DNA of 64,000 nucleotides from Vicinamibacterales bacterium (GCA_965223015.1 CBDCVL010000004.1:310687-374686); one strand, 5' to 3'; positions 1 to 64,000 are shown, counted from the stretch's first letter. Notes: generated from the sequence alone by a model not told the origin. Translations and numbers: made by a program.

Positions 1-366
1 GATCCGATACTTGTCGAGCGCCGCGGCGCACAGCGGGTACTCCGTGAGTAGGAGATGGCCGTTGTAGTGGAAATCGCCGATGAGCGGCGCGTCGCAGCCG
101 GCGTCAAGCAGCCGCTGCTTGATTTCTGGCACCGCCTGCGCCGCCTGGGGCTGGTTGACCGTGACCCTGACGAGCTCGGATCCGGCATCAACGAGCTCGA
201 CGCACTGCGCCGCGGTCGCCGCAGCGTTGGCCGTGTCTGTCAGTGTCATCGACTGGACGGCGACCGGTGCGCCGCCGCCGATGCGAACGCTGCCAACTCG
301 TACCTCAACTGTTTGATGCCGCGGATTCGTCATGAAGCGGGAGAACAGACCCTTTCCTCGCATCAT
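1..366 (-). CDS. ispG: 4-hydroxy-3-methylbut-2-enyl diphosphate synthase IspG/GcpE, N-terminal part; the gene runs off the left window edge
   Basis: My own minus-strand translation from the ATG-ATG at 366-361 gives [86 protein letters not shown]. This is a typical IspG N-terminus. It is absent from the ORF track because it is open at the edge. Confidence 0.8.
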
Positions 367-432
367 ACCACCGCGTGACTGGCCGGATGGGCGTAACGGC
401 TTTTGCGTGAGGGTGACCCGCGACGGTGAACC

Positions 433-1734
433 CTAGCGCCTAGACTGCACGTCGCGCATCGCCTTCCGTGCCGCCTTGATCGTCCGGGCGACATCACGCT
501 CGCTATGGGCGGCCGAGAGGAACCATCCCTCGAATTGGGAAGGGGGTGGATACACGCCCTGGGCGAGGAGGCTGCGAAAGAAGGTGGCGTACGCGACAGT
601 GTCGGCCGCGGTCGCCGAGGCGTAGTCGGTGACGGCCTGGTCGATGAAGAATGGGGTCAGCACCGAACCGATGCCATTGACCTGGAGCGGCACGCCCGCG
701 TCGCGTGCCGCGGCGCTCAGTCCCTCAGCCAGTTGTGCTCCAAGTGCTGCCAGCCGCGTGTACAGTTTCGCGGAGAGGTTTCGGAGCGCCCAGACACCCG
801 CCGTCATGGCCAGCGGGTTCCCAGAGAGAGTGCCAGCCTGATACACCGGTCCCGACGGTGACACCTGTGCCATGAGGTCTGCCCGTCCGCCGTACGCGCC
901 GACGGGCAATCCCCCGCCGATGATCTTTCCGAGACATGTGAGGTCGGGGAGGACACCAAAGTGTGCCTGGGCTCCGCCTTTTCCGACGCGAAACCCAGAG
1001 ATGACTTCGTCGAAGATCAAGATGCAGTCGTGCTGATCTGCCAGCGCGCGCAATCCCTCAAGAAATCCAGCGGCCGGCGGAATGACACCCATGTTGCCTG
1101 CGACCGGTTCGACGATGATGGCCGCGACCTCACGGCGGTGAGCGCGGAGCAACCGTTTAACCGATGCAAGATCGTTGTACTGCGCGATCATCGTTTCCGA
1201 AGCGGTCGCCGTCGATACGCCGGGGCTTGTCGGGACACCGAGCGTCGTTGCCCCCGAGCCCGCTTGCACCAAGAACGAGTCAGCATGACCGTGATAGCAA
1301 CCCGCAAACTTGATGACCTTGTCACGCCCCGTCGCCGCGCGTGCAACCCGCAACGCGCTCATGGTGGCTTCTGTGCCCGAGTTGACGAACCTGACGCGGT
1401 CCACGGATGGAACCAGGCGACACACCAGTGCCCCTAGCTCAATTTCAACCGCTGTCGGCGCCCCGAAGCTCGTGCCGAGTCGCGCGGCAGCGGCCAGGGC
1501 ACGTGTCAGCTCTTTGGGGGCGTGTCCGTGAATCAGCGGACCCCAGGACATGACGAAGTCTATGTAGGTGTGGCCGTCCACGTCTTCGATCCGCGAGCCC
1601 AGACCCCGGTGAATAAACGGGGGCTTGCCGCCCACGGCGCCGAAGGCCCGGACGGGACTATCGACCCCACCCGGCAGGAGTGACTGGGCGCGGGTGAACA
1701 AGCGATTCGAGCGGCGCTGCGACCGATGCTGCAT
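433..1734 (-). CDS. hemL: glutamate-1-semialdehyde 2,1-aminomutase
   Basis: ORF 433..1755. LFTRAQSLLPGGVDSPVRAF and the class-III aminotransferase body are typical HemL. The likely start is the internal ATG at 1734 (MQHRSQ..). Confidence 0.9.
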   Translation of the reverse strand: MQHRSQRRSNRLFTRAQSLLPGGVDSPVRAFGAVGGKPPFIHRGLGSRIEDVDGHTYIDFVMSWGPLIHGHAPKELTRALAAAARLGTSFGAPTAVEIELGALVCRLVPSVDRVRFVNSGTEATMSALRVARAATGRDKVIKFAGCYHGHADSFLVQAGSGATTLGVPTSPGVSTATASETMIAQYNDLASVKRLLRAHRREVAAIIVEPVAGNMGVIPPAAGFLEGLRALADQHDCILIFDEVISGFRVGKGGAQAHFGVLPDLTCLGKIIGGGLPVGAYGGRADLMAQVSPSGPVYQAGTLSGNPLAMTAGVWALRNLSAKLYTRLAALGAQLAEGLSAAARDAGVPLQVNGIGSVLTPFFIDQAVTDYASATAADTVAYATFFRSLLAQGVYPPPSQFEGWFLSAAHSERDVARTIKAARKAMRDVQSRR

Positions 1735-1842
1735 GACGCGGACGAACGATATCACGACTTGGCGGGGAGATTGGGTCTGCCACCCGGAAGGGCCGACGGG
1801 TGAATCACTCGATGCTATCGTCGTCGATGTGGGCCGCTACGG

Positions 1843-2826
1843 TCACCCCACAAGCTTCGCCGCGTCGCGAGCGTAGTAGGTAATGATCATGTCCGCGCCG
1901 GCCCTCCGGATCGCCGTCAGGCACTCGAGCATGGCCCGTGGCTCGTCCAACCAGCCGTTCAGTGCTGCCGCCTTCAGCATCGAGTACTCGCCGCTCACGT
2001 GGTAAGCGGCCGTCGGATATCCGAACTCGTCCTTCACCTTCGTGATCACGTCGAGGTAGTGGAGCGCAGGCTTCACCATGATCATGTCGGCTCCTTCGTC
2101 GAGGTCGAGCGCAACCTCCCTGAGTGCCTCGCTCACGTTGGCCGGGTCCATCTGGTGGGTACGCCGGTCGCCGAACTCGGGCGCCGACTCGACGGCGTCT
2201 CGGAATGGACCGTAATATGCCGAGCAGTATTTGGCCGCGTACGACAAGATCGCAACCTGGTCGTGGCCGGTTTCGTCGAGCTCGTGCCTGATCGCGGCGA
2301 CGCGTCCGTCCATCATGTCGGACGGGGCGACGATATCGGCGCCGGCGGAGGCATGAGAGACGGCCGTGCGAGCGAGAAGCTCTACCGTCGGGTCGTTCAC
2401 GATTGCCTCGCCTTTGACGATGCCGCAGTGCCCGTGAGATGTGTACTCGCAGAGGCAGACGTCGGTGATCACCAAGAGGTCGTCGACCTGCTGCTTGATC
2501 GCCCGGACTGCAGTCTGGACCGGAGCTTCAGGGTCCCAGGCAGCTGACCCTTTCTCGTCCTTCTGGTCGGGGAGTCCAAAGAGAAGTACGGCGCGGAGAC
2601 CGTCGCGCCGAGCGCCTTCCGCCTCCTGAACGGCTTCGTCGACGGAGAGCTGAAACACGCCCGGCATTGACGGGACTTCACGTCGCACGCCGCTTCCGGA
2701 CCGCACAAAGAGTGGATAGACCAACATCTCCGGAGTGAGCCGCGTCTCGCGTACCAGGTCGCGCATGGCGGCCGATCCGCGCAGGCGGCGTAGGCGGTGC
2801 GTCAGTTGGAGTGGCATCGTCGTCAT
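1843..2826 (-). CDS. hemB: porphobilinogen synthase (delta-aminolevulinate dehydratase)
   Basis: 327 aa with [13 protein letters not shown]....LVYPLFV at the N-terminus and VKPALHYLD / ..YHVSGEYSM motifs, typical HemB. Confidence 0.92.
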
Positions 2827-4370
2827 CCTGTTGTCTGCTGGGTCGCGGCGAAATGGGACACAATCGCTTCAACGAGGGCCGGGACTGTGTAGGTTGTCGG
2901 CATGATCGTTGTCTGGATGTTGAGCTCCGCTGCGGCATCGGCGGTCACCGGTCCGATCGACGCCACAGCCGTGGTGCGGAGCAGGTCGACCGCCGGGTCT
3001 GGACCGAGGATCTTGACGAAGTTTCGCACGGTCGATGCGCTCGTAAACGTCACGACGTCTATCTCCTGCTCGAGCAGCATCTTGTAGATGTCGGGGCCCG
3101 TGTCCTTGTCGCCTTCCGCTAGTTCAGTGCGGTACGCGGCAACGTCGACGACGTCGGCCCCAGCCTGGCGAAGCTCTTTCGGGAGGACCTCGCGTGCGAT
3201 ATCGGCGCGGGGCAGCAGAATCCGTCGATCGGAGAGGTCCTCACGCTCCCGCAACGCTGTGACGATTGCCTCGGCTCTGTGCTCGGTCGGCATGAAGTCG
3301 ACGTGCATCCCACGTTCCGCCAGCCGTCCGGCTGTGGCCGGTCCAATCGCACACAGGCGCACCCCCTTGAGCTCTCGAACGTCACGCGAGCCCCGGCAGA
3401 GTCGCTCCATGAACGCGTCGACGCCGTTGACCGACGTGAACACGATCCAGTCGAAGGTCCTGACCAGGTCACAGGCTTCGTCCAGGGGGCCATAGTCCTC
3501 CATCGGAACGATCCGAATCGTTGGCGCCTCGATCGGCTCGGCGCCCAGGCTCCAGAGTTGGTCGACGAGCGCCGAGGCCTGTTCCTCCGGTCGCGTAATG
3601 AGGATCCGCTTGCCGAAGAGCGGTCTCGAGTCGAACCAACGGAGGTTCTCTCTGAAGGAGACGACCGGACCGACCACGAGAACACCGGACCCGCGCCGTT
3701 GCGCTTCCCGAACGAACTGCTGAATCTCGGAAAGCGTTCCCTCTATCGTGCGTTGGGTCGGCAGCGTTCCTTGGAGAATCAGTGCGGCCGGCTCTTCCGG
3801 TGAACGGCCGTGGGCCAGCAACTCATCGATGATCACCTCGAGCTGTGCCCCTCCGGCGTAGCTGACGATGGTTCCGGCGAGTGGTGCCACCTTGTCCCAG
3901 TCGACGTCCGGCGGAGTGTTCGTTTCCGCCTCATGACCACGGATGAAGACAAGGGCATCGCCGGCTTCGGGATAGGTCAGGGGTACTCCGGCGTAACAGG
4001 GTCCGCCGATCGTCGGAGGGATTCCGGGGACGACCTCGAACGGGATGCCCTGCTTGTGGAGGAACAACGCCTCTCTTCCGCCACTGTCGAAGATGAAGGG
4101 ATCGCCCCACTTGAGTCGTGCGACGGTCTTCCCCTCGTTTGCTTTGTCAGCCAGCAGCAGATTGATCGCGTCCTGCTCCAGCGGCTGCGGCGCGGCGGCC
4201 CCCACGTCGAAGCGCTCCGCATCCGGGCGGACCGACTTCAGGAGTCGGTGGTGAACGAGTCGGTCATACACGACGACATCCGCCGTGCTGAGGGACCGAA
4301 GCCCTCGGACGCTAATGAGGCCCGGGTCTCCTGGCCCCACACCAATCAGATACACACTCGCGGGTTTCAT
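2823..4370 (-). CDS. cobA/hemD: bifunctional uroporphyrinogen-III C-methyltransferase / uroporphyrinogen-III synthase
   Basis: 515 aa. The N-terminal [19 protein letters not shown] is the SAM-dependent tetrapyrrole methylase motif. The C-terminal half ([15 protein letters not shown]..) looks like HemD. Its ends overlap hemC and hemB by 4 nt each. Confidence 0.88.
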
Positions 4371-5314
4371 GCGCGATGCTCGGCGATGATGTCTGCGGCT
4401 CCAGCCCTGATGAGCGCGCTGGCGACCTGCTGGCCAAGTCGGATCGGGGAGTCGGCCGGTCCCCGCTGTTGGTCGTGGAGCGCCCGTGACCCGTCGACTG
4501 ATGCCACGACGCCACGTAGCGCAAGGTCGTCACCGGCCGGCACGGCGAGTCCTCCGATTGGGACGTGGCAGTCGCCGCCGAGCGCATCCAAGAGTGCGCG
4601 CTCCGCTTGCAGGGCCGCCATCGACGCCGGATCGTTGACCGTGGCCATTACTTCGATCGTCCCCCAGTCATTCGCGCGGGTTTCGATCGCGACGATACCT
4701 TGCCCCGGTGCGGGCACACACTGGTCGAACGAGAGATGCGCCGAAATCCTGTTCGCCAAGCCCAACCGGACGAGTCCGGCAGTGGCAAGCACAAGGAGAT
4801 CGTACGCGCCCTCGTCGAGCTTCCGAAGGCGCGTTCCCACATTTCCGCGAATCTGCTCGAACCTGGCACCGGGAAACTGTGTGGCAAGCTGGGCCGCGCG
4901 ACGTACGCTGCCCGTCCCGACGCGCGGGTGCTCACCCAGCGATTGCATGAGCACGCCGGCATCGTCGAAGTCTTCGTTCGATCTCTGGGTCGGAAGGGCG
5001 AGGGCATCACGTGCGTCCTCTCGCGGTAGCACGGCGCAAATCGAGAGACCAAGCGGCAGCTCTGATGGAAGATCCTTGGCGCTGTGAACGGCGAGATCGA
5101 TTGTGCCATCGAGCAGCGCCGCCTCGATCTCCTTCACGAAGACCGCCTTGCCACCAACGTCTGCCAGCGGTGTCTGCGACAACCGGTCACCGGTCGTCTT
5201 GATCGTGACTACCTCACACGGTGGTCCTCCCGCTCGGGTGATGGCCGATTCGACCGCTTGCGCCTGCCAGAGGGCGAGCGGACTGCCGCGGGTACCAATT
5301 CGCAGCGCCGTCAC
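4367..5314 (-). CDS. hemC: hydroxymethylbilane synthase (porphobilinogen deaminase)
   Basis: 315 aa. LRIGTRGSPLALWQA, IKTTGD and RGNVGTRLRKL motifs. Confidence 0.92.
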   Translation of the reverse strand: MTALRIGTRGSPLALWQAQAVESAITRAGGPPCEVVTIKTTGDRLSQTPLADVGGKAVFVKEIEAALLDGTIDLAVHSAKDLPSELPLGLSICAVLPREDARDALALPTQRSNEDFDDAGVLMQSLGEHPRVGTGSVRRAAQLATQFPGARFEQIRGNVGTRLRKLDEGAYDLLVLATAGLVRLGLANRISAHLSFDQCVPAPGQGIVAIETRANDWGTIEVMATVNDPASMAALQAERALLDALGGDCHVPIGGLAVPAGDDLALRGVVASVDGSRALHDQQRGPADSPIRLGQQVASALIRAGAADIIAEHRA

Positions 5315-6648
5315 CGAGTCCTCGGTGACGGGACCGCAGGTCGAGCAGGCGCCGTGGCGGCGTCCGAGTCTGGGTTGCCCGGCTCCTCCGGGAGCTTGAA
5401 CAAGCGGTTAAGTGCGTCTGCGTAGACCGCGACCGTCTCCTGGTCGGTGGCCGACTTGAGTTGCTCAGTCGGCGCCAACAGGAGCTTCTCCACCAGGAGG
5501 CGTGTGACCTCTTCGACCCGTTCGCGAGATTCCGGGGGAAGCGAGGAAAGCTTGGGTTCGAGTCGAGCGAGTTCCGACTGACGGATCGTTTCGAACTGGC
5601 GGCGTAGCGCCACGACCGTTGGGATGGCCGCGCGCGACCGGAGCCAGACCACGAACCGGTCAACCTCTTCTTCGACCAGCAGTTCAGCTCGGTCGACCTG
5701 AGATTGCCGCCGCGTCAGGTTCTCTCGCACGATGGTGCGGAGGTCGTCGATGTTGTACAAGAACACCTGCTCAACCTCGCCAGACGAAGGTTCAACATCG
5801 CGTGGTACGCCGATGTCCATGATGAACAACGGCCGGTCGCGTCGCGTACGCATCGCGGTGTCGAGGTGCCGGCGCGTGACGATGGGTGTTGCCGATCCTG
5901 TGGCGGTGATGACGATGTCGGCGGACATCAACTGTGCGGTCATGTCCTCCCAGGGAACCGCTCTGCCGTCGACTTTCGCGGCGAGCACGGCCGCGCGAGC
6001 AGCGGTCCGACTGGCAACGTAAATCTGGCGAAGCTCGTGCGAACGCAGGTGCGTCGCCGTCAGTTCGGCCATCTCCCCGGCGCCGATCAAGAGTGCTCGA
6101 CGACCCTTCAGGGAGCCGAAGATCTTCCGCGCCAGTGAAATGGCTGCGAACGCGACCGACACGGCTCCCTCCCCGATACCAGTCTCCGAGCGCACACGCT
6201 TGCCCACCGCGAACGACCACTGGAAAAGGCGATTGAGGAGTGCGCCGGTGAATCCGCCCTGGGATGCGATCGTGAACGCATCCTTGACCTGTCCAAGAAT
6301 CTGAGGTTCGCCGACGACCAGCGAATCCAAACCCGCAGACGTCCGGAAGAGGTGCCGGACGGCGTCGTTGCCTTGGCGGCCATAGAGATGGGGCGCAAGC
6401 TCGGACTCTGCAACGTCGTGGTATGAGCTCATGAACGCGACCAGCGCCTCACGCTCTCGCGCCGCGTCCTCGCAGATGGCGTAGATGTCGGATCGGTTGC
6501 ACGTTGAGAGGACCGCAAGCTCGGTGATGCCTGGCACTTCGCCCAGTACGGACAGCGCGTCGGGTACTCCTCGCCGTGAGAAGTCGATCCGCTCACGGAG
6601 GTCAACCGGAGCGCTGTGATGGCTGGCACCAAGAAGGATCAGGTTCAT
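5311..6648 (-). CDS. hemA: glutamyl-tRNA reductase
   Basis: 445 aa. GASHHSAPVDLRE, LSTCNRSDIY, and an NAD-binding LLIGAGEMAE motif. Confidence 0.92.
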   Translation of the reverse strand: MNLILLGASHHSAPVDLRERIDFSRRGVPDALSVLGEVPGITELAVLSTCNRSDIYAICEDAAREREALVAFMSSYHDVAESELAPHLYGRQGNDAVRHLFRTSAGLDSLVVGEPQILGQVKDAFTIASQGGFTGALLNRLFQWSFAVGKRVRSETGIGEGAVSVAFAAISLARKIFGSLKGRRALLIGAGEMAELTATHLRSHELRQIYVASRTAARAAVLAAKVDGRAVPWEDMTAQLMSADIVITATGSATPIVTRRHLDTAMRTRRDRPLFIMDIGVPRDVEPSSGEVEQVFLYNIDDLRTIVRENLTRRQSQVDRAELLVEEEVDRFVVWLRSRAAIPTVVALRRQFETIRQSELARLEPKLSSLPPESRERVEEVTRLLVEKLLLAPTEQLKSATDQETVAVYADALNRLFKLPEEPGNPDSDAATAPARPAVPSPRTR

Positions 6649-6671
6649 GACTGTGGCGACACTTCACGACA

Positions 6672-7496
6672 TCAGTAGAAGTTGTGGCTCTGTGTCACGA
6701 AGTAGCTGAGGGGCACGAAATTCAGCAGGAGGATAGTGAACCCGATGGCTGACAGCAGCGCGGCACGCCGCCCACTCCACCCGATGGACCGGCGCGCATA
6801 CAGCGCGAACGAGTAGACGACCCAGCACAGCAGCACGACGAAAATCTTGGGGTCGAGCAGTGACATCGCTTGCACACGCGGGTCGGCGCTGCCCGGCTGG
6901 ATCTGCACCAGCCACACCGCACCGACAACCAAGCCGAGTGTCAGAAACAGCCATCCGACGGCCACTGCGCGACTGTTCATAACGTCGAGAACCTGCAGCG
7001 ACGGCAACCGCGCGTAAAAAAAACCAAGATGCTTGGCCTTGAGCTCTTTGAAGAGCAACACGTACGTGATGCCGACCACGCACGCTAAGGCGAAGCAGGC
7101 ATAGGCAGACAGCAGCGCCGAGACGTGAATCGCAAACCAGGGACTATCGAGTACCGCCGGCCGCTCGGCAACGCTGTTAGTGACGGCAGGGATGATTTGC
7201 AGGATGGCCATCAGCGGCACGATGAATACCCCCATCGCGCGCTCGACGGTCATCATCTCGGTGTAGAGATACGCCAGGGCCAGCAAGCAGACAAACGCCG
7301 AGACCGCACCGGTCGTGCCGACGAACGGAATGTGACCCACCTGCATCGTTTGCATCCCGATCACGAAGGCGTGCGTCAGCGCGCCAAGTACCAGAGTCAC
7401 GGTCGCGACGCGTCCGGCCGCTTCGTTTCGCCGCGCGAAATACACAGCATACGCACCGCTCGCGACGACGTAGAGGACAAGGGGGAGGATGTTCAT
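6672..7496 (-). CDS. cytochrome c assembly (CcsA/HemX-like) integral membrane protein
   Basis: 274 aa and polytopic. It has a Trp-rich WG..W-type segment and sits immediately upstream of hemA, as hemX does in the Bacillus hemAXCDBL operon. Confidence 0.7.
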   Translation of the reverse strand: MNILPLVLYVVASGAYAVYFARRNEAAGRVATVTLVLGALTHAFVIGMQTMQVGHIPFVGTTGAVSAFVCLLALAYLYTEMMTVERAMGVFIVPLMAILQIIPAVTNSVAERPAVLDSPWFAIHVSALLSAYACFALACVVGITYVLLFKELKAKHLGFFYARLPSLQVLDVMNSRAVAVGWLFLTLGLVVGAVWLVQIQPGSADPRVQAMSLLDPKIFVVLLCWVVYSFALYARRSIGWSGRRAALLSAIGFTILLLNFVPLSYFVTQSHNFY

Positions 7497-7502
7497 GAGT
7501 GA

Positions 7503-8450
7503 TCAACCCTTTGGTCCGAAGTACCCCTGCTTGGTGCGCGCAAAAACGTCGTCGCGGTCGACCCGTACCACGATTCGGCGCCATCGGCCGTTGCGCAGGG
7601 GATTGGCCGAGATGTATCCGAGCGAGTACTGGTTCGACAACTCGTCAGAGATCTGCTCGTAGATACCGGCGAGATCGTTGGCGTCGTCGGGGAAGAATGC
7701 GCGACCACCGGTCTCCTGTGCCAGCTGGCGCAGCACGAAGTCAGCTTCCCGAAAGCCGCTACCGCTTTCGTCAACCTTGAGCCCGATCGTGTAGATTGCC
7801 GTCTCGGAGCGCTTGGCCAGGTCGAGCACCTCCTCGAAGGTCACAAGACTGGACGTGTCCTCACCGTCGGATAGCACCACGATCGCTTCACGCCGGACGT
7901 CCTCCACCCGGAGCGGCGCCTTCCCGATCTCCTTGAGCGAGATGTAAAGCGCGTTGTAGAGGGACGTCGACCCACCGGCGGAGGTCTGTCGAATCGCCCT
8001 CTCGAGCTGCTCGATATCGTTGGTGAACGTCTGTAGGACGTCGACGCGACTGTCGAAATCGACGATCTCGGCCAGGTCGTCCGGATTCAGGCGCTGGGCG
8101 AACCCGATCGCGGCCTCCTGCGCCGTTGCCATCTCTTCATCCATACTGGCGCTCGTATCGACGAGGAGCGCCAGGGCGATCGGGAGCTGCTGCCGCGCGA
8201 AGTACGTGATGTCTTGCAGGACACCGTCCTCGTATACCCGGAAGCTTTCCCGACTCAGGTCGGTGACGAACCGGGCGCCCCGATCGGTGACGGTGACGTT
8301 CAGTGAGACGACATCAACACCGGCTCGGAACGCAGGTTGCTGCGGTGCGGTTGGATCTGCCGGTGGCGTCCGCTGCTGTCCGCTCACAGCGACCGCGAGT
8401 GCGGCCACGACCACCGCTCCGGCGACGAGGAAACCACGGGGTCTAGTCAT
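7503..8450 (-). CDS. secreted von Willebrand factor type A (VWA) domain protein
   Basis: Signal-like N-terminus (LVAGAVVVAALAVAVSGQ). LLVDTSASM is a MIDAS-type motif, and VVLSDGEDTSS is also present. It resembles the VWFA-related domain family common in Acidobacteria. Confidence 0.75.
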   Translation of the reverse strand: MTRPRGFLVAGAVVVAALAVAVSGQQRTPPADPTAPQQPAFRAGVDVVSLNVTVTDRGARFVTDLSRESFRVYEDGVLQDITYFARQQLPIALALLVDTSASMDEEMATAQEAAIGFAQRLNPDDLAEIVDFDSRVDVLQTFTNDIEQLERAIRQTSAGGSTSLYNALYISLKEIGKAPLRVEDVRREAIVVLSDGEDTSSLVTFEEVLDLAKRSETAIYTIGLKVDESGSGFREADFVLRQLAQETGGRAFFPDDANDLAGIYEQISDELSNQYSLGYISANPLRNGRWRRIVVRVDRDDVFARTKQGYFGPKG

Positions 8451-9408
8451 TGAGGGCGTTGCCGGTCTTCACCGGGACTCCGCGCGCGTCGAGACCATCC
8501 TGCCGCACGTCGATGTCGATACGCTCGGGCGGAATCAGCGTAGCAGGTCGGGAGTATTCGATGAGGTACTGGCCACGTATCTGGGCTGCGAGGCGACGCA
8601 ACGCCTGTTCGGTCGAGGCGCTCAACAAGAGGTCGTGCCGTCGCCCACCAGTCGTTGAGGGACCAGCATTCAGGAATCGATCTCGTTCGATATTCTGAAA
8701 CTCAAACGGACTGGACCCGAGACCTCGGTCCAGGAATGAGCCTGGCCCAAGCGCCCCGACCGTTTGTCCCGCTCTCGGCCGAGGACGTCCCTGTGACAGC
8801 ACGACCGTGTGCAGGACGACGCCCGCGTCCACCAGGCGATCAAGCGCCGTCCGGTCGTCCATGTTGCTGTAGTCGATCCCAAGCGTCGAGAGGACGACGA
8901 TAATCGGTCGGTCAGCACTCCGCCGAACGAAACCCTTGCTTGTCTCGACCGCCGCATCGAGGAGATAGCTTGCCGTCGAGGAGTACGAGAAGATCCCGTC
9001 TACCCCCTGGGCGAGTTGCTCTTGGTCCTGGCTCGCGTTGGCGAGGATCCTGGGGGTTCCGCCAAAGCTGACAATCGAGATCTCGTTGCCCTCATGCATC
9101 GAGTCGACGAACGCGGCCGCCCCCTTTTTGAAGTCGCCCATGGCCCGTCCGGCAGCCTGGCTCGTGTCGACAAGTAGCGCAATCTGCTTGGGCTCCGTGT
9201 CGAGCCGGACGCTCAAGACCTCGCGCTCGACGTCGTCCTCGATCACGACGAAGTCAGAGGAGGTGAGGTTGGTGACGGGAGCGCCGTCGCGATCGACGAC
9301 CGTAGCAGCCAGCTCTCGCGTGACTGACTGCGCGTGGGCCACCCCGTCTGTGGTCGACAGGGCAACGCTGGCTGCAAGACCGATCAGGGTTGTTTGGACG
9401 AATCGCAC
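8443..9408 (-). CDS. secreted VWA domain protein (second paralogue)
   Basis: ORF 8443..9552. ALLVDTSQAA and VVLSTLG are VWA-like. The signal peptide VRFVQTTLIGLAASVALS begins at the GTG at 9408, with GAGGGA upstream, so I trimmed the 5' end. Confidence 0.65.
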   Translation of the reverse strand: MRFVQTTLIGLAASVALSTTDGVAHAQSVTRELAATVVDRDGAPVTNLTSSDFVVIEDDVEREVLSVRLDTEPKQIALLVDTSQAAGRAMGDFKKGAAAFVDSMHEGNEISIVSFGGTPRILANASQDQEQLAQGVDGIFSYSSTASYLLDAAVETSKGFVRRSADRPIIVVLSTLGIDYSNMDDRTALDRLVDAGVVLHTVVLSQGRPRPRAGQTVGALGPGSFLDRGLGSSPFEFQNIERDRFLNAGPSTTGGRRHDLLLSASTEQALRRLAAQIRGQYLIEYSRPATLIPPERIDIDVRQDGLDARGVPVKTGNALND

Positions 9409-9570
9409 TGGAAATCCCTCAGGATCGCGCCAGGTGCTGCCAGGCTGGCTCCCTCCTTCGAAGTATAGGTCCCTGTCTCCGACACCGTCAAGACGGTTCG
9501 TTCTCCGAAACCTATTGCAAATGCAAGACTTGCGAGATTGGTAGAGCGTCACCGCCCCATGTGCCTGTTT

Positions 9571-9601
9571 CTTGACCGCCCACCCGGGCGCATGTTACAA
9601 A
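9571..9601 (+). promoter_or_regulatory. possible sigma70-type promoter upstream of nuoA
   Basis: TTGACC (9571-9576), an 18-nt spacer, then TACAAAT (9595-9601), about 90 nt upstream of the nuoA ATG. Pattern match only. Confidence 0.25.
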
Positions 9602-9690
9602 TACCCCGGTTTTCCGGTCCTCATATCGCGTCACTTGCCACGGCAAGCCCTGTTTGGCGCGAGCGATCACCGCGAGAGGCTTTCTGGGTC

Positions 9691-10047
9691 ATGTTGGACA
9701 CGTATATCCCGATATTTCTGTTCACGTTGGTTGCGATTGGCTTTGCGATCTTCACCTTGATTGTCTCAGGACTCGTCCATCCGAAGAGCTATAACCGCGT
9801 CAAGTTAGAGCCATATGAGTGTGGCATCGAGCCGCTCACAGATGCGCGTGATCGCTACAGCATTCGCTACTACTTGATCGCCATGCTGTTCGTCATCTTC
9901 GACGTGGAGACCGTCTTCATGTTTCCATGGGCGGTGATCATGGACGAGCTCCTTCTGTTCGGCCTGATCGAGATGATGGTGTTTCTGTTCATTCTCGTCA
10001 TCGGCTACGCGTATGCGTGGCGCAAGGGTGCGCTGGACTGGGCGTAG
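9691..10047 (+). CDS. nuoA: NADH-quinone oxidoreductase subunit A
   Basis: From the internal ATG at 9691: MLDTYIPIFLF...EPYECGIEP...RYSIRYYLIAMLFVIFDVE..FMFPWA, canonical NuoA. Confidence 0.88.
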   Translation: MLDTYIPIFLFTLVAIGFAIFTLIVSGLVHPKSYNRVKLEPYECGIEPLTDARDRYSIRYYLIAMLFVIFDVETVFMFPWAVIMDELLLFGLIEMMVFLFILVIGYAYAWRKGALDWA

Positions 10048-10072
10048 GGCTTTGAGTGTCTGACGGCTGCTG

Positions 10073-10765
10073 ATGGCTGACGAGAAGAAACCCGACGACG
10101 AAGCGGCGAAGCCTGCAGCGCCCACGGCCAACCCGCCTGCAGCGAAACCGGCCACTGGAGCGCCGAAGCCCAAGCCGAAACCCAAGGCTCCGCCAGAGGC
10201 CCCCAAGGGGCCTTCCGATCCCCCGCCACCCGAGGAGATGGAAGTGCCGTCGTATGTCGCGGCGCTCCAGAGTGGCGTCCCTGGCGCGGTGGAGGCCCTC
10301 AGCTTTTGGGTCGGTGACTGGACGGCGATCGTGCCTGCGGATCGACTGCTCGAGGTAGCCCGCTTTCTGAGAGACGATCAAACGACTGCGTTCGACTACT
10401 GTTCAGACGTCACAGCTGTCGACTGGCCACCGCGAGCACAGCGCTTCGACATGATCTACTGCCTGTCTTCGACCCGTCTGCGTCAGCGAATTCGGGTGAA
10501 GGTCCGAGCTGCCGAGGGCGACCCCGTGCCCTCGGTGGTTGAGGTCTGGCCCGCGGCGAATTGGCTCGAGCGCGAAGTGTATGACCAGTACGGCGTGAAC
10601 ATCGTTGGGCATCCTGACCTGCGGAGGATTCTGATGCCAGATGACTGGCAGGGACATCCACAGCGCAAGGACTATCCGCTCGAGGGACCTGGCGAGTTCC
10701 TGATGGAAAACCCCCAGGATTGGCTCCGTCTGCGCAATCTGTCTGACGAAGCGGAAATCGAGTAA
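10073..10765 (+). CDS. nuoC: NADH-quinone oxidoreductase subunit C with an N-terminal Pro/Ala/Lys-rich extension
   Basis: The C-terminal 160 aa ([48 protein letters not shown]) is canonical NuoC. The first ~60 aa are low complexity. Confidence 0.88.
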
Positions 10766-10773
10766 CCGACGTC

Positions 10774-11910
10774 ATGAGCCTCGACACACCACGCGTAGAC
10801 GCGAACTCTGCCTTCGACGCCGACGAGCTCGTGCTCAACATGGGGCCGCAGCACCCCAGCACTCATGGGGTGCTCCGGGTCATTCTTCGGCTCGACGGCG
10901 AGCGTGTCGTGCGAGCCGACTGCGTCATCGGCTACATCCATCGCGGTGTCGAGAAGCTGTGTGAGAACCGCGATTGGACGCAGATCATCCTGATCACGGA
11001 CCGGATGGACTACGTCGCCGCAGCAACGAGCAACCTCGGCTACTGCGAGGCGGTGGAAAAGCTGATGCAGGTCGAAGTGCCACGCCGGGCGCGATACATC
11101 CGCACGGTGTTGGCAGAGCTTCAGCGGATTGCCAGTCACTGTCTGTGGCTGGGCACGCACGCCATGGACATCGGTGCCATGACGGTACTGATGTACGCGT
11201 TTCGCGAGCGGGAACTGGTGCTTGACCTGTTCGAGGAGTACTGTGGCGCTCGGCTGACGTACAACTCGACCCGGGTCGGCGGGCTACCGCTGGACATCCC
11301 GTCAGGCTGGGACAAGAAGGTTCTGGCGTTTTGCGACTTGATGGAGCCCAAGCTCGAGGAGTACGAGCAGCTTCTGACCAACAACCGGATCTGGCTTCAG
11401 CGGACCCGCGACATCGGGGTCATTTCTGGCGACGAGGCCATTGCTCTCGGGCTGTGTGGTCCGCCCCTTCGAGGTTCCGGCGTGCCGCGGGATCTCCGAA
11501 AGGACGAGCCGAACGCGGCGTATGAGGAATTCGATTTTGATGTGCCGCTCGGGACGAAAGGCGACACCTACGACCGGTATCTGATCCGGATGGAGGAGTT
11601 CAGGCAGTCAATTCGGATCATTCGTCAGGCAGTTGAGGGGCTGCCCGAGGGACCGGTGATGGGGAAGGTGCCGCGTCTGCTCAAGCCGCCCGCAGGCGAA
11701 ACGTATCACGCGATCGAGTCGCCGAAAGGCGAGCTCGGGTTTTTCATCGTGAGCGACGGCAAGTCAACCAATCCGTACCGCTTCCGCGTTCGGCCGCCGT
11801 CGTTTTGCAATCTCCAGGGCCTGAGCCGAATGGTGGAAGGCCACCTCGTTGCCGATGTGGTCGCCTTGATCGGTACGATCGACATTGTGCTCGGAGAGGT
11901 CGACCGCTAG
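10774..11910 (+). CDS. nuoD: NADH-quinone oxidoreductase subunit D
   Basis: [15 protein letters not shown], ...[18 protein letters not shown], and a C-terminal [13 protein letters not shown]. Confidence 0.93.
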
Positions 11911-11931
11911 CGGGATCAAGAGCGACCTATC

Positions 11932-12933
11932 ATGATCGACACCCTGGTCATTCCGCTTCTGAAGATCGCGGTCCTACTGAACGCACTCTTGGTCTCGGTG
12001 ACGTTCCTTGTCTTGATGGAGCGGAAGGTGATTGCGTGGGCGCAGTCCCGCCTCGGACCGATGCGGGCCGGCCCGCACGGCATCCTTCAGGCGATCGCTG
12101 ATCCGATCAAGCTGATTCTCAAGGAAGACATTACGCCTGCCAAGGCAGACAAGTGGGTGTTCACCCTGGCGCCGATCATGAGTCTGGTGCCGGCGCTGGT
12201 GGTGTTTTCGGTCGTCCCCTTTGGCCCCGATCCCCTGTGGCATTACGTCAGCGACATCAACGTTGGCCTCCTATTCATCGTGGCGGTCACATCGATCGGC
12301 GTCTACGGGATCATCCTTGGCGGATGGGCGTCAAACAGCAAGTATCCGTTGCTGTCGAGTCTCCGCGCGTCGGCACAGCTGATCAGCTACGAGATCGCTG
12401 TGACCATCACGCTTGTGAGTGTAATTCTGACCGCCGGCACACTGAGTTTGGTCGAGATCGTCGAAGCTCAACAGGAGGCGGGCGTGTGGTTCGGCTTTGT
12501 CCAGCCTGTTGCGTTGGTGCTCGTGTTCATCGGTGGGCTCGCCGAAACCAACCGCATTCCGTTCGATCTGCCGGAGGCGGAAACGGAGCTCACAGGTGGA
12601 TTTCACACCGAGTACAGCGGGATGCGCTTCTCGCTCTTCTTCCTGGCCGAGTACGCCAACATCATCGTGATCTCCGCCGTCGTCGTGATCATGTTCCTCG
12701 GGGGGTGGCTTCGGCCGTTCCCCAGCGTGGGGGCGCTGGCCTTTCTCGACATCATTCCGAGTTGGATCTGGTTCATCGGAAAGATCTTCTTCTTTCTCTA
12801 TGTGTTTATCTGGCTTCGGGCCACGCTTCCACGCTATCGGTATGACCAGCTGATGCATCTGGGCTGGAAGGTCCTGATCCCGATTGCCCTCGTCAACCTT
12901 GTCGTGACCGGCATCGCGAAGGTCGTTTTCTGA
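11932..12933 (+). CDS. nuoH: NADH-quinone oxidoreductase subunit H
   Basis: MERKVIAWAQSRLGPMRAGPHGILQAIADPIKL, AETNRIPFDLPEAETELTGGFHTEYSGM. Confidence 0.93.
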   Translation: MIDTLVIPLLKIAVLLNALLVSVTFLVLMERKVIAWAQSRLGPMRAGPHGILQAIADPIKLILKEDITPAKADKWVFTLAPIMSLVPALVVFSVVPFGPDPLWHYVSDINVGLLFIVAVTSIGVYGIILGGWASNSKYPLLSSLRASAQLISYEIAVTITLVSVILTAGTLSLVEIVEAQQEAGVWFGFVQPVALVLVFIGGLAETNRIPFDLPEAETELTGGFHTEYSGMRFSLFFLAEYANIIVISAVVVIMFLGGWLRPFPSVGALAFLDIIPSWIWFIGKIFFFLYVFIWLRATLPRYRYDQLMHLGWKVLIPIALVNLVVTGIAKVVF

Positions 12934-12940
12934 GATTCTG

Positions 12941-13465
12941 ATGTCTGTCGACGCATTTGTGTTCTACCTACTGGCGACGCTGATTGTGGGTCTGGGAATT
13001 CTGGTGATCACCGCCCGGAGCGCCGTCCATAGCGTCCTGTTCCTCGTGTTGGATTTTCTGTTTGTCGCAGCGCTGTACGTCACGCTGAACGCCGAGTTTC
13101 TTGCCGTCATCCAAGTGATGGTGTACGCCGGCGGTATCGTGGTCCTGTACCTCTTCGTTGTCATGCTGGTCAATCTCAAGCGGGCCCCCGAGGCGCACGC
13201 TGACAGCCGTCGGCTAGGCGTGGTCGGTATGGCTCTGGCTGGGGTGGTCCTCCTCGAGCTCGTTGCAATCGCCGTGTCGTCGCCAGGGGCTGGGCCGGCC
13301 GTCGGCCGGCCAACAGCGCAACTCCCGGCTGGGATGGCCGGTGGCAATACGCAGGAGCTCGGATGGGTGCTGTACACCGATTATCTGATTCCGTTCGAGC
13401 TGGCGTCGATGCTGTTGTTGGTCGCAATGATCGGCGCGATCATTCTGGCGAGACGAAGCCTGTAG
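12941..13465 (+). CDS. nuoJ: NADH-quinone oxidoreductase subunit J
   Basis: 174 aa membrane protein ([26 protein letters not shown]). Its position between nuoH and nuoK also fits. Confidence 0.85.
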
Positions 13466-13473
13466 GTATCATC

Positions 13474-13782
13474 GTGCTCGAGATCTCACTGCTTCACTAT
13501 CAGCTACTGGCGGCGGCGCTGTTCATGATCGGTGTGATCGGTGTTCTCGTACGACGGAACATCATCATCATCTTCATGTCGATCGAGCTGATTCTGAATG
13601 CCGTCAACATCAATCTCGTGGCCCTGTCGAATCAGTTCGGAAACCTTTCAGGACAGGTGTTCGTGGTGTTCATCATCGCCGTGGCGGCCGCGGAGGCGGC
13701 TGTGGGGCTCGGAATCCTGCTGGCGTTCTATCGCAACAAAGAGTCCGTGAACATCGATGAGATGACGATCATGCGGTGGTAG
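13474..13782 (+). CDS. nuoK: NADH-quinone oxidoreductase subunit K
   Basis: From the GTG at 13474: [56 protein letters not shown]. This is canonical NuoK of about 102 aa. Confidence 0.85.
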
Positions 13783-13845
13783 CGGCTGAAGGACTCACAC
13801 GACAATCGACGACGCTCGACCCACGACTGACGACTAACGACCTTT

Positions 13846-15948
13846 ATGGATCTCATCTGGCTCATCCCGATACTCCCGGGAATCGGCGCCGCGCTCAACG
13901 GAATCGTCGGTATCCGCTACTTCAGCAAGCGGACGGCCGGTCTCGTGGCATGCGGCACGATGGCGGCGGCTTTCGTTCTGTCGGCCACGGCGTTCGTGCA
14001 GCTGCTGGGCCTGGAGGCGAAGGAGCGCTTCCATCGCGTGCCCGTCGCTGACTGGATTCCTCCGATTCCCCTCCAGACGGTCGACGGAATGGGAGCGTTC
14101 GAAGTGCCGTGGGAGTTCGTCCTGGACCCGCTCTCCGGGATGATGATTCTGGTCGTCACGGGCATCGGGTTTCTCATTCACGTGTACTCGACTGCCTACA
14201 TGGACCACGAGCCACGTGGTGCCTACGCCAGGTTTTTCTGTTACCTCAACCTCTTCTGCTTCTTCATGCTGACGCTCGTGCTGGGGAGCACGTTCCTGGT
14301 CATGTTCGTTGGCTGGGAGGGGGTCGGGCTCTGTTCGTATCTCCTCATCGGGTTTTGGTATCACAAGAAGAGCGCGACTGATGCCGGGAAGAAAGCGTTC
14401 ATCGTCAACCGGATTGGTGACTGGGGCTTCGTGCTCGGAATCTTTCTTGTCTTCTTCACGTTCGGGACTCTTGATTTTCACGATGTCGCAGAGGCGGCGT
14501 CGCACATGCCGCTCCAAACCGGCCTGTTTGCCGGCATCCCGCTGATTTGCCTGTTTCTCTTTATTGGCGCAATCGGCAAGAGCGCCCAGATACCACTTTA
14601 CGTCTGGCTGCCAGACGCGATGGAAGGGCCGACGCCGGTTTCTGCCCTTATCCATGCGGCGACGATGGTGACTGCCGGCGTCTACATGGTCTGCAGGAAT
14701 GCGGTGCTGTTTACGCAGGCGCCGGACGTGATGATGGTTGTTGCGGTCATTGGTGCCGCCACGGCGTTGGTGGCGGCGACGATTGCCCTGGTCCAGACTG
14801 ATATCAAGAAGGTCCTAGCTTATTCAACCGTGTCGCAGCTCGGATACATGTTCCTGGCGACCGGTGTCGGAGCGTTCGGTGCAGCCGCCTTCCATCTCAT
14901 GACCCATGCCTTCTTTAAGGCGCTGTTGTTCCTTGGGAGCGGGTCGGTCATCCACGCAATGAACGATGAGCAGGAGATGACCAAGATGGGCGGCTTGCGT
15001 CAGTACATGCCGACCACCTTCGTCACGATGTTCGTCGGCGCGCTGGCGATCGCCGGTGTGCCTCTGCTGTCCGGGTTCTTCAGCAAGGACGAAATCCTGT
15101 ATTACACCTTTCTCGAAAACCCGGTACTGTGGGTCGTCGGAGCCGTCACGGCCTTGATGACGGCCTTTTACATGTTCCGACTGATCTACATGACCTTCTA
15201 CGGCGAGTACCGCGGACCGTCGTGGGACCACGCGCCTGACGACGGGCACGACGGTGGACATGACGACCACGGTGGTCACGCGTGGCACGGTCCCCACGAG
15301 TCCCCGCGCGCGATGACGATTCCGTTGATGGTGCTGGCGGTCGGCGCGGTCGCGGCCGGGTACGTCGGGATCCCCGCCGTGCTCGGTGAACCGGTTGGCA
15401 TCGCAAATGCCATCGAGCACTATTTGGAGCCGAGCTTCGTGGCCGGCGAGGGTGAGCACGCCGAAGAAGCGCACCATATGTCAGCTGGCGAGCTTGCGCT
15501 CATGGTGTTTTCTATCCTCCTCGCCTTCGGCGGCATCCTCCTGGCACGACGCAACTACGTGCAGCAGCCAGAGGTGTCGACTCAGTGGGCCCAGCGGTGG
15601 GACGGGCCTCACCGCATACTGACCAACAAGTACTACGTCGACGAGGCGTACGACGCGACGTTCGTGGCTGGCACCATGTCGGGCGCACGAGGCCTGTTCG
15701 CCTTCGACCGACGTGTCGTCGACGGCGTCGTCAATGGCACCGGGTGGACGACGATCGTGCTTTCGTGGATATCCCATGTCCTGGACAAGTACGTCGTGGA
15801 CGGGATCGTGAACGTGGTCGGTGGAGCGTGTCGCGAGGCGAGTTATAGCGTGCGACGTGTTCAGACCGGCCTCATCCAGAACTACGCGTTCGCGACCGTG
15901 TTTGGCGTGTTCGCGTTCGTTACGTGGTATCTCATCTCAAGATCATGA
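13846..15948 (+). CDS. nuoL: NADH-quinone oxidoreductase subunit L
   Basis: 700 aa antiporter-like subunit (WEGVGLCSYLLIGFWY, GKSAQIPLYVWLPDAMEGPTPVSALIHAATMV). Confidence 0.93.
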   Translation: MDLIWLIPILPGIGAALNGIVGIRYFSKRTAGLVACGTMAAAFVLSATAFVQLLGLEAKERFHRVPVADWIPPIPLQTVDGMGAFEVPWEFVLDPLSGMMILVVTGIGFLIHVYSTAYMDHEPRGAYARFFCYLNLFCFFMLTLVLGSTFLVMFVGWEGVGLCSYLLIGFWYHKKSATDAGKKAFIVNRIGDWGFVLGIFLVFFTFGTLDFHDVAEAASHMPLQTGLFAGIPLICLFLFIGAIGKSAQIPLYVWLPDAMEGPTPVSALIHAATMVTAGVYMVCRNAVLFTQAPDVMMVVAVIGAATALVAATIALVQTDIKKVLAYSTVSQLGYMFLATGVGAFGAAAFHLMTHAFFKALLFLGSGSVIHAMNDEQEMTKMGGLRQYMPTTFVTMFVGALAIAGVPLLSGFFSKDEILYYTFLENPVLWVVGAVTALMTAFYMFRLIYMTFYGEYRGPSWDHAPDDGHDGGHDDHGGHAWHGPHESPRAMTIPLMVLAVGAVAAGYVGIPAVLGEPVGIANAIEHYLEPSFVAGEGEHAEEAHHMSAGELALMVFSILLAFGGILLARRNYVQQPEVSTQWAQRWDGPHRILTNKYYVDEAYDATFVAGTMSGARGLFAFDRRVVDGVVNGTGWTTIVLSWISHVLDKYVVDGIVNVVGGACREASYSVRRVQTGLIQNYAFATVFGVFAFVTWYLISRS

Positions 15949-17528
15949 GCGAAGCCGATTTCCCGCTGTTGTCGTTAATCCTGTTCACGCCGCTCCTGGG
16001 CGCGGGCGTCTTGCTGTTCACTAACAAGCACAGCGAAGACACGATCCGTTGGGTCGCCAATATCTTCGCCGGCCTTGGCTTCCTTGTCTCGCTACCGCTC
16101 TGGTTCGTCTACGACGCGACCAACCCGAGTTGGCAGTTGGTCGAGCGCCACACCTGGATTCCGTCGATCGGGGCCGACTATTTCCTCGGAGTCGACGGGT
16201 TCAGCGTCTTGCTGGTCCTGCTCACGACGATGATGGGCGTTGTCGCGATTTTGTCCTCATGGACGGCGATCACGGTCAGGGTCAAGGAGTACTACATTTT
16301 TCTCCTCGTGCTGCAGACCGGCATGATCGGGGCGTTCGTGTCACTGGACTTCCTGCTGTTCTTCCTATTCTGGGAAGTGATGCTGGTCCCGATGTACTTT
16401 CTGATCGGGATCTGGGGCAGTAGCAACCGACTCTACTCGGCGATCAAGTTCTTCCTCTTCACACTGGTCGGTAGCGTCGTGATGTTGCTCGGCATACTGG
16501 CCGTCTATTTCCACCACGCCGAGGTGACTGGCATCTATTCGTTCGACATCACGCAGTTCCAGCAGTTGGACATGCCTGCGAATCTGCAGTGGTGGGTGTT
16601 CCTCGCGTTCTTCCTCGGGTTCGCCGTCAAGGTTCCGATGTTTCCGTTTCATACGTGGCTCCCCGACGCGCATACAGATGCGCCGACGGCCGGGTCGGTG
16701 ATCCTGGCGGCGGTGCTCCTGAAGATGGGCACGTATGGATTCATTCGATTCAGCTTGCCGATCCTGCCAGAAGCGACAGTCGCGTTTGTTCCGTGGGTGG
16801 TCGGGCTGTCGATCATCGGCATCATCTATGGGGCGCTGGTCGCCATGGCCCAGAGCGACTGGAAACGGCTCGTGGCGTACTCCTCGGTCAGCCATATGGG
16901 CATGGTGATGCTGGGGCTCTTTGCCCTGAACACGGTTGGAATTACCGGGAGCATCGTCCAGCAGCTCAACCACGGGATTTCGACGGGCGCGCTCTTCTTG
17001 ATCGTCGGTATCGTCTACGAGCGCCGGCATACGCGTGAGATTTCGGAGTACGGAGGCCTGTCGAAGGTGATGCCGGTGTACGCGGCCGTCTTCTTGATCA
17101 TGACGATGTCGTCGATCGGGCTACCCGCTCTGAACGGCTTCATCGGGGAAGTGCTGATCCTTCAGGGTGTGTTCGTCGAGAATATTTGGTGGGCGGCCAC
17201 CGCGGCGGCTGGGATCGTGTTGGGCGCAGCGTACATGCTGCGGCTGTATCAGCGAACGATGTTCGGAGAGGTGACCAATTCGAAGAACGAGGAGCTTGCC
17301 GACCTGAGCCTGCGTGAGTTCGCAACGTTCGTGCCGCTGTTGGTGTTGGCCGTGTGGATCGGTCTCTACCCGAAGCCGTTCATCGAACGATTGGAGACGT
17401 CGGTGGAGCGCGTCATGATTCGGGTCGAACCCGCCAGAAACCCACAACCGCTCTTGGCGGCCGCCGAGGTCGGGCAGGATGGAACGGACGGCAGCACCGT
17501 TGCACCGGTACGCGGAGGGACCCGATAG
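15945..17528 (+). CDS. nuoM: NADH-quinone oxidoreductase subunit M
   Basis: The ATG at 15945 overlaps the nuoL stop (ATGA). FHTWLPDAHTDAPTAGSVILAAVLLKMGTYG. Confidence 0.92.
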   Translation: MSEADFPLLSLILFTPLLGAGVLLFTNKHSEDTIRWVANIFAGLGFLVSLPLWFVYDATNPSWQLVERHTWIPSIGADYFLGVDGFSVLLVLLTTMMGVVAILSSWTAITVRVKEYYIFLLVLQTGMIGAFVSLDFLLFFLFWEVMLVPMYFLIGIWGSSNRLYSAIKFFLFTLVGSVVMLLGILAVYFHHAEVTGIYSFDITQFQQLDMPANLQWWVFLAFFLGFAVKVPMFPFHTWLPDAHTDAPTAGSVILAAVLLKMGTYGFIRFSLPILPEATVAFVPWVVGLSIIGIIYGALVAMAQSDWKRLVAYSSVSHMGMVMLGLFALNTVGITGSIVQQLNHGISTGALFLIVGIVYERRHTREISEYGGLSKVMPVYAAVFLIMTMSSIGLPALNGFIGEVLILQGVFVENIWWAATAAAGIVLGAAYMLRLYQRTMFGEVTNSKNEELADLSLREFATFVPLLVLAVWIGLYPKPFIERLETSVERVMIRVEPARNPQPLLAAAEVGQDGTDGSTVAPVRGGTR

Positions 17529-18995
17529 ATGCCAGCTGGTTTCACCGCGGCCGACTTCACCAACATCTTCCCCGAGATCGCGCTCACGATTGGTGCGCTG
17601 GTCGTCTTGGTGGTCGGGCTGTTGGGCCGTGACCGTGACCGTCTGGCGTTTCCTCTGACACTCGTGACGCTCGGTGTGACGGCTGTGCTCCTGCTCCAAT
17701 TGGCCGGCGTTGATGCATCGGCGTCAAGAGGACTGCTGGCGATCGACGGGTTTGCGCTCTTTTTTAAACTGGTGTTCGTGCTCGCTGCCGCGATCACCGT
17801 ACTGATGTCCTCGGCCTATCTTCGGGTTGAGGGTCTCCGCGGATGCGAGTACTACTTCCTGATCCTGTGCGCGACGCTCGGGATGATGTTCATGGCGAGC
17901 GGGGTCGACCTCATTGCTCTGTTCATCGGGCTCGAGACGATGGCCGTGTCGTTCTACATCCTGGCCGCGTTTCTCAAACCGAGCCAACGATCGAACGAAG
18001 CCGGCGTCAAGTACTACCTACTCGGCGCGTTTTCCACCGGCATTCTGCTTTACGGCATGTCGTTGCTCTACGGCTTGTCCGGGTCGACTCGCCTGAGCGA
18101 AATCGCTGTCGCGGTTGGTCCGCCGTCAAGCAGCATGGCGCTCCTGGCGGTTGTCCTCGTGGGGGCCGGCATGGCCTTCAAGATTGCTGCAGTGCCGTTC
18201 CACATGTGGGCGCCCGACGTCTACGAAGGGGCGCCGACGCCGGTGACGGCATTCCTTTCTGTTGGGTCCAAGGCAGCCGCGTTCGCGATGCTACTCAGGC
18301 TGTTCGTGGAGGGGCTCCCGGCCATCACGCCTGACTGGCAGGAGCTCTTCTGGTGGCTGGCCGTGCTGACGATGACAGTTGGGAACATCGCAGCGATCAC
18401 GCAAAGCAATACCAAACGCATGCTCGCGTACTCTTCAATCGCGCACTCCGGGTACGTGATGATCGGTATCGTGGCCGGGACGTCGCGTGGCTGGACCGCG
18501 GCGCTCGTCTATCTGTTCGTCTATCTCTTTATGCAGCTTGGCGCCTTCGCGATCGTGACTGCGCTCCGACGGCGAGACGTGATCGGTGACGAGCTGAAGG
18601 ACTTGAGCGGGCTCTATTTCCGGAATCCTTTTGCGGCGATTGCGATGCTCGTCTTCATGTTGTCGCTCGGTGGGATCCCACCCACCGCGGGATTCATGGG
18701 CAAGATCTGGATCTTCGGGGCGGCGATTGATCAAGGATTCGTGGCCCTGGCCGTCATCGGCGTAGTCAACAGCGCAATCTCGATCTTCTACTACATCCGC
18801 GTCGTCGTGTTCATGTGGATTCGCGAAGAAGTGATGGGATCGGAGATTCTCATCGGTCCCGCCATGGCGACCGCGCTCGTGATTACCCTGGTCGGGAGCG
18901 TCGTGTTTGGCCTGTATCCGCAACCGCTCTTCGAGCAGGCCCAGGCGGCGGCTGAGACGCTTGGGGCGGCCGCATTCGCCACCGTCCTACGCTAG
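17529..18995 (+). CDS. nuoN: NADH-quinone oxidoreductase subunit N
   Basis: 488 aa. It starts directly after the nuoM stop. FHMWAPDVYEGAPTPVTAFLSVGSKAAAF. Confidence 0.9.
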   Translation: MPAGFTAADFTNIFPEIALTIGALVVLVVGLLGRDRDRLAFPLTLVTLGVTAVLLLQLAGVDASASRGLLAIDGFALFFKLVFVLAAAITVLMSSAYLRVEGLRGCEYYFLILCATLGMMFMASGVDLIALFIGLETMAVSFYILAAFLKPSQRSNEAGVKYYLLGAFSTGILLYGMSLLYGLSGSTRLSEIAVAVGPPSSSMALLAVVLVGAGMAFKIAAVPFHMWAPDVYEGAPTPVTAFLSVGSKAAAFAMLLRLFVEGLPAITPDWQELFWWLAVLTMTVGNIAAITQSNTKRMLAYSSIAHSGYVMIGIVAGTSRGWTAALVYLFVYLFMQLGAFAIVTALRRRDVIGDELKDLSGLYFRNPFAAIAMLVFMLSLGGIPPTAGFMGKIWIFGAAIDQGFVALAVIGVVNSAISIFYYIRVVVFMWIREEVMGSEILIGPAMATALVITLVGSVVFGLYPQPLFEQAQAAAETLGAAAFATVLR

Positions 18996-19035
18996 TCCCT
19001 CGGGTACGAACCTGCGGCGCCTGCCCATCCTATCC

Positions 19036-19092
19036 CGTGCCAACATGGCACTGGCACCTGCTTGACTCCGATAGCCGGCGGGCATCGCCGGC
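19036..19092. terminator. two GC-rich hairpins in the convergent nuoN/atpF intergenic region
   Basis: GTGCC-AACAT-GGCAC (about 19036-19052) and GCCGGCG-GGCAT-CGCCGGC (19074-19092). There is no clear U-tract, so bidirectional terminator function is only guessed. Confidence 0.25.
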
Positions 19093-19149
19093 CGGACATC
19101 CATCCAATAGCCGCTGGGCGCCGCGACACGACCGGCACGAATGGTGGGA

Positions 19150-19662
19150 TCAGGCCTGAGGGGGCTGTACCTGCTTGAGTGCGTTCTCAATGAGCGCGTC
19201 GTTGTCCTCTTTCGAGATGTTGCGCTGAATGAGTTTGGAGGCGATCATGAGCGACAGGTCGACCGCTTCCTCCCGGATCTGGGAGAGTGACTGGTCGGTC
19301 TGCTGCTGGATCTGGCGCTCGGCATTCTTGATGATGCCGTCTGCCTCGGCCCGCGCCTTCCCACGCAGCTCTTCCTGAAGCTTGGCCGCATCGGCGCGGC
19401 TGACGGCGACGATCGCGTCAGCATCGGCGCGGGCCTTGGCGACGATCCTACTCGACTCCTGTTGGACCTGCTCGAGCTCCTGCTTCGCCTGATCGGCGTC
19501 GCTCAGGGACTTCTCGATCATCTGCCGCCGACTCTCGAGCGCCTGCAGCAGTGGTCTCCAGGCGAACTTCGACAGGAGGTAGAGCAGGACCAGAAAGGTC
19601 GCGATCGTCCAGATGAACAACCCTGGATCCGGCTGAACGAGTGGATTATCCATGACTCCCAT
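19150..19662 (-). CDS. atpF: F0F1 ATP synthase subunit b
   Basis: 170 aa with one N-terminal TM helix (LFIWTIATFLVLLYLLSKFAWRPL) followed by a long charged helix. It lies downstream of atpE. Confidence 0.85.
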   Translation of the reverse strand: MGVMDNPLVQPDPGLFIWTIATFLVLLYLLSKFAWRPLLQALESRRQMIEKSLSDADQAKQELEQVQQESSRIVAKARADADAIVAVSRADAAKLQEELRGKARAEADGIIKNAERQIQQQTDQSLSQIREEAVDLSLMIASKLIQRNISKEDNDALIENALKQVQPPQA

Positions 19663-19688
19663 CGAGATAGGTCTACGGAGCGGAATCC

Positions 19689-19913
19689 CTACTGCAGCAA
19701 GACAATCAGGAGCACGAAGACCTCCGCCAGGATGGCCACGCCTTCGAGCAGGAACAAGGGGAGATTGATCGCGCCTGTGATCTTATCGGCGGCTCCTGGC
19801 TGACGAGCAACGCCCTCAGCCGCAGCAGCCGCGAACTTTCCAATGCCAAGCCCCGCGCCGATGACGATCAGACCTAGGCCGATTGCGGCGCCAAAATAGT
19901 GAAGAACTTCCAT
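19689..19913 (-). CDS. atpE: F0F1 ATP synthase subunit c
   Basis: 74-aa hairpin proteolipid (GLGIG..ARQPGA...FLLEGVAILA). Confidence 0.92.
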   Translation of the reverse strand: MEVLHYFGAAIGLGLIVIGAGLGIGKFAAAAAEGVARQPGAADKITGAINLPLFLLEGVAILAEVFVLLIVLLQ

Positions 19914-19933
19914 GCGGGTGAACCCTCCGTTCC

Positions 19934-20887
19934 TTAGTGGTGCACGTTGATCGCCATGCCAATGAACACGGCGGTGAGGAGTGTAAAGACGTAAGCCTGA
20001 ACCATAACCACAATGAGTTCGAGCGCCATGATACCGGTAGCGAGCGGTACCGATACTGCGATTCCGACGCCGATTCCGGCCAGCGAGCTAGAGAACACCT
20101 CGGTGAACAAGAAGACGAAGGACAGGATCGCCAGAATGGCAATGTGGCCGCCCGTCATGTTGGCCGCCAATCGCATGGTGAGCGCAAACGGCTTGACGAA
20201 CATTCCCATGACCTCGATCGGGATGAGCAAGACATAGAGCGGCTTCGCCAGGCCGCTTGGTACGAGGTTGACCCAGTGCTGTACGAATCCGTGAGCCTTT
20301 GTGCCGGCCACGATGATCGACATGAACGTGATGGTTGCCAGTGCCGCTGTCACGTTGAAGTTGGCCGTCGCCGTCGTCCCACCGTGCACGATGTTCTTGA
20401 TCACGGAGTGCTCCTCCGTGTGCAACACGGTGTGGTCGATCAGTCCGAGCAGGTCGAATAGCGGGATAAGGCCGATCGCGTTTGCTCCAAGGATGAACAC
20501 GAAGAAGGTCAGAATCAGCGGTGTCCAGGTGTGGACGAACTTCGGACCCACGTTCGGAAGCACGATCGAGTCGCGAACGAACTGAACGATGAACTCCAGA
20601 CCGCCCATGAGACCCGACGGAACCAGCCGCTCCTGCCTGAGATACCGTCGGGTCGTCACGGTGACCAGGGTAAACACGACGGCTGCCACGAACCAGAGCA
20701 TGAACACGTGCTTGGTCACAGAAAAATCGATGCCGAACACCGTTGGGAGGTGGATGATCGGATGGTCGAAACCCCCGTTGGCCACGTGCCCGATGATCAC
20801 CTCGCCGGCGTCGAACCCCTCCTCGGCGTGCTCGACGGCGTGTTCGGCGGGTTCGGCGGGTTCGGCGTGCTCGACAGGTTGGCTCAT
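19934..20887 (-). CDS. atpB: F0F1 ATP synthase subunit a
   Basis: Within ORF 19934..21382. The real start is the ATG at 20887 (MSQPVEHAEP..). LTMRLAANMTGGHI and the C-terminal LIVVMVQAYVFTLLTAVFIGMA are canonical. Confidence 0.9.
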   Translation of the reverse strand: MSQPVEHAEPAEPAEHAVEHAEEGFDAGEVIIGHVANGGFDHPIIHLPTVFGIDFSVTKHVFMLWFVAAVVFTLVTVTTRRYLRQERLVPSGLMGGLEFIVQFVRDSIVLPNVGPKFVHTWTPLILTFFVFILGANAIGLIPLFDLLGLIDHTVLHTEEHSVIKNIVHGGTTATANFNVTAALATITFMSIIVAGTKAHGFVQHWVNLVPSGLAKPLYVLLIPIEVMGMFVKPFALTMRLAANMTGGHIAILAILSFVFLFTEVFSSSLAGIGVGIAVSVPLATGIMALELIVVMVQAYVFTLLTAVFIGMAINVHH

Positions 20888-21243
20888 GAGGCTGATTGAG
20901 CGAATAGCGACCGAAGGAGAAAAGCTTCCGTGAGGTGCAGACCAATGAAGTACACGCAGAAGCTCGCGACGAACGGTATCGGGTTGAGCGAAGTCAGGGC
21001 GACGACAGCCGTCACGTAGGCTCCGTAGAGCACCATCTTGGCACCGAATGCCTTGACCAACAGCCTCATCAGCGCAGCAGGGTCTCGCCGATACGTTCGC
21101 TCGACGACCACCATGGTCGCGACTCCGACGACGAGAGGCCCAACCATACCCAGAACCAACTCCGTAGCCGACGCGGGTGCGGCCGAGGCTGCCGCCACCA
21201 CCATCAATACGCTCGCAGCGGTCAGATATACAGCTGACTTCAT
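20884..21243 (-). CDS. atpI: ATP synthase protein I-like small hydrophobic protein
   Basis: From the ATG at 21243 (MKSAVYLTAASVLMVV..). About 119 aa with 3-4 TM helices. It is positioned between the atpZ-like gene and atpB with 4-nt overlaps. Confidence 0.5.
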   Translation of the reverse strand: MKSAVYLTAASVLMVVAAASAAPASATELVLGMVGPLVVGVATMVVVERTYRRDPAALMRLLVKAFGAKMVLYGAYVTAVVALTSLNPIPFVASFCVYFIGLHLTEAFLLRSLFAQSAS

Positions 21244-21482
21244 GGTTTCCACACAGTCTTCGCGAGCTCGTAGAACCCGACGACGATCCCCATGAGCAGC
21301 CCCGCCAGCAAGAACCACGGGGGTGTCTCGAGCCACCGATCGACCACGAACCCAATCCCGCCCAACAGAAGAATGGCGCCAATCAGCGTGTAGCTTGCTG
21401 ACGCTGCCGGTCCCGCCCGGCGGACGGTCTCTTGCATATACTGCAGAGACTTACCCAGGAACGGGTCACGCTCATCGGGCAT
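21240..21482 (-). CDS. atpZ: AtpZ/AtpR-like putative F0F1-ATPase accessory membrane protein
   Basis: 80 aa with two TM helices (YTLIGAILLLGGIGFVVDRWL..PWFLLAGLLMGIVVGFY). It is the first gene of the atp cluster and resembles the ATPase_gene1 family. Confidence 0.6.
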   Translation of the reverse strand: MPDERDPFLGKSLQYMQETVRRAGPAASASYTLIGAILLLGGIGFVVDRWLETPPWFLLAGLLMGIVVGFYELAKTVWKP

Positions 21483-21638
21483 GTGAAACCATGGCTCTGA
21501 CAGGCTGCCAGAACCGCTCTGACGCGGCCCTCACGAAGGCAAGGGCCTCATCGCCTTCTCCCGAAGCGGAACAAAACAGCCAATGATAGCAGACGCCATT
21601 TCAGCCGGCAACAGAACGGGCTCACTCGAGGACCGCGC

Positions 21639-22454
21639 ATGGGCATAGCACCGGTTCTGTTGCGTCAGGTCGATGCCTTCGCCGATCGGCCGTTCTTGGG
21701 GAATCCGGCCGCTGTCTGTCTCGTGGCCGAACCGCGGGATCAGGTCTGGATGCAACAGGTGGCTCTGGAGATGAACCTGTCAGAGACTGCGTTCGTCACC
21801 GCTCGAACGGATGGAGACTTCGACCTTCGGTGGTTCACCCCTACGACGGAGGTCGACCTCTGCGGACACGCGACGCTCGCGAGCGCCCACGTTGTGTGGG
21901 AGGAGCACCTGCGCTCCCACACAAGCGCGATCCAGTTCCACACACGGTCTGGCGTGCTAACCGCACGGCGGCTGGAGCATGGTATCGAATTGGACTTCCC
22001 TACCCAGCCCGAGGTCGCCACGCAGGCGCCGCGCGATCTCGTCGAAGCCCTAGGCGTGACTCCAGAATACGTTGGGCGGAACCAGACCGACTATCTCGTC
22101 GAGCTCGCGTCGGAATCGCTAGTTCGGGAAGTGCAGCCTGATTTCCGCCGCCTGGCCAGCGTGCCGATGCGAGGCGTCATGATTACTGCCGCAGGATCAT
22201 CCCGCGCGGTGTCGCCTCGATACGACTTCGTATCACGGTTCTTCGCTCCGGCCGTTGGTGTTGATGAAGATCCAGTGACCGGTTCCGCGCACTGTTGTCT
22301 CGGACCGTTCTGGCAACGCCGGCTGGGTCGCGACCGGCTGCGCGGGTTCCAGGCGTCGTTGCGTGGAGGGTATGTGGGTCTCTGGGTAAGGAGCGGCCGG
22401 GTCCTCCTCTCGGGGGAGGCCGTGACGGTCTTCCGCGCTGAGCTGTTGTGCTAG
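21639..22454 (+). CDS. PhzF-family (phenazine biosynthesis-like) isomerase
   Basis: 271 aa. VDAFADRPFLGNPAAVCL, LSETAF, FTPTTEVDLCGHATLA and TGSAHC motifs. Confidence 0.8.
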   Translation: MGIAPVLLRQVDAFADRPFLGNPAAVCLVAEPRDQVWMQQVALEMNLSETAFVTARTDGDFDLRWFTPTTEVDLCGHATLASAHVVWEEHLRSHTSAIQFHTRSGVLTARRLEHGIELDFPTQPEVATQAPRDLVEALGVTPEYVGRNQTDYLVELASESLVREVQPDFRRLASVPMRGVMITAAGSSRAVSPRYDFVSRFFAPAVGVDEDPVTGSAHCCLGPFWQRRLGRDRLRGFQASLRGGYVGLWVRSGRVLLSGEAVTVFRAELLC

Positions 22455-22605
22455 TGGACTGTAACGCCTGAATCACTACCGCTCGCGGGCGGGGTTGCTC
22501 CTTGGTCACAAATGCCCAATTTGTTCCCTCGTCGCGCCTTGCCACCCGGGCGCCGCGTTCCTCGATCGGCAATGATTCAGGCGATACAGCCACACTAGGT
22601 GTGGC

Positions 22606-23661
22606 CTACCAGACGATGTACTCGTAGCAACCTGGTGTGACGAGCAGGCGGTTAGCGACGGAGAACGAGAGGCTGCTCGGTTGAATGACGCCTGCAGCCT
22701 CCAGAGTGACCGTTCGGATCTTTTCCCCACTCGGGTCGAACACGTAGACGACCTGCCCGGTGAGGCCAACCCACAGGTTGCCGCTGCGGTCGACAGCAGC
22801 CGTCCGAACGGTTGGTGGCACGACAGGGAGAACGCGTCCCAGATCGTCGGTACGGCGTGGCCAGGCGGTGGGGAGGGCAGCGATCATCGGGTCGACCTCG
22901 GGTCCCTCAATGTGCCGCTCGAAGACGAGGTGCCCGTCTGCGTTGTATCGTCGAAACATCGGGACTCCCGCCTGAAACACGAAATAGTAGTCGCCTGACG
23001 GGGTCACCAGCGGGGTCCCGCTGTTCAGCGCCAGGTTGACGTTGCGGTCGTCCTCGAACCCGGTCCGCCTGAAGACACCAAACGTGCGAAAGGGGTGGCC
23101 GCTCAAGGTGAACTCCGTCACCAGGCCTCCGAGTTCCGGCTGGTTCATGATGATCGACTGCCCGGTGAACTGGAGCGATCCAACTCCGTTCAGTACCACG
23201 TTACCGAGCGTGATGCGAGGTGACGCTCGCCCGGGGAGCGTGAAGCCGCCGACGCGAGTTCCGCCGGCTTCGAAGATCTGAACGCGCTCCCGGCCTCGCG
23301 GGGCGTCTGCGACGATGAAACGCCCGTCGGGCCCGAGATGGAGCGACGTTGCGCCGAGTAGCCGTCCCTCTTCGGGGCCGATCCGAACGATCGGGTCCGC
23401 GGTTCCCAGCGGCGTAATCCGATAGACGGTCTGGCCGCGTCGGTCCAACACGTAGTAGTCACCGGTGACCGACTGCTGAAAGGCGACGGGTTGTCGAAAC
23501 AGCCCCACGATATGAGGAGGCAGGCCGGACGTCGAGCGCAGCACCTCGGCGCCACCGGCGCTCTGGGCTGAAACGACCCACAGGCAGCCCACGAAGACAA
23601 CAGACAACAGCCCAGCGGCTGTCTTGGCAGATACGTGTGGCATCGAGCGGGATGCGTTCAT
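22606..23661 (-). CDS. secreted beta-propeller (NHL-like repeat) protein, function unknown
   Basis: 351 aa. It has a signal peptide (AAGLLSVVFVGCLWVVSAQS) and repeated ..G..YV.D....V..F blade-like segments. Confidence 0.5.
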   Translation of the reverse strand: MNASRSMPHVSAKTAAGLLSVVFVGCLWVVSAQSAGGAEVLRSTSGLPPHIVGLFRQPVAFQQSVTGDYYVLDRRGQTVYRITPLGTADPIVRIGPEEGRLLGATSLHLGPDGRFIVADAPRGRERVQIFEAGGTRVGGFTLPGRASPRITLGNVVLNGVGSLQFTGQSIIMNQPELGGLVTEFTLSGHPFRTFGVFRRTGFEDDRNVNLALNSGTPLVTPSGDYYFVFQAGVPMFRRYNADGHLVFERHIEGPEVDPMIAALPTAWPRRTDDLGRVLPVVPPTVRTAAVDRSGNLWVGLTGQVVYVFDPSGEKIRTVTLEAAGVIQPSSLSFSVANRLLVTPGCYEYIVW

Positions 23662-23730
23662 GGGGCGTATCCCCTCCGTGAAGTCTAACCCTTATGCCGA
23701 CCGCCGCTGAGGTGTCACTCCTTTGAGGGA

Positions 23731-23868
23731 CTATGCCGTACGCTCGGGTGTCACTCTGAAAACCGGTCGGCCTGAGCCACCAAATAGCTGCTTGGCTCAC
23801 GTCGAGTGACGGCCTCCTGGCACTGCTCATCTACGGTTTTCGCCGCGACAACCGAGCGTACGGCATAG
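23731..23868. repeat. perfect 17-bp inverted repeat flanking a ~104-nt spacer
   Basis: CTATGCCGTACGCTCGG (23731-23747) and its exact reverse complement CCGAGCGTACGGCATAG (23852-23868). The spacer contains a further hairpin (GAGCCA..TGGCTC). Confidence 0.6.
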
Positions 23869-23963
23869 CTCGGGACGCAGAGTGTCAGTGTTGCAGGTGG
23901 CAGTAAGGGATTCGATATCTGACGGTCCGCGTCTCATCGTCTCATCGTCTCATTGGAGCTAAC

Positions 23964-24314
23964 ATGGGGGTCGTGAAGACGGGACGGGTTGAACGGTGGG
24001 ACGAGATCCCGCTCGAGCGGGTGACCGAGATGGTGTCCCGCAAGGTGTTTGTTGGCGACCGCCAGGTGATGGTCCAGGTACACCTCCTACGCGGGGCGCA
24101 CGTCCCCGTGCACCGCCACGAAGGCGAACAGATGATCTATGTGCTGCAGGGTGCGCTCCGATGCTCAGTTGGTGGCCGGGAGGTGACCGTCAAAGACGGG
24201 GACGTCTTGCACGTACCTGCTCGTGTACGTCACCAGGCCGAGGCACTCGAAGACACGTTCCAGATCGTCGTTCTTGGAGACAGCGGCCCGCCGTCACAGG
24301 AGGGTTCGGACTAA
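23964..24314 (+). CDS. cupin domain protein
   Basis: 116 aa. H.H.GEQ..YVL.G...............GD....P....H is a cupin 2-motif pattern. GGAG lies 5-9 nt upstream of the ATG. Confidence 0.65.
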   Translation: MGVVKTGRVERWDEIPLERVTEMVSRKVFVGDRQVMVQVHLLRGAHVPVHRHEGEQMIYVLQGALRCSVGGREVTVKDGDVLHVPARVRHQAEALEDTFQIVVLGDSGPPSQEGSD

Positions 24315-24331
24315 GGCGCGCACAGCGCGCC
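24315..24331 (+). terminator. stem-loop directly after the cupin stop
   Basis: GGCGCGC-ACA-GCGCGCC starts 1 nt after the TAA. There is no U-tract. Confidence 0.3.
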
Positions 24332-24416
24332 TCGCGGCGGCGGCGTGGGGCGAGTGAGGTCCCCACGGAGCCGTCGCGGGGGTTCGGGGCGAAGCCCCGT
24401 CCAACTAATGCACCTT

Positions 24417-25229
24417 CTAATGCACCTTCTTGTCCCAGTCCCGATCCTGGCCGCCCTGATGGACATCGAACTTCTTCCGGAGACGCCCCATCTTCCACTT
24501 GAGATATCGATACTTGATGTCCGCCATGATCCCGAGGCGCCCGAATCCGAATCGGCGACCTGACGCGACCCGCAACCGACTCAAGTACAGGTAGCCGGCC
24601 AACAATCCGCCGAGGTGCGTAATATGGCCGACGCCGTCGCCGTACCGTGGGGTCGAAATGAACGCGATCGCACCCAAGATCATGACGAAGTACTTCGCCG
24701 GGACGGGAAACAAGAAGAACATCAGGATGGGTGTCTCGGGGTAGGACAACGCGAAGGCCATGAGGAGGCCATAAATTGCACCCGATGCACCGATCGTGAT
24801 CGTCGCGTAGGTCGCCGCGCTGAACGAGAAGGGGAGCAGCGACACAGCAACGGTGACGATGGCGGCACCAAGCCCGGCGACGAAGTAGAAGCGAAGGAAG
24901 AATCTCGAACCCCAGAGACGCTCAAGCTGCACGCCGAACATCCAGAGGATCAGCATGTTGAACAGGATGTGCCCGACCCCTCCATGGAGGAACATGTACG
25001 TGAAGGGTTGCCACAGCATGAACCGAGTCACGGTGAGGCGGGGTGTCAGCCCGAGGAGATAGCTGAGCCAGCCGAATGCCGAGGGAATCAAGGCGGTGAC
25101 CAGAAACACCCCGACGTTGGTCCAGATGAGCGCCTTGACGACCGGCGTCATGAGACCCGGGCCGAACTGAACGTTGGCTGGACCACCGTAGTATGGGCGT
25201 GGCATGGACGAAGAGTGCAATCGTACCAC
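24417..25229 (-). CDS. rhomboid family intramembrane serine protease
   Basis: WQPFTYMFLHGGVGHILFNMLILWMFG and GASGAIYGLLMAFA (catalytic Ser) plus HLGGLLAGYLY (catalytic His). Confidence 0.85.
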   Translation of the reverse strand: MVRLHSSSMPRPYYGGPANVQFGPGLMTPVVKALIWTNVGVFLVTALIPSAFGWLSYLLGLTPRLTVTRFMLWQPFTYMFLHGGVGHILFNMLILWMFGVQLERLWGSRFFLRFYFVAGLGAAIVTVAVSLLPFSFSAATYATITIGASGAIYGLLMAFALSYPETPILMFFLFPVPAKYFVMILGAIAFISTPRYGDGVGHITHLGGLLAGYLYLSRLRVASGRRFGFGRLGIMADIKYRYLKWKMGRLRKKFDVHQGGQDRDWDKKVH

Positions 25230-25269
25230 GTACCGGCGAGGACAGGTCCCGGGCCGGCCAGTCCGGAAG

Positions 25270-26913
25270 TCAGGAACTGGCGCGGCGTCTCAGCAGATGC
25301 TCTCTCACGCGGTCCCACTCCGCGATGCGAAGCAGTTTGGCTCCGAGCGCCAGCACGACGAGGCCGATGCCGATGCTGCCACAGACCTGAACGAGCCGGC
25401 TCACCAGATCGGTACCCGTGACGACACCCAGCAGCCAACCGTGGGCGGCGTGGACCGAGAAACCCATGGCCATGGCCGCGACCGTGACCTTGCCGCCAGT
25501 TTCGAGGATTCTTCCAACCTCGAGCCCTCCCAGACGGTGGCGGAGCAGTGCCAGCAGGACGAGGGCGTTGACGAGCGCTGCGATCGACGTGCCCAGGGCG
25601 AGGCCCCGGAACCCCATCGTGCGCACCAGAATCAGATTCAGTACGACGTTGAGTGCAACCGACAGGATGCTGACGATGGTCGGCGTGACGCTGTTCCCCA
25701 GCGCGTAGAAGCACGGCACGGCGATCCGGACAGCGGAGTACCCAATGAGCCCAGGTGCGTAGAACATGAGGGCGGCGGCGGTCGACGCCGTGTCGGATGG
25801 AGAAAAGCTGCCGCGCTCAAAGATCAACGCGACGATCGGTGATGCCAACACGGTCAGGCCGACGAGCGCCGGTATATTGAGGAGCAGCATCATGCGAAGC
25901 GCGCCTGACACTGTCGCCGTGACCCTTCCCAGATCTTTGTGGGCTGCGTGTCGCGACACCGCGGGGAGGGTCGCGGTGGCGATTGACACGCCAAAGATGC
26001 CGATTGGGAGGTACATCACGCGGAAGGCGAAGCTCAACCATGACACCGCGCCGGTTCCCTCTCCGGTCGCGAGCACGGTGTTGACGAGCAGGTTGATCTG
26101 GACGGCGGCGCCTGCCAGGGTCCCGGGGCCAATCAGGCGGAGGATTGCTTGCAGCCCTGGGTCCGACGGGTTCAACTTGGGCCGATACCGGTACCCTTCG
26201 CGATACAGCGAGGGCAGTTGCAGCAGGATCTGTCCGACTCCCCCGACCATGGCGCCAATGGCGATCGCCGTGATCGGTTCCAGGCCGAAGCGGGGCATGA
26301 TCGGCACGAGCAACACGGAGCTGGCGATGATGCCGACGTTGAACATTGCCGGGGACAATGCCGGGGCGAGGAACCGATTCAGCGAGTTCAGCATCCCCAT
26401 GACGGCAGCGGCAACTGCCACCAGTGTCAAGAACGGCAACATGATCCGCGTGAGAAAGACGGTGAGCTCGAGCTTGCCTGGGACGTCGGCGTAGCTTCCT
26501 GCCAAGAGGCGGGTGAGCGGTTCGGCGAAGAGCATCCCGAGCACCACGAGCGTGCCGGTGACGACCAGTAGCGCGTTGACGAGCTGATTGCCGACTTGCC
26601 ATGCCGATTCTTTTCCGTGGAGAGTCAGCCGCCGCGTGAACGTTGGGACGAATGCCGCGTTCATGGCACCTTCGGCAAAGAGGTCACGCATGAGGTTCGG
26701 GATTCGGTAGGCAACGTTGAACGCGTCCATCGCGTTCCCGGCTCCGAACAGGTAGGCGAGCACCTGGTCACGGGCGAGGCCGAGCAGCCGGCTCGTCAAT
26801 GTAGCCGCACCGACGATCCCAGCGGACTTGGCAAGGCGGGTCGTCGGGAGCGAGGGACCGCGTGGAGATTCAGGTGAAGCCACCGCCGGCGCGGTGGGTT
26901 CGGCGGGCGTCAT
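25270..26913 (-). CDS. murJ: lipid II flippase MurJ
   Basis: 547 aa polytopic protein. LTSRLLGLARDQVLAYLFGAG...DAFNVAYRIPNLMRDLFAEGA is the canonical MurJ N-terminus. Confidence 0.9.
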   Translation of the reverse strand: MTPAEPTAPAVASPESPRGPSLPTTRLAKSAGIVGAATLTSRLLGLARDQVLAYLFGAGNAMDAFNVAYRIPNLMRDLFAEGAMNAAFVPTFTRRLTLHGKESAWQVGNQLVNALLVVTGTLVVLGMLFAEPLTRLLAGSYADVPGKLELTVFLTRIMLPFLTLVAVAAAVMGMLNSLNRFLAPALSPAMFNVGIIASSVLLVPIMPRFGLEPITAIAIGAMVGGVGQILLQLPSLYREGYRYRPKLNPSDPGLQAILRLIGPGTLAGAAVQINLLVNTVLATGEGTGAVSWLSFAFRVMYLPIGIFGVSIATATLPAVSRHAAHKDLGRVTATVSGALRMMLLLNIPALVGLTVLASPIVALIFERGSFSPSDTASTAAALMFYAPGLIGYSAVRIAVPCFYALGNSVTPTIVSILSVALNVVLNLILVRTMGFRGLALGTSIAALVNALVLLALLRHRLGGLEVGRILETGGKVTVAAMAMGFSVHAAHGWLLGVVTGTDLVSRLVQVCGSIGIGLVVLALGAKLLRIAEWDRVREHLLRRRASS

Positions 26914-26993
26914 GGCTGGCGGTCAGCGTAGCATACGGGGATCCCGGGTGCCTGGAATTTCACGTTGCGGGTGGGTTGGTGTTTGAATGATTG

Positions 26994-27527
26994 ATGAGGG
27001 AGTCTCGTCTGACCTTCGGTGACATCGTTGACGCGTACCAGGTCGAGGTTCTCCGGTACTTGCGCCGCCTGACCGGCGACGCCTCCGACGCGGAGGATCT
27101 GTTCCAAGAGACCTTCCTGAGGGCGCTTCCCGCATTTCGACGTCTTCGGCGGGGAACGAATCATCGGGCCTGGGTGTATCGGATTGCGACAAACGTCTTT
27201 CTCAATCATCGGCGTCGCCTCCGACGAAGAAATGAAGTCCCGCTCACCAGCCAGATTCCTTCCGGGGGTGTGTCGCCGGCAGGTCGGTTCTGGGCACAGG
27301 CCACCGCCGCCGCATGTCGTCGAGCGATGGTCGCCCTTCCTCAGAGGCAGCGCGTGGCCTTCGTGCAGCGGCACGTACTTGGCTGGAGCTACGCGGAGAT
27401 TGCGGATGCCATGGGCGGAAACCGTGAAGCTGCCAGAGCGAATGTCTACCAGGCTGCTCGCCGGTTGCGCCGCGAGCTCGTTGTGGCGGTCCCGGGGCAC
27501 AGGTTGGGCGTCAAGGAATCAGCATGA
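26994..27527 (+). CDS. ECF-type RNA polymerase sigma-70 family factor
   Basis: Region 2 (DAEDLFQETFLRA..., AWVYRIATNVFLNHRR) and region 4 (LPQRQRVAFVQRHVLGWSYAEIADAMG...ARANVYQARRLR). Confidence 0.85.
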   Translation: MRESRLTFGDIVDAYQVEVLRYLRRLTGDASDAEDLFQETFLRALPAFRRLRRGTNHRAWVYRIATNVFLNHRRRLRRRNEVPLTSQIPSGGVSPAGRFWAQATAAACRRAMVALPQRQRVAFVQRHVLGWSYAEIADAMGGNREAARANVYQAARRLRRELVVAVPGHRLGVKESA

Positions 27528-28303
27528 GTACGAGAGGGACGACCATGACATGCCGAGAGCTCACGCACCGATTGGAGCTCCTGTTGTCGGGAGATCTGAC
27601 GGCGTCGCAGTTCAAGAGCAGTGCGACGCGTCGGCACGTGGCTGCGTGTCCTGACTGTTCGAGCGCCTGGGAACGCGTCACAGAATTCCTGGCGCTTCTC
27701 CTAGCAACCGGTACCGATGCCGATTCGGATGCCGTTGGCGCGGCGCGAGACCATCTGCGCGAGGCGTTTGGTCGGCGTGGGCAGCCTGTCGTCAGATTTG
27801 ACTCCCTGGGCACGCCGGTCGGACGTGTGTTCGTGGGGGTGTCAGATCAAGGCGTGTGTGACATCACGCTGGGTGACCCAGGTGAGGATGCATACCGGCG
27901 ACGGCTTCTCCAACAAGCCCCAGAGGCGTTTCGGGATCCGAGTGCGGTTGAGCCGGCGCTGACCGAGCTCGATGCCTACTTTCGGGGCAGGCTCGAGCAG
28001 TTCACGCACGCGGTCGACCTCCGGGGCGTCACCGCGTTTACACGGAGTGTGCTCCGTGCGACGCGCAAGATTCAGTTTGGACAGCTACTCAGCTACGGTG
28101 ATGTGGCACGTCGGATCGGAGCGCCACGAGCGAGTCGAGCCGTTGGGGGTGCGCTCGGCCGCAACCCGGTGCCGATCATGGTACCGTGCCATCGCGTCGT
28201 GGCGCGCGGAGGCAGATTGGGTGGATTCACAGGAGGTCTCGATAGAAAGCGTGCCCTGCTCCTGATCGAGGGGCACACGCGGGTCTCCCGACCTGACAGC
28301 TGA
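27524..28303 (+). CDS. zf-HC2 (ZAS-type) anti-sigma N-terminus fused to a complete O6-alkylguanine/methylated-DNA-protein-cysteine methyltransferase (MGMT/Ogt) domain
   Basis: The start overlaps the sigma stop (ATGA). The N-terminus C..L..........RRHVAACPDCSSAW carries the H-x3-C-x2-C motif. The C-terminus SYGDVARRIGAPRASRAVGGALGRNPVPIMVPCHRVV has the PCHRV active site. No TM helix is visible. Confidence 0.8.
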   Translation: MSTRGTTMTCRELTHRLELLLSGDLTASQFKSSATRRHVAACPDCSSAWERVTEFLALLLATGTDADSDAVGAARDHLREAFGRRGQPVVRFDSLGTPVGRVFVGVSDQGVCDITLGDPGEDAYRRRLLQQAPEAFRDPSAVEPALTELDAYFRGRLEQFTHAVDLRGVTAFTRSVLRATRKIQFGQLLSYGDVARRIGAPRASRAVGGALGRNPVPIMVPCHRVVARGGRLGGFTGGLDRKRALLLIEGHTRVSRPDS

Positions 28304-28335
28304 GGGTAGAATCACGTCAGGGGAAGGAAGAAACG

Positions 28336-28809
28336 ATGAGCCTCAAACAGGTTGACGTAAAGACGGCCCACAAGCTCCAGTCGGATGAGGGCCATACCTA
28401 TATTGATGTCCGGTCGATCCAGGAGTTCGAGAAGGGACACCCCGAGGGTGCGAGGAATGTTCCGCTGCTGAATCTCGATCCTCAGACCGGACACATGCAG
28501 CCCAATGGAGAGTTCCTGTCGGTCATGCGATCGCACTATCCACCCGAGACAAAGCTACTCATAGGGTGTCAGATGGGTGGCCGGTCGGCGCAGGCTGGTC
28601 AGGTGCTTGTCGCGTCGGGATATCAGGATGTCGCGAACGTTCTTGGTGGCTTCGGTGGCATGCGGGACCGCGCAACTGGCCAGGTCGTCCATGAGGGGTG
28701 GGCGGATGCCGGACTCCCCGTCGAACACGAGACCCCGGCTGGTTGCGGATACGACGAGCTCCGTCAGGAAGGAACAGGGAGCGGCCCTGAGTCTAGCGGG
28801 GACCAATGA
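28336..28809 (+). CDS. rhodanese-like sulfurtransferase domain protein
   Basis: 157 aa. YIDVRSIQEFEKGHPEGARNVP and the active-site loop CQMGGRS. GGAAGGAAG SD upstream. Confidence 0.75.
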   Translation: MSLKQVDVKTAHKLQSDEGHTYIDVRSIQEFEKGHPEGARNVPLLNLDPQTGHMQPNGEFLSVMRSHYPPETKLLIGCQMGGRSAQAGQVLVASGYQDVANVLGGFGGMRDRATGQVVHEGWADAGLPVEHETPAGCGYDELRQEGTGSGPESSGDQ

Positions 28810-30166
28810 CCTGTTCGTAGCGCGCCGCGACGGCGAGTAGCTCTGACGTCTCGCCGAGATGCCCAACGAGCTGGGTCCCGCAGGGTAGGCCGCGCCCTGT
28901 CGATCCGCATGGAAGCGAAATCGCCGGATGCCCCGTCAAGTCGAATAGCTGGGTGAGCCGAAGCGTCAGCTCGCGAACGTCCTGGGTCGAGCCACCGATC
29001 TCGACGGTGTTGGTCCCGAGTATGGGCGCGGGGATTGGCAGCGTCGGCAGCACGAGGGCATCGACCCCCCGCAGAACGGTGTTGACCGATCGGCAGAGTT
29101 GCTCCCGATCGTGCTGAGCCTGGTGGTACACCTTCGTCGACACGTCGCGTCCCATCTCGAGGCGGTCGCGAACTCTCGGTGAGTAGTCATCCGGACGGTC
29201 TCCGAGAGTCTGTTCGTGGATCTTGAACGCTTCGTACAGGACCGTGGTCCGATATGTCGCGGCGATCAGGTCGGCCTGAGCGATCGAGACATCCTCAATC
29301 TGACAGCCTGCTCTCTCTAAGCGCGCAAGCGCACCGTCGAAGGCATCTCGAACGTCGTCGTCCAGCACAGCGAGGAAGTACTCCCGAGGCAGCGCCAGCC
29401 GGGCCGGCCCACTCCGTCGACCGGACGTCGAGGGGCGACACGGGTTCTGACCGACGTCAATGCGTTGGCCTGCCATCACCCGGAAGATGGTGGCCGCATC
29501 GGCCACGGTGCTCGCAAGTGGTCCGACGTGGTCAAGTGATGCTCCGAGCGGGACAATGCCGTCACAGCTCAGCTCTCCGAAGGTAGGCTTCAGGCCGACC
29601 ACCCCGCATGCAGCGGCCGGAATGCGGATCGACCCACCGGTATCGGTACCCACGGAGGCGAGAGCCATCCCCGCCGCAACCGATGCCGCGGACCCGCTGC
29701 TCGATCCTCCGGCCATGTGCCCAGGCGCGTGTGGGTTGCGTGTGGCCCCGAACGCCGAGTCTTCGCCGGTCGTTCCGAAAGCGAACTCGTGCAGATTGCA
29801 CTTACCGATGAAGATGGCTCCTGCGTCTCTGAGTCGCCTCAGCACCGGGGCGTCGGTCGAAGCACGATGCCCGCGCCGCACCCTGGATGCGGCAGTCGTT
29901 GGAAGACCCTCGAGGTCGATCAGGTCTTTCACAGAGAGCGGGATCCCATGGAGCACACCACGGTCGTTCCCTGTTGAGATTTCACGGTCGGCCCGCCGAC
30001 CGCCCTCCCGGGCGTCGTCGGCAAGCACCTGAATGAACGCGTTGATTTCACCATCGCGCTGGTCGATCGCCTCGAGGCACCGCTCGACCAAGTCGATACT
30101 GGTCGTCCGGTGGCTGCGGATCGCCGCGGCAACCTCGCTGATTGGGTGGATGAGTTCTGCTCGCAT
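28793..30166 (-). CDS. amidase (amidase-signature family, GatA-like)
   Basis: 457 aa. GGSSSGSAASVAAG and GTDTGGSIRIPAA are amidase signature motifs. Confidence 0.85.
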   Translation of the reverse strand: MRAELIHPISEVAAAIRSHRTTSIDLVERCLEAIDQRDGEINAFIQVLADDAREGGRRADREISTGNDRGVLHGIPLSVKDLIDLEGLPTTAASRVRRGHRASTDAPVLRRLRDAGAIFIGKCNLHEFAFGTTGEDSAFGATRNPHAPGHMAGGSSSGSAASVAAGMALASVGTDTGGSIRIPAAACGVVGLKPTFGELSCDGIVPLGASLDHVGPLASTVADAATIFRVMAGQRIDVGQNPCRPSTSGRRSGPARLALPREYFLAVLDDDVRDAFDGALARLERAGCQIEDVSIAQADLIAATYRTTVLYEAFKIHEQTLGDRPDDYSPRVRDRLEMGRDVSTKVYHQAQHDREQLCRSVNTVLRGVDALVLPTLPIPAPILGTNTVEIGGSTQDVRELTLRLTQLFDLTGHPAISLPCGSTGRGLPCGTQLVGHLGETSELLAVAARYEQVIGPR

Positions 30167-30193
30167 GACGGGCCAAGGGTTGTTGACGGGGCA

Positions 30194-31414
30194 CTAGATC
30201 ATCGCGTCGTCCCAGAACGGCTCGCCTCTCGCAAACCGTGTCATGTCGAACGGCGAGATGTCGATCGATGTCGAGCGACCGGTCAATATCAGCTCCGACA
30301 TTGCGTGGCCCACGCCGGGAGCCATCATGACGCCATGGCCGCTGAACCCGGCGGCCACGAAAAAGCCCCTCAGCGTCGGGTCCTCTCCTATCAGGGGATT
30401 ATGGTCGGCGGTCATCTCGTAGAGTCCGGCCCAGCCTTCGAGCAGCTCCATCCCATCGAGGGCGGGAACGCGCCTGACCACGGGGTCGTGGAAATCGGGA
30501 CCCCAACGCGCCATGTCGCAGGAGAAACTCTCGCCCGGAACTTCGTCGGGGTTGGTACGGGCGATCACGAGTCGGTCGTCGTCACCGGGCTCCTCTGGGT
30601 CCTCGTGTCGCCAGTGGACGCCGTTGGGGTCGACGACGACGGGAAACCGGTATGGCCAGACGCGGGGCAGTCTGCACCGAAAGAGCTGTTGGCGGACCGG
30701 CTGAATTGGAATGTCGATGCCGACGAGCTGACCGATCGTGGCCGAGTAGGCACCGGTGGCGGCGACGATCGTGTCCGTGCTGATTCGCGTACCCGACTTC
30801 AGGACAACGGCGCGTAGCCCTTCACCCGACCGGTCGACTCCGGTGACGGTGTCCGCTATGTAGCGGGCGCCGGCGTCGGTCGCAGCGTGCCGAAAGGTCG
30901 ACAAGATCGCGCGTGGACTTGCGTATCCGTCCTGCGAACCGAACACCCCGAACTGGATATCGTCGAGCACGACGTCGGGCACGAGCCGGCGGATCTGGTC
31001 AACCTCCAGACGCGCAACGTAGGCACCGAGGTCCTGTTGCCGTTTCAGACGCCTCTCGAAGCGTTCCGCGTGCTCATCGTTGACGAGAAACAGATATCCA
31101 CGCTGTCGGAAATTGGCCCGGTCGGAGCCGAGTCGACCGAACATGGCGTCAAACTGACGGTAGAACCGAACGCTGTGCTGAGCCAGTTGGATGTTAGCCG
31201 TCGAGCTGAACTGCTGCCGGATGCCACCCATGGCAAGACGTGAGGATGCCCGCGCGTACGTGGGGTCACGCTCGATGACAATCACGTCGCTTGTCGCGTC
31301 GCGCTGCCGCAGGTGATAGGCGATGCTCGATCCGATGACACCGCCACCGATGATGACCACTCGGCGGCTCGGCACTAGTGTCCCGAGTATGCAATACCTA
31401 GAGGTGGACCCCAT
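30194..31414 (-). CDS. FAD-dependent oxidoreductase (DAO / sarcosine-oxidase-beta-like)
   Basis: VVIIGGGVIGSSIAYHL is the Rossmann motif. The first 5 codons of the track ORF (from the ATG at 31414) lie inside the IS3 terminal repeat. The native start may be the in-frame GTG at 31375. Confidence 0.8.
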   Translation of the reverse strand: MGSTSRYCILGTLVPSRRVVIIGGGVIGSSIAYHLRQRDATSDVIVIERDPTYARASSRLAMGGIRQQFSSTANIQLAQHSVRFYRQFDAMFGRLGSDRANFRQRGYLFLVNDEHAERFERRLKRQQDLGAYVARLEVDQIRRLVPDVVLDDIQFGVFGSQDGYASPRAILSTFRHAATDAGARYIADTVTGVDRSGEGLRAVVLKSGTRISTDTIVAATGAYSATIGQLVGIDIPIQPVRQQLFRCRLPRVWPYRFPVVVDPNGVHWRHEDPEEPGDDDRLVIARTNPDEVPGESFSCDMARWGPDFHDPVVRRVPALDGMELLEGWAGLYEMTADHNPLIGEDPTLRGFFVAAGFSGHGVMMAPGVGHAMSELILTGRSTSIDISPFDMTRFARGEPFWDDAMI

Positions 31415-31463
31415 CCTTTGGACAGGTTTGCGTCACAGCTAAGGTGGAATCCGGGTTCATGAT

Positions 31464-32351
31464 TCACGCGACCTTGGGCTGACGGGAGACGGGGCGTAGC
31501 CCCGGGCTCCGAGCAACCCCTCCGTTAGTGTACGCCTCCTGCGGCGTCCGGTCGTCGAGCGCAGCGTGCGGTCGGCGCTCGTTGTAGAAGTCCATCCACG
31601 AGCTGATCCCACTCCGGGCCTCGGAGCCGGTGGCAAACTCGGACAGGTAGACGCATTCGTACTTGAGTGAGCGCCATAGCCGCTCGATGAACACGTTGTC
31701 CATCCAGCGGCCCTTGCCGTCCATCGAGATGCGAATGCCCGCCTCCGTGAGCACGTCGGTAAAGTCGACGCTCGTGAATTGGCTGCCCTGGTCGCTGTTG
31801 AAGATCTCCGGAGGGCCATAGCGCTCGAGCGCCGCGTGCAAGGCCTCGACGCAGAAGCGCGCATCGAGCGTGTTGGACAGCCGCCAGGACAGCACCGTGC
31901 GGCTCGCCCAGTCCATCACGGCGACCAGATACAGAAAGCCCCGCTGCAGGGGAATGTCGGTGACATCCGTGCACCACACGTGGTTCGGCCGTGTGATCGG
32001 CAAATCGCGCAGCAGGGAGGGATAAATCCGGTGCGCCGGGTGCGGCTGAGACGTCCGGGGCCGCTGGAAGAGCGCGTGCACCCCCAGCCGCCGCATCAGG
32101 CGGCGCACCCGCTTGCGAGAGACCGTGTCGCCCTGCCGGCGGAGCCAGCGTGTCATCTGACGCGAACCGAAAAACGGCGTCTCCAAAAACTGCTCGTCGA
32201 TCAACCGCATCAGGCGCAGGGTCAACGGGGTCTCGCCCGTGCCCTCGTCGGAGAACGACGAGCGGGCGATCGACACCAAGCGGCACTGCCGTACGATGCT
32301 GAGCCGTGGGTGGTTGGGATCGACCATCTCGACTCTCCGGCCGCGGCTCAA
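31464..32351 (-). CDS. IS3-family transposase OrfB (rve integrase core, DDE)
   Basis: 295 aa. WCTDVTDIPL..GFLYLVAVMDWASR, NSDQGSQFTS, and WRSLKYECVY...Y.ERRPH, typical of the family. Confidence 0.85.
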   Translation of the reverse strand: MSRGRRVEMVDPNHPRLSIVRQCRLVSIARSSFSDEGTGETPLTLRLMRLIDEQFLETPFFGSRQMTRWLRRQGDTVSRKRVRRLMRRLGVHALFQRPRTSQPHPAHRIYPSLLRDLPITRPNHVWCTDVTDIPLQRGFLYLVAVMDWASRTVLSWRLSNTLDARFCVEALHAALERYGPPEIFNSDQGSQFTSVDFTDVLTEAGIRISMDGKGRWMDNVFIERLWRSLKYECVYLSEFATGSEARSGISSWMDFYNERRPHAALDDRTPQEAYTNGGVARSPGLRPVSRQPKVA

Positions 32352-32632
32352 CGACCGAAGGCCTTCGACAAAAAATCCCGCTCGATGACGAGTTCTCCGA
32401 TCTTGGCCCGCAGCTCCCTGACCTCGGTCTCCCGAGCGGCCTCCTGCCGCTCGTGGTTCTCCGAGAAGCCGACCAGCACCGTCTGTCGAGCCTTCTTCTT
32501 CCAGTGGGCAATCAGGTTCGGATGCACATCGTAGCGGGCCGCCAGTTCCGCCATCGTCGCTTCCTCGCGAAGCGCCTCCAACGCGACCTTCGTCTTCAGC
32601 TCAGCCGGATAACTCCGTCTCTTCCGTGGCAT
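32348..32632 (-). CDS. IS3-family transposase OrfA (HTH)
   Basis: 94 aa. YPAELKTKVALEAL....MAELAARYDVHPNLIAHWKKK. Confidence 0.85.
   Translation of the reverse strand: MPRKRRSYPAELKTKVALEALREEATMAELAARYDVHPNLIAHWKKKARQTVLVGFSENHERQEAARETEVRELRAKIGELVIERDFLSKAFGR
32369..32375 (-). promoter_or_regulatory. putative -1 programmed frameshift heptamer T_TTT_TTG joining OrfA to OrfB
   Basis: In the orfA zero frame the sequence reads GAT TTT TTG (..ERDFL..). The -1 frame continues openly into OrfB (FFVEGLRSLSRGRRVEMVD..). Confidence 0.45.
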
Positions 32633-32807
32633 GCCAGACTCCTTCTCCTTGGTCTGGATCCCACCTTAACAACCTGTCCGAATTTCGGGGTCCACCTCTC
32701 TATCATTGAGCCATAATCAGCCGTCTTGATATCATCCTCACGATGTCCCCCCCATTTTGAGTAGCACTTCGGTTTAGAGTCCGATCATCCGGAAAGGGAG
32801 ATCGGGC

Positions 32808-33026
32808 GTGAAGAAGCGATGTACGGAAGCGCAGATCATCGGGTTTCTGCGGGAGACCGAGGCAGGCCTCCCGGTGAAGGACCTGTGCCGCCGGCACGGG
32901 TTCTCGGAGGCCAGTGACTACCTCTGGCGGAGCAAGTTCGGCGGGCTGAGCGTCTCGGACGCGAAGCGCCTGAAAGAGCTTGAAACCGAAAACGGCCGGC
33001 TCAAAAAGCTCTTAGCGGAATCGTAG
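32808..33026 (+). pseudogene. IS3/IS407-like OrfA interrupted by an in-frame TAG
   Basis: ..LKELETENGRLKKLLAES-TAG-LEIEVTREVLRKK. The reading frame continues in a family-typical way after the stop, up to the A7 run at 33059-33065. Confidence 0.65.
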
Positions 33027-33091
33027 CTCGAGATCGAGGTGACCCGCGAGGTGCTGCGAAAAAAATAGTTACCTCACCGGTTCGACGAGAA

Positions 33092-33874
33092 GTGGTGCGG
33101 GAGATGGTCGCGCGGGGCCTCAGTGAGCGCAGGGCCCTGGCCGTGGGGCGGATGAGCGCGTCGGCCTTCCGGTACGTGCCAAGGCCCGATGGTAATACGG
33201 TCGTCCGGGATCGGATCGTTGACCTGGCGCAGCGACATCGACGCTATGGGGCCGGGATGATCTATCTGAAGCTGCGGCAGGCCGGCCACGTCATCAATCA
33301 CAAACGGGTCGATCGCCTGTACACGGAGGCCCGGCTCCAGTTGAAGCGCCGTCGACGCAAGAAGATCCCGATAGCCGACCGCCAGCCCCTGGTGCGCCCC
33401 GAGCGTCGCAACCAGGTCTGGTCCGCGGACTTCGTCTTCGATCGCACGGCGGATGGGCGGGTTATGAAGTGCCTGACCATTGTCGACGACGCCACCCATG
33501 AGGCTGTGGCGATTGTCCCGGCGCGGGCCTTCGGGGGACTGCCGGTCACCCGCGTCCTGGACCGCCTGGCGATCACCCGCAGACTTCCGCAGATTCTCCG
33601 CACGGACAACGGGAAGGAGTTCTGCGGGCGCGCGATGCTCACATGGGCGCACACGCAGGGGCTGACCCTGCGTCTCATTGAACCCGGCAAACCGAACCAG
33701 AACGCCTACATCGAGTCCTTCAACGGGCGCTTCCGCGACGAATACCTGAACGAACACTGGTTTACGACCCTGGCCCACGCCCAGGCCCTGATCGAAGCGT
33801 GGCGCTGTGAATACAACGAGGAGCGACCGAAGAAGGGTTTGGGCGGGCTGACGCCCGCCCTCTACGCGAAGTAA
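33092..33874 (+). CDS. IS3/IS407-like transposase OrfB (rve integrase core)
   Basis: 260 aa. WSADFVFDRTADGR..KCLTIVDDATHE, LRTDNGKEF, IEPGKPNQNAYIESFNGRFRDEYLN. Confidence 0.85.
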   Translation: MVREMVARGLSERRALAVGRMSASAFRYVPRPDGNTVVRDRIVDLAQRHRRYGAGMIYLKLRQAGHVINHKRVDRLYTEARLQLKRRRRKKIPIADRQPLVRPERRNQVWSADFVFDRTADGRVMKCLTIVDDATHEAVAIVPARAFGGLPVTRVLDRLAITRRLPQILRTDNGKEFCGRAMLTWAHTQGLTLRLIEPGKPNQNAYIESFNGRFRDEYLNEHWFTTLAHAQALIEAWRCEYNEERPKKGLGGLTPALYAK

Positions 33875-34567
33875 CTGGCCGCGGAAAGCAGTACAGTCAC
33901 CTCCGGACTCTAAAGCCGACCGCTACTCAAGGCGGGGGGACGTCGGTGATGAAACCCTTGGGGCCATTATTCCAGGGCCACGACAATACTGCAGAGGGTC
34001 ATTAGAAACGCCACCGGCGCCCAGAGCATGCGCTCCCGCCTACTGGGCGCATGAACGGGGGAGATGCGCACCGAAATCCGATCCTGAACAAACGGTGCCC
34101 CAAATGGGCGATCCACCCCTATGAAACCGGGCTCGGTACCGATGCTAAGAAATCGCGACGTCTGGTCCGCGAACGGGCCGGACCTCGGTCGCGGGTCTTC
34201 TGGACCGCTTGATGCTCAGGATTGGATTCTCAGGGACAGATGCGCCAGAACCCTAGTTACCATAATCGAGCATTATCGGACCTTCCCGGATCGCGATCGG
34301 TAGATTCTCGGAGGAAGTCGTGCACCTTCGCCTCGCGAGATCATTACTTAGAGGGATTCGCGTCAGCGTAAGTGGTTTCTCGGCAGGGCGAAAGTCGCCG
34401 ACGGTGATCACTCTGGAGTTGGATCGATCGTGTCCGATCGACTTCGAGTGCCGGCTTTTTGTCCCCAAGTGTCAAGGGCGGAGCAAAATTAGACCACCGT
34501 GGCGGAGGAAAACTAGACCATTAGGCAGTTGGGTGGAGTGGCGGAACGCGGCAGTGCGGAGGGGACG

Positions 34568-35341
34568 TCAGGACGCCGGGGTGGTCGCGGGCTGGCGGGC
34601 TTTCTTGCTGTGTTCGAGGCGATAGCTCTCGCCGTTCAGCTCCAGGATGTGGACGTGGTGGGTCAGTCGATCGAGCAGCGCGCCGGTCAGCCGTTCGGAC
34701 CCGAAGATCTCGGTCCATTCGTTGAAGGGCAGATTCGAGGTCACGAGCGTCGACGCTTGCTCGTAGCGCTGGGAGAAGATCTCGAAGAGCAGCTCGGCGC
34801 CGGTCTTCGACAACGGCACATAGCCGAGCTCGTCGACGATCAACAGATCCTGCTTGGCGAGCTGCTTCTGAAAACGCAGCAGGCGCTTGTCATCCCGCGC
34901 CTCGAGCAGCTCGTTCACCAGTGCGGCGGCGGTGGTGAAGCGCACCCGATAGCCTTTCTGACAGGCGGCCAGCCCCAACGCGAGCGCGAGATGCGTCTTG
35001 CCCGTGCCGGAGTTGCCCAACGCCAACACGTTCTCTCGCCGGGCGAGATACTCCGAGCGGGCCAGCTCCAGCACCAGGCGTTTGTTCACCGACGGGATCG
35101 CGCGGAACTCGAAGGTCTCGAGACTCTTCAAGACCGGGAACCTGGCGGCCTTGATCCGCCGCTCGACGGCGCGTTGTTCGCGATCGAGCAACTCCAGCTC
35201 GCAGAGGCGGAACAGGTAGCGCGAACAGTCCAGCCCTTCCTGGGCGCATTGCCGCGCCACGTTGTCGTATTCGCGCAAGAAGGTGGGCAGGCGCAGGGCC
35301 TTGAGATGGGCGTCCAGCAACAGGGTCGGTTTGGCCATCAC
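34568..35341 (-). CDS. istB: IS21-family helper ATPase IstB
   Basis: 257 aa. LGNSGTGKTHLALALG (Walker A), LLIVDELGY (Walker B), LLDRLTHH. Confidence 0.9.
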   Translation of the reverse strand: MMAKPTLLLDAHLKALRLPTFLREYDNVARQCAQEGLDCSRYLFRLCELELLDREQRAVERRIKAARFPVLKSLETFEFRAIPSVNKRLVLELARSEYLARRENVLALGNSGTGKTHLALALGLAACQKGYRVRFTTAAALVNELLEARDDKRLLRFQKQLAKQDLLIVDELGYVPLSKTGAELLFEIFSQRYEQASTLVTSNLPFNEWTEIFGSERLTGALLDRLTHHVHILELNGESYRLEHSKKARQPATTPAS

Positions 35342-36410
35342 TCAGCTCCCGCCCCCAGCAGCGTCAGGTAATCGGCTGCGGCGGTCGTCGTCACGCGGGG
35401 GACCGGCAGGTGCGGATACTGCGCCAGATCGAGGTGGGGCGGCCGGTGGTCGAGGCGACACCGCACGAGGTGCTTGACGGCATCGAACCCGATCGCCCCC
35501 AGACGCACGGCGTCCCGGATGGCGCCGCGGACGTGGTCGAGCTGAAAGTCTTCGAGCCGCCGCAACACCTGCACGTACTCGCGCGTGCCCGGCTTGCCCA
35601 GCCGCGCCTCCAACAGGCGCCGCAGCCGGAGAAACTCGTCCGGCAGCTGCCACCCGGCCAGCGGCGCCGCGTGATCGAGCGCCCCCGTCTTGCGCTCCAC
35701 CAAGGCCAAGTCGTGCCGCGGCTCGAAGATCAACACTTCCCGCTCGTAGCTGCGACGATGGCGGGCGATCTCGTCACTGCCGCACACGATCACGACGTCG
35801 TCCACGGAGCCTTTCACTAGCACCTCCCGGTGGCCGTAGGCGGTCGGCACCGAGTAGTCGTTGCGGCGGTCGCGCACCAGCGACAACGACGTGACCCGCG
35901 TCGTCCGCGTGTCGCAGGCGTCATACGGGACCGGCGGTAACGGCAACAGCGCCTCGCGGTCGCGGGCGAAGCGCTCCCCGATCGTCTCCGTGTGCCGCCG
36001 TAACCGGCGCCCGCGACGTTCGCCGCACTTGTGCGCGAAGTCGGCGTTCAACGCGTCCCAACTGGCGAACCGGGGGATCGGCACGAAGAAGTTGCGGCGG
36101 ACGTACCCGACCAGCCCTTCCACCTTGCCGTTGTCGTTGCCCTTCCCCGGCCGCCCGAAGCGATCGGCGAATAAATAGTGCGATTGGCGTTCGCAGAAGA
36201 CCTGCGTCCGCTGGCGCGTGCCGTCCCCGAGCATCCGCGCCACCGCCAGCGTCGTGTTGTCGTAGACGATGCGCCGCGGCACGCCACCGAAGTAGCCGAA
36301 CGCGGCGGTGTGCCCGTCGCAGAACGCCTCCGACGTCTCGGCCGGAAACGCCTGCACAAACCCGTCGTCGCTGTGCGGGAGATCGACGACCTGGGCCTGA
36401 CCCGCTTCCG
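35338..36410 (-). pseudogene. istA: IS21-family transposase IstA, N-terminally truncated
   Basis: It starts within the catalytic region (..AGQAQVVDLPHSDDGFVQAFPAETSEAFCDGHTAAFGYFGGVPRRIVYDN). The HTH and the first DDE residues are missing. The apparent GTG start lies inside the IS3 end. Confidence 0.85.
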
Positions 36411-36445
36411 TGGACACCTAACCCTTGTGGTAGAAGGAGTCCACG

Positions 36446-36760
36446 ATGCCGAACACCAGGAAACCCTACCCGCCGGAGTTTCGCGAACAGATGGTCGCGT
36501 TGGTCCGGGCCGGGCGTACTCCCGAAGATCTCGCTCACGAGTTTGAACCGACCGCCCAGTCGATCAGCAACTGGGTGGCTCAAGCCGATCGCGATACCGG
36601 TCGGCGGACCGACGGCCTCACGACGACCGAGCGTGCCGAGCTGACGCAGCTCCGCCGCGAGAATCGCCAGCTGAAGCTCGAGCGAGAGATCTTGTCAAAA
36701 GCCGCGGCCTGGTTCGCACAGGAGACCGCGCCGAACACGAAGCGATCTTCGGGTTCATGA
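36446..36760 (+). CDS. IS3-family transposase OrfA
   Basis: 104 aa. YPPEFREQMVALVRAGRTPEDLAHEFEPTAQSISNWV, followed by a leucine-zipper-like ELTQLRRENRQLKLEREIL. Confidence 0.85.
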   Translation: MPNTRKPYPPEFREQMVALVRAGRTPEDLAHEFEPTAQSISNWVAQADRDTGRRTDGLTTTERAELTQLRRENRQLKLEREILSKAAAWFAQETAPNTKRSSGS

Positions 36761-37611
36761 AAGCGAATCAGGCCACCTATCCGGTCCGGGTCATGGGCCG
36801 GCTGCTGGGCGTCTCCGCCAGCGGCTTCTACGCGTGGGCTGGGCGGCCGCCGTCGGCACGGGCCGTGGAGGACATCGGGCTCACGGCCCTGATCCATGCG
36901 ATCCACCGGCGGTCGGACGGCGCGTACGGGGCGCCGAGTATCCACGCGGAGCTGGCCGACGATCACCACCGTCGGGTCGGGAAGAAACGTGTGGCCCGCC
37001 TGATGCGCGCAGCGCGCCTGCAGGGCCTGCGGCCGCGGCGCTTCGTGACCACGACGATCGGCGATCCCACCGCTGACCGGGCGCTGGATCAAGTGGATCG
37101 GGAGTTCACTGCAGCGGGCCCGGATCGTCTCTGGGTGGCCGACATCACGTACGTCCCGACGTGGGCCGGCTTCCTCTATCTCGCCATCGTGCTCGACGTC
37201 TGGTCGCGACGCATCGTTGGCTGGGCCATGGAGACGCATCTCCGGACTGAACTCGTGCTCGCCGCACTCGACATGGCGTTGACGCAACGCCGGCCCGAGG
37301 CGGTCGTGCATCACTCGGATCGCGGGTGCCAGTACACCAGCTACGCCTTCGGCAAACGATGCCGCGACGCCGGCGTGATGCCCTCCATGGGCTCCATCGG
37401 CGATGCGTATGACAATGCCATGGCCGAGAGCTTTTTCGCCACGCTCGAGCGCGAAGTGCTCAACCGGCGACGGTTCCGCAGCCAGGCCGAAGCGCGGATG
37501 GCGATCTTCCAGTGGCTGGAGGGCTGGTACAATCCGCACCGTCGCCACTCGGCCCTCGGCTATCGTTCACCCATCAACTACGAGAGGAGACAGCTGCCGC
37601 AGAGTGCTTGA
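36757..37611 (+). CDS. IS3-family transposase OrfB (rve integrase core)
   Basis: 284 aa. WVADITYVPTWAGFLYLAIVLDVWSRRIVGW, HSDRGCQYTS, NAMAESFFATLEREV, YNPHRRHSALGY. Confidence 0.88.
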   Translation: MKANQATYPVRVMGRLLGVSASGFYAWAGRPPSARAVEDIGLTALIHAIHRRSDGAYGAPSIHAELADDHHRRVGKKRVARLMRAARLQGLRPRRFVTTTIGDPTADRALDQVDREFTAAGPDRLWVADITYVPTWAGFLYLAIVLDVWSRRIVGWAMETHLRTELVLAALDMALTQRRPEAVVHHSDRGCQYTSYAFGKRCRDAGVMPSMGSIGDAYDNAMAESFFATLEREVLNRRRFRSQAEARMAIFQWLEGWYNPHRRHSALGYRSPINYERRQLPQSA

Positions 37612-37652
37612 AACCCAAGTCCGTACCCGTCCACGAAACCGGGGCAAGTCCA

Positions 37653-37776
37653 CTAGCTCAAATCGAAGCGTCCTGATCTGACTTTCGTCGGTCCCGATTT
37701 CCGAGACCTTCGACACGCCGTTGTTAAGCAGCTCAAGGGTTGTGGGATCGCGGAAATAGAGTTCGCGGTTCGTCAT
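37653..37776 (-). pseudogene. brxC: first 41 codons of a brxC/pglY-like BREX ATPase gene, truncated by IS3 copy 3
   Basis: The ATG overlaps the brxB stop (ATGA). MTNRELYFRDPTTLELLNNGVSKVSEIGTDESQIRTLRFEL resembles the BrxC N-terminus (..R.I.GVVK..Q.D.....EL.EYV). The reading frame then enters IS sequence. Confidence 0.5.
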
Positions 37777-38330
37777 GGGTTGATGAAGCTCTCGGTGGAG
37801 GTGATGGGAACGGCCATGTAGTTGAACCCGTCGCGCGCGTCCATGAAGCGATACACGTTGCCCGCATATTCACCCGGGAAAAGAACGAGAAGGCGACCGC
37901 GAATGCTGTCTTCAACGCGGTCGATCAAGCTGGACACTCGCATGAAGTCGAACAGCGAAGCCAGACCGGTGACGGTCACGACACTGGTGGCATTGGCCTC
38001 CTCACGGGAGCACGCCTGACGCACGCGTTCAGCCGCAAGGTCTTCGAGTTCGCTATTGGCGCTGAAATGCTCCGGTTCAGAAAAGATGGCCTCGCGGTAT
38101 TCGTGGGCCGTAATCCATTCCGGGAGGAGCCGCGTGAGATCAACGCTGGCCCATCCGTGGTGTGCCTCTAGCGTGATCGCTTCAAACTGCGGGAGGCGCG
38201 CCCTCACTCGCCGTTCTTCAGCCGGCGGATACACCGCGAACCAGATCCGCTGCTTGCCAGACATATTGGTAGACCAGGGAAGGCGCACTTGGCGGGAGTA
38301 GTTAGCAAGAAGACGGTCAATGGCGCTCAT
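37773..38330 (-). CDS. brxB: BREX protein BrxB (DUF1788)
   Basis: 185 aa. LPW......QRIWFAVY.P.EERRVRARL..FE, and a C-terminal IRGRLLVLFPGEYAGNVYRFMDARDGFNYMAVPIT that matches the BrxB signature as I remember it. Confidence 0.85.
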   Translation of the reverse strand: MSAIDRLLANYSRQVRLPWSTNMSGKQRIWFAVYPPAEERRVRARLPQFEAITLEAHHGWASVDLTRLLPEWITAHEYREAIFSEPEHFSANSELEDLAAERVRQACSREEANATSVVTVTGLASLFDFMRVSSLIDRVEDSIRGRLLVLFPGEYAGNVYRFMDARDGFNYMAVPITSTESFINP

Positions 38331-38769
38331 GGTAGGGGCTCCTGCAGTCCGGTGAAGAGCGGAAAACTCAATTCAACAACCTCGCCGATAGCGCGCAGAT
38401 TGAGCAGCCCGGCTCGATGGGCGTCGAAGCCCATGGTCTTGGCGCGCTCGAGGTTCAGATCGAGGAGACGGCACCAGGGATTGGAAAAGACCGCGGCGCC
38501 GTGATAACCGGCGATGTTCCCCAGGAAGAACGCCATGGTGGCTGCCACGGCTGTAGACTTGATCCGCTGACGGGTCTTTCTCGCACGACCGGCGAGGTGC
38601 CCGGTCTGGGTCCACGAGGACGCCGCATTGCGCGCGATCTTGTTGCGGCTGAGTTCCGAATACTGATTCCCAAACGCGACTTCCAGCGCCTGAGCCAAAT
38701 CGGGTGTCTCAACCCGGTCGCCCTCAGCTAGATCCATGATGGCCGGGGTCGTGGCTCGCAGGAGAGGAT
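38327..38769 (-). pseudogene. brxA: BREX protein BrxA (DUF1819), C-terminal part, separated from its N-terminal part by IS3 copy 2
   Basis: The native sequence resumes at ..PLLRATTPAIMDLAEGDRVETPDLAQALE... Its stop overlaps the brxB start. Confidence 0.65.
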
Positions 38770-39021
38770 GGAGGTGGACCCCATTCCTCGGACCAAGAAC
38801 GGGCGTTGCTAAGGTGGAGCCTGCTGGGTCTGTTCTCGTCGTAGTCGTGTCCTGCAACCAGGGTTGCAGGCCTGGGCCTGCAACCCGTAACTGCCTTACG
38901 CCGGTGCGCGGAGACGGGGGCCAGGTCGCCGCAGGCGCCCCGCGCAGCGGGGTCGGAGCGGAGCGGAGAACCTGGAGGCGGTCGAGCACACCGGCACCCG
39001 ACGCCCGGTCGGCTAGAACGC

Positions 39022-39864
39022 TCATGCTGCCTCGGGCCTCGGCATCGAATCGTAGAACGCGGCTGGCGTCTGATAGCCCAACTTCGCATGCGGCCGCGCG
39101 TCATTGTAGAAGCGGAAGTAGCGCCCGATCCCCTCGCGCGCCTCGGTCAGCGAATCATAGGGGTGCAGGTAGATCTCCTCATACTTCAGCGACCGCCAGA
39201 GCCGCTCCACGAAGATGTTGTCGAGGTAGCGGCCCTTGCCGTCCATGCTGATCTTGATCCCCCGGTCGCGCAGAACGCGGGTGAAGTCCCCCGCCGTGAA
39301 CTGCGAGCCCTGGTCGGTGTTGAAGATGGTCGGCCGGCCGAAGTGTGCGAGGGCGTCCCTCAACGCCTCGATGCAGAAGCCCGTGTCCAGCGTGTTGGAC
39401 AGCCGCCACGCCAGGACCCGGCGGGAGTACCAGTCGATGATCGCCACCAGGTAGGCGAAGCCGCGCGCCATCGGGATGTAGGTGATATCCGTGGCCCAGA
39501 CCTGGTTCGGCCGTGCGATCGTGAGCCCCCGCAGCAGATACGGGTAGACGGGGTGGTCCGGCGCCGGCGTGCTCGTTGTGGGTTGTGGCGCCGTGCTCTC
39601 CAGCCCCATCAACCGCATCAGGCGTTGGACGCGCTTCCGATTGATCACGGGGCCCTCGGCCTTCAACGTCTGCGTGATCATCCGGCTGCCGAAGAAGGGA
39701 TGCTGCAGATGCAGCTCGTCGATCCGGCGCATCAACGCCAGCTCCTCCGCGTCCGGGACCACCGGCTCGTAGTACACGCTCGACCGGGTCACGGCCAGCA
39801 GCGCGCATTGCCGCCGCATCGACAGCGTGCCGTTCGGTGCCATCAGGACTCGTCGCTGCGTCAT
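39022..39864 (-). CDS. IS3-family transposase OrfB (rve integrase core)
   Basis: From the ATG at 39864 (ATGA overlap with the orfA stop). WATDITYIPMARGFAYLVAIIDWYSRRVLAW, NTDQGSQFTA, WRSLKYEEIY. The 526-aa track ORF is a read-through chimera. Confidence 0.85.
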   Translation of the reverse strand: MTQRRVLMAPNGTLSMRRQCALLAVTRSSVYYEPVVPDAEELALMRRIDELHLQHPFFGSRMITQTLKAEGPVINRKRVQRLMRLMGLESTAPQPTTSTPAPDHPVYPYLLRGLTIARPNQVWATDITYIPMARGFAYLVAIIDWYSRRVLAWRLSNTLDTGFCIEALRDALAHFGRPTIFNTDQGSQFTAGDFTRVLRDRGIKISMDGKGRYLDNIFVERLWRSLKYEEIYLHPYDSLTEAREGIGRYFRFYNDARPHAKLGYQTPAAFYDSMPRPEAA

Positions 39865-40145
39865 CGGGAGCGCCCGAGCCCGTTGGATAAAAAATCCCGC
39901 TCCACCGTCAGCTCGCCGATCTTCTTGAGTAGGACATCTTCCCGCTCCGACGCCCCGCCATCGCCATGGTCCGTCTCGAACGACTGCGCCGCGTTGTCGA
40001 GCAGCTGCCGTTTCCACTTGTAGACTACGTTGGCGTGGACCTTGTAGCGGCGCGCAATCTCGGCCACCGACTCCTGGTCTCGCAGTGCCGCCAACGCCAC
40101 CTTCGCCTTGAACGCCGGGTTGTGCTTCGTACGGGTCTTCTTCAT
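39861..40145 (-). CDS. IS3-family transposase OrfA
   Basis: 94 aa. FKAKVALAALRDQESVAEIARRYKVHANVVYKWKRQ. Paralogous to the copy 1 OrfA. Confidence 0.85.
   Translation of the reverse strand: MKKTRTKHNPAFKAKVALAALRDQESVAEIARRYKVHANVVYKWKRQLLDNAAQSFETDHGDGGASEREDVLLKKIGELTVERDFLSNGLGRSR
39888..39894 (-). promoter_or_regulatory. putative -1 frameshift heptamer T_TTT_TTA
   Basis: GAT TTT TTA in the orfA zero frame, at the same ERDFL position as in copy 1. Confidence 0.45.
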
Positions 40146-40226
40146 GGTATCGGCTCCTCCCTCTTCTGTTGGGAGCAGGCTCGAATACCACCTTAGCTGC
40201 TGGTCCGAAAATCGGGGTCCACTTCA

Positions 40227-40602
40227 GATCGCGCGCCCAGGCTACCTGCACTGCAAGCAGCGGCAGGCTCCCGGCACCCATCCCGTGGAGCTTCCGCAGG
40301 AGGCCAAAAATAGGGTTGGCTTCATTGAGCGCATATAGCTCGCGCAAGTGGCGGAGCGATTTCTGCCTGGTGCTGTCCGTGGTCTTGCCAAGAATGTTCC
40401 GCTGAAGAATGGCCGCGCGGTAACCAACAGCGCCGGAACCGAACGGAACGATGGCCAATGTTGCGCTGAGTTCCTGCAGCATCATGGTTCGGCTAATGTG
40501 TGGGCCGCCTGAGGAGAATTTGAGACCGAATGTCTCGAGAGCGGGCGAAGCGGCAGGAAAGCCAAGTGAGGAAAGGTCGCTCACCGCGGTTATCTCATTC
40601 AT
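40227..40602 (-). pseudogene. brxA: BrxA (DUF1819), N-terminal part
   Basis: ..ISRTMMLQELSATLAIVP......AILQRNILGKTTDSTRQKSLRHLRELYAL....LLAVQVAWARD. This matches my memory of the DUF1819 pattern (..N.L.K.S..T.KR....I..RL..L). Confidence 0.65.
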
Positions 40603-40683
40603 AAAGTCATGCTGCTGACACTGGTGTCAGGCGTTGTTGCATGAATCGGAGCTAGCCCGCACCGATCCCGATCCACAGTTCCT

Positions 40684-40990
40684 TCACCGACCGATGCGGT
40701 ACGACATTGGCCTGCCAAGCACAGTCATCTGATTCAGGATGTTGCACGCGAGGTCGACCTCAGTCCCCCGCCCTGCGGGACTGCACGCTCGAAGGTTGTC
40801 TCCGATGATCGATTTGTATCGGAAGAACGCGTTCTCCACGCGGGCCTGCCCATGATAGCCCGACGTCTTCTTCCAGCGTCGCCGTCCTCTCTTCTTGACC
40901 CGGATTTCCGATTTGGCTGTGGTACCGTATCGGCAGGCCAGTCGCGGCGCCTTGATTTCCGGGGCTCCGACGCAAGGAACCCCGCCACGG
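40684..40990 (-). pseudogene. IS5-family transposase, C-terminal fragment only
   Basis: My own translation: ..IKAPRLACRYGTTAKSEIRVKKRGRRRWKKTSGYHGQARVENAFFRYKSIIGDNLRACSPAGRGTEVDLACNILNQMTVLGRPMSYRIGR-stop (TGA at 40686-40684). The upstream part is replaced by IS1380. Confidence 0.75.
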
Positions 40991-42362
40991 AGGGTGACAC
41001 CCTGTGGGTGAATTACAGCACGAGGCGTTTCAGTTCACGTTCAATGGGTTTCTGAAGGTCGCATTCCAGGGGTCGCGCATCACCTCCGACGCCGGTCTCC
41101 TTCTGGTGCGCGAGTTGGATGAACGCCTGGGGCTGGCGACACTCATCGCCGAGCACCTGAGCGAGTCCCGACAGGGCTTGAACACCCAGTTCAGCCTGGC
41201 GGATCTCCTGCGACAGTCGGTCTACAGCCGGCTCGCGGGCTACGAAGACCTCAACGATGCGGTGCGCGTGTCGGCGGACCCAACATTTCGGCTCATCGGG
41301 TCGCCAACGCTCTGGGACCGCGGTGCGGCGCTGACCTCGACGCTGCATTGGTTCGAGACTGAGCTGCTGACCCGAGCGGAGAATCTCGTTGGGCTGATGG
41401 CCGTGAACCGGGAGGTGCTTGCACAGGCTGAGATGCCAACGCGCGCCGGCCGGATCGTGCTCGACATGGATTCGAGTGAGAGCCCGGTCCATGGGACGCA
41501 GGAAGGGAGCGCGTACAACGGGCACTTTGAATCAGTCTGTTACCACCCGCTGTTTCTGTTCAACGAGCACGGCGACTGCGTGGCCGCCGCGCTGCGGCCC
41601 GGCAATGTGCATAGCGCCGACGATTGGGACGATCTGCTCGTGCCGGAAATTGACCGGCAGCAGGCGGCGGGTACGCGCGTGGCGTTCCGCGCTGACGCCG
41701 CGTTTGCCAAGCCCGAGATCTACGACGCGCTCGAGACGCGCGACGTGGATTATGTCATCCGCATGCCGGCGAACAAGAGTGTGGAGCTGGAAATCGAAGA
41801 CCTCCTCTTTCGTCCGCCGGGACGGCCGAGCCGCAAGCCCTTGGTGCGCTACAAGAGCTTCCGGTATCAGGCGAAGAGCTGGACCACGCCCAGACGGATT
41901 ATCGCCAAGGTGGAGCACCACCGAGGTGAGCTGTTCCCCCGCGTCGGCTTCATCGTGACTAACATGGTCCTCCCGAGTCGTTCGGTCGTACGGTTCTACA
42001 ACAAGCGCGGCACGGCGGAGCAATGGATCAAGGAAGGCAAGCAGGCCACCCACTGGACGCGGCTGTCGTGCCATCGTTTCCGGGCGAACGAAGTGCGCCT
42101 GCAACTGAGTGTCCTGGCCTACAACCTGGGCAACCTCTGGCGCAGATTGGTCCTGCCGCCGCGGGTCAAGCGCTGGTCGCTCACGAGTCTCCAGCAGCGG
42201 CTGGTGAAAATCGGAGGCCGGCTGGTGAAGCATGCCAGGTACTACTGGCTCCTGCTGGCAGAAGGGCATCTGACCCGTCGGCTGTTCGGCGACATGCTGC
42301 GGAGGATCTGGGCACTGCCAGTGCCGGGAGGATAGCGGGCGATCGCTTACCGAGGAACTGTA
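40991..42362 (+). mobile_element. IS1380-family insertion sequence (boundaries approximate)
   Basis: Defined by the single long transposase gene. I could not identify convincing terminal repeats. It is bounded by the IS5 fragment on the left and the IS3-like terminal repeat on the right. Confidence 0.5.
41004..42335 (+). CDS. IS1380-family DDE transposase
   Basis: 443 aa. ..FQGSRITSDAGLLLVRELDERLGL, VLDMDSSESPVHG.QEGSAYNGHF, FRADAAFA, RFYNKRGTAEQWIKEGK. Confidence 0.88.
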   Translation: MGELQHEAFQFTFNGFLKVAFQGSRITSDAGLLLVRELDERLGLATLIAEHLSESRQGLNTQFSLADLLRQSVYSRLAGYEDLNDAVRVSADPTFRLIGSPTLWDRGAALTSTLHWFETELLTRAENLVGLMAVNREVLAQAEMPTRAGRIVLDMDSSESPVHGTQEGSAYNGHFESVCYHPLFLFNEHGDCVAAALRPGNVHSADDWDDLLVPEIDRQQAAGTRVAFRADAAFAKPEIYDALETRDVDYVIRMPANKSVELEIEDLLFRPPGRPSRKPLVRYKSFRYQAKSWTTPRRIIAKVEHHRGELFPRVGFIVTNMVLPSRSVVRFYNKRGTAEQWIKEGKQATHWTRLSCHRFRANEVRLQLSVLAYNLGNLWRRLVLPPRVKRWSLTSLQQRLVKIGGRLVKHARYYWLLLAEGHLTRRLFGDMLRRIWALPVPGG

Positions 42363-42404
42363 GCGCCCCAGGGTTCTTGGACAGTGGTTTGACGGTATTC
42401 GCAT

Positions 42405-43298
42405 CTATGCTGCCGCGTCCAGCCCGACGAAGTCACGTCGCACCTGAGCGGGGCTTTGATAGTGGTACTTCTCTAGCATCCACTGCTCGTTGTACGTCCG
42501 CTTAAACTCGAGTAAGGCCAGGCGGAGCTCCTCGATGGTGTCGAAACTCCGCACCCACAACAAATTCTCCTTCAGCGTGCGGATGAAGCGTTCCGCGACG
42601 CCGTTGCCTTCGGGCTCCCGCACGAAACTCGGCGAGCTCTCGATGCCGAAGAACGCCACCGCCTGTTGAAAGTCGTCAGCCAGATAGTTCGACCCGTGGT
42701 CGTGCCGAAGACGCAGCCCGCGGGCGACGCCCTCGCCAATCGTGCCGAAGCGGGCGCGGACGCCCTGGCGGATCGGCTCCAGGGCCTCAAATCGGGTCCC
42801 GCGCTTGGCCGCATGCAGGCCGATGCACTCGGTCGTGCAGTGATCGACGGCCACGAAGACGAAGGCCGCGCCCTCGCCCACGGTCACTGTGGCCGTCATG
42901 TCCGTGCCCCACATCACATCGGGGGCCGCGGTGGTGATCGTGCCGTCGTGCGCCTTCGGGCCGTGCGCGTGGCCCACGCGGTGCGGGGCCTGGAGGTCGT
43001 GCTCCCGCATCAACCGACGCACCCGTTCCAGCGAGGTGCGGATCCCCGCGACCCGGAGCTTCGCCCAGGCTTTCCGGTACCCTGCGCCGTGAAAGGGCGA
43101 GGCTTCGAGCAGTCGGCGGATGTGGCCGGCCAGCACGTCGTCCGGGGCGGCGCCCACCGGCCCACGCCGCCGACACGGCGCCCGGGACGGTGTCGCCTGC
43201 CGCCGCGCATACACGCTAGAGCGGGCGCGGTGCCACACGCGGCAGACCCGCTGCACGCCATACGCCCGCCGCGTGGAGATCGAGTGGGCGTCCTTCAT
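42405..43298 (-). CDS. transposase OrfB (rve integrase core)
   Basis: 297 aa. WGTDMTATVT..GAAFVFVAVDHCTTECIG, HDHGSNYLADDF, NGVAERFIRTLKENLLW. Confidence 0.85.
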   Translation of the reverse strand: MKDAHSISTRRAYGVQRVCRVWHRARSSVYARRQATPSRAPCRRRGPVGAAPDDVLAGHIRRLLEASPFHGAGYRKAWAKLRVAGIRTSLERVRRLMREHDLQAPHRVGHAHGPKAHDGTITTAAPDVMWGTDMTATVTVGEGAAFVFVAVDHCTTECIGLHAAKRGTRFEALEPIRQGVRARFGTIGEGVARGLRLRHDHGSNYLADDFQQAVAFFGIESSPSFVREPEGNGVAERFIRTLKENLLWVRSFDTIEELRLALLEFKRTYNEQWMLEKYHYQSPAQVRRDFVGLDAAA

Positions 43299-43708
43299 CG
43301 CCTCGACCTCCGTCGGGCCAAAGGGCCGCCCACCTCCAACTGGTCCACCTTCGCGTAGAGCAGTTCGTTCTCCATCAGTCGTTCACCGATCTTGGCTTGC
43401 AGCCGACGATTCGCCTCGTCCCAGGCGTCCGGCGCCCGGCTCTTCAGGCTGGCCTGGCCCGCGGCCAGAAACTGATCCCGCCACTGCGCGGCCCGCGCCG
43501 CCGTGATCCCCAGCTCCCGCGACACGGACTCGAGATCCTCTCCGCGCAGCAGACGCAGCACCGTCTCGCGCTTGCGCCGGGCTGACAACCGTCCCCCACG
43601 GCCGCGCCCGGCGGCGTCTCCGGTCGCCCTTCGGGCTTCCTCCGCCGCCGCCGATTCTTGATCTGGTTTCCCCATCTCGACACGCCTCCTGCGAGTACTC
43701 TCTCGCAA
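43295..43708 (-). CDS. transposase OrfA (HTH)
   Basis: The probable start is MGKPDQ.. at 43675. LESVSRELGITAARAAQWRDQFL, then a coiled coil. 4-nt overlap with orfB. Confidence 0.75.
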   Translation of the reverse strand: MRESTRRRRVEMGKPDQESAAAEEARRATGDAAGRGRGGRLSARRKRETVLRLLRGEDLESVSRELGITAARAAQWRDQFLAAGQASLKSRAPDAWDEANRRLQAKIGERLMENELLYAKVDQLEVGGPLARRRSRR

Positions 43709-43935
43709 TCAAGTGTCCAAGAAAATCCTAGGGCGCAGGAGAACTCCGACGAAGAAACGGCGCACGTGTGGACCAGTGTCTGAGAAATGCCCTGAAAACA
43801 GCGGCTCCAGTCGGTCGCACGTCAGCGCGGGCTGAGTGACAGTCTCTGGAGCTGGACGCTTGTGCGACGAACAGAAATTCGTGCGCTCGGCGGCGGTCGG
43901 GTGTATAACCGTGCCATCCGGGACAGGCAAAATGA

Positions 43936-44121
43936 AAATCCCGGCTGAGAGGAGTGATGGAGGCGCACAGAGTTACCATCTACCCTGCTGAATGGTGGCA
44001 CTTCGATTACGAGACCTGGGATGAATATCCGATCCTGAATCTGACCCTCGAAGAACTGGTGGGCGGCTCGCCGCAAGGCGAAGCAGGTGCAATAGGGAAG
44101 GTTCGGCACGCTATTTGCTAA
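43936..44121 (+). pseudogene. ddpX: C-terminal remnant of a D-alanyl-D-alanine dipeptidase (VanX/DdpX family)
   Basis: My own translation: ..LRGVMEAHRVTIYPAEWWHFDYETWDEYPILNLTLEEL..-TAA (44119-44121). EWWHF near the C-terminus is the family hallmark. The upstream sequence is out of frame. Confidence 0.55.
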
Positions 44122-44254
44122 GTACAAAAGGCCCGGGCGCGTTCCGCCTACAGCGGACGAACATCAGATGCTCAAACGGAAGGCCTCGACGGTGGATGAT
44201 AGAAGAGTTTTCTAGGCACGATGGTCGGAACTGGATAGGAATAGGGAGCATTAC

Positions 44255-44458
44255 GTGACTGCACATGAGGAGCCTCGCTTCAGCGAACTGGTCACGCGGG
44301 CGTTTTCGGCTGAGCAAGAAGAGGCCCAAACGCTGTGGGTGCCGCTGGCGCAGCAATTCGATAGGAAGGGCCCGGAGGTCGCCAAGGAATATCTTGCGGC
44401 GCAGAGGCAGCAGCTGGCTGACCAGGTGAAAAAGCTGCTTGATCAGGTCACAGAGTGA
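44255..44458 (+). CDS. small predicted all-helical acidic/basic protein (67 aa), first gene of the three-gene cassette
   Basis: GTG start with AGGGAG 6 nt upstream. The stop lies 4 nt before the ATG of the ATPase. I recognise no motif. Confidence 0.5.
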   Translation: MTAHEEPRFSELVTRAFSAEQEEAQTLWVPLAQQFDRKGPEVAKEYLAAQRQQLADQVKKLLDQVTE

Positions 44459-44462
44459 ATCG

Positions 44463-46553
44463 ATGGCTGACGGCTTCCGTATCGGGCGGATTTCGGTCGA
44501 AGGGTTCAAGGGCTTTACAAAGGCCCAGGAAATCGACCTAAGCAACCGGCACGTATTCTTGATCGGGCCGAACGGGAACGGGAAGTCAAGTATCATCGAG
44601 GCCATTCGATGGGGGCTCTTCGGTTCCACGGGCCGGCCGAACGACATCGTCCGGAATGCGGGCTATGAGGGCGATTGTCGTGTTGAGATAGGTTTGGCGC
44701 GGGACGGGAAGGAATGGCACCTCCGTCGTATCCTAACGCCTGGCGGCGGCGGCGGTAGCAGCCGTGCGGAACTGTTCGACGAAGGCGGCAAGGAGCATCC
44801 TATGCGCGATGTTTTGCCTCAAATGGACTCGCTCAATGCTGGCGAGGGAACGCACATTATCTTTGCTCCTCAGTCGGCACCCCTCCGTCGTCAACCCGAG
44901 GATTTGACCCCATTCGAGCGGACCGTGTTCGGTCACTTGGGCTTAACGCACGCGCGTGTGATGTTGAGTCACCTGGATACCTTTGTGCATGAGCAGGAAG
45001 ACGAGGAGACTTCTCTGGACGGACTCGTCAGTGATGCGTACAAGGAGGTGAATAGTCGAATCGCGGAACTTGAACGGCAACGCGGGCTGATACTCTCGTC
45101 ACCACCATGGGACGGCGATCTCCAACCATCGATCGCGGATACCGAGAGTAAGGCGAAGGAATTGATCGGGAAGATCGAGACGTCTGAATCGGGAAAGGAC
45201 TTCGGGCAGTTCTCGTTAGGGGCGCTTGTTGGTGAGGCGGAAAGGGCTCTAGAGGAGAGAGTTGGCTTGGATCAAACGCCGCTGAGCGAAGAGCTTGAGC
45301 AGCTGGACGCCAAGCTGGTTCGTTTGGAAGGGATTCAGAGCGCTTGGGAAAACATCCTCCGTAAAAGAGAAGATCTGAGGAAAGCGGATGAACATCGACA
45401 GAAGATCCTGGACGGCGTGTCACTGGACGAACTGCAGGAACGAGTAGAACGGCGGCGCCAAGCTGCCGAAACTCTGGATCTGAGACGCCGGCTCGGGGAG
45501 ACAGCTGGCGAACTGTTGGATCGCACAGAAGGCGAAGACTTGCTTCCCTGTCCCATTTGCGAAACAGGACGGAAGCGGGATGAATTCAATCGTCTGATAC
45601 TGGCTATGGTACACGCGGAAGGCGAAAAGGATTCATCAGGCCTGCACGTGACGGAAAACCAGTTGAACGAGGCGAAACAAATCGAAGGCCTCATTCAGGC
45701 ATTGAACCACGAAGTCGAGGAGTGCAAAAGCGATCTAGATACGACGGTCGCTGCTGAAGATGATGTCGAGTTGACCGAAGCCGTCAGAGGAGGGCGAGTC
45801 GCGGACCACATTAAGGCCATGAAGAAGCATAAGACGTCCGTCGTGGCGCAAATCGACGGTTTTGAAGATTGGCATGGCGGTGTCCAGGTGGAGCTCAAGA
45901 ACCTGCGCGAAGAGGCTAGGTATCAGGAATTGCAGCTGGATCTGAGCAATTTAAGAGCTGTCAATGCAGATATGGAACGGGTTCGGCGGGCGTTCGAGCG
46001 ATTTGTGCAGTTTGGCGAGTCGGTGAGGGACATCCGTGACTCGGTCAAGTCGACTTTGATCGACGAACTGCGCAGGAAAGTACCTAGCGTCGCGGAAGAG
46101 TTGACGAGTGTATTCAGGGCACTGACGAGACATCCACATTTTGATCGGTTGGTCATTGACGAGGAGAAACTGCCAGGCCTCGTCCTGACAGTGGCAAGCA
46201 GCAGCGACTCGTTTGGAACGCCGCGTCCACCGGGCGTGTTGAATGGACAGGCTCAGAGCGCATTAGAATTGGTGCCGTACTTCGCCTTGGGTCAGGCGGA
46301 TGAGGCTCCTACCGAGGTCTACCTCGTGCTACTGGATGATCCAACACGAGCCTTCGATAGGGAACACATCGGGATTCTGATCGAGCGATTGGCGGATCTG
46401 GGGAAGCGTGTGCAACTTGTGGTCGCCACGCAGGAAATGGAAGCGTTCCGTGACTTGTTGCCAAGGAGCTTCGAGCGCGAAAGCTATGTGGTTGTCGAAC
46501 CGAAGAACTGGTCGTATGCAGATGGGCCGGAGCTGGTTACGGAGTACGACTAG
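44463..46553 (+). CDS. Rad50/SbcC/SMC-like ABC-type ATPase with a central CxxC hook-like motif
   Basis: N-terminal FRIGRISVEGFKGFT....L....VFLIGPNGNGKSSIIEAIRWGLFG (RecF/RecN/SMC head, Walker A). A charged, probably coiled-coil segment of about 450 aa contains LLPCPICETGRKRDE. The C-terminus has LNGQAQSALEL (degenerate signature), VYLVLLDDPTRAFD (Walker B/D-loop) and VQLVVATQE. Confidence 0.85.
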   Translation: MADGFRIGRISVEGFKGFTKAQEIDLSNRHVFLIGPNGNGKSSIIEAIRWGLFGSTGRPNDIVRNAGYEGDCRVEIGLARDGKEWHLRRILTPGGGGGSSRAELFDEGGKEHPMRDVLPQMDSLNAGEGTHIIFAPQSAPLRRQPEDLTPFERTVFGHLGLTHARVMLSHLDTFVHEQEDEETSLDGLVSDAYKEVNSRIAELERQRGLILSSPPWDGDLQPSIADTESKAKELIGKIETSESGKDFGQFSLGALVGEAERALEERVGLDQTPLSEELEQLDAKLVRLEGIQSAWENILRKREDLRKADEHRQKILDGVSLDELQERVERRRQAAETLDLRRRLGETAGELLDRTEGEDLLPCPICETGRKRDEFNRLILAMVHAEGEKDSSGLHVTENQLNEAKQIEGLIQALNHEVEECKSDLDTTVAAEDDVELTEAVRGGRVADHIKAMKKHKTSVVAQIDGFEDWHGGVQVELKNLREEARYQELQLDLSNLRAVNADMERVRRAFERFVQFGESVRDIRDSVKSTLIDELRRKVPSVAEELTSVFRALTRHPHFDRLVIDEEKLPGLVLTVASSSDSFGTPRPPGVLNGQAQSALELVPYFALGQADEAPTEVYLVLLDDPTRAFDREHIGILIERLADLGKRVQLVVATQEMEAFRDLLPRSFERESYVVVEPKNWSYADGPELVTEYD

Positions 46554-46584
46554 TCCAGAGCACGCAGTTGCCGTCGATTGCTTA

Positions 46585-47067
46585 ATGCGCTTGCGGTCAG
46601 AGGCGAGTACGGTGGAGTTTGGTTACAAGATTCAGGCACTTGCAGCACACGTGCTCTTGGGACTGAATCACCGCGTTGTGGAGGTGAACCACAAGGGGCA
46701 CCCAGATATCGTCGGCGTTAAGGACGGTCAAGAGTTTCGTTTCGAGGTCGAAGCGGAGGTTATCGGCAGCAAGAGACGGATGCTGACCTCGTCAGACTTC
46801 GAGGGACTGATAGGCGCGGGGGTTGTCGGGTATTTTGCGTTGGCGGTGAGTTTTCCGAGACCGTACTGGGTGTTGGTACCTGCTCGGCGTCTGATGCGAC
46901 GGGATTCGCCAGCGGGCGCTGCTCTCCTGGAAGCGCTGAGTGACAAGGCATTTTCTTCGGACTGGACGCGCGAGTACCTGTCGCTGATCGGTCGGTCGTG
47001 TCGCGAGGTGCTGGACCGCTCGTTCGATCAGCTTGTCCGACGAGCGACGGCGGGAAGGGCCCTCTGA
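46585..47067 (+). CDS. small Hjc/restriction-endonuclease-like (PD-(D/E)xK-fold?) protein
   Basis: STVEFGYKIQALAAHVLLGLNHRVVEVNHKGHPDIVGVKDGQEFRFEVEAEV parallels the E...G..V.R....G.PDIIA.K.G....IEVK core of Hjc/Mrr-type nucleases, but with E in place of the K. An alternative upstream ATG at about 46516 would overlap the ATPase gene. Confidence 0.5.
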   Translation: MRLRSEASTVEFGYKIQALAAHVLLGLNHRVVEVNHKGHPDIVGVKDGQEFRFEVEAEVIGSKRRMLTSSDFEGLIGAGVVGYFALAVSFPRPYWVLVPARRLMRRDSPAGAALLEALSDKAFSSDWTREYLSLIGRSCREVLDRSFDQLVRRATAGRAL

Positions 47068-47490
47068 GCACACGACGATGCGACGGATCCACCGTGGGTC
47101 GGCATAAGATTCGCTTGAAACGCACCCTGAAACCCTCGTTCAGTTTCGAAGGAGCGCGGGCGGGCAACGCGACGCAACGCATCAATGATGTCTTCGACCA
47201 TTTCGGGGCCCTGAACGGACCCGAAGTCACTGCGCCTGTTTTTGTATCTAGACCTCAGTTCTTGGGCGGAACTGACGGATTCGGCGCATCAAGTTCTCGA
47301 AACAATTGAGGAATTCGACGAGAGTGATGGAACCGAACCCCTCCCCGCAGATCAGCGGAAACGGCGCGCTTACTGCCAGCCGTACTGCCAGCCGTTTCTG
47401 GTCTTGCCAGCCATTTTCTGACCCGTTGAGACCTGCCATGATCGTCAAATTCCTCAACAAATGCGTATTTACTGAGGTTTCTGGTCAGGC

Positions 47491-47538
47491 CTGATCGGCT
47501 TAGAAGGCCGATGCTCTATCCAACTGAGCTACGGGCGC
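47491..47538 (-). tRNA. truncated tRNA-Arg(TCT): acceptor 5' strand, D-arm and anticodon arm only
   Basis: The reverse complement reads GCGCCCG-TA-GCTC-AGTTGGATA-GAGC-A-TCGGC-CTTCTAA-GCCGA-TCAG. The following bases (GCCTGACCAGAAACCTC..) cannot form a T-arm or an acceptor 3' strand. Confidence 0.6.
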
Positions 47539-47705
47539 TCATTGGTCGCAAGGCCTAGTTTATCAGTGAGTTACCGGCTGTGTAGCCTTCATTATTGGTT
47601 CCAGGCGCTCGATGAGCCACACGGCGGACGAACCAAGGCGAGACCTCAAAACGGGACGGAGCAGTCAGTGGCCCGCCGCAAGCCTCCACTGAAAGTCCTG
47701 ACCGA

Positions 47706-49877
47706 CTACTTCGCCAAGGGGTCGGGACGCACTTGGAAGTGAATGAGCTTGTTCTTCTGCCCCTTGCCTCCCTCGATGTGCCACATCACCTGGCCGGCGT
47801 AGGCTGACCAGAGCCCGCGACCCTTCCAGCCGGCGTCCGGGTCGTCGATGCGTCCATCCATCCCCTTCGGGTGGAACCCTATCGGATACGGCACCCGGAG
47901 CATCACCATCTGGCCGTCCGGCAAGGTGGCCTTCAGCGAATCCGAGTTGTTGCCGAGCGCGAACGGGACGTTCTCGCCGAGTCCGGCCGTATTGAACTGG
48001 TCCACGAAGGTGTAGTAGTTCGAGTCCGTACTGCCCGATCCCTCGACGCCCTTGAAGTTGGGTCCCGGCTGATCGTAGAAGGTCCAGCCCTCGGCGCAGT
48101 GCTGGCCGGTGGCCGTCGGGCCGTTGGTGACGGTGCACTTACTCCGGTCGAAGCTCGCCATGTAGCCGGCACCCGTGCCGGCCCAGAGGATGCCGTTCCT
48201 GTCGATGTCGATGCCGCGCGTACCCCAGACCTCGACCGGTGCCTCGGGGTTCATGTAGGGCAGCGCGTAGAGTTCGGTCAATGCGGTCTCCGGCGGGGTC
48301 TCTCCCGGCACCACGCGCATGATGGCGCCCGGCGCGGCCGCCGAGGTCACCACCCAGATCGAGCCGTCGGCTGGGTTCGGGATGATGCCGTAGTTCATCA
48401 AGGCAACCCGGGTGTCCTTGGCGGCGTCGGCCGGGTCGCCTGGCTCGACGTACGCGTCTTGGGTGCCGTTCCCGTTGGTGTCGAGGATGAACGGCATCCA
48501 GCCTTGCGAGGCCTGCACGTCCCCGGTCTCTTCCCACGTGCGGGTGTCGAAGTACCCAAGGTTCTGGCCGAGCGTGCTGAACCAGAGGACGTCATTCTGG
48601 TCGAACTGCACGTGGTGTGTTCGGTAGCACGTATCCAGCGCCGTCCACTCCTCCGTGGCGGGGTCGAACATCGAGAGCTGCCGGCCGCTGAAGGAAAGCG
48701 GATACTTGCTGGCGGACGGATGGCTCGAGCCCTCCTTGCACCAGTCGGGGTTTGCCGACGGGCGCACGTTGGAGGTGATCCAGACGCGGTCGCTGGTATC
48801 CATCATCAGGCTGTGCGCGCTGGTGCGGCTCGTGAACACCGCCTCCTCGCCCCACGCGGGCGACGGCTGCATGCTTCGCTGCGACCATGCGAAGTCCGGG
48901 GGGTTCTCCGCATCGAGGAACGGCGGCATCACCTGCACGGTCACGTGGGTCGTCGGGTCGAGTACGGGCATCGTGTCTGAGCTGTACTCTGTGCCACCGT
49001 AGATGGGCCCATAGCCGTTGAGGGTCGGGTTTCGCTTGTCGGTGCTGACGCTGTCGTGGACGAACTGGCGGCCATCCATTCCCCAGTCCCACATCGACAG
49101 GACGAGGTGACGCTCGACGCCTGAAGGCCGTGGAGGCTGTGGTGGAAGCTCGCCACCTGCGATCCGATCTGTCCAGTCGGCGAACATGTCGATGGCCCGC
49201 GCGCGTCCGAGACGGCCGAGGAGGCTGTCCATGGCCGCACCGCTCTGGCCCGAGAGCACCCGCCGTTCCCAGGCCTCCCGTGTGCTATCAAAGGTGCCCA
49301 TGTTCTGCGGCATCTCCCGCGTCGCTTTCGTCCCCATCTGATGGCAGACGACACAGCCGTTGAGTGTCAACTCGCCGAGGTAGTGTCCCTGGCTCTTCAT
49401 GCTCGACAGAATCAAATTTCCGGCCGGCCCGGTGCCGGGAAAATCGCTCGCCGGCGGAGGCTCGAGGAGAGAGTACCAATAGTAGGCCGGGTAGACCTCT
49501 GCGGCAGCCTCCGGGCTGGGAGCGACCATTGCCGTCAGATCGAGCGGGGTGCCTGGCGTGGCCACGACTGGCGACGAGTCCACCAGACCGTAGCCGCGCA
49601 CCCAGATGGAGTATGTGGCCTCGGGGAGGTCCGGCAGCACATACTGGCCCTCGTCATCGGTCACCACGATCTTGCGATAGCCGGTTGGGAGATCGCTGGT
49701 CTCCGCAATGACCCAGACACCGGCCTCCGGGCCGTTGGTGCTCGTCACGACGCCCCCGATGTCGTCGCTGTCAAGAGGCACGGCAGGCACATCCACCCCG
49801 CCGGTGCACGACGGCACGGCGAGGAGCGCGACAAAGCCGACCGCCAGCGCGGGCCACCCAGAACTCGCTCTTCTCAT
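47706..49877 (-). CDS. lipoprotein with a carboxypeptidase-regulatory-like domain, one CxxCH haem-binding motif and a large beta-rich C-terminal region
   Basis: The real start is the ATG at 49877 (MRRASSGWPALAVGFVALLAVPSC lipobox). GVWVIAETSDL.....VTDDEGQYVLPDLPEATYSIWVRGYG is CarboxypepD_reg-like. LNGCVVCHQMG is also present. Confidence 0.7.
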   Translation of the reverse strand: MRRASSGWPALAVGFVALLAVPSCTGGVDVPAVPLDSDDIGGVVTSTNGPEAGVWVIAETSDLPTGYRKIVVTDDEGQYVLPDLPEATYSIWVRGYGLVDSSPVVATPGTPLDLTAMVAPSPEAAAEVYPAYYWYSLLEPPPASDFPGTGPAGNLILSSMKSQGHYLGELTLNGCVVCHQMGTKATREMPQNMGTFDSTREAWERRVLSGQSGAAMDSLLGRLGRARAIDMFADWTDRIAGGELPPQPPRPSGVERHLVLSMWDWGMDGRQFVHDSVSTDKRNPTLNGYGPIYGGTEYSSDTMPVLDPTTHVTVQVMPPFLDAENPPDFAWSQRSMQPSPAWGEEAVFTSRTSAHSLMMDTSDRVWITSNVRPSANPDWCKEGSSHPSASKYPLSFSGRQLSMFDPATEEWTALDTCYRTHHVQFDQNDVLWFSTLGQNLGYFDTRTWEETGDVQASQGWMPFILDTNGNGTQDAYVEPGDPADAAKDTRVALMNYGIIPNPADGSIWVVTSAAAPGAIMRVVPGETPPETALTELYALPYMNPEAPVEVWGTRGIDIDRNGILWAGTGAGYMASFDRSKCTVTNGPTATGQHCAEGWTFYDQPGPNFKGVEGSGSTDSNYYTFVDQFNTAGLGENVPFALGNNSDSLKATLPDGQMVMLRVPYPIGFHPKGMDGRIDDPDAGWKGRGLWSAYAGQVMWHIEGGKGQKNKLIHFQVRPDPLAK

Positions 49878-50009
49878 GGTCTCCTTCTCGGAATTGAGCC
49901 CGGCGCCCCGCTGGCGTCGAACTCGAGCCGCTAGTCCAGTCGAGAGCGCCATCCTACACCCATCCCAACCGACCGGGTTGCGCTGAGCCGTCTTACCGAA
50001 AAGCGCACG

Positions 50010-50565
50010 CACTGGGGGTGGGCTTCCGATGGCCGCCTGTTGTTCGACACCTTTGAAGGCGACATTGGTGTGGTCACCGTCGACGGCGAACCGACAGTGG
50101 AGATACTGCTGGAGACGGAATTTCAAGAGGAAGCTCCGGCGCTGTCCCCAGATGGTCGGTGGCTGGCCTACCAGTCGGATGAATCCGGCCAGCCGGAAAT
50201 CTACGTCAAGCCGTTTCCGAATGTGGACGGCGGTCGGTGGCAAGTGTCGACGAATGGCGGCTACCGTCCGGTGTGGTCACCAGAGACGACGGTTGTTCTT
50301 TCCCCAACTGACCCCCTTGAGACTCATGGTGGCCAACGTTGAGACGGACCCGACCTTCGGCCGGGGTACACCGACAGAAACGTTCGACCTATCGGCGTAT
50401 GAGCTAACCGGGGGTGGCCGACGCTACGATGTCGCCCCAGACGGAGAGCGCTTCATCTTGCGGAAGGCTGGTGGGCAGGTGCTGGCGGACGGCGACACAT
50501 TTAGCGGTTTGATCTTCGTCCAGAACTGGTTCGAGGAACTCAAAGAGCGAGTGCCCATTCCGTAA
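50010..50565 (+). pseudogene. C-terminal fragment of a TolB-like beta-propeller (kinase-associated type), frameshifted
   Basis: Frame 1 (50040-): ..LSPDGRWLAYQSDESGQPEIYVKPFPNVDGGRWQVSTNGGYRPVWSP. After a shift near 50280-50290, frame 2 reads ..RRLFF.....MVANVETDPTF..G.P...F......RRYDVAPDGERFILRK........LIFVQNWFEELKERVP-stop. No N-terminal part is present. Confidence 0.65.
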
Positions 50566-50568
50566 CTC

Positions 50569-50676
50569 ATGCCCCTCATCCCCGGCACCACCCTTGGCCC
50601 ATATGCCGTCACCGCCAAGATCGGCGAAGGCGGGATGGGGGAGGTGTATCGAGCCTGCGACACGAAGCTCGACCGA
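50569..50676 (+). repeat. Ser/Thr-kinase 5' stub, copy A
   Basis: MPLIPGTTLGPYAVTAKIGEGGMGEVYRACDTKLDR, then unrelated sequence. The ATG lies 3 nt after the preceding stop. Confidence 0.75.
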
Positions 50677-50752
50677 ATCTCCTTCACAGCGCGACAACAG
50701 AGGTTTAGGCTGCAGCTCAGCGTGAGGTAGGCTCCGCGCTCTAGCGTTGTGC

Positions 50753-51556
50753 CTATTCGAGTAGTGCCAAGACTGAACCGGTCGACGCATTGGCCTGGGC
50801 CAGGGCGGCGATACCGCTCTGGTTCAGGATGCTGAACCGGGTGAGGTTGGCCGACTCCTCTGCGATGTTTGCGTCACGGATACGGCTCTCGGCCGCGCGG
50901 TTGTTCACCACCTGGTTCCGAACGAGGCTGATCGCGAAGTTGAGACGGTTCTGAATCGATCCGACGGTGCCCTGTTCGATTCCAAGGTTCGTGATCGCCG
51001 CTGTCACCGTGCTAACGGCGGTCTGCGCAGCCGCCTGGCTCGTCAGTACCCCACCGGCCAGTGTCAGACTCGTCGTGGTGACCGCCCCGATCGACCCGGA
51101 GATCACACCGTTCGCGCCGTTGTTGCTCACGAACACCGAGAAGCCAGACGCCGTGTCGAGATTCGCCACGGCTGACTCCCGCGTGATCTCGCCCAGGATG
51201 TCCTGGAACTCCGCGTTCAGTGTCGTCCGGGTGGCGTCGGTCGTGTGACCCGAAGCCGCCTGCGTCGCCAGGGTGCCAAGCCGGTCAATCAACGTCGAGA
51301 TGTTGTTCAGCGCTCCGTCCTTGATCTGGAGTGTGGACAGCCCGTCGTTGGCGTTCCGCATCCCCTGGTTGAGGATCGCGACGTCGCTGCGAAAGGCGTT
51401 CGCAATCGCGAGTCCAGCCGCATCATCACCCGAAGAGTTGATCCGCAGGCCGCTGGACACCCGCGTCAGGGCTTGTCGCAGCCCGATGTTGGTCACGTCC
51501 AGGTTGGCCTGGGCGTTGACCGAGGCGATATTGGTTACGACTGAAAACGATGCCAC
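50753..51556 (-). CDS. fliC: flagellin (short form, no hypervariable middle domain)
   Basis: 267 aa. GTG start with AAGGAGG 9 nt upstream. N-terminal SFSVVTNIASVNAQANL...RVSSGLRINSSGDDAAGLAIA and C-terminal ..IRDANIAEESANLTRFSILNQSGIAALAQAN. Confidence 0.9.
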   Translation of the reverse strand: MASFSVVTNIASVNAQANLDVTNIGLRQALTRVSSGLRINSSGDDAAGLAIANAFRSDVAILNQGMRNANDGLSTLQIKDGALNNISTLIDRLGTLATQAASGHTTDATRTTLNAEFQDILGEITRESAVANLDTASGFSVFVSNNGANGVISGSIGAVTTTSLTLAGGVLTSQAAAQTAVSTVTAAITNLGIEQGTVGSIQNRLNFAISLVRNQVVNNRAAESRIRDANIAEESANLTRFSILNQSGIAALAQANASTGSVLALLE

Positions 51557-51616
51557 AAACCTACCCCTCCTTGAACGTGCCGGCCGTGGACCGTTTGGTC
51601 CCGCCTGTCATCCTGG

Positions 51617-51624
51617 TTATCGGG
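51617..51624 (-). promoter_or_regulatory. sigma28-like -10 element (CCCGATAA) upstream of the flagellin gene
   Basis: The reverse complement of TTATCGGG resembles the GCCGATAA consensus, about 60 nt upstream of the start. I could not find a correctly spaced TAAA -35 element. Confidence 0.25.
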
Positions 51625-51789
51625 CGGCCACCGGTTTCTGCGTGAGCTTTCGAGATACCGACGACCTCCTCGCGCAGCGGGGGATCACGTCAAGAGCGTT
51701 CGTGCGCCTCCCATGGGTCATTCTGTGCAGCCTGATGGAGCCATTGACCGCTTGGGCATAGAATGACCTCGATCTCAACCTAACAACTC

Positions 51790-51925
51790 ATGGCCCTCGA
51801 TGTCGGCTCTCGACTCGGCCACTACGATTCCGGTACCACCCCTCGGCTCCTACTCCGTCACCGCCAAGATCGGCGAAGGCGGCAAGGGGGAGGTGTATCG
51901 CGCCCGAGACACGAAGCTCGACCGG
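51790..51925 (+). repeat. Ser/Thr-kinase 5' stub, copy B (composite and frameshifted)
   Basis: ATG-ALDVGSRLGHYD.. is one kinase N-terminus type. Out of frame from 51830 comes PGTTLGSYSVTAKIGEGGKGEVYRARDTKLDRDMAMRVL, then a stop. Confidence 0.75.
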
Positions 51926-52048
51926 GACATGGCCATGAGAGTCCTGCTACAGTGCGCTTGCGATTCCGTTAGCCGATGACGACGATCACGAAGCCGCTAG
52001 AGCAGATCGTTTCTGTGGCACGCGGTGAGTACAGAAAGAGAGGGACAC

Positions 52049-52639
52049 ATGCAGGCTCTGAGACTACTGGCACTGGCTGCGGTTTTGGCAGCGTTAAGCG
52101 GAGGTCCGATAGGAGCGCCCATCGAAGCGATCCAGGTGAACGAATTGACGGCCGTCATCACGACGACGAAGGGTGACATCCAGGTGACTCTCTTTCCTGC
52201 GGAGGCCCCTTTGACGGTCGCGAACTTCGTCAACCTCGCCCAGCGAGGTTACTACGACGGACTGAAGTTTCACCGGGTCATTGCGGATTTCATGATTCAG
52301 GGAGGCGACCCAACCGGCACCGGAAGCGGAGGGCCAGGTTACCGCTTCGCTGACGAGTTCAGTTCTTCCCTTCGGCACGACTCAGCTGGCACGTTGTCGA
52401 TGGCGAACTCCGGGCCGAGCACCAACGGTAGCCAGTTCTTTATCACTAATGGGCCTACCCCCCACCTGGACGACATCCATTCTATTTTCGGCAAGGTCTC
52501 CTCAGGGCAAGACGTCGTTGATGCCATCGCACAAGATGACGTGATGACGACAATTGTCATCGAGGGCGACCCTTCCTCACTCCTTGCGACGCAGAAGGAG
52601 CAGGTGGACGAGTGGAACACAATCCTGGACCGGGGGTAG
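52049..52639 (+). CDS. ppiA: secreted cyclophilin-type peptidyl-prolyl cis-trans isomerase
   Basis: ATG at 52049 with a signal peptide ([16 protein letters not shown]). [50 protein letters not shown]. Confidence 0.9.
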
Positions 52640-52701
52640 CCGACGCTTGTCAGCCACCGGATGGCGATGTGTGTCGGGCGAGAGATACCAAGCTCGACCG
52701 G
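52640..52701 (+). repeat. Ser/Thr-kinase 5' stub, copy C (partial, degenerate)
   Basis: GGATGGCGATGTGTGTCGGGCGAGAGATACCAAGCTCGACCGG aligns with the GGMGEVYRA.DTKLDR part of copies A, B and D. It starts right after the ppiase stop. Confidence 0.45.
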
Positions 52702-52727
52702 TACGTAGAAAGGGCAGGCGGCCAGCT

Positions 52728-52919
52728 GTGAGCGGCAGTCAAACAGTCGGATCCTCGGTCGGTGTCGGTGTGGCATTGGGCGTTGCGTTCGGTGCCGCGT
52801 TCGACAATGTTGGCCTAGGTATAGCGGTCGGCGTCGCTCTTGGCGCCGCATTCGATGCAACCCGCTCATCTGGCCCGTCGGACAGAGGCAAGCCACCGTC
52901 GAGCGGTGACACGCCATGA
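52728..52919 (+). CDS. possible small glycine-zipper membrane peptide (63 aa)
   Basis: From the GTG at 52728: ..SSVGVGVALGVAFGAAFDNVGLGIAVGVALGAAFDA... Weak SD. Its stop overlaps the ATG of stub D. Confidence 0.35.
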   Translation: MSGSQTVGSSVGVGVALGVAFGAAFDNVGLGIAVGVALGAAFDATRSSGPSDRGKPPSSGDTP

Positions 52920-53023
52920 GCCTCCAGCCCGGCACCACCCTCGGCCCATACACCGTCACCGCCAAGATCGGCGAAGGCGGCATGGGGGAGGTCTATCGTG
53001 CGAGCGATACCAAGCTCGACCGG
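52916..53023 (+). repeat. Ser/Thr-kinase 5' stub, copy D
   Basis: MSLQPGTTLGPYTVTAKIGEGGMGEVYRASDTKLDR, then GRALRT-stop. Confidence 0.75.
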
Positions 53024-53056
53024 GGACGTGCTCTACGAACATAGAGGGAGAGACTC

Positions 53057-54373
53057 ATGAAGAAGACGATGTTGATCCTCGCTTGCGCGCTCCTGGTCAG
53101 CTCGATCGCGTTTGGTGACGACCTCGACGATTCAATAGAGAACGATTACGAGTCGCATCTTGCGGCCCTTTTTGAACACTTTCATCGCAACCCGGAACTG
53201 TCCTTGATCGAAACCGCAACGGCCGCTCGAATGGCAAGCGAGTTGAGAGACTCTGGATTTGAAGTGACGGAAGGCGTCGGCGGCACCGGCGTCGTCGCCA
53301 TCATGAGAAACGGGGACGGACCCTTGGTGATGATGCGCGCCGATATGGATGGCTTGCCCCTAGAAGAAAACTCGGGACTCGCCTACGCATCTGTCGCGAC
53401 CCAGGTAGATCCCATCACTGGGAACACCGTGCCCGTCATGCACGCCTGCGGCCACGATGTCCACATGACGAGTCTCATTGGCACGGCGCGGCATATGTCG
53501 GGGCATAAAGAAGAATGGTCCGGAACGCTCATGCTTCTCGTGCAACTGGCCGAGGAACGCGGGCTCGGCGCGCGCCTCATGCGCGAAGACAATGTGTGGG
53601 AACGATTCGGCACGCCTGAATACGCACTGGCGTTCCATGTGTCGGCACAAGTCGAAGCGGGCAAAGTCAATGTGTCAGAGGGAAGTCCATACGCCGGCGC
53701 AGACTCAGTCGACATCATCATCCACGGTGTGGGCGCACATGGCGCCAGCCCGCACGCGAGTAGAGATCCCATCGTGCTCGGGAGCCAAATCGTCCTGGCC
53801 TTGCAGACGCTCGTCGCTCGAGAGCTGTCGCCGCGCGAACCCGGCGTCGTCACCGTGGGTTCGTTTCATTCCGGGACCAAGCACAACATCATTTCCGATC
53901 AAGCGCACTTGCAGCTGACGGTGCGCAGTACAAGCGAGGAAACGCGCGCGCTGTTGCTCGACGGCATCGAGCGAATTGCGAAGAACATGGGACGCGTTGC
54001 TGGTCTCCCTGAGGACATGCTGCCCGAAGTCATCGTCTCCGAAGAGAGTGCTCCGCCGACGACGAATGACGCGCCCCTCGCGCGTCGGTTGCGGTCCGCA
54101 TGGATCGAACGGATGGGAGCGGAAAATGTCGTCGACCAGCCTTCTAGAGGAATGGGTGCGGAAGACTTCCCATTCTTTTCAACAGATCCGGACGTCACGA
54201 GTGTCTATTGGGCGATAGGTGGCACGCCGAAAGAGGACTTCGAACGAGAAGCTCGAGGCGGACCACCGGTGCCGACCCATCATTCGCCCCTGTTCAAGAT
54301 TTCGCCGGAGCCTGCGATACGCGCTGGTGTTGAGTCGACGATAACCGCGCTGATGAACCTGATGGGCAAGTAG
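53057..54373 (+). CDS. M20-family amidohydrolase (M20D / aminoacylase / hippurate-hydrolase-like), secreted
   Basis: 438 aa with a signal peptide. FHRNPELS, MRADMDGLP, MHACGHDVH, and HG.GAHGASPH motifs. Confidence 0.88.
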   Translation: MKKTMLILACALLVSSIAFGDDLDDSIENDYESHLAALFEHFHRNPELSLIETATAARMASELRDSGFEVTEGVGGTGVVAIMRNGDGPLVMMRADMDGLPLEENSGLAYASVATQVDPITGNTVPVMHACGHDVHMTSLIGTARHMSGHKEEWSGTLMLLVQLAEERGLGARLMREDNVWERFGTPEYALAFHVSAQVEAGKVNVSEGSPYAGADSVDIIIHGVGAHGASPHASRDPIVLGSQIVLALQTLVARELSPREPGVVTVGSFHSGTKHNIISDQAHLQLTVRSTSEETRALLLDGIERIAKNMGRVAGLPEDMLPEVIVSEESAPPTTNDAPLARRLRSAWIERMGAENVVDQPSRGMGAEDFPFFSTDPDVTSVYWAIGGTPKEDFEREARGGPPVPTHHSPLFKISPEPAIRAGVESTITALMNLMGK

Positions 54374-54589
54374 CGATCGCGGGCGTCTCGGGCTGGAGGC
54401 ACCGAACGGGTGTGACATCAAGGGGAACGTTGGAGCCCTCTTCATGCTTGCTGCGTGCAACACGTTGCACAGCCGGAAGCGTGCAAACGCCTCCTCCTGC
54501 CTTCGGACCCTCCCCTAACCATCTCTACGGTGCTGACGACGTCCTAGAGTCGTGAAAGCACCAATCCTCGCCACGTCCCCGGCAGGTCG

Positions 54590-55749
54590 TCACGGCTCCA
54601 GCTCAGCGTCTGACGACCAGGTGTGCTGACCCCAGTGGATGACGAGACCAACCCGTCCCTTGCCGCGCGAGTGGAGATACACGGCGAGTGGTCGGTCCGT
54701 GAACGGACCGCCATGCGTGTGCTCGACGTCGATCTCTACGGCGTCGAACGCCGGGTCATGTTGAGTGCCCCACGAATCGGCTTCGTGATTGAAGACGAGT
54801 CGCCAGGTTCCGCCCGTCGCTTTCAGCCAAAGTCCGTAGGAGCCGGGAAAATCAGTCGCCAGGTTGTCGGTCGGCACGAGCGTGTCTCCGAAGCGGAGTG
54901 GTAGCTCGGTTCTCAGGCGGATGACGGCCCCTCCGCTCAATTCGACCAGCTCGCCGTCCGCGGTCGTTTCGAGCGCCGCGAAGTCGCGGTGGTCGGTGCC
55001 GAGATCCTTCTGGAACAAGATCTGGATGTGGTCGCCGTCAGGGGTCATGACCGCCGTCTCGTTCCGAGCTCCGAGGGCGGCTGCTCGGTACGCCGCGCTG
55101 GTGTCTGAATCACGGGTCAGACTGTTGGCGCGTCCGACATTCGAGGTGCGCTCCGGTGGCGGCTGCCGGGGAAGGTCGAAGAACTCGAAACTGGCGCGCC
55201 AGTCGTGTGCACCCCATAGAAGCGCCAGCTCGCCAGCATCGTCACCATTCGGGACAAGTGCGACGGTCAACGTCTCGGATGTCTTGTCAGGCCGCGTCCG
55301 GTGCGTCAGTGGAATCCTGAGCGGCTCGAGTGTTGGAGCCTCTTCCGTGGCGTCTTCGGCATCAACCTGGAGAGGGCGTGCGTCGAGCGCCCACTCGCTG
55401 CCCGTGCGCGTCAGCCAGAGCTCGTGGTCTGGCCCGGATCGTGGTGACTCGCCCGCGTCGGGACTGAGGGTGCCAAAGCGCAGAGCCCGGTGTCCCCGGG
55501 GAGGTGGCCGAGTCGTACCTCTGCCTGTGTGACGTCTGGCGAGGCCGACAGCAGGAGTGCGTGTGCCGGATCGCTTGCGCGGAGCGCCGGCTCATAGCCA
55601 ACGCTGATCTGCCGTGCGGCGAGGGTCAACTCGACGCGCGCCAGGCCATCGGGCTCCTCGGCCTGCTGTCCGGCCGCCGCGGCGGCGGACAGGACAGCAA
55701 GACTGGCAACGCCGCCGATCGCAACGAGCCGGAGCCGCCGGCCGGGCAT
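54590..55749 (-). pseudogene. secreted tandem DUF2911-like protein, apparently frameshifted
   Basis: Signal peptide plus first part in ORF 55411..55833 (from the ATG at 55749: MPGRRLRLVAIGGVASLAVLSAAAAAGQ..). The continuation lies in the frame of ORF 54590..55270 (..RFGTLSPDAGESPRSGPDHELWLTRTGSEWAL.. and ..FPGSYGLWLKATGGTWRLVFNHEADSWG..). The shift falls at the C4G4 run near 55493-55500. Confidence 0.55.
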
Positions 55750-55753
55750 CCGC

Positions 55754-56915
55754 CTAGTTCTGTCCTTCGGATGTCGACTCGGTGTCGTCGATCTCGAGCG
55801 CGTATCCGATGAAGCCGAGCGACATCTCGTCATCGGTCCGCGGACCGTATCCGGGCGACTCGTGCGACCGGAAGTCGTAGCGGGCGGCGCGCTCTGGAGA
55901 GTTGTCGAACCAGATGCTCACGTCAATGCGCGTGCCCTTGGGCAGCAACTTCGGCTCCTTCAGCATGTACGTTTCCTGCCAGCCCTGGTTGTACTGCGGG
56001 ACGTCGAGGAGCAGTTCCTCGCGGCCGTCTGGATAGACCGCCGTGTACCGAGACGCCGTCGCGCGGAGGTGACCGTGCGGCCAATAGGTCAGCACGTACG
56101 TGTCCTGTTCGAGGGTTCGTGAGTTTCCGACGCGATAGTTCGGGTGGTTGGGTGGAATCTCGAAACCGGTGTTGCCGATCGAGTCGTTGACCACTCGGAA
56201 CTGAACCGGACGCTCTTCGACGAAAAAGGCGATTTCCGGCTGGGTCCAGACCCCACTGCCCGCGCCGGGCTCCTTGTGATAGTGCATGTTGTAGGTGATC
56301 GTCGAGCCCGTCTCGAGCCGAAGGCCGAAACCGTCGGGCAGCATGACCGCCTCGGCGCCCTCGGCGACACAGGTCAGCAGCTGGCCCGTACCGGTGGCGC
56401 CCTCCTCAGCGGCAACCTCCTCGATCGGCCTGTTGTCGGGGCTCGGCCCGCGCAGGAAGCCGCACATGTGGTGCGCGACACTTCCGGCGCCGGTCTTGAA
56501 CTCCCAGCCGCGGACCCAGACGTCATCCGGCAGGTCCGTCTCGGTTAGGGTTCTGAAGAAGCTGATGTTGAGATCGTAGACGTCATCGTCCACGAAGTAA
56601 GGCTCGTCGAGCTGGAACACGAAGTCTGGCGTGCCAAGGGACCACCCCCCGCTCGTTTCCTCGGCGAACTGGCGTGGGGCCGGCGCGTCAGCGCGGTCAC
56701 CAGCCGGAGCGCCGGCATCGACCCAGTTTACAATCGTTCTGATCTCCTCATCGGTGAGTCCACGTTCGTTCGAGAAGACGCCCTTCGGAGCCGTGGCGTA
56801 CCAGGGTGGCATCTCATGTGCCTCGACTTTCCGCGCGATCGCGCGGGCCCACGGCCGCGTTTCCTCGTAGCTCGTGAACGACATCGGTGCAACAAGGCCG
56901 CCCAGATTCAGCCCC
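55754..56915 (-). pseudogene. CxxCH-motif / copper type II ascorbate-dependent monooxygenase-like protein, C-terminal 384 codons (gene split by IS256)
   Basis: ..LNLGGLVAPMSFTSYEETRPWARAIARKVEAHEMPPWYA.., with His clusters AHHM, MHYH and WPHGH reminiscent of the PHM/DBH copper sites. Confidence 0.7.
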
Positions 56916-58347
56916 GGAGATGTCCCAGTAGCTGTTGAAATTTGAAGCGGCGGCTCTTCACTGGTCGTGCTATACGACCGGTGACGAAACCGAGGTGCAA
57001 GCCTCCCAGTAAGGAGCCGCCATGAAGAAGCAGTCTCGCACAGTCCCTCGCCGTCGCCAATCGGTATCCCCGACGCCACGGCACCTGCCGTTGGTCGATA
57101 TCCTCATTGATACGCAGGCCGAGCTCCAGGAGCTGGTCGTCGCGTCTGGCCTGAAGGTACTCGAAGCCATGCTGGAAGAGGATCGGGCCGCCGTCTGTGG
57201 GCCACGGGATGCGCATCAACCTGCGCGCCAGGCGTATCGAACGGGGCATACGCCGAGTCAGGTCGTGCTGGGCGGGCGGAAGGTGGCGATTCGTCGGCCC
57301 CGTGCGCGGCGCGCCGGCGAGGAGGTTCCGTTGCCAACGGCCCGGGCATTCGCGAATGCGGACCCGCTGAACCGGCGCGTGGTCGACCAGATGCTGATCG
57401 GTGTGGCGACCCGCCAGTATGCGCGGAGTCTGGAACCGCTCGGCGCCGACGTCACCACGCGGGGCACGAGCAAGAGTGCGGTCAGTCGACGCTTTGTCGC
57501 GCAGACTCAGGCGCAGCTGGATGCGTGGCGGGCGACGCCGCTCGACGCGCTGGACCTGGTGGGGCTGCTGATTGATGGCGTGCACGTGGGTGGACACTGT
57601 ATCGTTGTCGCCCTAGGCATCGATACAATGGGCGCGAAACACCCGCTCGGCCTGTGGGAAGGGGCCACGGAGAACGCGACGGTCTGTCAGGGGCTCTTGA
57701 CCAATCTCGGCAGCCGCGGGCTGCGCACCGACCGGAGCCTGCTGGTGATCGTCGATGGCGCGAAGGCCCTCGACACGGCCGTGACCCAGACATTCGGGCG
57801 CGCCGCACTGGTGCAGCGGTGTCAGGTCCATAAGGGCCGGAACATCTTGGAGCATCTCCCTGAGGCACAGCGGCCGTGGGTGAAGGCGGTCCTCATGCGC
57901 GCCTACACGAACAGCCACGTCAAGACGGCCAAGCGTCTGCTGCAGGACCTGGCGCGGCGCTTGGACACTGACTACCCGAGTGCGGCCACGAGCGTGCGGG
58001 AAGGGCTCGACGAGACGCTGACCGTGCTCGGCTTGGGTCTGTCGGAGCGTCTCCAACGATCGCTCGCCACCACGAACGCCATCGAGAGTCTCCTCAGCCG
58101 AACGCGCCACGTGCAGCGCCATGTGAAACGCTGGCGCGGCGGGACGATGGTGCTCCGCTGGGTGGCCGCCGGGGTGCTCGAAGCGGCGAAGGGGTTCCGC
58201 CGGGTGCAAGGATGTCAAGATATGCCCGCGCTGGTCGCTGCCCTCCGGGCACGCGACGCGCGGTTAGGACTCGGGGAGTCGTCAGAGATGGTTGCGTAGT
58301 CGTGAACCAAGCTGCCGCTGAGTTTCAACAGCGCACGGGACATCCCC
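56916..58347 (+). mobile_element. IS256-family insertion sequence (1432 bp) with an 8-bp target site duplication
   Basis: Inverted repeats GGAGATGTCCCAGTAGCTGTTGAAATTTGAAGCGGCGGCT (from 56916) and AGCTGCCGCTGAGTTTCAACAGCGCACGGGACATCCCC (to 58347). The direct repeat TCAGCCCC lies at 56908-56915 and 58348-58355. Confidence 0.88.
57022..58299 (+). CDS. IS256-family (mutator-type) transposase
   Basis: 425 aa. LLIDGVHVGGHCIVVALGIDTMGAKHPLGLWEG.TEN, VIVDGAKAL, QRCQVHKGRNILEHLP, TTNAIESL. Confidence 0.92.
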   Translation: MKKQSRTVPRRRQSVSPTPRHLPLVDILIDTQAELQELVVASGLKVLEAMLEEDRAAVCGPRDAHQPARQAYRTGHTPSQVVLGGRKVAIRRPRARRAGEEVPLPTARAFANADPLNRRVVDQMLIGVATRQYARSLEPLGADVTTRGTSKSAVSRRFVAQTQAQLDAWRATPLDALDLVGLLIDGVHVGGHCIVVALGIDTMGAKHPLGLWEGATENATVCQGLLTNLGSRGLRTDRSLLVIVDGAKALDTAVTQTFGRAALVQRCQVHKGRNILEHLPEAQRPWVKAVLMRAYTNSHVKTAKRLLQDLARRLDTDYPSAATSVREGLDETLTVLGLGLSERLQRSLATTNAIESLLSRTRHVQRHVKRWRGGTMVLRWVAAGVLEAAKGFRRVQGCQDMPALVAALRARDARLGLGESSEMVA

Positions 58348-58519
58348 TCAGCCCCTCCGGTCGGTGACAGCCCTGGCAGTTTGCCTGGAGGACTGGGAGC
58401 ACGTCCCGGTAGTAGGTTGCGTCTACCTCGTTCTCGTTGCCGGCCTGGCCCGGCGCGACGAAGGCGCACAGGATGCCGAGTGCAAACAGGATGACCAAGG
58501 CGCGCGGCTCGAGTCTCAT
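58348..58519 (-). pseudogene. N-terminal 57 codons of the IS256-split CxxCH/monooxygenase-like gene
   Basis: MRLEPRALVILFALGILCAFVAPGQA (signal) ..YYRDVLPVLQANCQGCHRPEGL. Joining 58348 to 56907 gives a continuous 1326-nt ORF. Confidence 0.7.
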
Positions 58520-58619
58520 CGGTCGATTCCTTTCCGCTAAACGTAACTCTCTAAATCCATTTCACCACCAACCGGGCCCCGTCGCAATTCAGGTCGCTCT
58601 GCCTCCACGTGCATCTATA

Positions 58620-59999
58620 ATGCGGCTGGCTGTGAAACCAATTCAGTGGGCCGTGTTGGTCCTTGTCGTCGCACTTCTTGGTGGCGTGGAGTCCTCGAGT
58701 CAAGACGTTGGCGTCGTCGCGTTTGAGGGCGTGACCGTCATTCCAATGGATCGCGAGCGCACATTGCCAGGCCAGACGGTGATCGTGCGCGATGGCCAGA
58801 TCGTCGAGCTCGGTCCGATGGCCGACGTGAACCTCCCACCTGGCGCGACCCGCATCGATGGCGACTCGCGCTTTTTGCTGCCCACGCTCAGCGAGATGCA
58901 CGCTCATCTGTCCTCGAACTACGTGGCGCCCTACATCGGCCGTCCTGGGACGCCCGAGCAGGCGGTGGAGCGCGTACTACTCCTGTACGTTCTGAACGGG
59001 GTCGGCACAATCCGCAACATGACTGGTGCGCCCGTTCACCTCGAGCTGCGGGATCGCGCGGCACGGGGCGAACTCATCAGTCCGACGATCTACACGTCGG
59101 GGCCGCCCTTCTCGGGTGGCGCGGCGATGACGGCCCAGGCCGCCGTCGAAATGGTCGGTGCTCAGCGGGCGGCTGGCTACGACTTCATCAAGACGTACCC
59201 CGGCACGCCCGCGCTCGACGTGTTCACTGCGATGGCCACGGCCGCCCGTGACGCCGGCATGCCGATCGCCGGCCACGTGCCGTCAACCATCGGTCTCAGC
59301 GGTGCGCTGGCGGCGGGGTTTCAAACCATCGATCACCTCGACGGATACCTACAAGCCGCGGTGGGGCCTGAGGCGCCGCAGCCGACCCTCTGGGCTGAGA
59401 ACGTCGTGCCGTACGTCGACACATCCCGATTCGCCCAGCTCGCTGCCGAGACCAAAGCCGAAGGCACATGGATGGTACCGACGCAGAGCTTGCTCGAGGC
59501 CCAGTTTTCTCTGGAGACACCGGCTGCGCTCTTGAGGCGCCCCGAGATGGTCTACGTGCGCCCGCAGGTGCGCGAGCAGTGGGCGCGAACAAAGGCAGGA
59601 ACGGATCGCCGGTACTCACCCCAGCAGCGAGCCCAGTTTCTGGCACTTCGCCGTCAGCTGATCCAGGTGTTGTACGACGAAGGGGTCGGGTTCCTGCTCG
59701 GGTCGGACGCCCCGCAAGCCTGGAACGTTGCCGGCTTTTCCATCCATCGCGAGCTCGCCGCACTCGTTGCCTCTGGGCTCACGCCATTCGAAGCGCTCGC
59801 AACTGGCACACGCGACGTCGCAGTCTTTACGGGCTCGCTGCAGCACACTGGCACAATCGAGGTTGGGAAGCGGGCGGACTTGCTACTCCTCGACGCCAAT
59901 CCGCTGGATGACATCGCGAACAGCTCTCGGATCGCGGGCGTCATGCTGGGAGGGCGGTGGCTGCCCAGCACCGAGATCGAGCAGATGCTCAATGAGTGA
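58620..59999 (+). CDS. secreted amidohydrolase-family protein (metal-dependent hydrolase)
   Basis: Internal ATG at 58620 with a signal peptide (MRLAVKPIQWAVLVLVVALLGG). ..LLPTLSEMHAHL.., and a C-terminal ..GTIEVGKRADLLLLDANPLDDI. Confidence 0.8.
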   Translation: MRLAVKPIQWAVLVLVVALLGGVESSSQDVGVVAFEGVTVIPMDRERTLPGQTVIVRDGQIVELGPMADVNLPPGATRIDGDSRFLLPTLSEMHAHLSSNYVAPYIGRPGTPEQAVERVLLLYVLNGVGTIRNMTGAPVHLELRDRAARGELISPTIYTSGPPFSGGAAMTAQAAVEMVGAQRAAGYDFIKTYPGTPALDVFTAMATAARDAGMPIAGHVPSTIGLSGALAAGFQTIDHLDGYLQAAVGPEAPQPTLWAENVVPYVDTSRFAQLAAETKAEGTWMVPTQSLLEAQFSLETPAALLRRPEMVYVRPQVREQWARTKAGTDRRYSPQQRAQFLALRRQLIQVLYDEGVGFLLGSDAPQAWNVAGFSIHRELAALVASGLTPFEALATGTRDVAVFTGSLQHTGTIEVGKRADLLLLDANPLDDIANSSRIAGVMLGGRWLPSTEIEQMLNE

Positions 60000-60086
60000 G
60001 CGGAAGAGCAGACCAGCACCCTCGCCAACCGACAAGAGAAATCGGAACTGACGTCAGCTATCGAAACTGAAGGTCACACGTACCCC

Positions 60087-60731
60087 TCAGCGGCTCTGAT
60101 ACGCCGCGTGGCGTCCGCCGCGTGGCGAGTACTTCTCTGCTGACACACTCTGGGTCGTCGTCACCGCGTGTTCCGCCCGGAAACCCCAGCCGCTCGTGAT
60201 GGAGAACGTCTCCCAGCGGTACTTGCCGTCGCTATCCTTCCGCATCACGCCCTCGTAGCGACCACCCTGGACGCCACTCTGCCCTGAGGTCATGAAGTAG
60301 GCGCTCACGTCGGCGTGAGTCAGGTCGGGATGGACGTTGACGGCAACGTTCGCTGTGTGATGACCCCCGCCGAGGCGTGGCTCGCCCCTGCCATAATTCG
60401 CATAGAGTGGCGCGATCTCGTCGCGACCTTCGAAGTGCAGGTCCTCGTGGTTGGCGCCCGGGAAGTTGGGCACGTCGAGGATGGCATCCTCAGCGAACGT
60501 GTCGAGGATGTCCTCACCGAATCCGGAATCCATCCCATAGAGGTACTGGTTGAAGGTGCTCAACACCTCCTCTTTGGCTTCGAGGCGGGCGACACGTGCT
60601 CTCAGCTCACTCAGCTCGTCTGACGATTGACCGCCGGTAGCCGTGGCACCGAGCAGGACTGGAATCGTGACCGCCGCTAGGGCACCCAGCAGGACTGGAA
60701 TCACGATCGCGGCTAGTAGGAGTTTCTTCAT
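60087..60731 (-). CDS. membrane-anchored/secreted NTF2-like (SnoaL-like) fold protein, function unknown
   Basis: 214 aa. A duplicated hydrophobic N-terminus, a coiled segment (ELRARVARLEAKEE), then a SnoaL-like-looking body. The assignment is weak. Confidence 0.45.
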   Translation of the reverse strand: MKKLLLAAIVIPVLLGALAAVTIPVLLGATATGGQSSDELSELRARVARLEAKEEVLSTFNQYLYGMDSGFGEDILDTFAEDAILDVPNFPGANHEDLHFEGRDEIAPLYANYGRGEPRLGGGHHTANVAVNVHPDLTHADVSAYFMTSGQSGVQGGRYEGVMRKDSDGKYRWETFSITSGWGFRAEHAVTTTQSVSAEKYSPRGGRHAAYQSR

Positions 60732-60912
60732 TGTTTCCTCCAGGTTTTACGGAACATCCGCCTGATTTCGACTTCTACTTTGTGCGAAGGATAGCATGAG
60801 TCTCTGACTCTTCCTGATCTGTTCCACTCGGCTCCGGAACCATTATCTGGCGACCTGGTCTGCCGACCTGCGAGCCATCGGCGAAGAGGCCATACGGGCC
60901 GCGCGTCGCGTC

Positions 60913-61080
60913 TCAATTCGCGTCCTGCGGCTCCAACCTGGCCAGCCGGCGCTCGATCTCAATCAGCTTGTGCAGAATGAGAATGTGAGTCTTCTTGGCG
61001 TCGATGCCGACGGGACTTGCCTCGCTACCGATCAATTCTGCGATGTCCGTGTAGACGTCCGACGGGATGTCGATCTTCAT
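60913..61080 (-). CDS. small hypothetical protein (55 aa)
   Basis: Not in the ORF track because it is under 60 aa. My own translation: MKIDIPSDVYTDIAELIGSEASPVGIDAKKTHILILHKLIEIERRLARLEPQDAN. A strong AGGAGGAG lies 6 nt upstream of the ATG. Confidence 0.4.
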   Translation of the reverse strand: MKIDIPSDVYTDIAELIGSEASPVGIDAKKTHILILHKLIEIERRLARLEPQDAN

Positions 61081-61200
61081 GTCCGTCTCCTCCTAAAGGC
61101 TCCCGGAGTCCGAATTGTCACAGGCGACACTGCCGCGAGCGAGACGAGCGAAGTCGCGATCGAACACACCGCGACGACTCGCGCTGCATCTTGGAACCCT

Positions 61201-61680
61201 TCAACGTTTCTGCGCTCGCTTACTCCGACGTGGCGGCCGCGATGCCTCGTACTGTGCGATGAACGCTTTCGCCTTTACCCGCTGGAACAGTTCGGCGACG
61301 ACCTCGAGAGGCACATCCTCGATTGTTTTGACGCGGACGCACGACTTGCCCATGTCGAGCCTCTTGCCCGCCTTGAGCCATGCGGCCCGGAACCAGGCCT
61401 CCTGCTTCGGATCGCAGTAGACGCAGAAGAGGTAGAGCCCGATATGGTGCTCTTGCGCCCCAATTACTGCGAATGGTAGGGGCTGCTCGGGGTTACAGTG
61501 GTAGCCTTCGGGAAAGACCGAATGAGGTACGTAGTAGCTGATCATTCCGCCCTGCATTCCTTCAGCGAAGGGCGTGTCGATGTTCTTGAGGATGACCTCG
61601 CGAACGGTGGCGATCGTCTGTCGGCGGTCTGCCGGTAACTTCCGGAGGTACTGCGCGACGGTCGATGCCTTGATCTGCAT
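61201..61680 (-). CDS. DUF1801 (YdhG-like) domain protein
   Basis: 159 aa. V..YL..LP.DRR..I..VREVI......F.E.M..GMISY.VP.........LPFA.IGAQEHHIGLYL... fits the DUF1801 pattern. Confidence 0.7.
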   Translation of the reverse strand: MQIKASTVAQYLRKLPADRRQTIATVREVILKNIDTPFAEGMQGGMISYYVPHSVFPEGYHCNPEQPLPFAVIGAQEHHIGLYLFCVYCDPKQEAWFRAAWLKAGKRLDMGKSCVRVKTIEDVPLEVVAELFQRVKAKAFIAQYEASRPPRRSKRAQKR

Positions 61681-61734
61681 GCGAAGCTATCGTGGAGAGG
61701 TCCAGTATAGCGACTGATGGGTAAGGCGATCGGC

Positions 61735-62517
61735 CTACACCGAGTGGGTTGAGGCGATGCTTCGGGGATTCACGGCGCCAGGTCGTCGCCGGAAGCCAGA
61801 TCGCTGAAGCAGCGCGCCGACCATCCACGTGGCTTCGATCACGATCGCCCAGCTCATCTTCGACGCACCCGCGCGGCGTTCCTCGAATGTAATGGGGTAG
61901 TCGACGACGTGAAATCCGCGTCTCCAGGCTTGGTGGGCGAGCTCGACTTGAAACGCGTACCCATCGGACCTGATGTCATCGAGCGCGAGTGTTTCGAGCA
62001 CTGCCCGCCGGTAGCACCTGAATCCGCCGGTCGGATCTGACGTGGGGAGTCCGGTCGCCCATCGGACGTAGAAAGCGGCGCCGCGGCTCAGGAAGAGCCG
62101 CCACCGCGGCCAATTCACCACTCTGGTTCCGCCGAGATACCTTGACCCCAGCGTGACGTCCGACCGTTGTGTCACCCGTAGCAGACCCTCGATGTCAGCC
62201 GGGTCGTGCGAAAAGTCTGCGTCCATTTCAAGGACATAGGCGTAATCTCTGGCGAGCGCCCAACGGAATCCCGACACGTAGGCACGGCCGAGTCCAGCTT
62301 TCCGGGTGCCGTGAATGACATGCACGCGGTCGTGGTGCGCCGCGATGCCCTCGAGGATCTGCCCGGTCCCATCCGGGGAGTTGTCGTCGACGAAGAGCAT
62401 GTCCAGTTCATCGGACACGCGGAGGGTGGCCTCGACAAGCGCCGCCACATTGTCTGCCTCGTTATAGGTGGGCACGACGACGAGCGAGCGCCCGTCAGCC
62501 GGTGTTCGGTGTGTCAT
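61735..62517 (-). CDS. GT2-family polyprenol/dolichol-phosphate mannosyltransferase-like glycosyltransferase
   Basis: From the ATG at 62517. LVVVPTYNEADNV, LFVDDNSPDGT, LEMDADFSHDP, and a C-terminal ...FEERRAGASKM. Confidence 0.85.
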   Translation of the reverse strand: MTHRTPADGRSLVVVPTYNEADNVAALVEATLRVSDELDMLFVDDNSPDGTGQILEGIAAHHDRVHVIHGTRKAGLGRAYVSGFRWALARDYAYVLEMDADFSHDPADIEGLLRVTQRSDVTLGSRYLGGTRVVNWPRWRLFLSRGAAFYVRWATGLPTSDPTGGFRCYRRAVLETLALDDIRSDGYAFQVELAHQAWRRGFHVVDYPITFEERRAGASKMSWAIVIEATWMVGALLQRSGFRRRPGAVNPRSIASTHSV

Positions 62518-62619
62518 CCGTTTACAGGCCCGTAGTATCGCTGATCGCAGCGCAAACGTGCCAGGATGAACAGCCGTTGTGCCCAAGTCCTGAGGGGAAG
62601 GCCGGGGGTGCGGTCTGGA

Positions 62620-63381
62620 CTAATCCACGAGCTGACCGGTTGACAGGTGCACCTTTAGTGGTGCGTTCCGGCCGGGGTTCATCACCTTGAGTCGGATGAT
62701 CGCGGCTCCGCCATCTCCTGAACGAAAGGCAATATCCACGAAGTGAAGACCTGGGCCGATCGCCTGCGACGGCCATCTCCACGTTGTGTTCTCTGTGAAT
62801 CGATGCAGTGTCTCCGAGCTCACGATATAGGCGTGGTCATCATAGGCGTGGTCATCGTCTGTGTACTTGACCGCAAGCCCGGCGTACCTCATCCTGCCGT
62901 GACTGTTAAGGTCGGTCGCCTCGCACAGAGTGTCCTGTCGCTGTGACGTGTCCCAAGCGCCCGCGCCGAGCCACAATCCTGCTTCTGTCTTCACGTTGAA
63001 TAGCGTCGAGTCGGTGTTCCATCGCGTCTGAAACCGTAGATCCGGTGCGTCGTTGTCCCCACCATTGCTGAGCCACAGACTCCACACCGTGTACTCGTTC
63101 GAAGTCTGCTCCGCGAAGACCTGCCTGTGGACCTGGTGAACGTGGATGATGAGCCGTCGAGTCCACCGGGCCACTGGGGCGCCGATCGGCCTTAGCACCT
63201 TCACTCGTGCCAGCCACGCCAGAGCGTTGTCGAATCCGGCCGCGACCGGTCGGAGGTCGACAACCGCTGTCGGAAAGGTCACTTCACGATTGCGGCGGCC
63301 GCGTCCTTCGGACGCATTGGGATGGCTGACGCCGACGTGCTCTGCCTGAGGTGGCATACCTGTCATTGCGTTATTATGCAA
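62620..63381 (-). CDS. hypothetical protein
   Basis: 253-aa ORF with coding-like composition. I recognise no motif. It contains a perfect 15-bp tandem duplication (DDHAY-DDHAY). Confidence 0.45.
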   Translation of the reverse strand: MHNNAMTGMPPQAEHVGVSHPNASEGRGRRNREVTFPTAVVDLRPVAAGFDNALAWLARVKVLRPIGAPVARWTRRLIIHVHQVHRQVFAEQTSNEYTVWSLWLSNGGDNDAPDLRFQTRWNTDSTLFNVKTEAGLWLGAGAWDTSQRQDTLCEATDLNSHGRMRYAGLAVKYTDDDHAYDDHAYIVSSETLHRFTENTTWRWPSQAIGPGLHFVDIAFRSGDGGAAIIRLKVMNPGRNAPLKVHLSTGQLVD

Positions 63382-63525
63382 GCAGCGTGCCGTGGCTGAG
63401 CGCCGCGGAAGGGGGACTTTCGCAGCGTGGTGTCCGCGTGGTCTGTATCGGAACTGTTAGCGATAGCCCAGAACGGTTGGTGCTGAGGGAGTGTGGTTCT
63501 CAGTGGTCTGTGGCACCGTCCCGCG

Positions 63526-63999
63526 CTACATCCCCATCGGATTCTCGTCGGCGGAGGGTCCGTAGACCGACGGAACGGGCACATCGTTGAGGCGCAGATA
63601 GACGCCAAGCTGAGCACGATGATGAATCATGTGGTTCATGACGAAAGTTCGGAGGACGGCCGCCTTCGGTAGCGTCATCAGCGTCGTTCCGTTCTGGAGC
63701 AGCGACCACGGCTTCATGAGCGCTTCGTCACTGACAGTGGCGATCGCAGCTCGGGCGTCAGCCGCGTTCTTGTCGAACATGGCCAACAGCTCTGCCACCG
63801 TCTGTGGGGCACGGGGCGGATCCATCGGCTTGCCACCCGGGGCGAGGTCCAGTGTGTCCTGAGCAATCGAGAGCGACGCCCATGTGTTGAGATTTGCCAG
63901 GTGTCCTGCCAGCCAGCCCAAGCTGCCTGACTTTTCGTGCGGCGACCATTCGAATCTGTCCTCCGGGACTCGTTCCAACATCTTCCGCGTAGTCGCCAT
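63526..63999 (-). CDS. DinB-superfamily (DinB_2-like) protein, possibly lacking a few N-terminal codons at the window edge
   Basis: ..TRKMLERVPEDRFEWSPHEKSGSLGWLAGHLA.. and ..MNHMIHHRAQLGVYLRL.. form a His-triad-type DinB fold pattern. Confidence 0.75.
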   Translation of the reverse strand: MATTRKMLERVPEDRFEWSPHEKSGSLGWLAGHLANLNTWASLSIAQDTLDLAPGGKPMDPPRAPQTVAELLAMFDKNAADARAAIATVSDEALMKPWSLLQNGTTLMTLPKAAVLRTFVMNHMIHHRAQLGVYLRLNDVPVPSVYGPSADENPMGM

Positions 64000-64000
64000 C

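Follow-up and report, generated by a model that had tools for sequence, protein, structure and literature searches.

A cassette of three tightly packed, same-strand genes from a Vicinamibacterales bacterium is most likely an unrecognized, stripped-down relative of the Lamassu anti-phage system. It was found by reading open reading frames (ORFs) at positions 44255-47067 of the window, the whole 64,000-nucleotide stretch analyzed here (GCA_965223015.1 CBDCVL010000004.1:310687-374686). The genes encode a small acidic protein, a zinc-hook ATPase, and a protein with a predicted PD-(D/E)xK nuclease fold. From the genomic context we infer a role in defense.

If the cassette is a defense system, the Lamassu/Rad50-derived family gains a different operon order and partner proteins that lack PADLOC, Pfam, and NCBIfam models and are, at 67 and 183 aa, estimated to be well under LmuC and LmuA in size. 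With so few components, it would be well suited to studying the gating of a nuclease by an SMC-like sensor, and would inform the evolution of Lamassu from SbcCD-type repair machines. Its hosts are nearly all uncultured lineages (Dehalococcoidia, Binatia, Latescibacterota, and others), whose defense repertoires are poorly charted. If the defense reading is wrong, a conserved, mobile SMC-nuclease module remains.

Cassette organization

All three genes are on the + strand. Gene 1 (44255..44458, 67 aa) was identified as an ORF with a ribosome-binding site; its GTG start follows a Shine-Dalgarno GGGAG by 6 nt. Its stop lies 4 nt from the start of gene 2, an arrangement conserved in the family. Gene 2 (44463..46553) encodes 696 aa from an ATG. 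Gene 3 (46516..47067) encodes 183 aa. These positions agree with the packing described in an earlier note on this DNA, except for the start of gene 3, which the note placed at 46585; its end at 47067 stands. Gene 3 probably begins at ATG 46516 (or 46522), with a 38-nt overlap with gene 2, because homologs measure 173–186 aa and because both a conserved "A..CL.RLRS" segment and a confidently modeled helix (residues 14–29) precede the Met at 46585. The ATG that starts the 173-aa homologs reads ACG in the window.

The G+C content is 54.8–57.8% over 44–47 kb against 62–67% in the flanks, in line with the roughly 55% estimated earlier from a ~110-nt sample of the ATPase gene. The cassette as a whole has 56.9% G+C, compared with 62.8% elsewhere in the window. 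The dN/dS ratios of all three genes (0.15–0.5; 0.15–0.51 for gene 1 and 0.21 for gene 3) indicate purifying selection. A comparison of neighbors across the family loci found no fourth conserved gene.

Gene 2 encodes a zinc-hook ATPase

Gene 2 encodes a Rad50/SbcC/LmuB-type (CxxC-SMC) ABC ATPase with Pfam matches to SMC_N and AAA_23. It consists of an N-terminal head (residues ~1–160), an antiparallel coiled coil (162–555), and a C-terminal head (560–696). The AF2 model (pLDDT 82) has split heads, a long antiparallel coiled coil, and a β-hairpin hook. The predicted structure bears out the coiled-coil insert proposed earlier, at a length of ~400 aa (helices 149–555) and not ~450 aa. The top Foldseek match is Rad50 (7zr1, 1.7e-16), and LmuB 9hqu_A is matched at 8e-14.

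The best HMM is PADLOC LmuB PDLC03859 (E = 4e-26, 90 bits), as expected if ABC-three-component (ABC-3C)/Lamassu systems are the nearest paradigm, which the earlier note held. It aligns gene 2 residues 196–684 to positions 219–609 of a 611-position profile and is the sole model aligned past the P-loop. Two more LmuB models rank second and third in PADLOC. For a genuine member of the family, 90 bits is a low score. Homologs fall into at least 384 clusters and are ~695 aa in length. In a profile search against the PDB, archaeal Rad50 heads were the best sequence match (E ~1e-8), and the solved short-type LmuB chains all went unmatched even at E ≤ 10. NCBIfam Rad50/SbcC models match the N-terminal P-loop only, far under their cutoffs, and hhalign with Escherichia coli SbcC aligned just 59 columns, at the P-loop.

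Every ATPase motif named in the earlier note is present and conserved in the family. Walker A GPNGNGKSS (44565..44591, residues 35–43) has G35, N37, G40, K41, and S43 invariant in 72 sequences and in the most distant loci. The hook segment CPICETGRKRDE (residues 363–374) contains a CPxC motif (45549..45560) in which C363, P364, and C366 are invariant. Its β-hairpin (361–370) sits between the two coiled-coil arms in the AF2 model, and a Rad50 hook fragment (1l8d) is matched weakly by profile (E = 0.15). In the degenerate ABC signature LNGQAQS (46239..46259, residues 593–599), N594, G595, and Q596 are invariant; distant loci keep VLNGQ and the archaeon has VLNEQ. Walker B and the D-loop, LVLLDDPTRAFD (46323..46358, residues 621–632), follow the pattern hhhhDD, with Asp in place of the catalytic Glu, and DD occurs in all distant loci. 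Invariant residues here are L621–T628, A630, F631, and D632. Neither LVLLDD nor the single CPxC varies anywhere in the family, archaeal and Aerophobetes members included. At the H-loop position, VVATQE (46419..46436, residues 653–658), Gln replaces His. Q657 is nearly invariant in the clade of the window, and distant clades keep His (ASHE, ATHE, VTHE).

In the N-terminal arm of the coiled coil, a PPW motif (45102..45110, residues 214–216) coincides with a break. W216 is invariant, P214 and P215 are nearly so, and the motif is present in archaeal and Aerophobetes homologs. The AF2 model breaks the helix at residues 213–223, covering PPW, which is a possible elbow or folding point of the coiled coil.

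Genes 1 and 3 encode small putative partner proteins

The AF2 model of gene 3 (pLDDT 88) has the α-βββ-α-β topology, to which an N-terminal helix and a ~45-aa C-terminal three-helix extension are added. Every one of the ~50 top Foldseek matches listed is a PD-(D/E)xK enzyme. Hjc (2eo0/2wcw, probability 1.0) leads them, and RecU, MspJI, and NhoI are also among the best. The matches to Hjc have E ~1e-2 and TM scores of 0.53–0.62 on the target, and no sequence similarity to Hjc is detectable. Candidate catalytic residues are D64 (46705-46707) and E77-x-E79 (46744-46752). A wider set of 29 sequences has G36, Q40, D64, E77, E79, D94, W118, S147, and T151 invariant, and H45 is also invariant in a set of 62. 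The third motif position is Glu (E79) in all members, and the canonical Lys is absent. The modeled fold and topology place gene 3 in the PD-(D/E)xK superfamily as a predicted ExE variant, which upholds the Hjc-like core with Glu for Lys that had been aligned by eye. A D…ExE variant is known from BamHI (D94/E111/E113).

Gene 3 homologs form 287 clusters of 150–190 aa. No match was found in PADLOC (including LmuA), Pfam, or NCBIfam. A profile search of 1.84 billion protein representatives returned ~110 clusters, all of small stand-alone proteins, and no LmuA-sized relatives.

The gene 1 protein is acidic (pI 4.9) and helical. Its alignment has an invariant L27 and W28 and a nearly invariant R37 and G39, the latter usually followed by Pro. 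A homologous ORF lies directly 5′ of the ATPase gene in 31 of 32 genome loci and in all six close relatives. Gene 1 has no match in Pfam, NCBIfam, PADLOC, or the PDB; LmuC HMMs run against 30 family members gave zero matches, and similarity to SbcD, including its C-terminal domain, was not found. We propose that gene 1 is an adaptor or regulator at an LmuC-like position.

Distribution and genomic context

The three genes recur as a unit at ~36 further loci. These span more than 10 phyla, and one of the hosts is a DPANN archaeon. This answers the co-occurrence check suggested in the earlier note. Order and spacing are conserved in ~30 of the 32 genome loci and in 6/6 close relatives. Pairwise-identity matrices correlate at r = 0.95 between genes 2 and 3 and at r = 0.89 between genes 2 and 1, values reached in 0 of 2000 permutations. 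The three proteins co-evolve. In 29 of 30 loci the cassette has less G+C than its flanks, and the mean difference is 8 points. Cross-phylum identity (62%) exceeds within-class identity (32%), and the cassette tree shows horizontal transfer across phyla. Copies have decayed in place at four loci (L001, L002, L028, and L031); such frequent local decay is typical of defense genes and was counted in favor of a defense module.

In the window, the cassette lies in the IS-rich island described previously. A BREX remnant on the - strand (37773..40602) comprises a brxA interrupted by an IS3-type transposase and an intact brxB (PADLOC BrxB 7.7e-63; BrxA halves 9.5e-38 and 2.6e-28; Pfam BrxB and rve). 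It is outside the cassette, and its near end is 3.6 kb away, close to the 4 kb first given. Pfam identifies two IS elements immediately upstream of the cassette, one with a DDE_Tnp_1_4 transposase (41004-42335, + strand) and one with IS3-family orfA/orfB (42405-43708, - strand). Other IS genes are at 33092-33874, 35338-36417, 39022-40602, and 57022-58299. A tRNA-Arg(TCT) gene, reduced to its 5′ 53 nt (47486..47538, - strand), lies 0.42 kb downstream, where a broken tRNA gene had been noted. This fragment scores 29.4 bits with Rfam RF00005, for which the cutoff is 29, and ARAGORN called nothing there. Its 3′ half is absent on the cassette-facing side, and it is likely an old integration site.

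Defense or mobile-element genes adjoin the cassette in all six close relatives. One has CRISPR-Cas I-C, ResIII/MTase, and a relaxase next to it. Neighbors in the others are a tyrosine integrase, Upx-like genes (twice), MmeI-like, and HsdM. A relative has PglZ-BrxL directly upstream of the cassette, and one close relative has a possible ParA plasmid context. At GTDB loci, the nearest two neighbors per side are mostly housekeeping genes, with ~8% defense-type in a by-eye count of aggregated output; this was counted against a defense module. Flanks vary across loci.

Comparison with known systems

The cassette is closer to Lamassu (LmuA-LmuC-LmuB; DdmABC) than the earlier note held. Both have a CxxC zinc-hook ATPase of SMC-like type whose coiled coil is shortened. 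For gene 2, the best HMM is LmuB, and Foldseek ranks LmuB structures near the top. The CxxC hook had been listed as a contrast with Lamassu, but it is normal in LmuB. Long-type LmuB is marked by a Walker B of hhhhDD and a single CxxC (PMC12663957; bioRxiv 10.1101/2025.03.14.643221), and both occur in gene 2; short-type LmuB has hhhhD[Q/S/T/E] (PMC12663957). Gene order had been listed as another contrast. LmuC is encoded just before LmuB (PMC12663957), as gene 1 is directly before the ATPase gene. The Lamassu operon order is LmuA-LmuC-LmuB, whereas every cassette locus has the small gene, the ATPase, and then the nuclease. LmuA has an N-terminal effector domain, for which PDDEXK and Mrr types are among those known, and a C-terminal domain through which it oligomerizes and docks on LmuB/LmuC. 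Gene 3 may correspond to it as a nuclease-fold putative effector with a C-terminal helical extension. The defense-island and mobile setting is also shared.

There are further differences from Lamassu. Gene 3 lacks a LmuA HMM match, and its 183 aa are estimated to be well under the typical LmuA size. Gene 1 lacks a match to LmuC models and is acidic, whereas LmuC touches DNA via basic residues; its 67 aa are estimated to be well under the usual LmuC size. At 696 aa, the ATPase falls between short (~600 aa) and long (~800 aa) LmuB. It carries the H-loop Gln in the clade of the window, and its sequence profile misses solved short LmuB chains. Neither gene 1 nor gene 3 is covered by a PADLOC model, so the trio is presumably not called as a system.

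Rad50-Mre11/SbcCD shares the head, coiled-coil, and zinc-hook architecture of gene 2, for which Rad50 is the best PDB sequence and structural match, and also has a partner gene directly 5′ of the ATPase gene. The cassette nuclease is of the PD-(D/E)xK type and not an Mre11/SbcD phosphoesterase, and no metallophosphatase gene was found in or beside the cassette. Gene 2 also departs from the canonical hhhhDE and H-loop His by Glu→Asp and His→Gln, and its coiled coil is much shorter. The cassette is mobile and patchy, not a core gene. Hjc, like RecU and type II/IV restriction cores, shares the PD-(D/E)xK core of gene 3, with an Asp before β2 and an acidic motif on β3. It differs in having D…ExK in place of D…ExE and in lacking the added N- and C-terminal helices, and gene 3 is in every case encoded alongside an SMC-like ATPase. 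Wadjet (JetABCD) likewise pairs an SMC-family ATPase with a nuclease against foreign DNA, and JetC is among the structural matches of gene 2. However, Wadjet has a MukB-like hinge SMC, kleisin/KITE subunits, and a Toprim nuclease, whereas the cassette has a zinc hook and no kleisin/KITE, and the JetC HMM matches gene 2 weakly and in the N-terminal part only (1.3e-5).

Proposed mechanism and alternatives

We consider it fairly probable that the cassette is a self-contained, horizontally mobile miniature defense module built on the Lamassu/ABC-3C plan. Folds, motifs, and linkage come from the analyses above, and the steps that follow are drawn by analogy with solved Lamassu complexes. Gene 2 would dimerize via its CPxC zinc hook, and its heads would bind ATP. 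With weakened hydrolysis residues (Walker B Glu→Asp, H-loop His→Gln), it may act as a slow switch and not a motor, and the conserved coiled-coil breaks, including the invariant PPW, may allow it to fold. Gene 1, whose translation is presumably coupled, would dock on the ATPase together with the helices at the C terminus of gene 3, and the small PD-(D/E)xK nuclease would thereby be kept inactive. When the heads encounter abnormal phage or plasmid DNA, such as free ends or replication or recombination intermediates, ATP-dependent head engagement would release or reposition gene 3. Gene 3 would then be an active D…ExE nuclease, probably an Hjc-like dimer, and its cutting of DNA would stop the invader or the infected cell.

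A bolder possibility, which we consider unlikely (about one chance in four), is that the cassette is an independent minimal zinc-hook SMC immunity lineage from Rad50/SbcC-like ancestors and not a degenerate Lamassu. A junction-resolvase-type ExE nuclease would then be under the direct control of a Rad50-like clamp impaired in hydrolysis and an acidic cofactor of 67 aa, and the system would sense the branched or end-containing replication intermediates of invaders. Such a lineage would be the smallest known SMC-nuclease immune system (~950 aa in total), present in more than 10 phyla including DPANN archaea.

It is rather unlikely that the cassette works as a tethered nuclease of the SbcCD/Mre11-Rad50 type. 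Head-bound gene 3 would cut DNA clamped by the ATPase (ends, hairpins, or four-way junctions), and invading or aberrant DNA would be destroyed directly, without a released effector or cell killing. The affinity of gene 2 to Rad50 in sequence and in Foldseek fits this, as do the predicted long-Lamassu complexes, which set their partners around the heads as SbcCD does. In structure, gene 3 comes nearest to enzymes that resolve junctions, and so tiny a protein with a ~45-aa extension leaves scant room for an LmuA-like oligomerization domain. However, activation of the SbcCD/MR nuclease requires hydrolysis-driven processing, which the Glu→Asp and His→Gln changes oppose, E. coli SbcC aligns at the P-loop only, and gene 1 is unlike SbcD.

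Turning from these to selfish functions, an addiction-like module that stabilizes islands or plasmids, with a nuclease toxin restrained by the ATPase and the small protein so that loss kills, is very improbable. The cassette is a compact, mobile, low-GC unit found amid IS elements, integrases, a relaxase, and a possible ParA plasmid, and gene 1 is small and acidic, as are many antitoxins. Against this, a 696-aa zinc-hook SMC-like ATPase with a conserved DNA-sensor architecture would be superfluous to simple addiction, the ready decay in place is what strong addiction would resist, and a search of 72,556 plasmid records found zero homologs. Least probable is housekeeping recombination repair of the host chromosome by a Rad50-like protein, a Holliday-junction resolvase, and an accessory factor, which the Rad50-like and Hjc-like folds and the metabolic neighbors at many GTDB loci would suit, but the cassette is patchy and rare (1.84 billion representatives yielded ~110 gene 3 clusters), its tree shows horizontal transfer, its flanks hold no conserved repair neighbors, its G+C is under that of the host in 29/30 loci, pseudogenized copies exist, and defense or mobile-element genes adjoin it in 6/6 close relatives.

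Gene layout and conservation

The cassette comprises three open reading frames on the forward strand. Gene 1 (44255–44458) encodes a 67-aa protein from a GTG start with a Shine-Dalgarno sequence, GGGAG, 6 nt upstream, and gene 2 (44463–46553) encodes a 696-aa ATPase from an ATG start. Gene 3 encodes a 183-aa protein, likely from ATG 46516 (or 46522), ends at 47067 and overlaps gene 2 by 38 nt. All three reading frames described in an earlier note on the sequence are real and lie where it placed them, apart from the start of gene 3, which it set at 46585. The start was moved upstream because gene 3 homologues are mostly 173–186 aa long, the conserved segment A..CL.RLRS precedes the Met at 46585, AlphaFold2 (AF2) models a confident helix at residues 14–29 of the long form, and the ATG used by 173-aa homologues is ACG in the window. 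Every motif quoted in the note was found (Walker A GPNGNGKSS, CPICETGRKRDE, LNGQAQS, LVLLDDPTRAFD, and VVATQE).

The cassette is an obligate three-gene unit. One genome per species was scanned, yielding 32 loci, and tblastn found the three genes together in the same order and spacing in about 30 of these, as expected of the compact cassette first proposed. Even the most distant loci, from Aerophobetes (L029) and Micrarchaeum (L030), have a homologous small open reading frame immediately 5′ of the ATPase gene. The trio is intact in all six close relatives, which were retrieved by exact protein look-up. At least 384 clusters of gene 2 homologues were identified, almost uniform in length (~695 aa), alongside 287 for gene 3 and, by word search, 16 for gene 1. 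Pairwise-identity matrices correlate between genes 2 and 3 (r = 0.95) and between genes 2 and 1 (r = 0.89), values reached in 0 of 2,000 permutations. Comparison with three relatives gives gene 1 a dN/dS of 0.15–0.51, gene 2 one of 0.30–0.37, and gene 3 one of 0.21. Conservation and dN/dS rule out pseudogenes or chance reading frames. A conserved fourth gene, such as an upstream LmuA (the Lamassu effector) lost to an insertion sequence (IS) here, was rejected by all-against-all clustering of flanking reading frames at the 32 loci, where the commonest neighbor family occurs at five. The conserved trio, the lack of a fourth gene, the correlated identities, and dN/dS together indicate that all three genes are real, selected, and co-inherited.

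Protein features

The gene 2 product is an SMC-like ATPase of the zinc-hook kind whose nucleotide-binding site is intact and whose catalytic residues are altered. It matches SMC_N and AAA_23 in Pfam; NCBIfam Rad50, SbcC, SMC, and RecF models match at the N-terminal P-loop only and far under their cutoffs. The PADLOC model PDLC03859 for LmuB, the SMC-like ATPase of Lamassu, is the sole model aligned along most of the protein (E = 4e-26; residues 196–684 to profile positions 219–609 of 611), and two further LmuB models rank next. The AF2 model (pLDDT 82) has an N-terminal head at about 1–160 and a C-terminal head at 560–696. Between them lies the coiled coil anticipated in the note, which is modeled as antiparallel (162–555) with breaks at 213–223 and 239–251, and the CPIC motif is borne on a β-hairpin at 361–370. 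Foldseek searches of the PDB returned Rad50 first (7zr1, 1.7e-16), then Salmonella LmuB (9hqu_A, 8e-14), with more LmuB, SMC, MukB, and JetC chains below. A gene 2 sequence profile matched archaeal Rad50 heads in the PDB (E ~1e-8) and, weakly, the Rad50 hook fragment 1l8d; it did not detect the solved short-type LmuBs even at E ≤ 10. Alignment to E. coli SbcC was restricted to the P-loop. Walker A, CxxC, VLNGQ, the hhhhDD Walker B followed by the D-loop, and a PPW motif located where the coiled coil is first interrupted are invariant across the family, including its archaeal member. The H-loop residue is Gln in the clade of the window and His in distant clades. Residues 124–148 (window 44832–44906, GEGTHIIFAPQSAPLRRQPEDL) are among the most conserved stretches, with several invariants around the Q-loop, and are modeled at pLDDT <50. 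This segment may become ordered only once a partner or DNA binds.

Gene 3 has no sequence match in Pfam, NCBIfam, PADLOC, or the PDB, profile search of the PDB included. The nuclease fold suspected by eye is supported by its AF2 model (pLDDT 88, pTM 0.85), which has a canonical α-βββ-α-β core, an additional N-terminal helix, and a three-helix C-terminal extension at 135–178. The approximately 50 Foldseek matches listed are all PD-(D/E)xK enzymes, led by Hjc (2eo0, 2wcw) and followed by RecU, MspJI, NhoI, the SPARDA nuclease, and I-Ssp6803I, with modest E-values (~1e-2), probabilities up to 1.0, and target-normalized TM-scores up to 0.62. Helix α1 carries Q40 and H45, D64 immediately precedes β2, and E77-x-E79 lies on β3; these residues are invariant and coincide with the expected PD-(D/E)xK catalytic positions. 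The Glu noted in place of the canonical Lys is present in every family member. ExE variants can be active, as in BamHI (D94/E111/E113). Gene 3 is modeled as a partner protein with a PD-(D/E)xK fold, and its acidic site is conserved. Its profile recovered only ~110 clusters among 1.84 billion representative proteins, all of them stand-alone and ≤191 aa (full-length ~170–190 aa), barring one spurious repeat protein. A link to LmuA or to a fusion protein found no support, given this restriction to ~110 small stand-alone proteins and the empty PDB profile search. In these searches the family is rare, never fused, and without a sequence bridge to LmuA.

Gene 1 proteins are acidic (pI 4.4–5.7) and 65–75 aa long. 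L27 and W28 are invariant, R37 and G39 are nearly so, and a Pro following G39 is usual, not universal. No relatives were found in Pfam, NCBIfam, or PADLOC, the last of which was run on 30 members. The profile matched just designed helical bundles and GCN4 in the PDB (E ≥ 0.02), so that its only weak resemblance is to generic helical hairpins. Assignment as the Rad50-binding domain of SbcD/Mre11 found no support in sequence comparison (hhalign probability of 0.2% against E. coli SbcD).

Relationship to Lamassu and proposed function

LmuB proteins possess a zinc hook, and their Walker B is a variant one (10.1101/2025.03.14.643221). In long-type LmuBs, a single CxxC accompanies hhhhDD; in short types the Walker B is hhhhD[Q/S/T/E], and CxxC is present in 0–2 copies (PMC12663957). 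Compared with these published types, gene 2 carries the long-LmuB signature (invariant hhhhDD and CxxC) at intermediate length. LmuC, the small middle component, is encoded just before LmuB, paralleling the C-terminal domain of SbcD before SbcC (PMC12663957). The cassette shares LmuB-type features with Lamassu and ABC-3C systems in HMM match, fold, hook, and hhhhDD, and genes 1 and 3 are at most putative counterparts of LmuC and LmuA, which they resemble in position and architecture without matching any LmuA or LmuC profile. The operon order differs from that of Lamassu. The cassette is therefore placed outside existing Lamassu subtypes, as a Lamassu/ABC-3C-like variant. With its LmuB-type features, it is less exotic than first judged. 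The papers covered, on BREX diversity, embedded defense, and modularity networks, do not describe it; the clade may already be listed in the ABC-3C classification. The cassette is real, conserved, and so far unnamed, and would constitute a Lamassu-like system of minimal size in uncultured lineages.

By analogy with solved Lamassu complexes, the cassette is probably, with some reservation, a defense system with an SMC-like sensor and a nuclease effector. The ATPase dimer and gene 1 would keep the nuclease inactive through the helical extension of gene 3. When DNA ends or abnormal structures are recognized and ATP drives head engagement, the nuclease would be liberated or repositioned and could then oligomerize and cleave DNA. 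A tethered, SbcCD-like mode of nuclease action seems unlikely. An addiction-like role is very improbable, and a housekeeping role is marginally more so. The defense reading is the one that we favor.

Mobility, host range, and neighborhoods

The cassette is a mobile unit. Hosts include Pseudomonadales, Alpha-, Gamma-, and "delta"-proteobacteria, Binatia, Rhodothermaceae, Dehalococcoidia, Caldilineaceae, Latescibacterota, Terriglobia, Aerophobetes, and one DPANN archaeon. ATPase identity is higher across phyla, between Binatia and Latescibacteria (62%), than between some Dehalococcoidia pairs (32%). Cassette G+C content is below that of the flanks at 29 of 30 loci, with a mean difference of 8 points. 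Searches of phage records and IMG/VR contigs returned no homologues, and plasmid records gave just two short P-loop-only matches on Klebsiella plasmids (7–9% of the query covered). Several copies are decaying, with an in-frame stop after ATPase codon 203 (L001, 8001–10076), a 4.6-kb insertion splitting gene 3 (L002, 10296–14902), a ~0.8-kb insertion separating genes 2 and 3 (L008, 10091–10931), a 5′-truncated ATPase gene (L028), and a stub retaining gene 1 and the ATPase N-terminus only (L031).

The close relatives show a clear association with defense and mobile genes; across all loci the association is moderate. The closest relative (L034, 77% identity) has a type I-C CRISPR-Cas operon (Cas3, Cas5d, Csd1, Cas7, Cas4; 1–6334) on one side of the cassette, a ResIII helicase and N6_N4 methylase pair (11247–15206) on the other, and a relaxase nearby, which together suggest a mobilizable defense island. 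Other close relatives have a tyrosine integrase directly 5′ of the cassette (L035), a Upx-like gene (PF28173; 1,220–1,236 aa) just upstream (L036, 2093–5803; L038, 3915–7577), an MmeI-like enzyme ~7.7 kb upstream (L037), or HsdM and many IS elements (L039). The L038 contig may be a circular plasmid, given its 62.6-kb length, a name ending in "_c", and a ParA-like gene. At L019, the cassette lies directly 3′ of pglZ-brxL. The nearest two neighbors on each side of the GTDB loci are mostly metabolic genes, and defense matches (methylases, MADS, RT) make up ~8% of 114 such neighbors, an estimate from aggregated output.

In the window, the G+C dip sampled by hand is real (54.8–57.8% over 44–47 kb versus 62–67% on either side); the cassette has 56.9% G+C and the remaining window 62.8%. 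The IS genes, BREX remnant, and partial tRNA that the earlier note described around it were all located. IS transposases lie at 33.1, 35.3, 39.0–40.6, 41.0–42.3, 42.4–43.7, and 57.0 kb. The BREX remnant (37773–40602, reverse strand, PADLOC) consists of an IS-split brxA and an intact brxB. Reading frame 39022–40602 encodes BrxA positions 5–122 and an rve integrase domain, an IS3-type transposase inside brxA, and 38327–39025 carries BrxA positions 111–250. This BREX system is dead, since no match to brxC, pglX, or pglZ follows the remnant. Of tRNA-Arg(TCT), the 5′ 53 nt alone remain (47486–47538, reverse strand), keeping the acceptor, D-arm, and anticodon arm; ARAGORN called no tRNA there. The absent 3′ half would point toward the cassette, an orientation suggestive of an old integration targeted to the tRNA and later rearranged. 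Searches around the cassette for attachment-site repeats found short repeats at chance level only, and a promoter and terminator scan gave no signal exceeding shuffled expectation.

A short reading frame without a Pfam match (43954–44121, forward strand) lies in the gap separating the IS3 element from the cassette. It ends in …YPAEWWHFDYETW…, which we take to resemble the C-terminal end of VanX-type D-Ala-D-Ala dipeptidases, and is probably a leftover gene fragment. The island appears to lie within the core chromosome. As read from the open reading frame list, heme-biosynthesis-like and NADH-dehydrogenase-like genes occupy the upstream part of the window, and the downstream side of the island has a gene for a large protein that looks secreted and bears a CarboxypepD_reg domain (47706–50243, reverse strand) and a flagellin gene (50753–51556, reverse strand).
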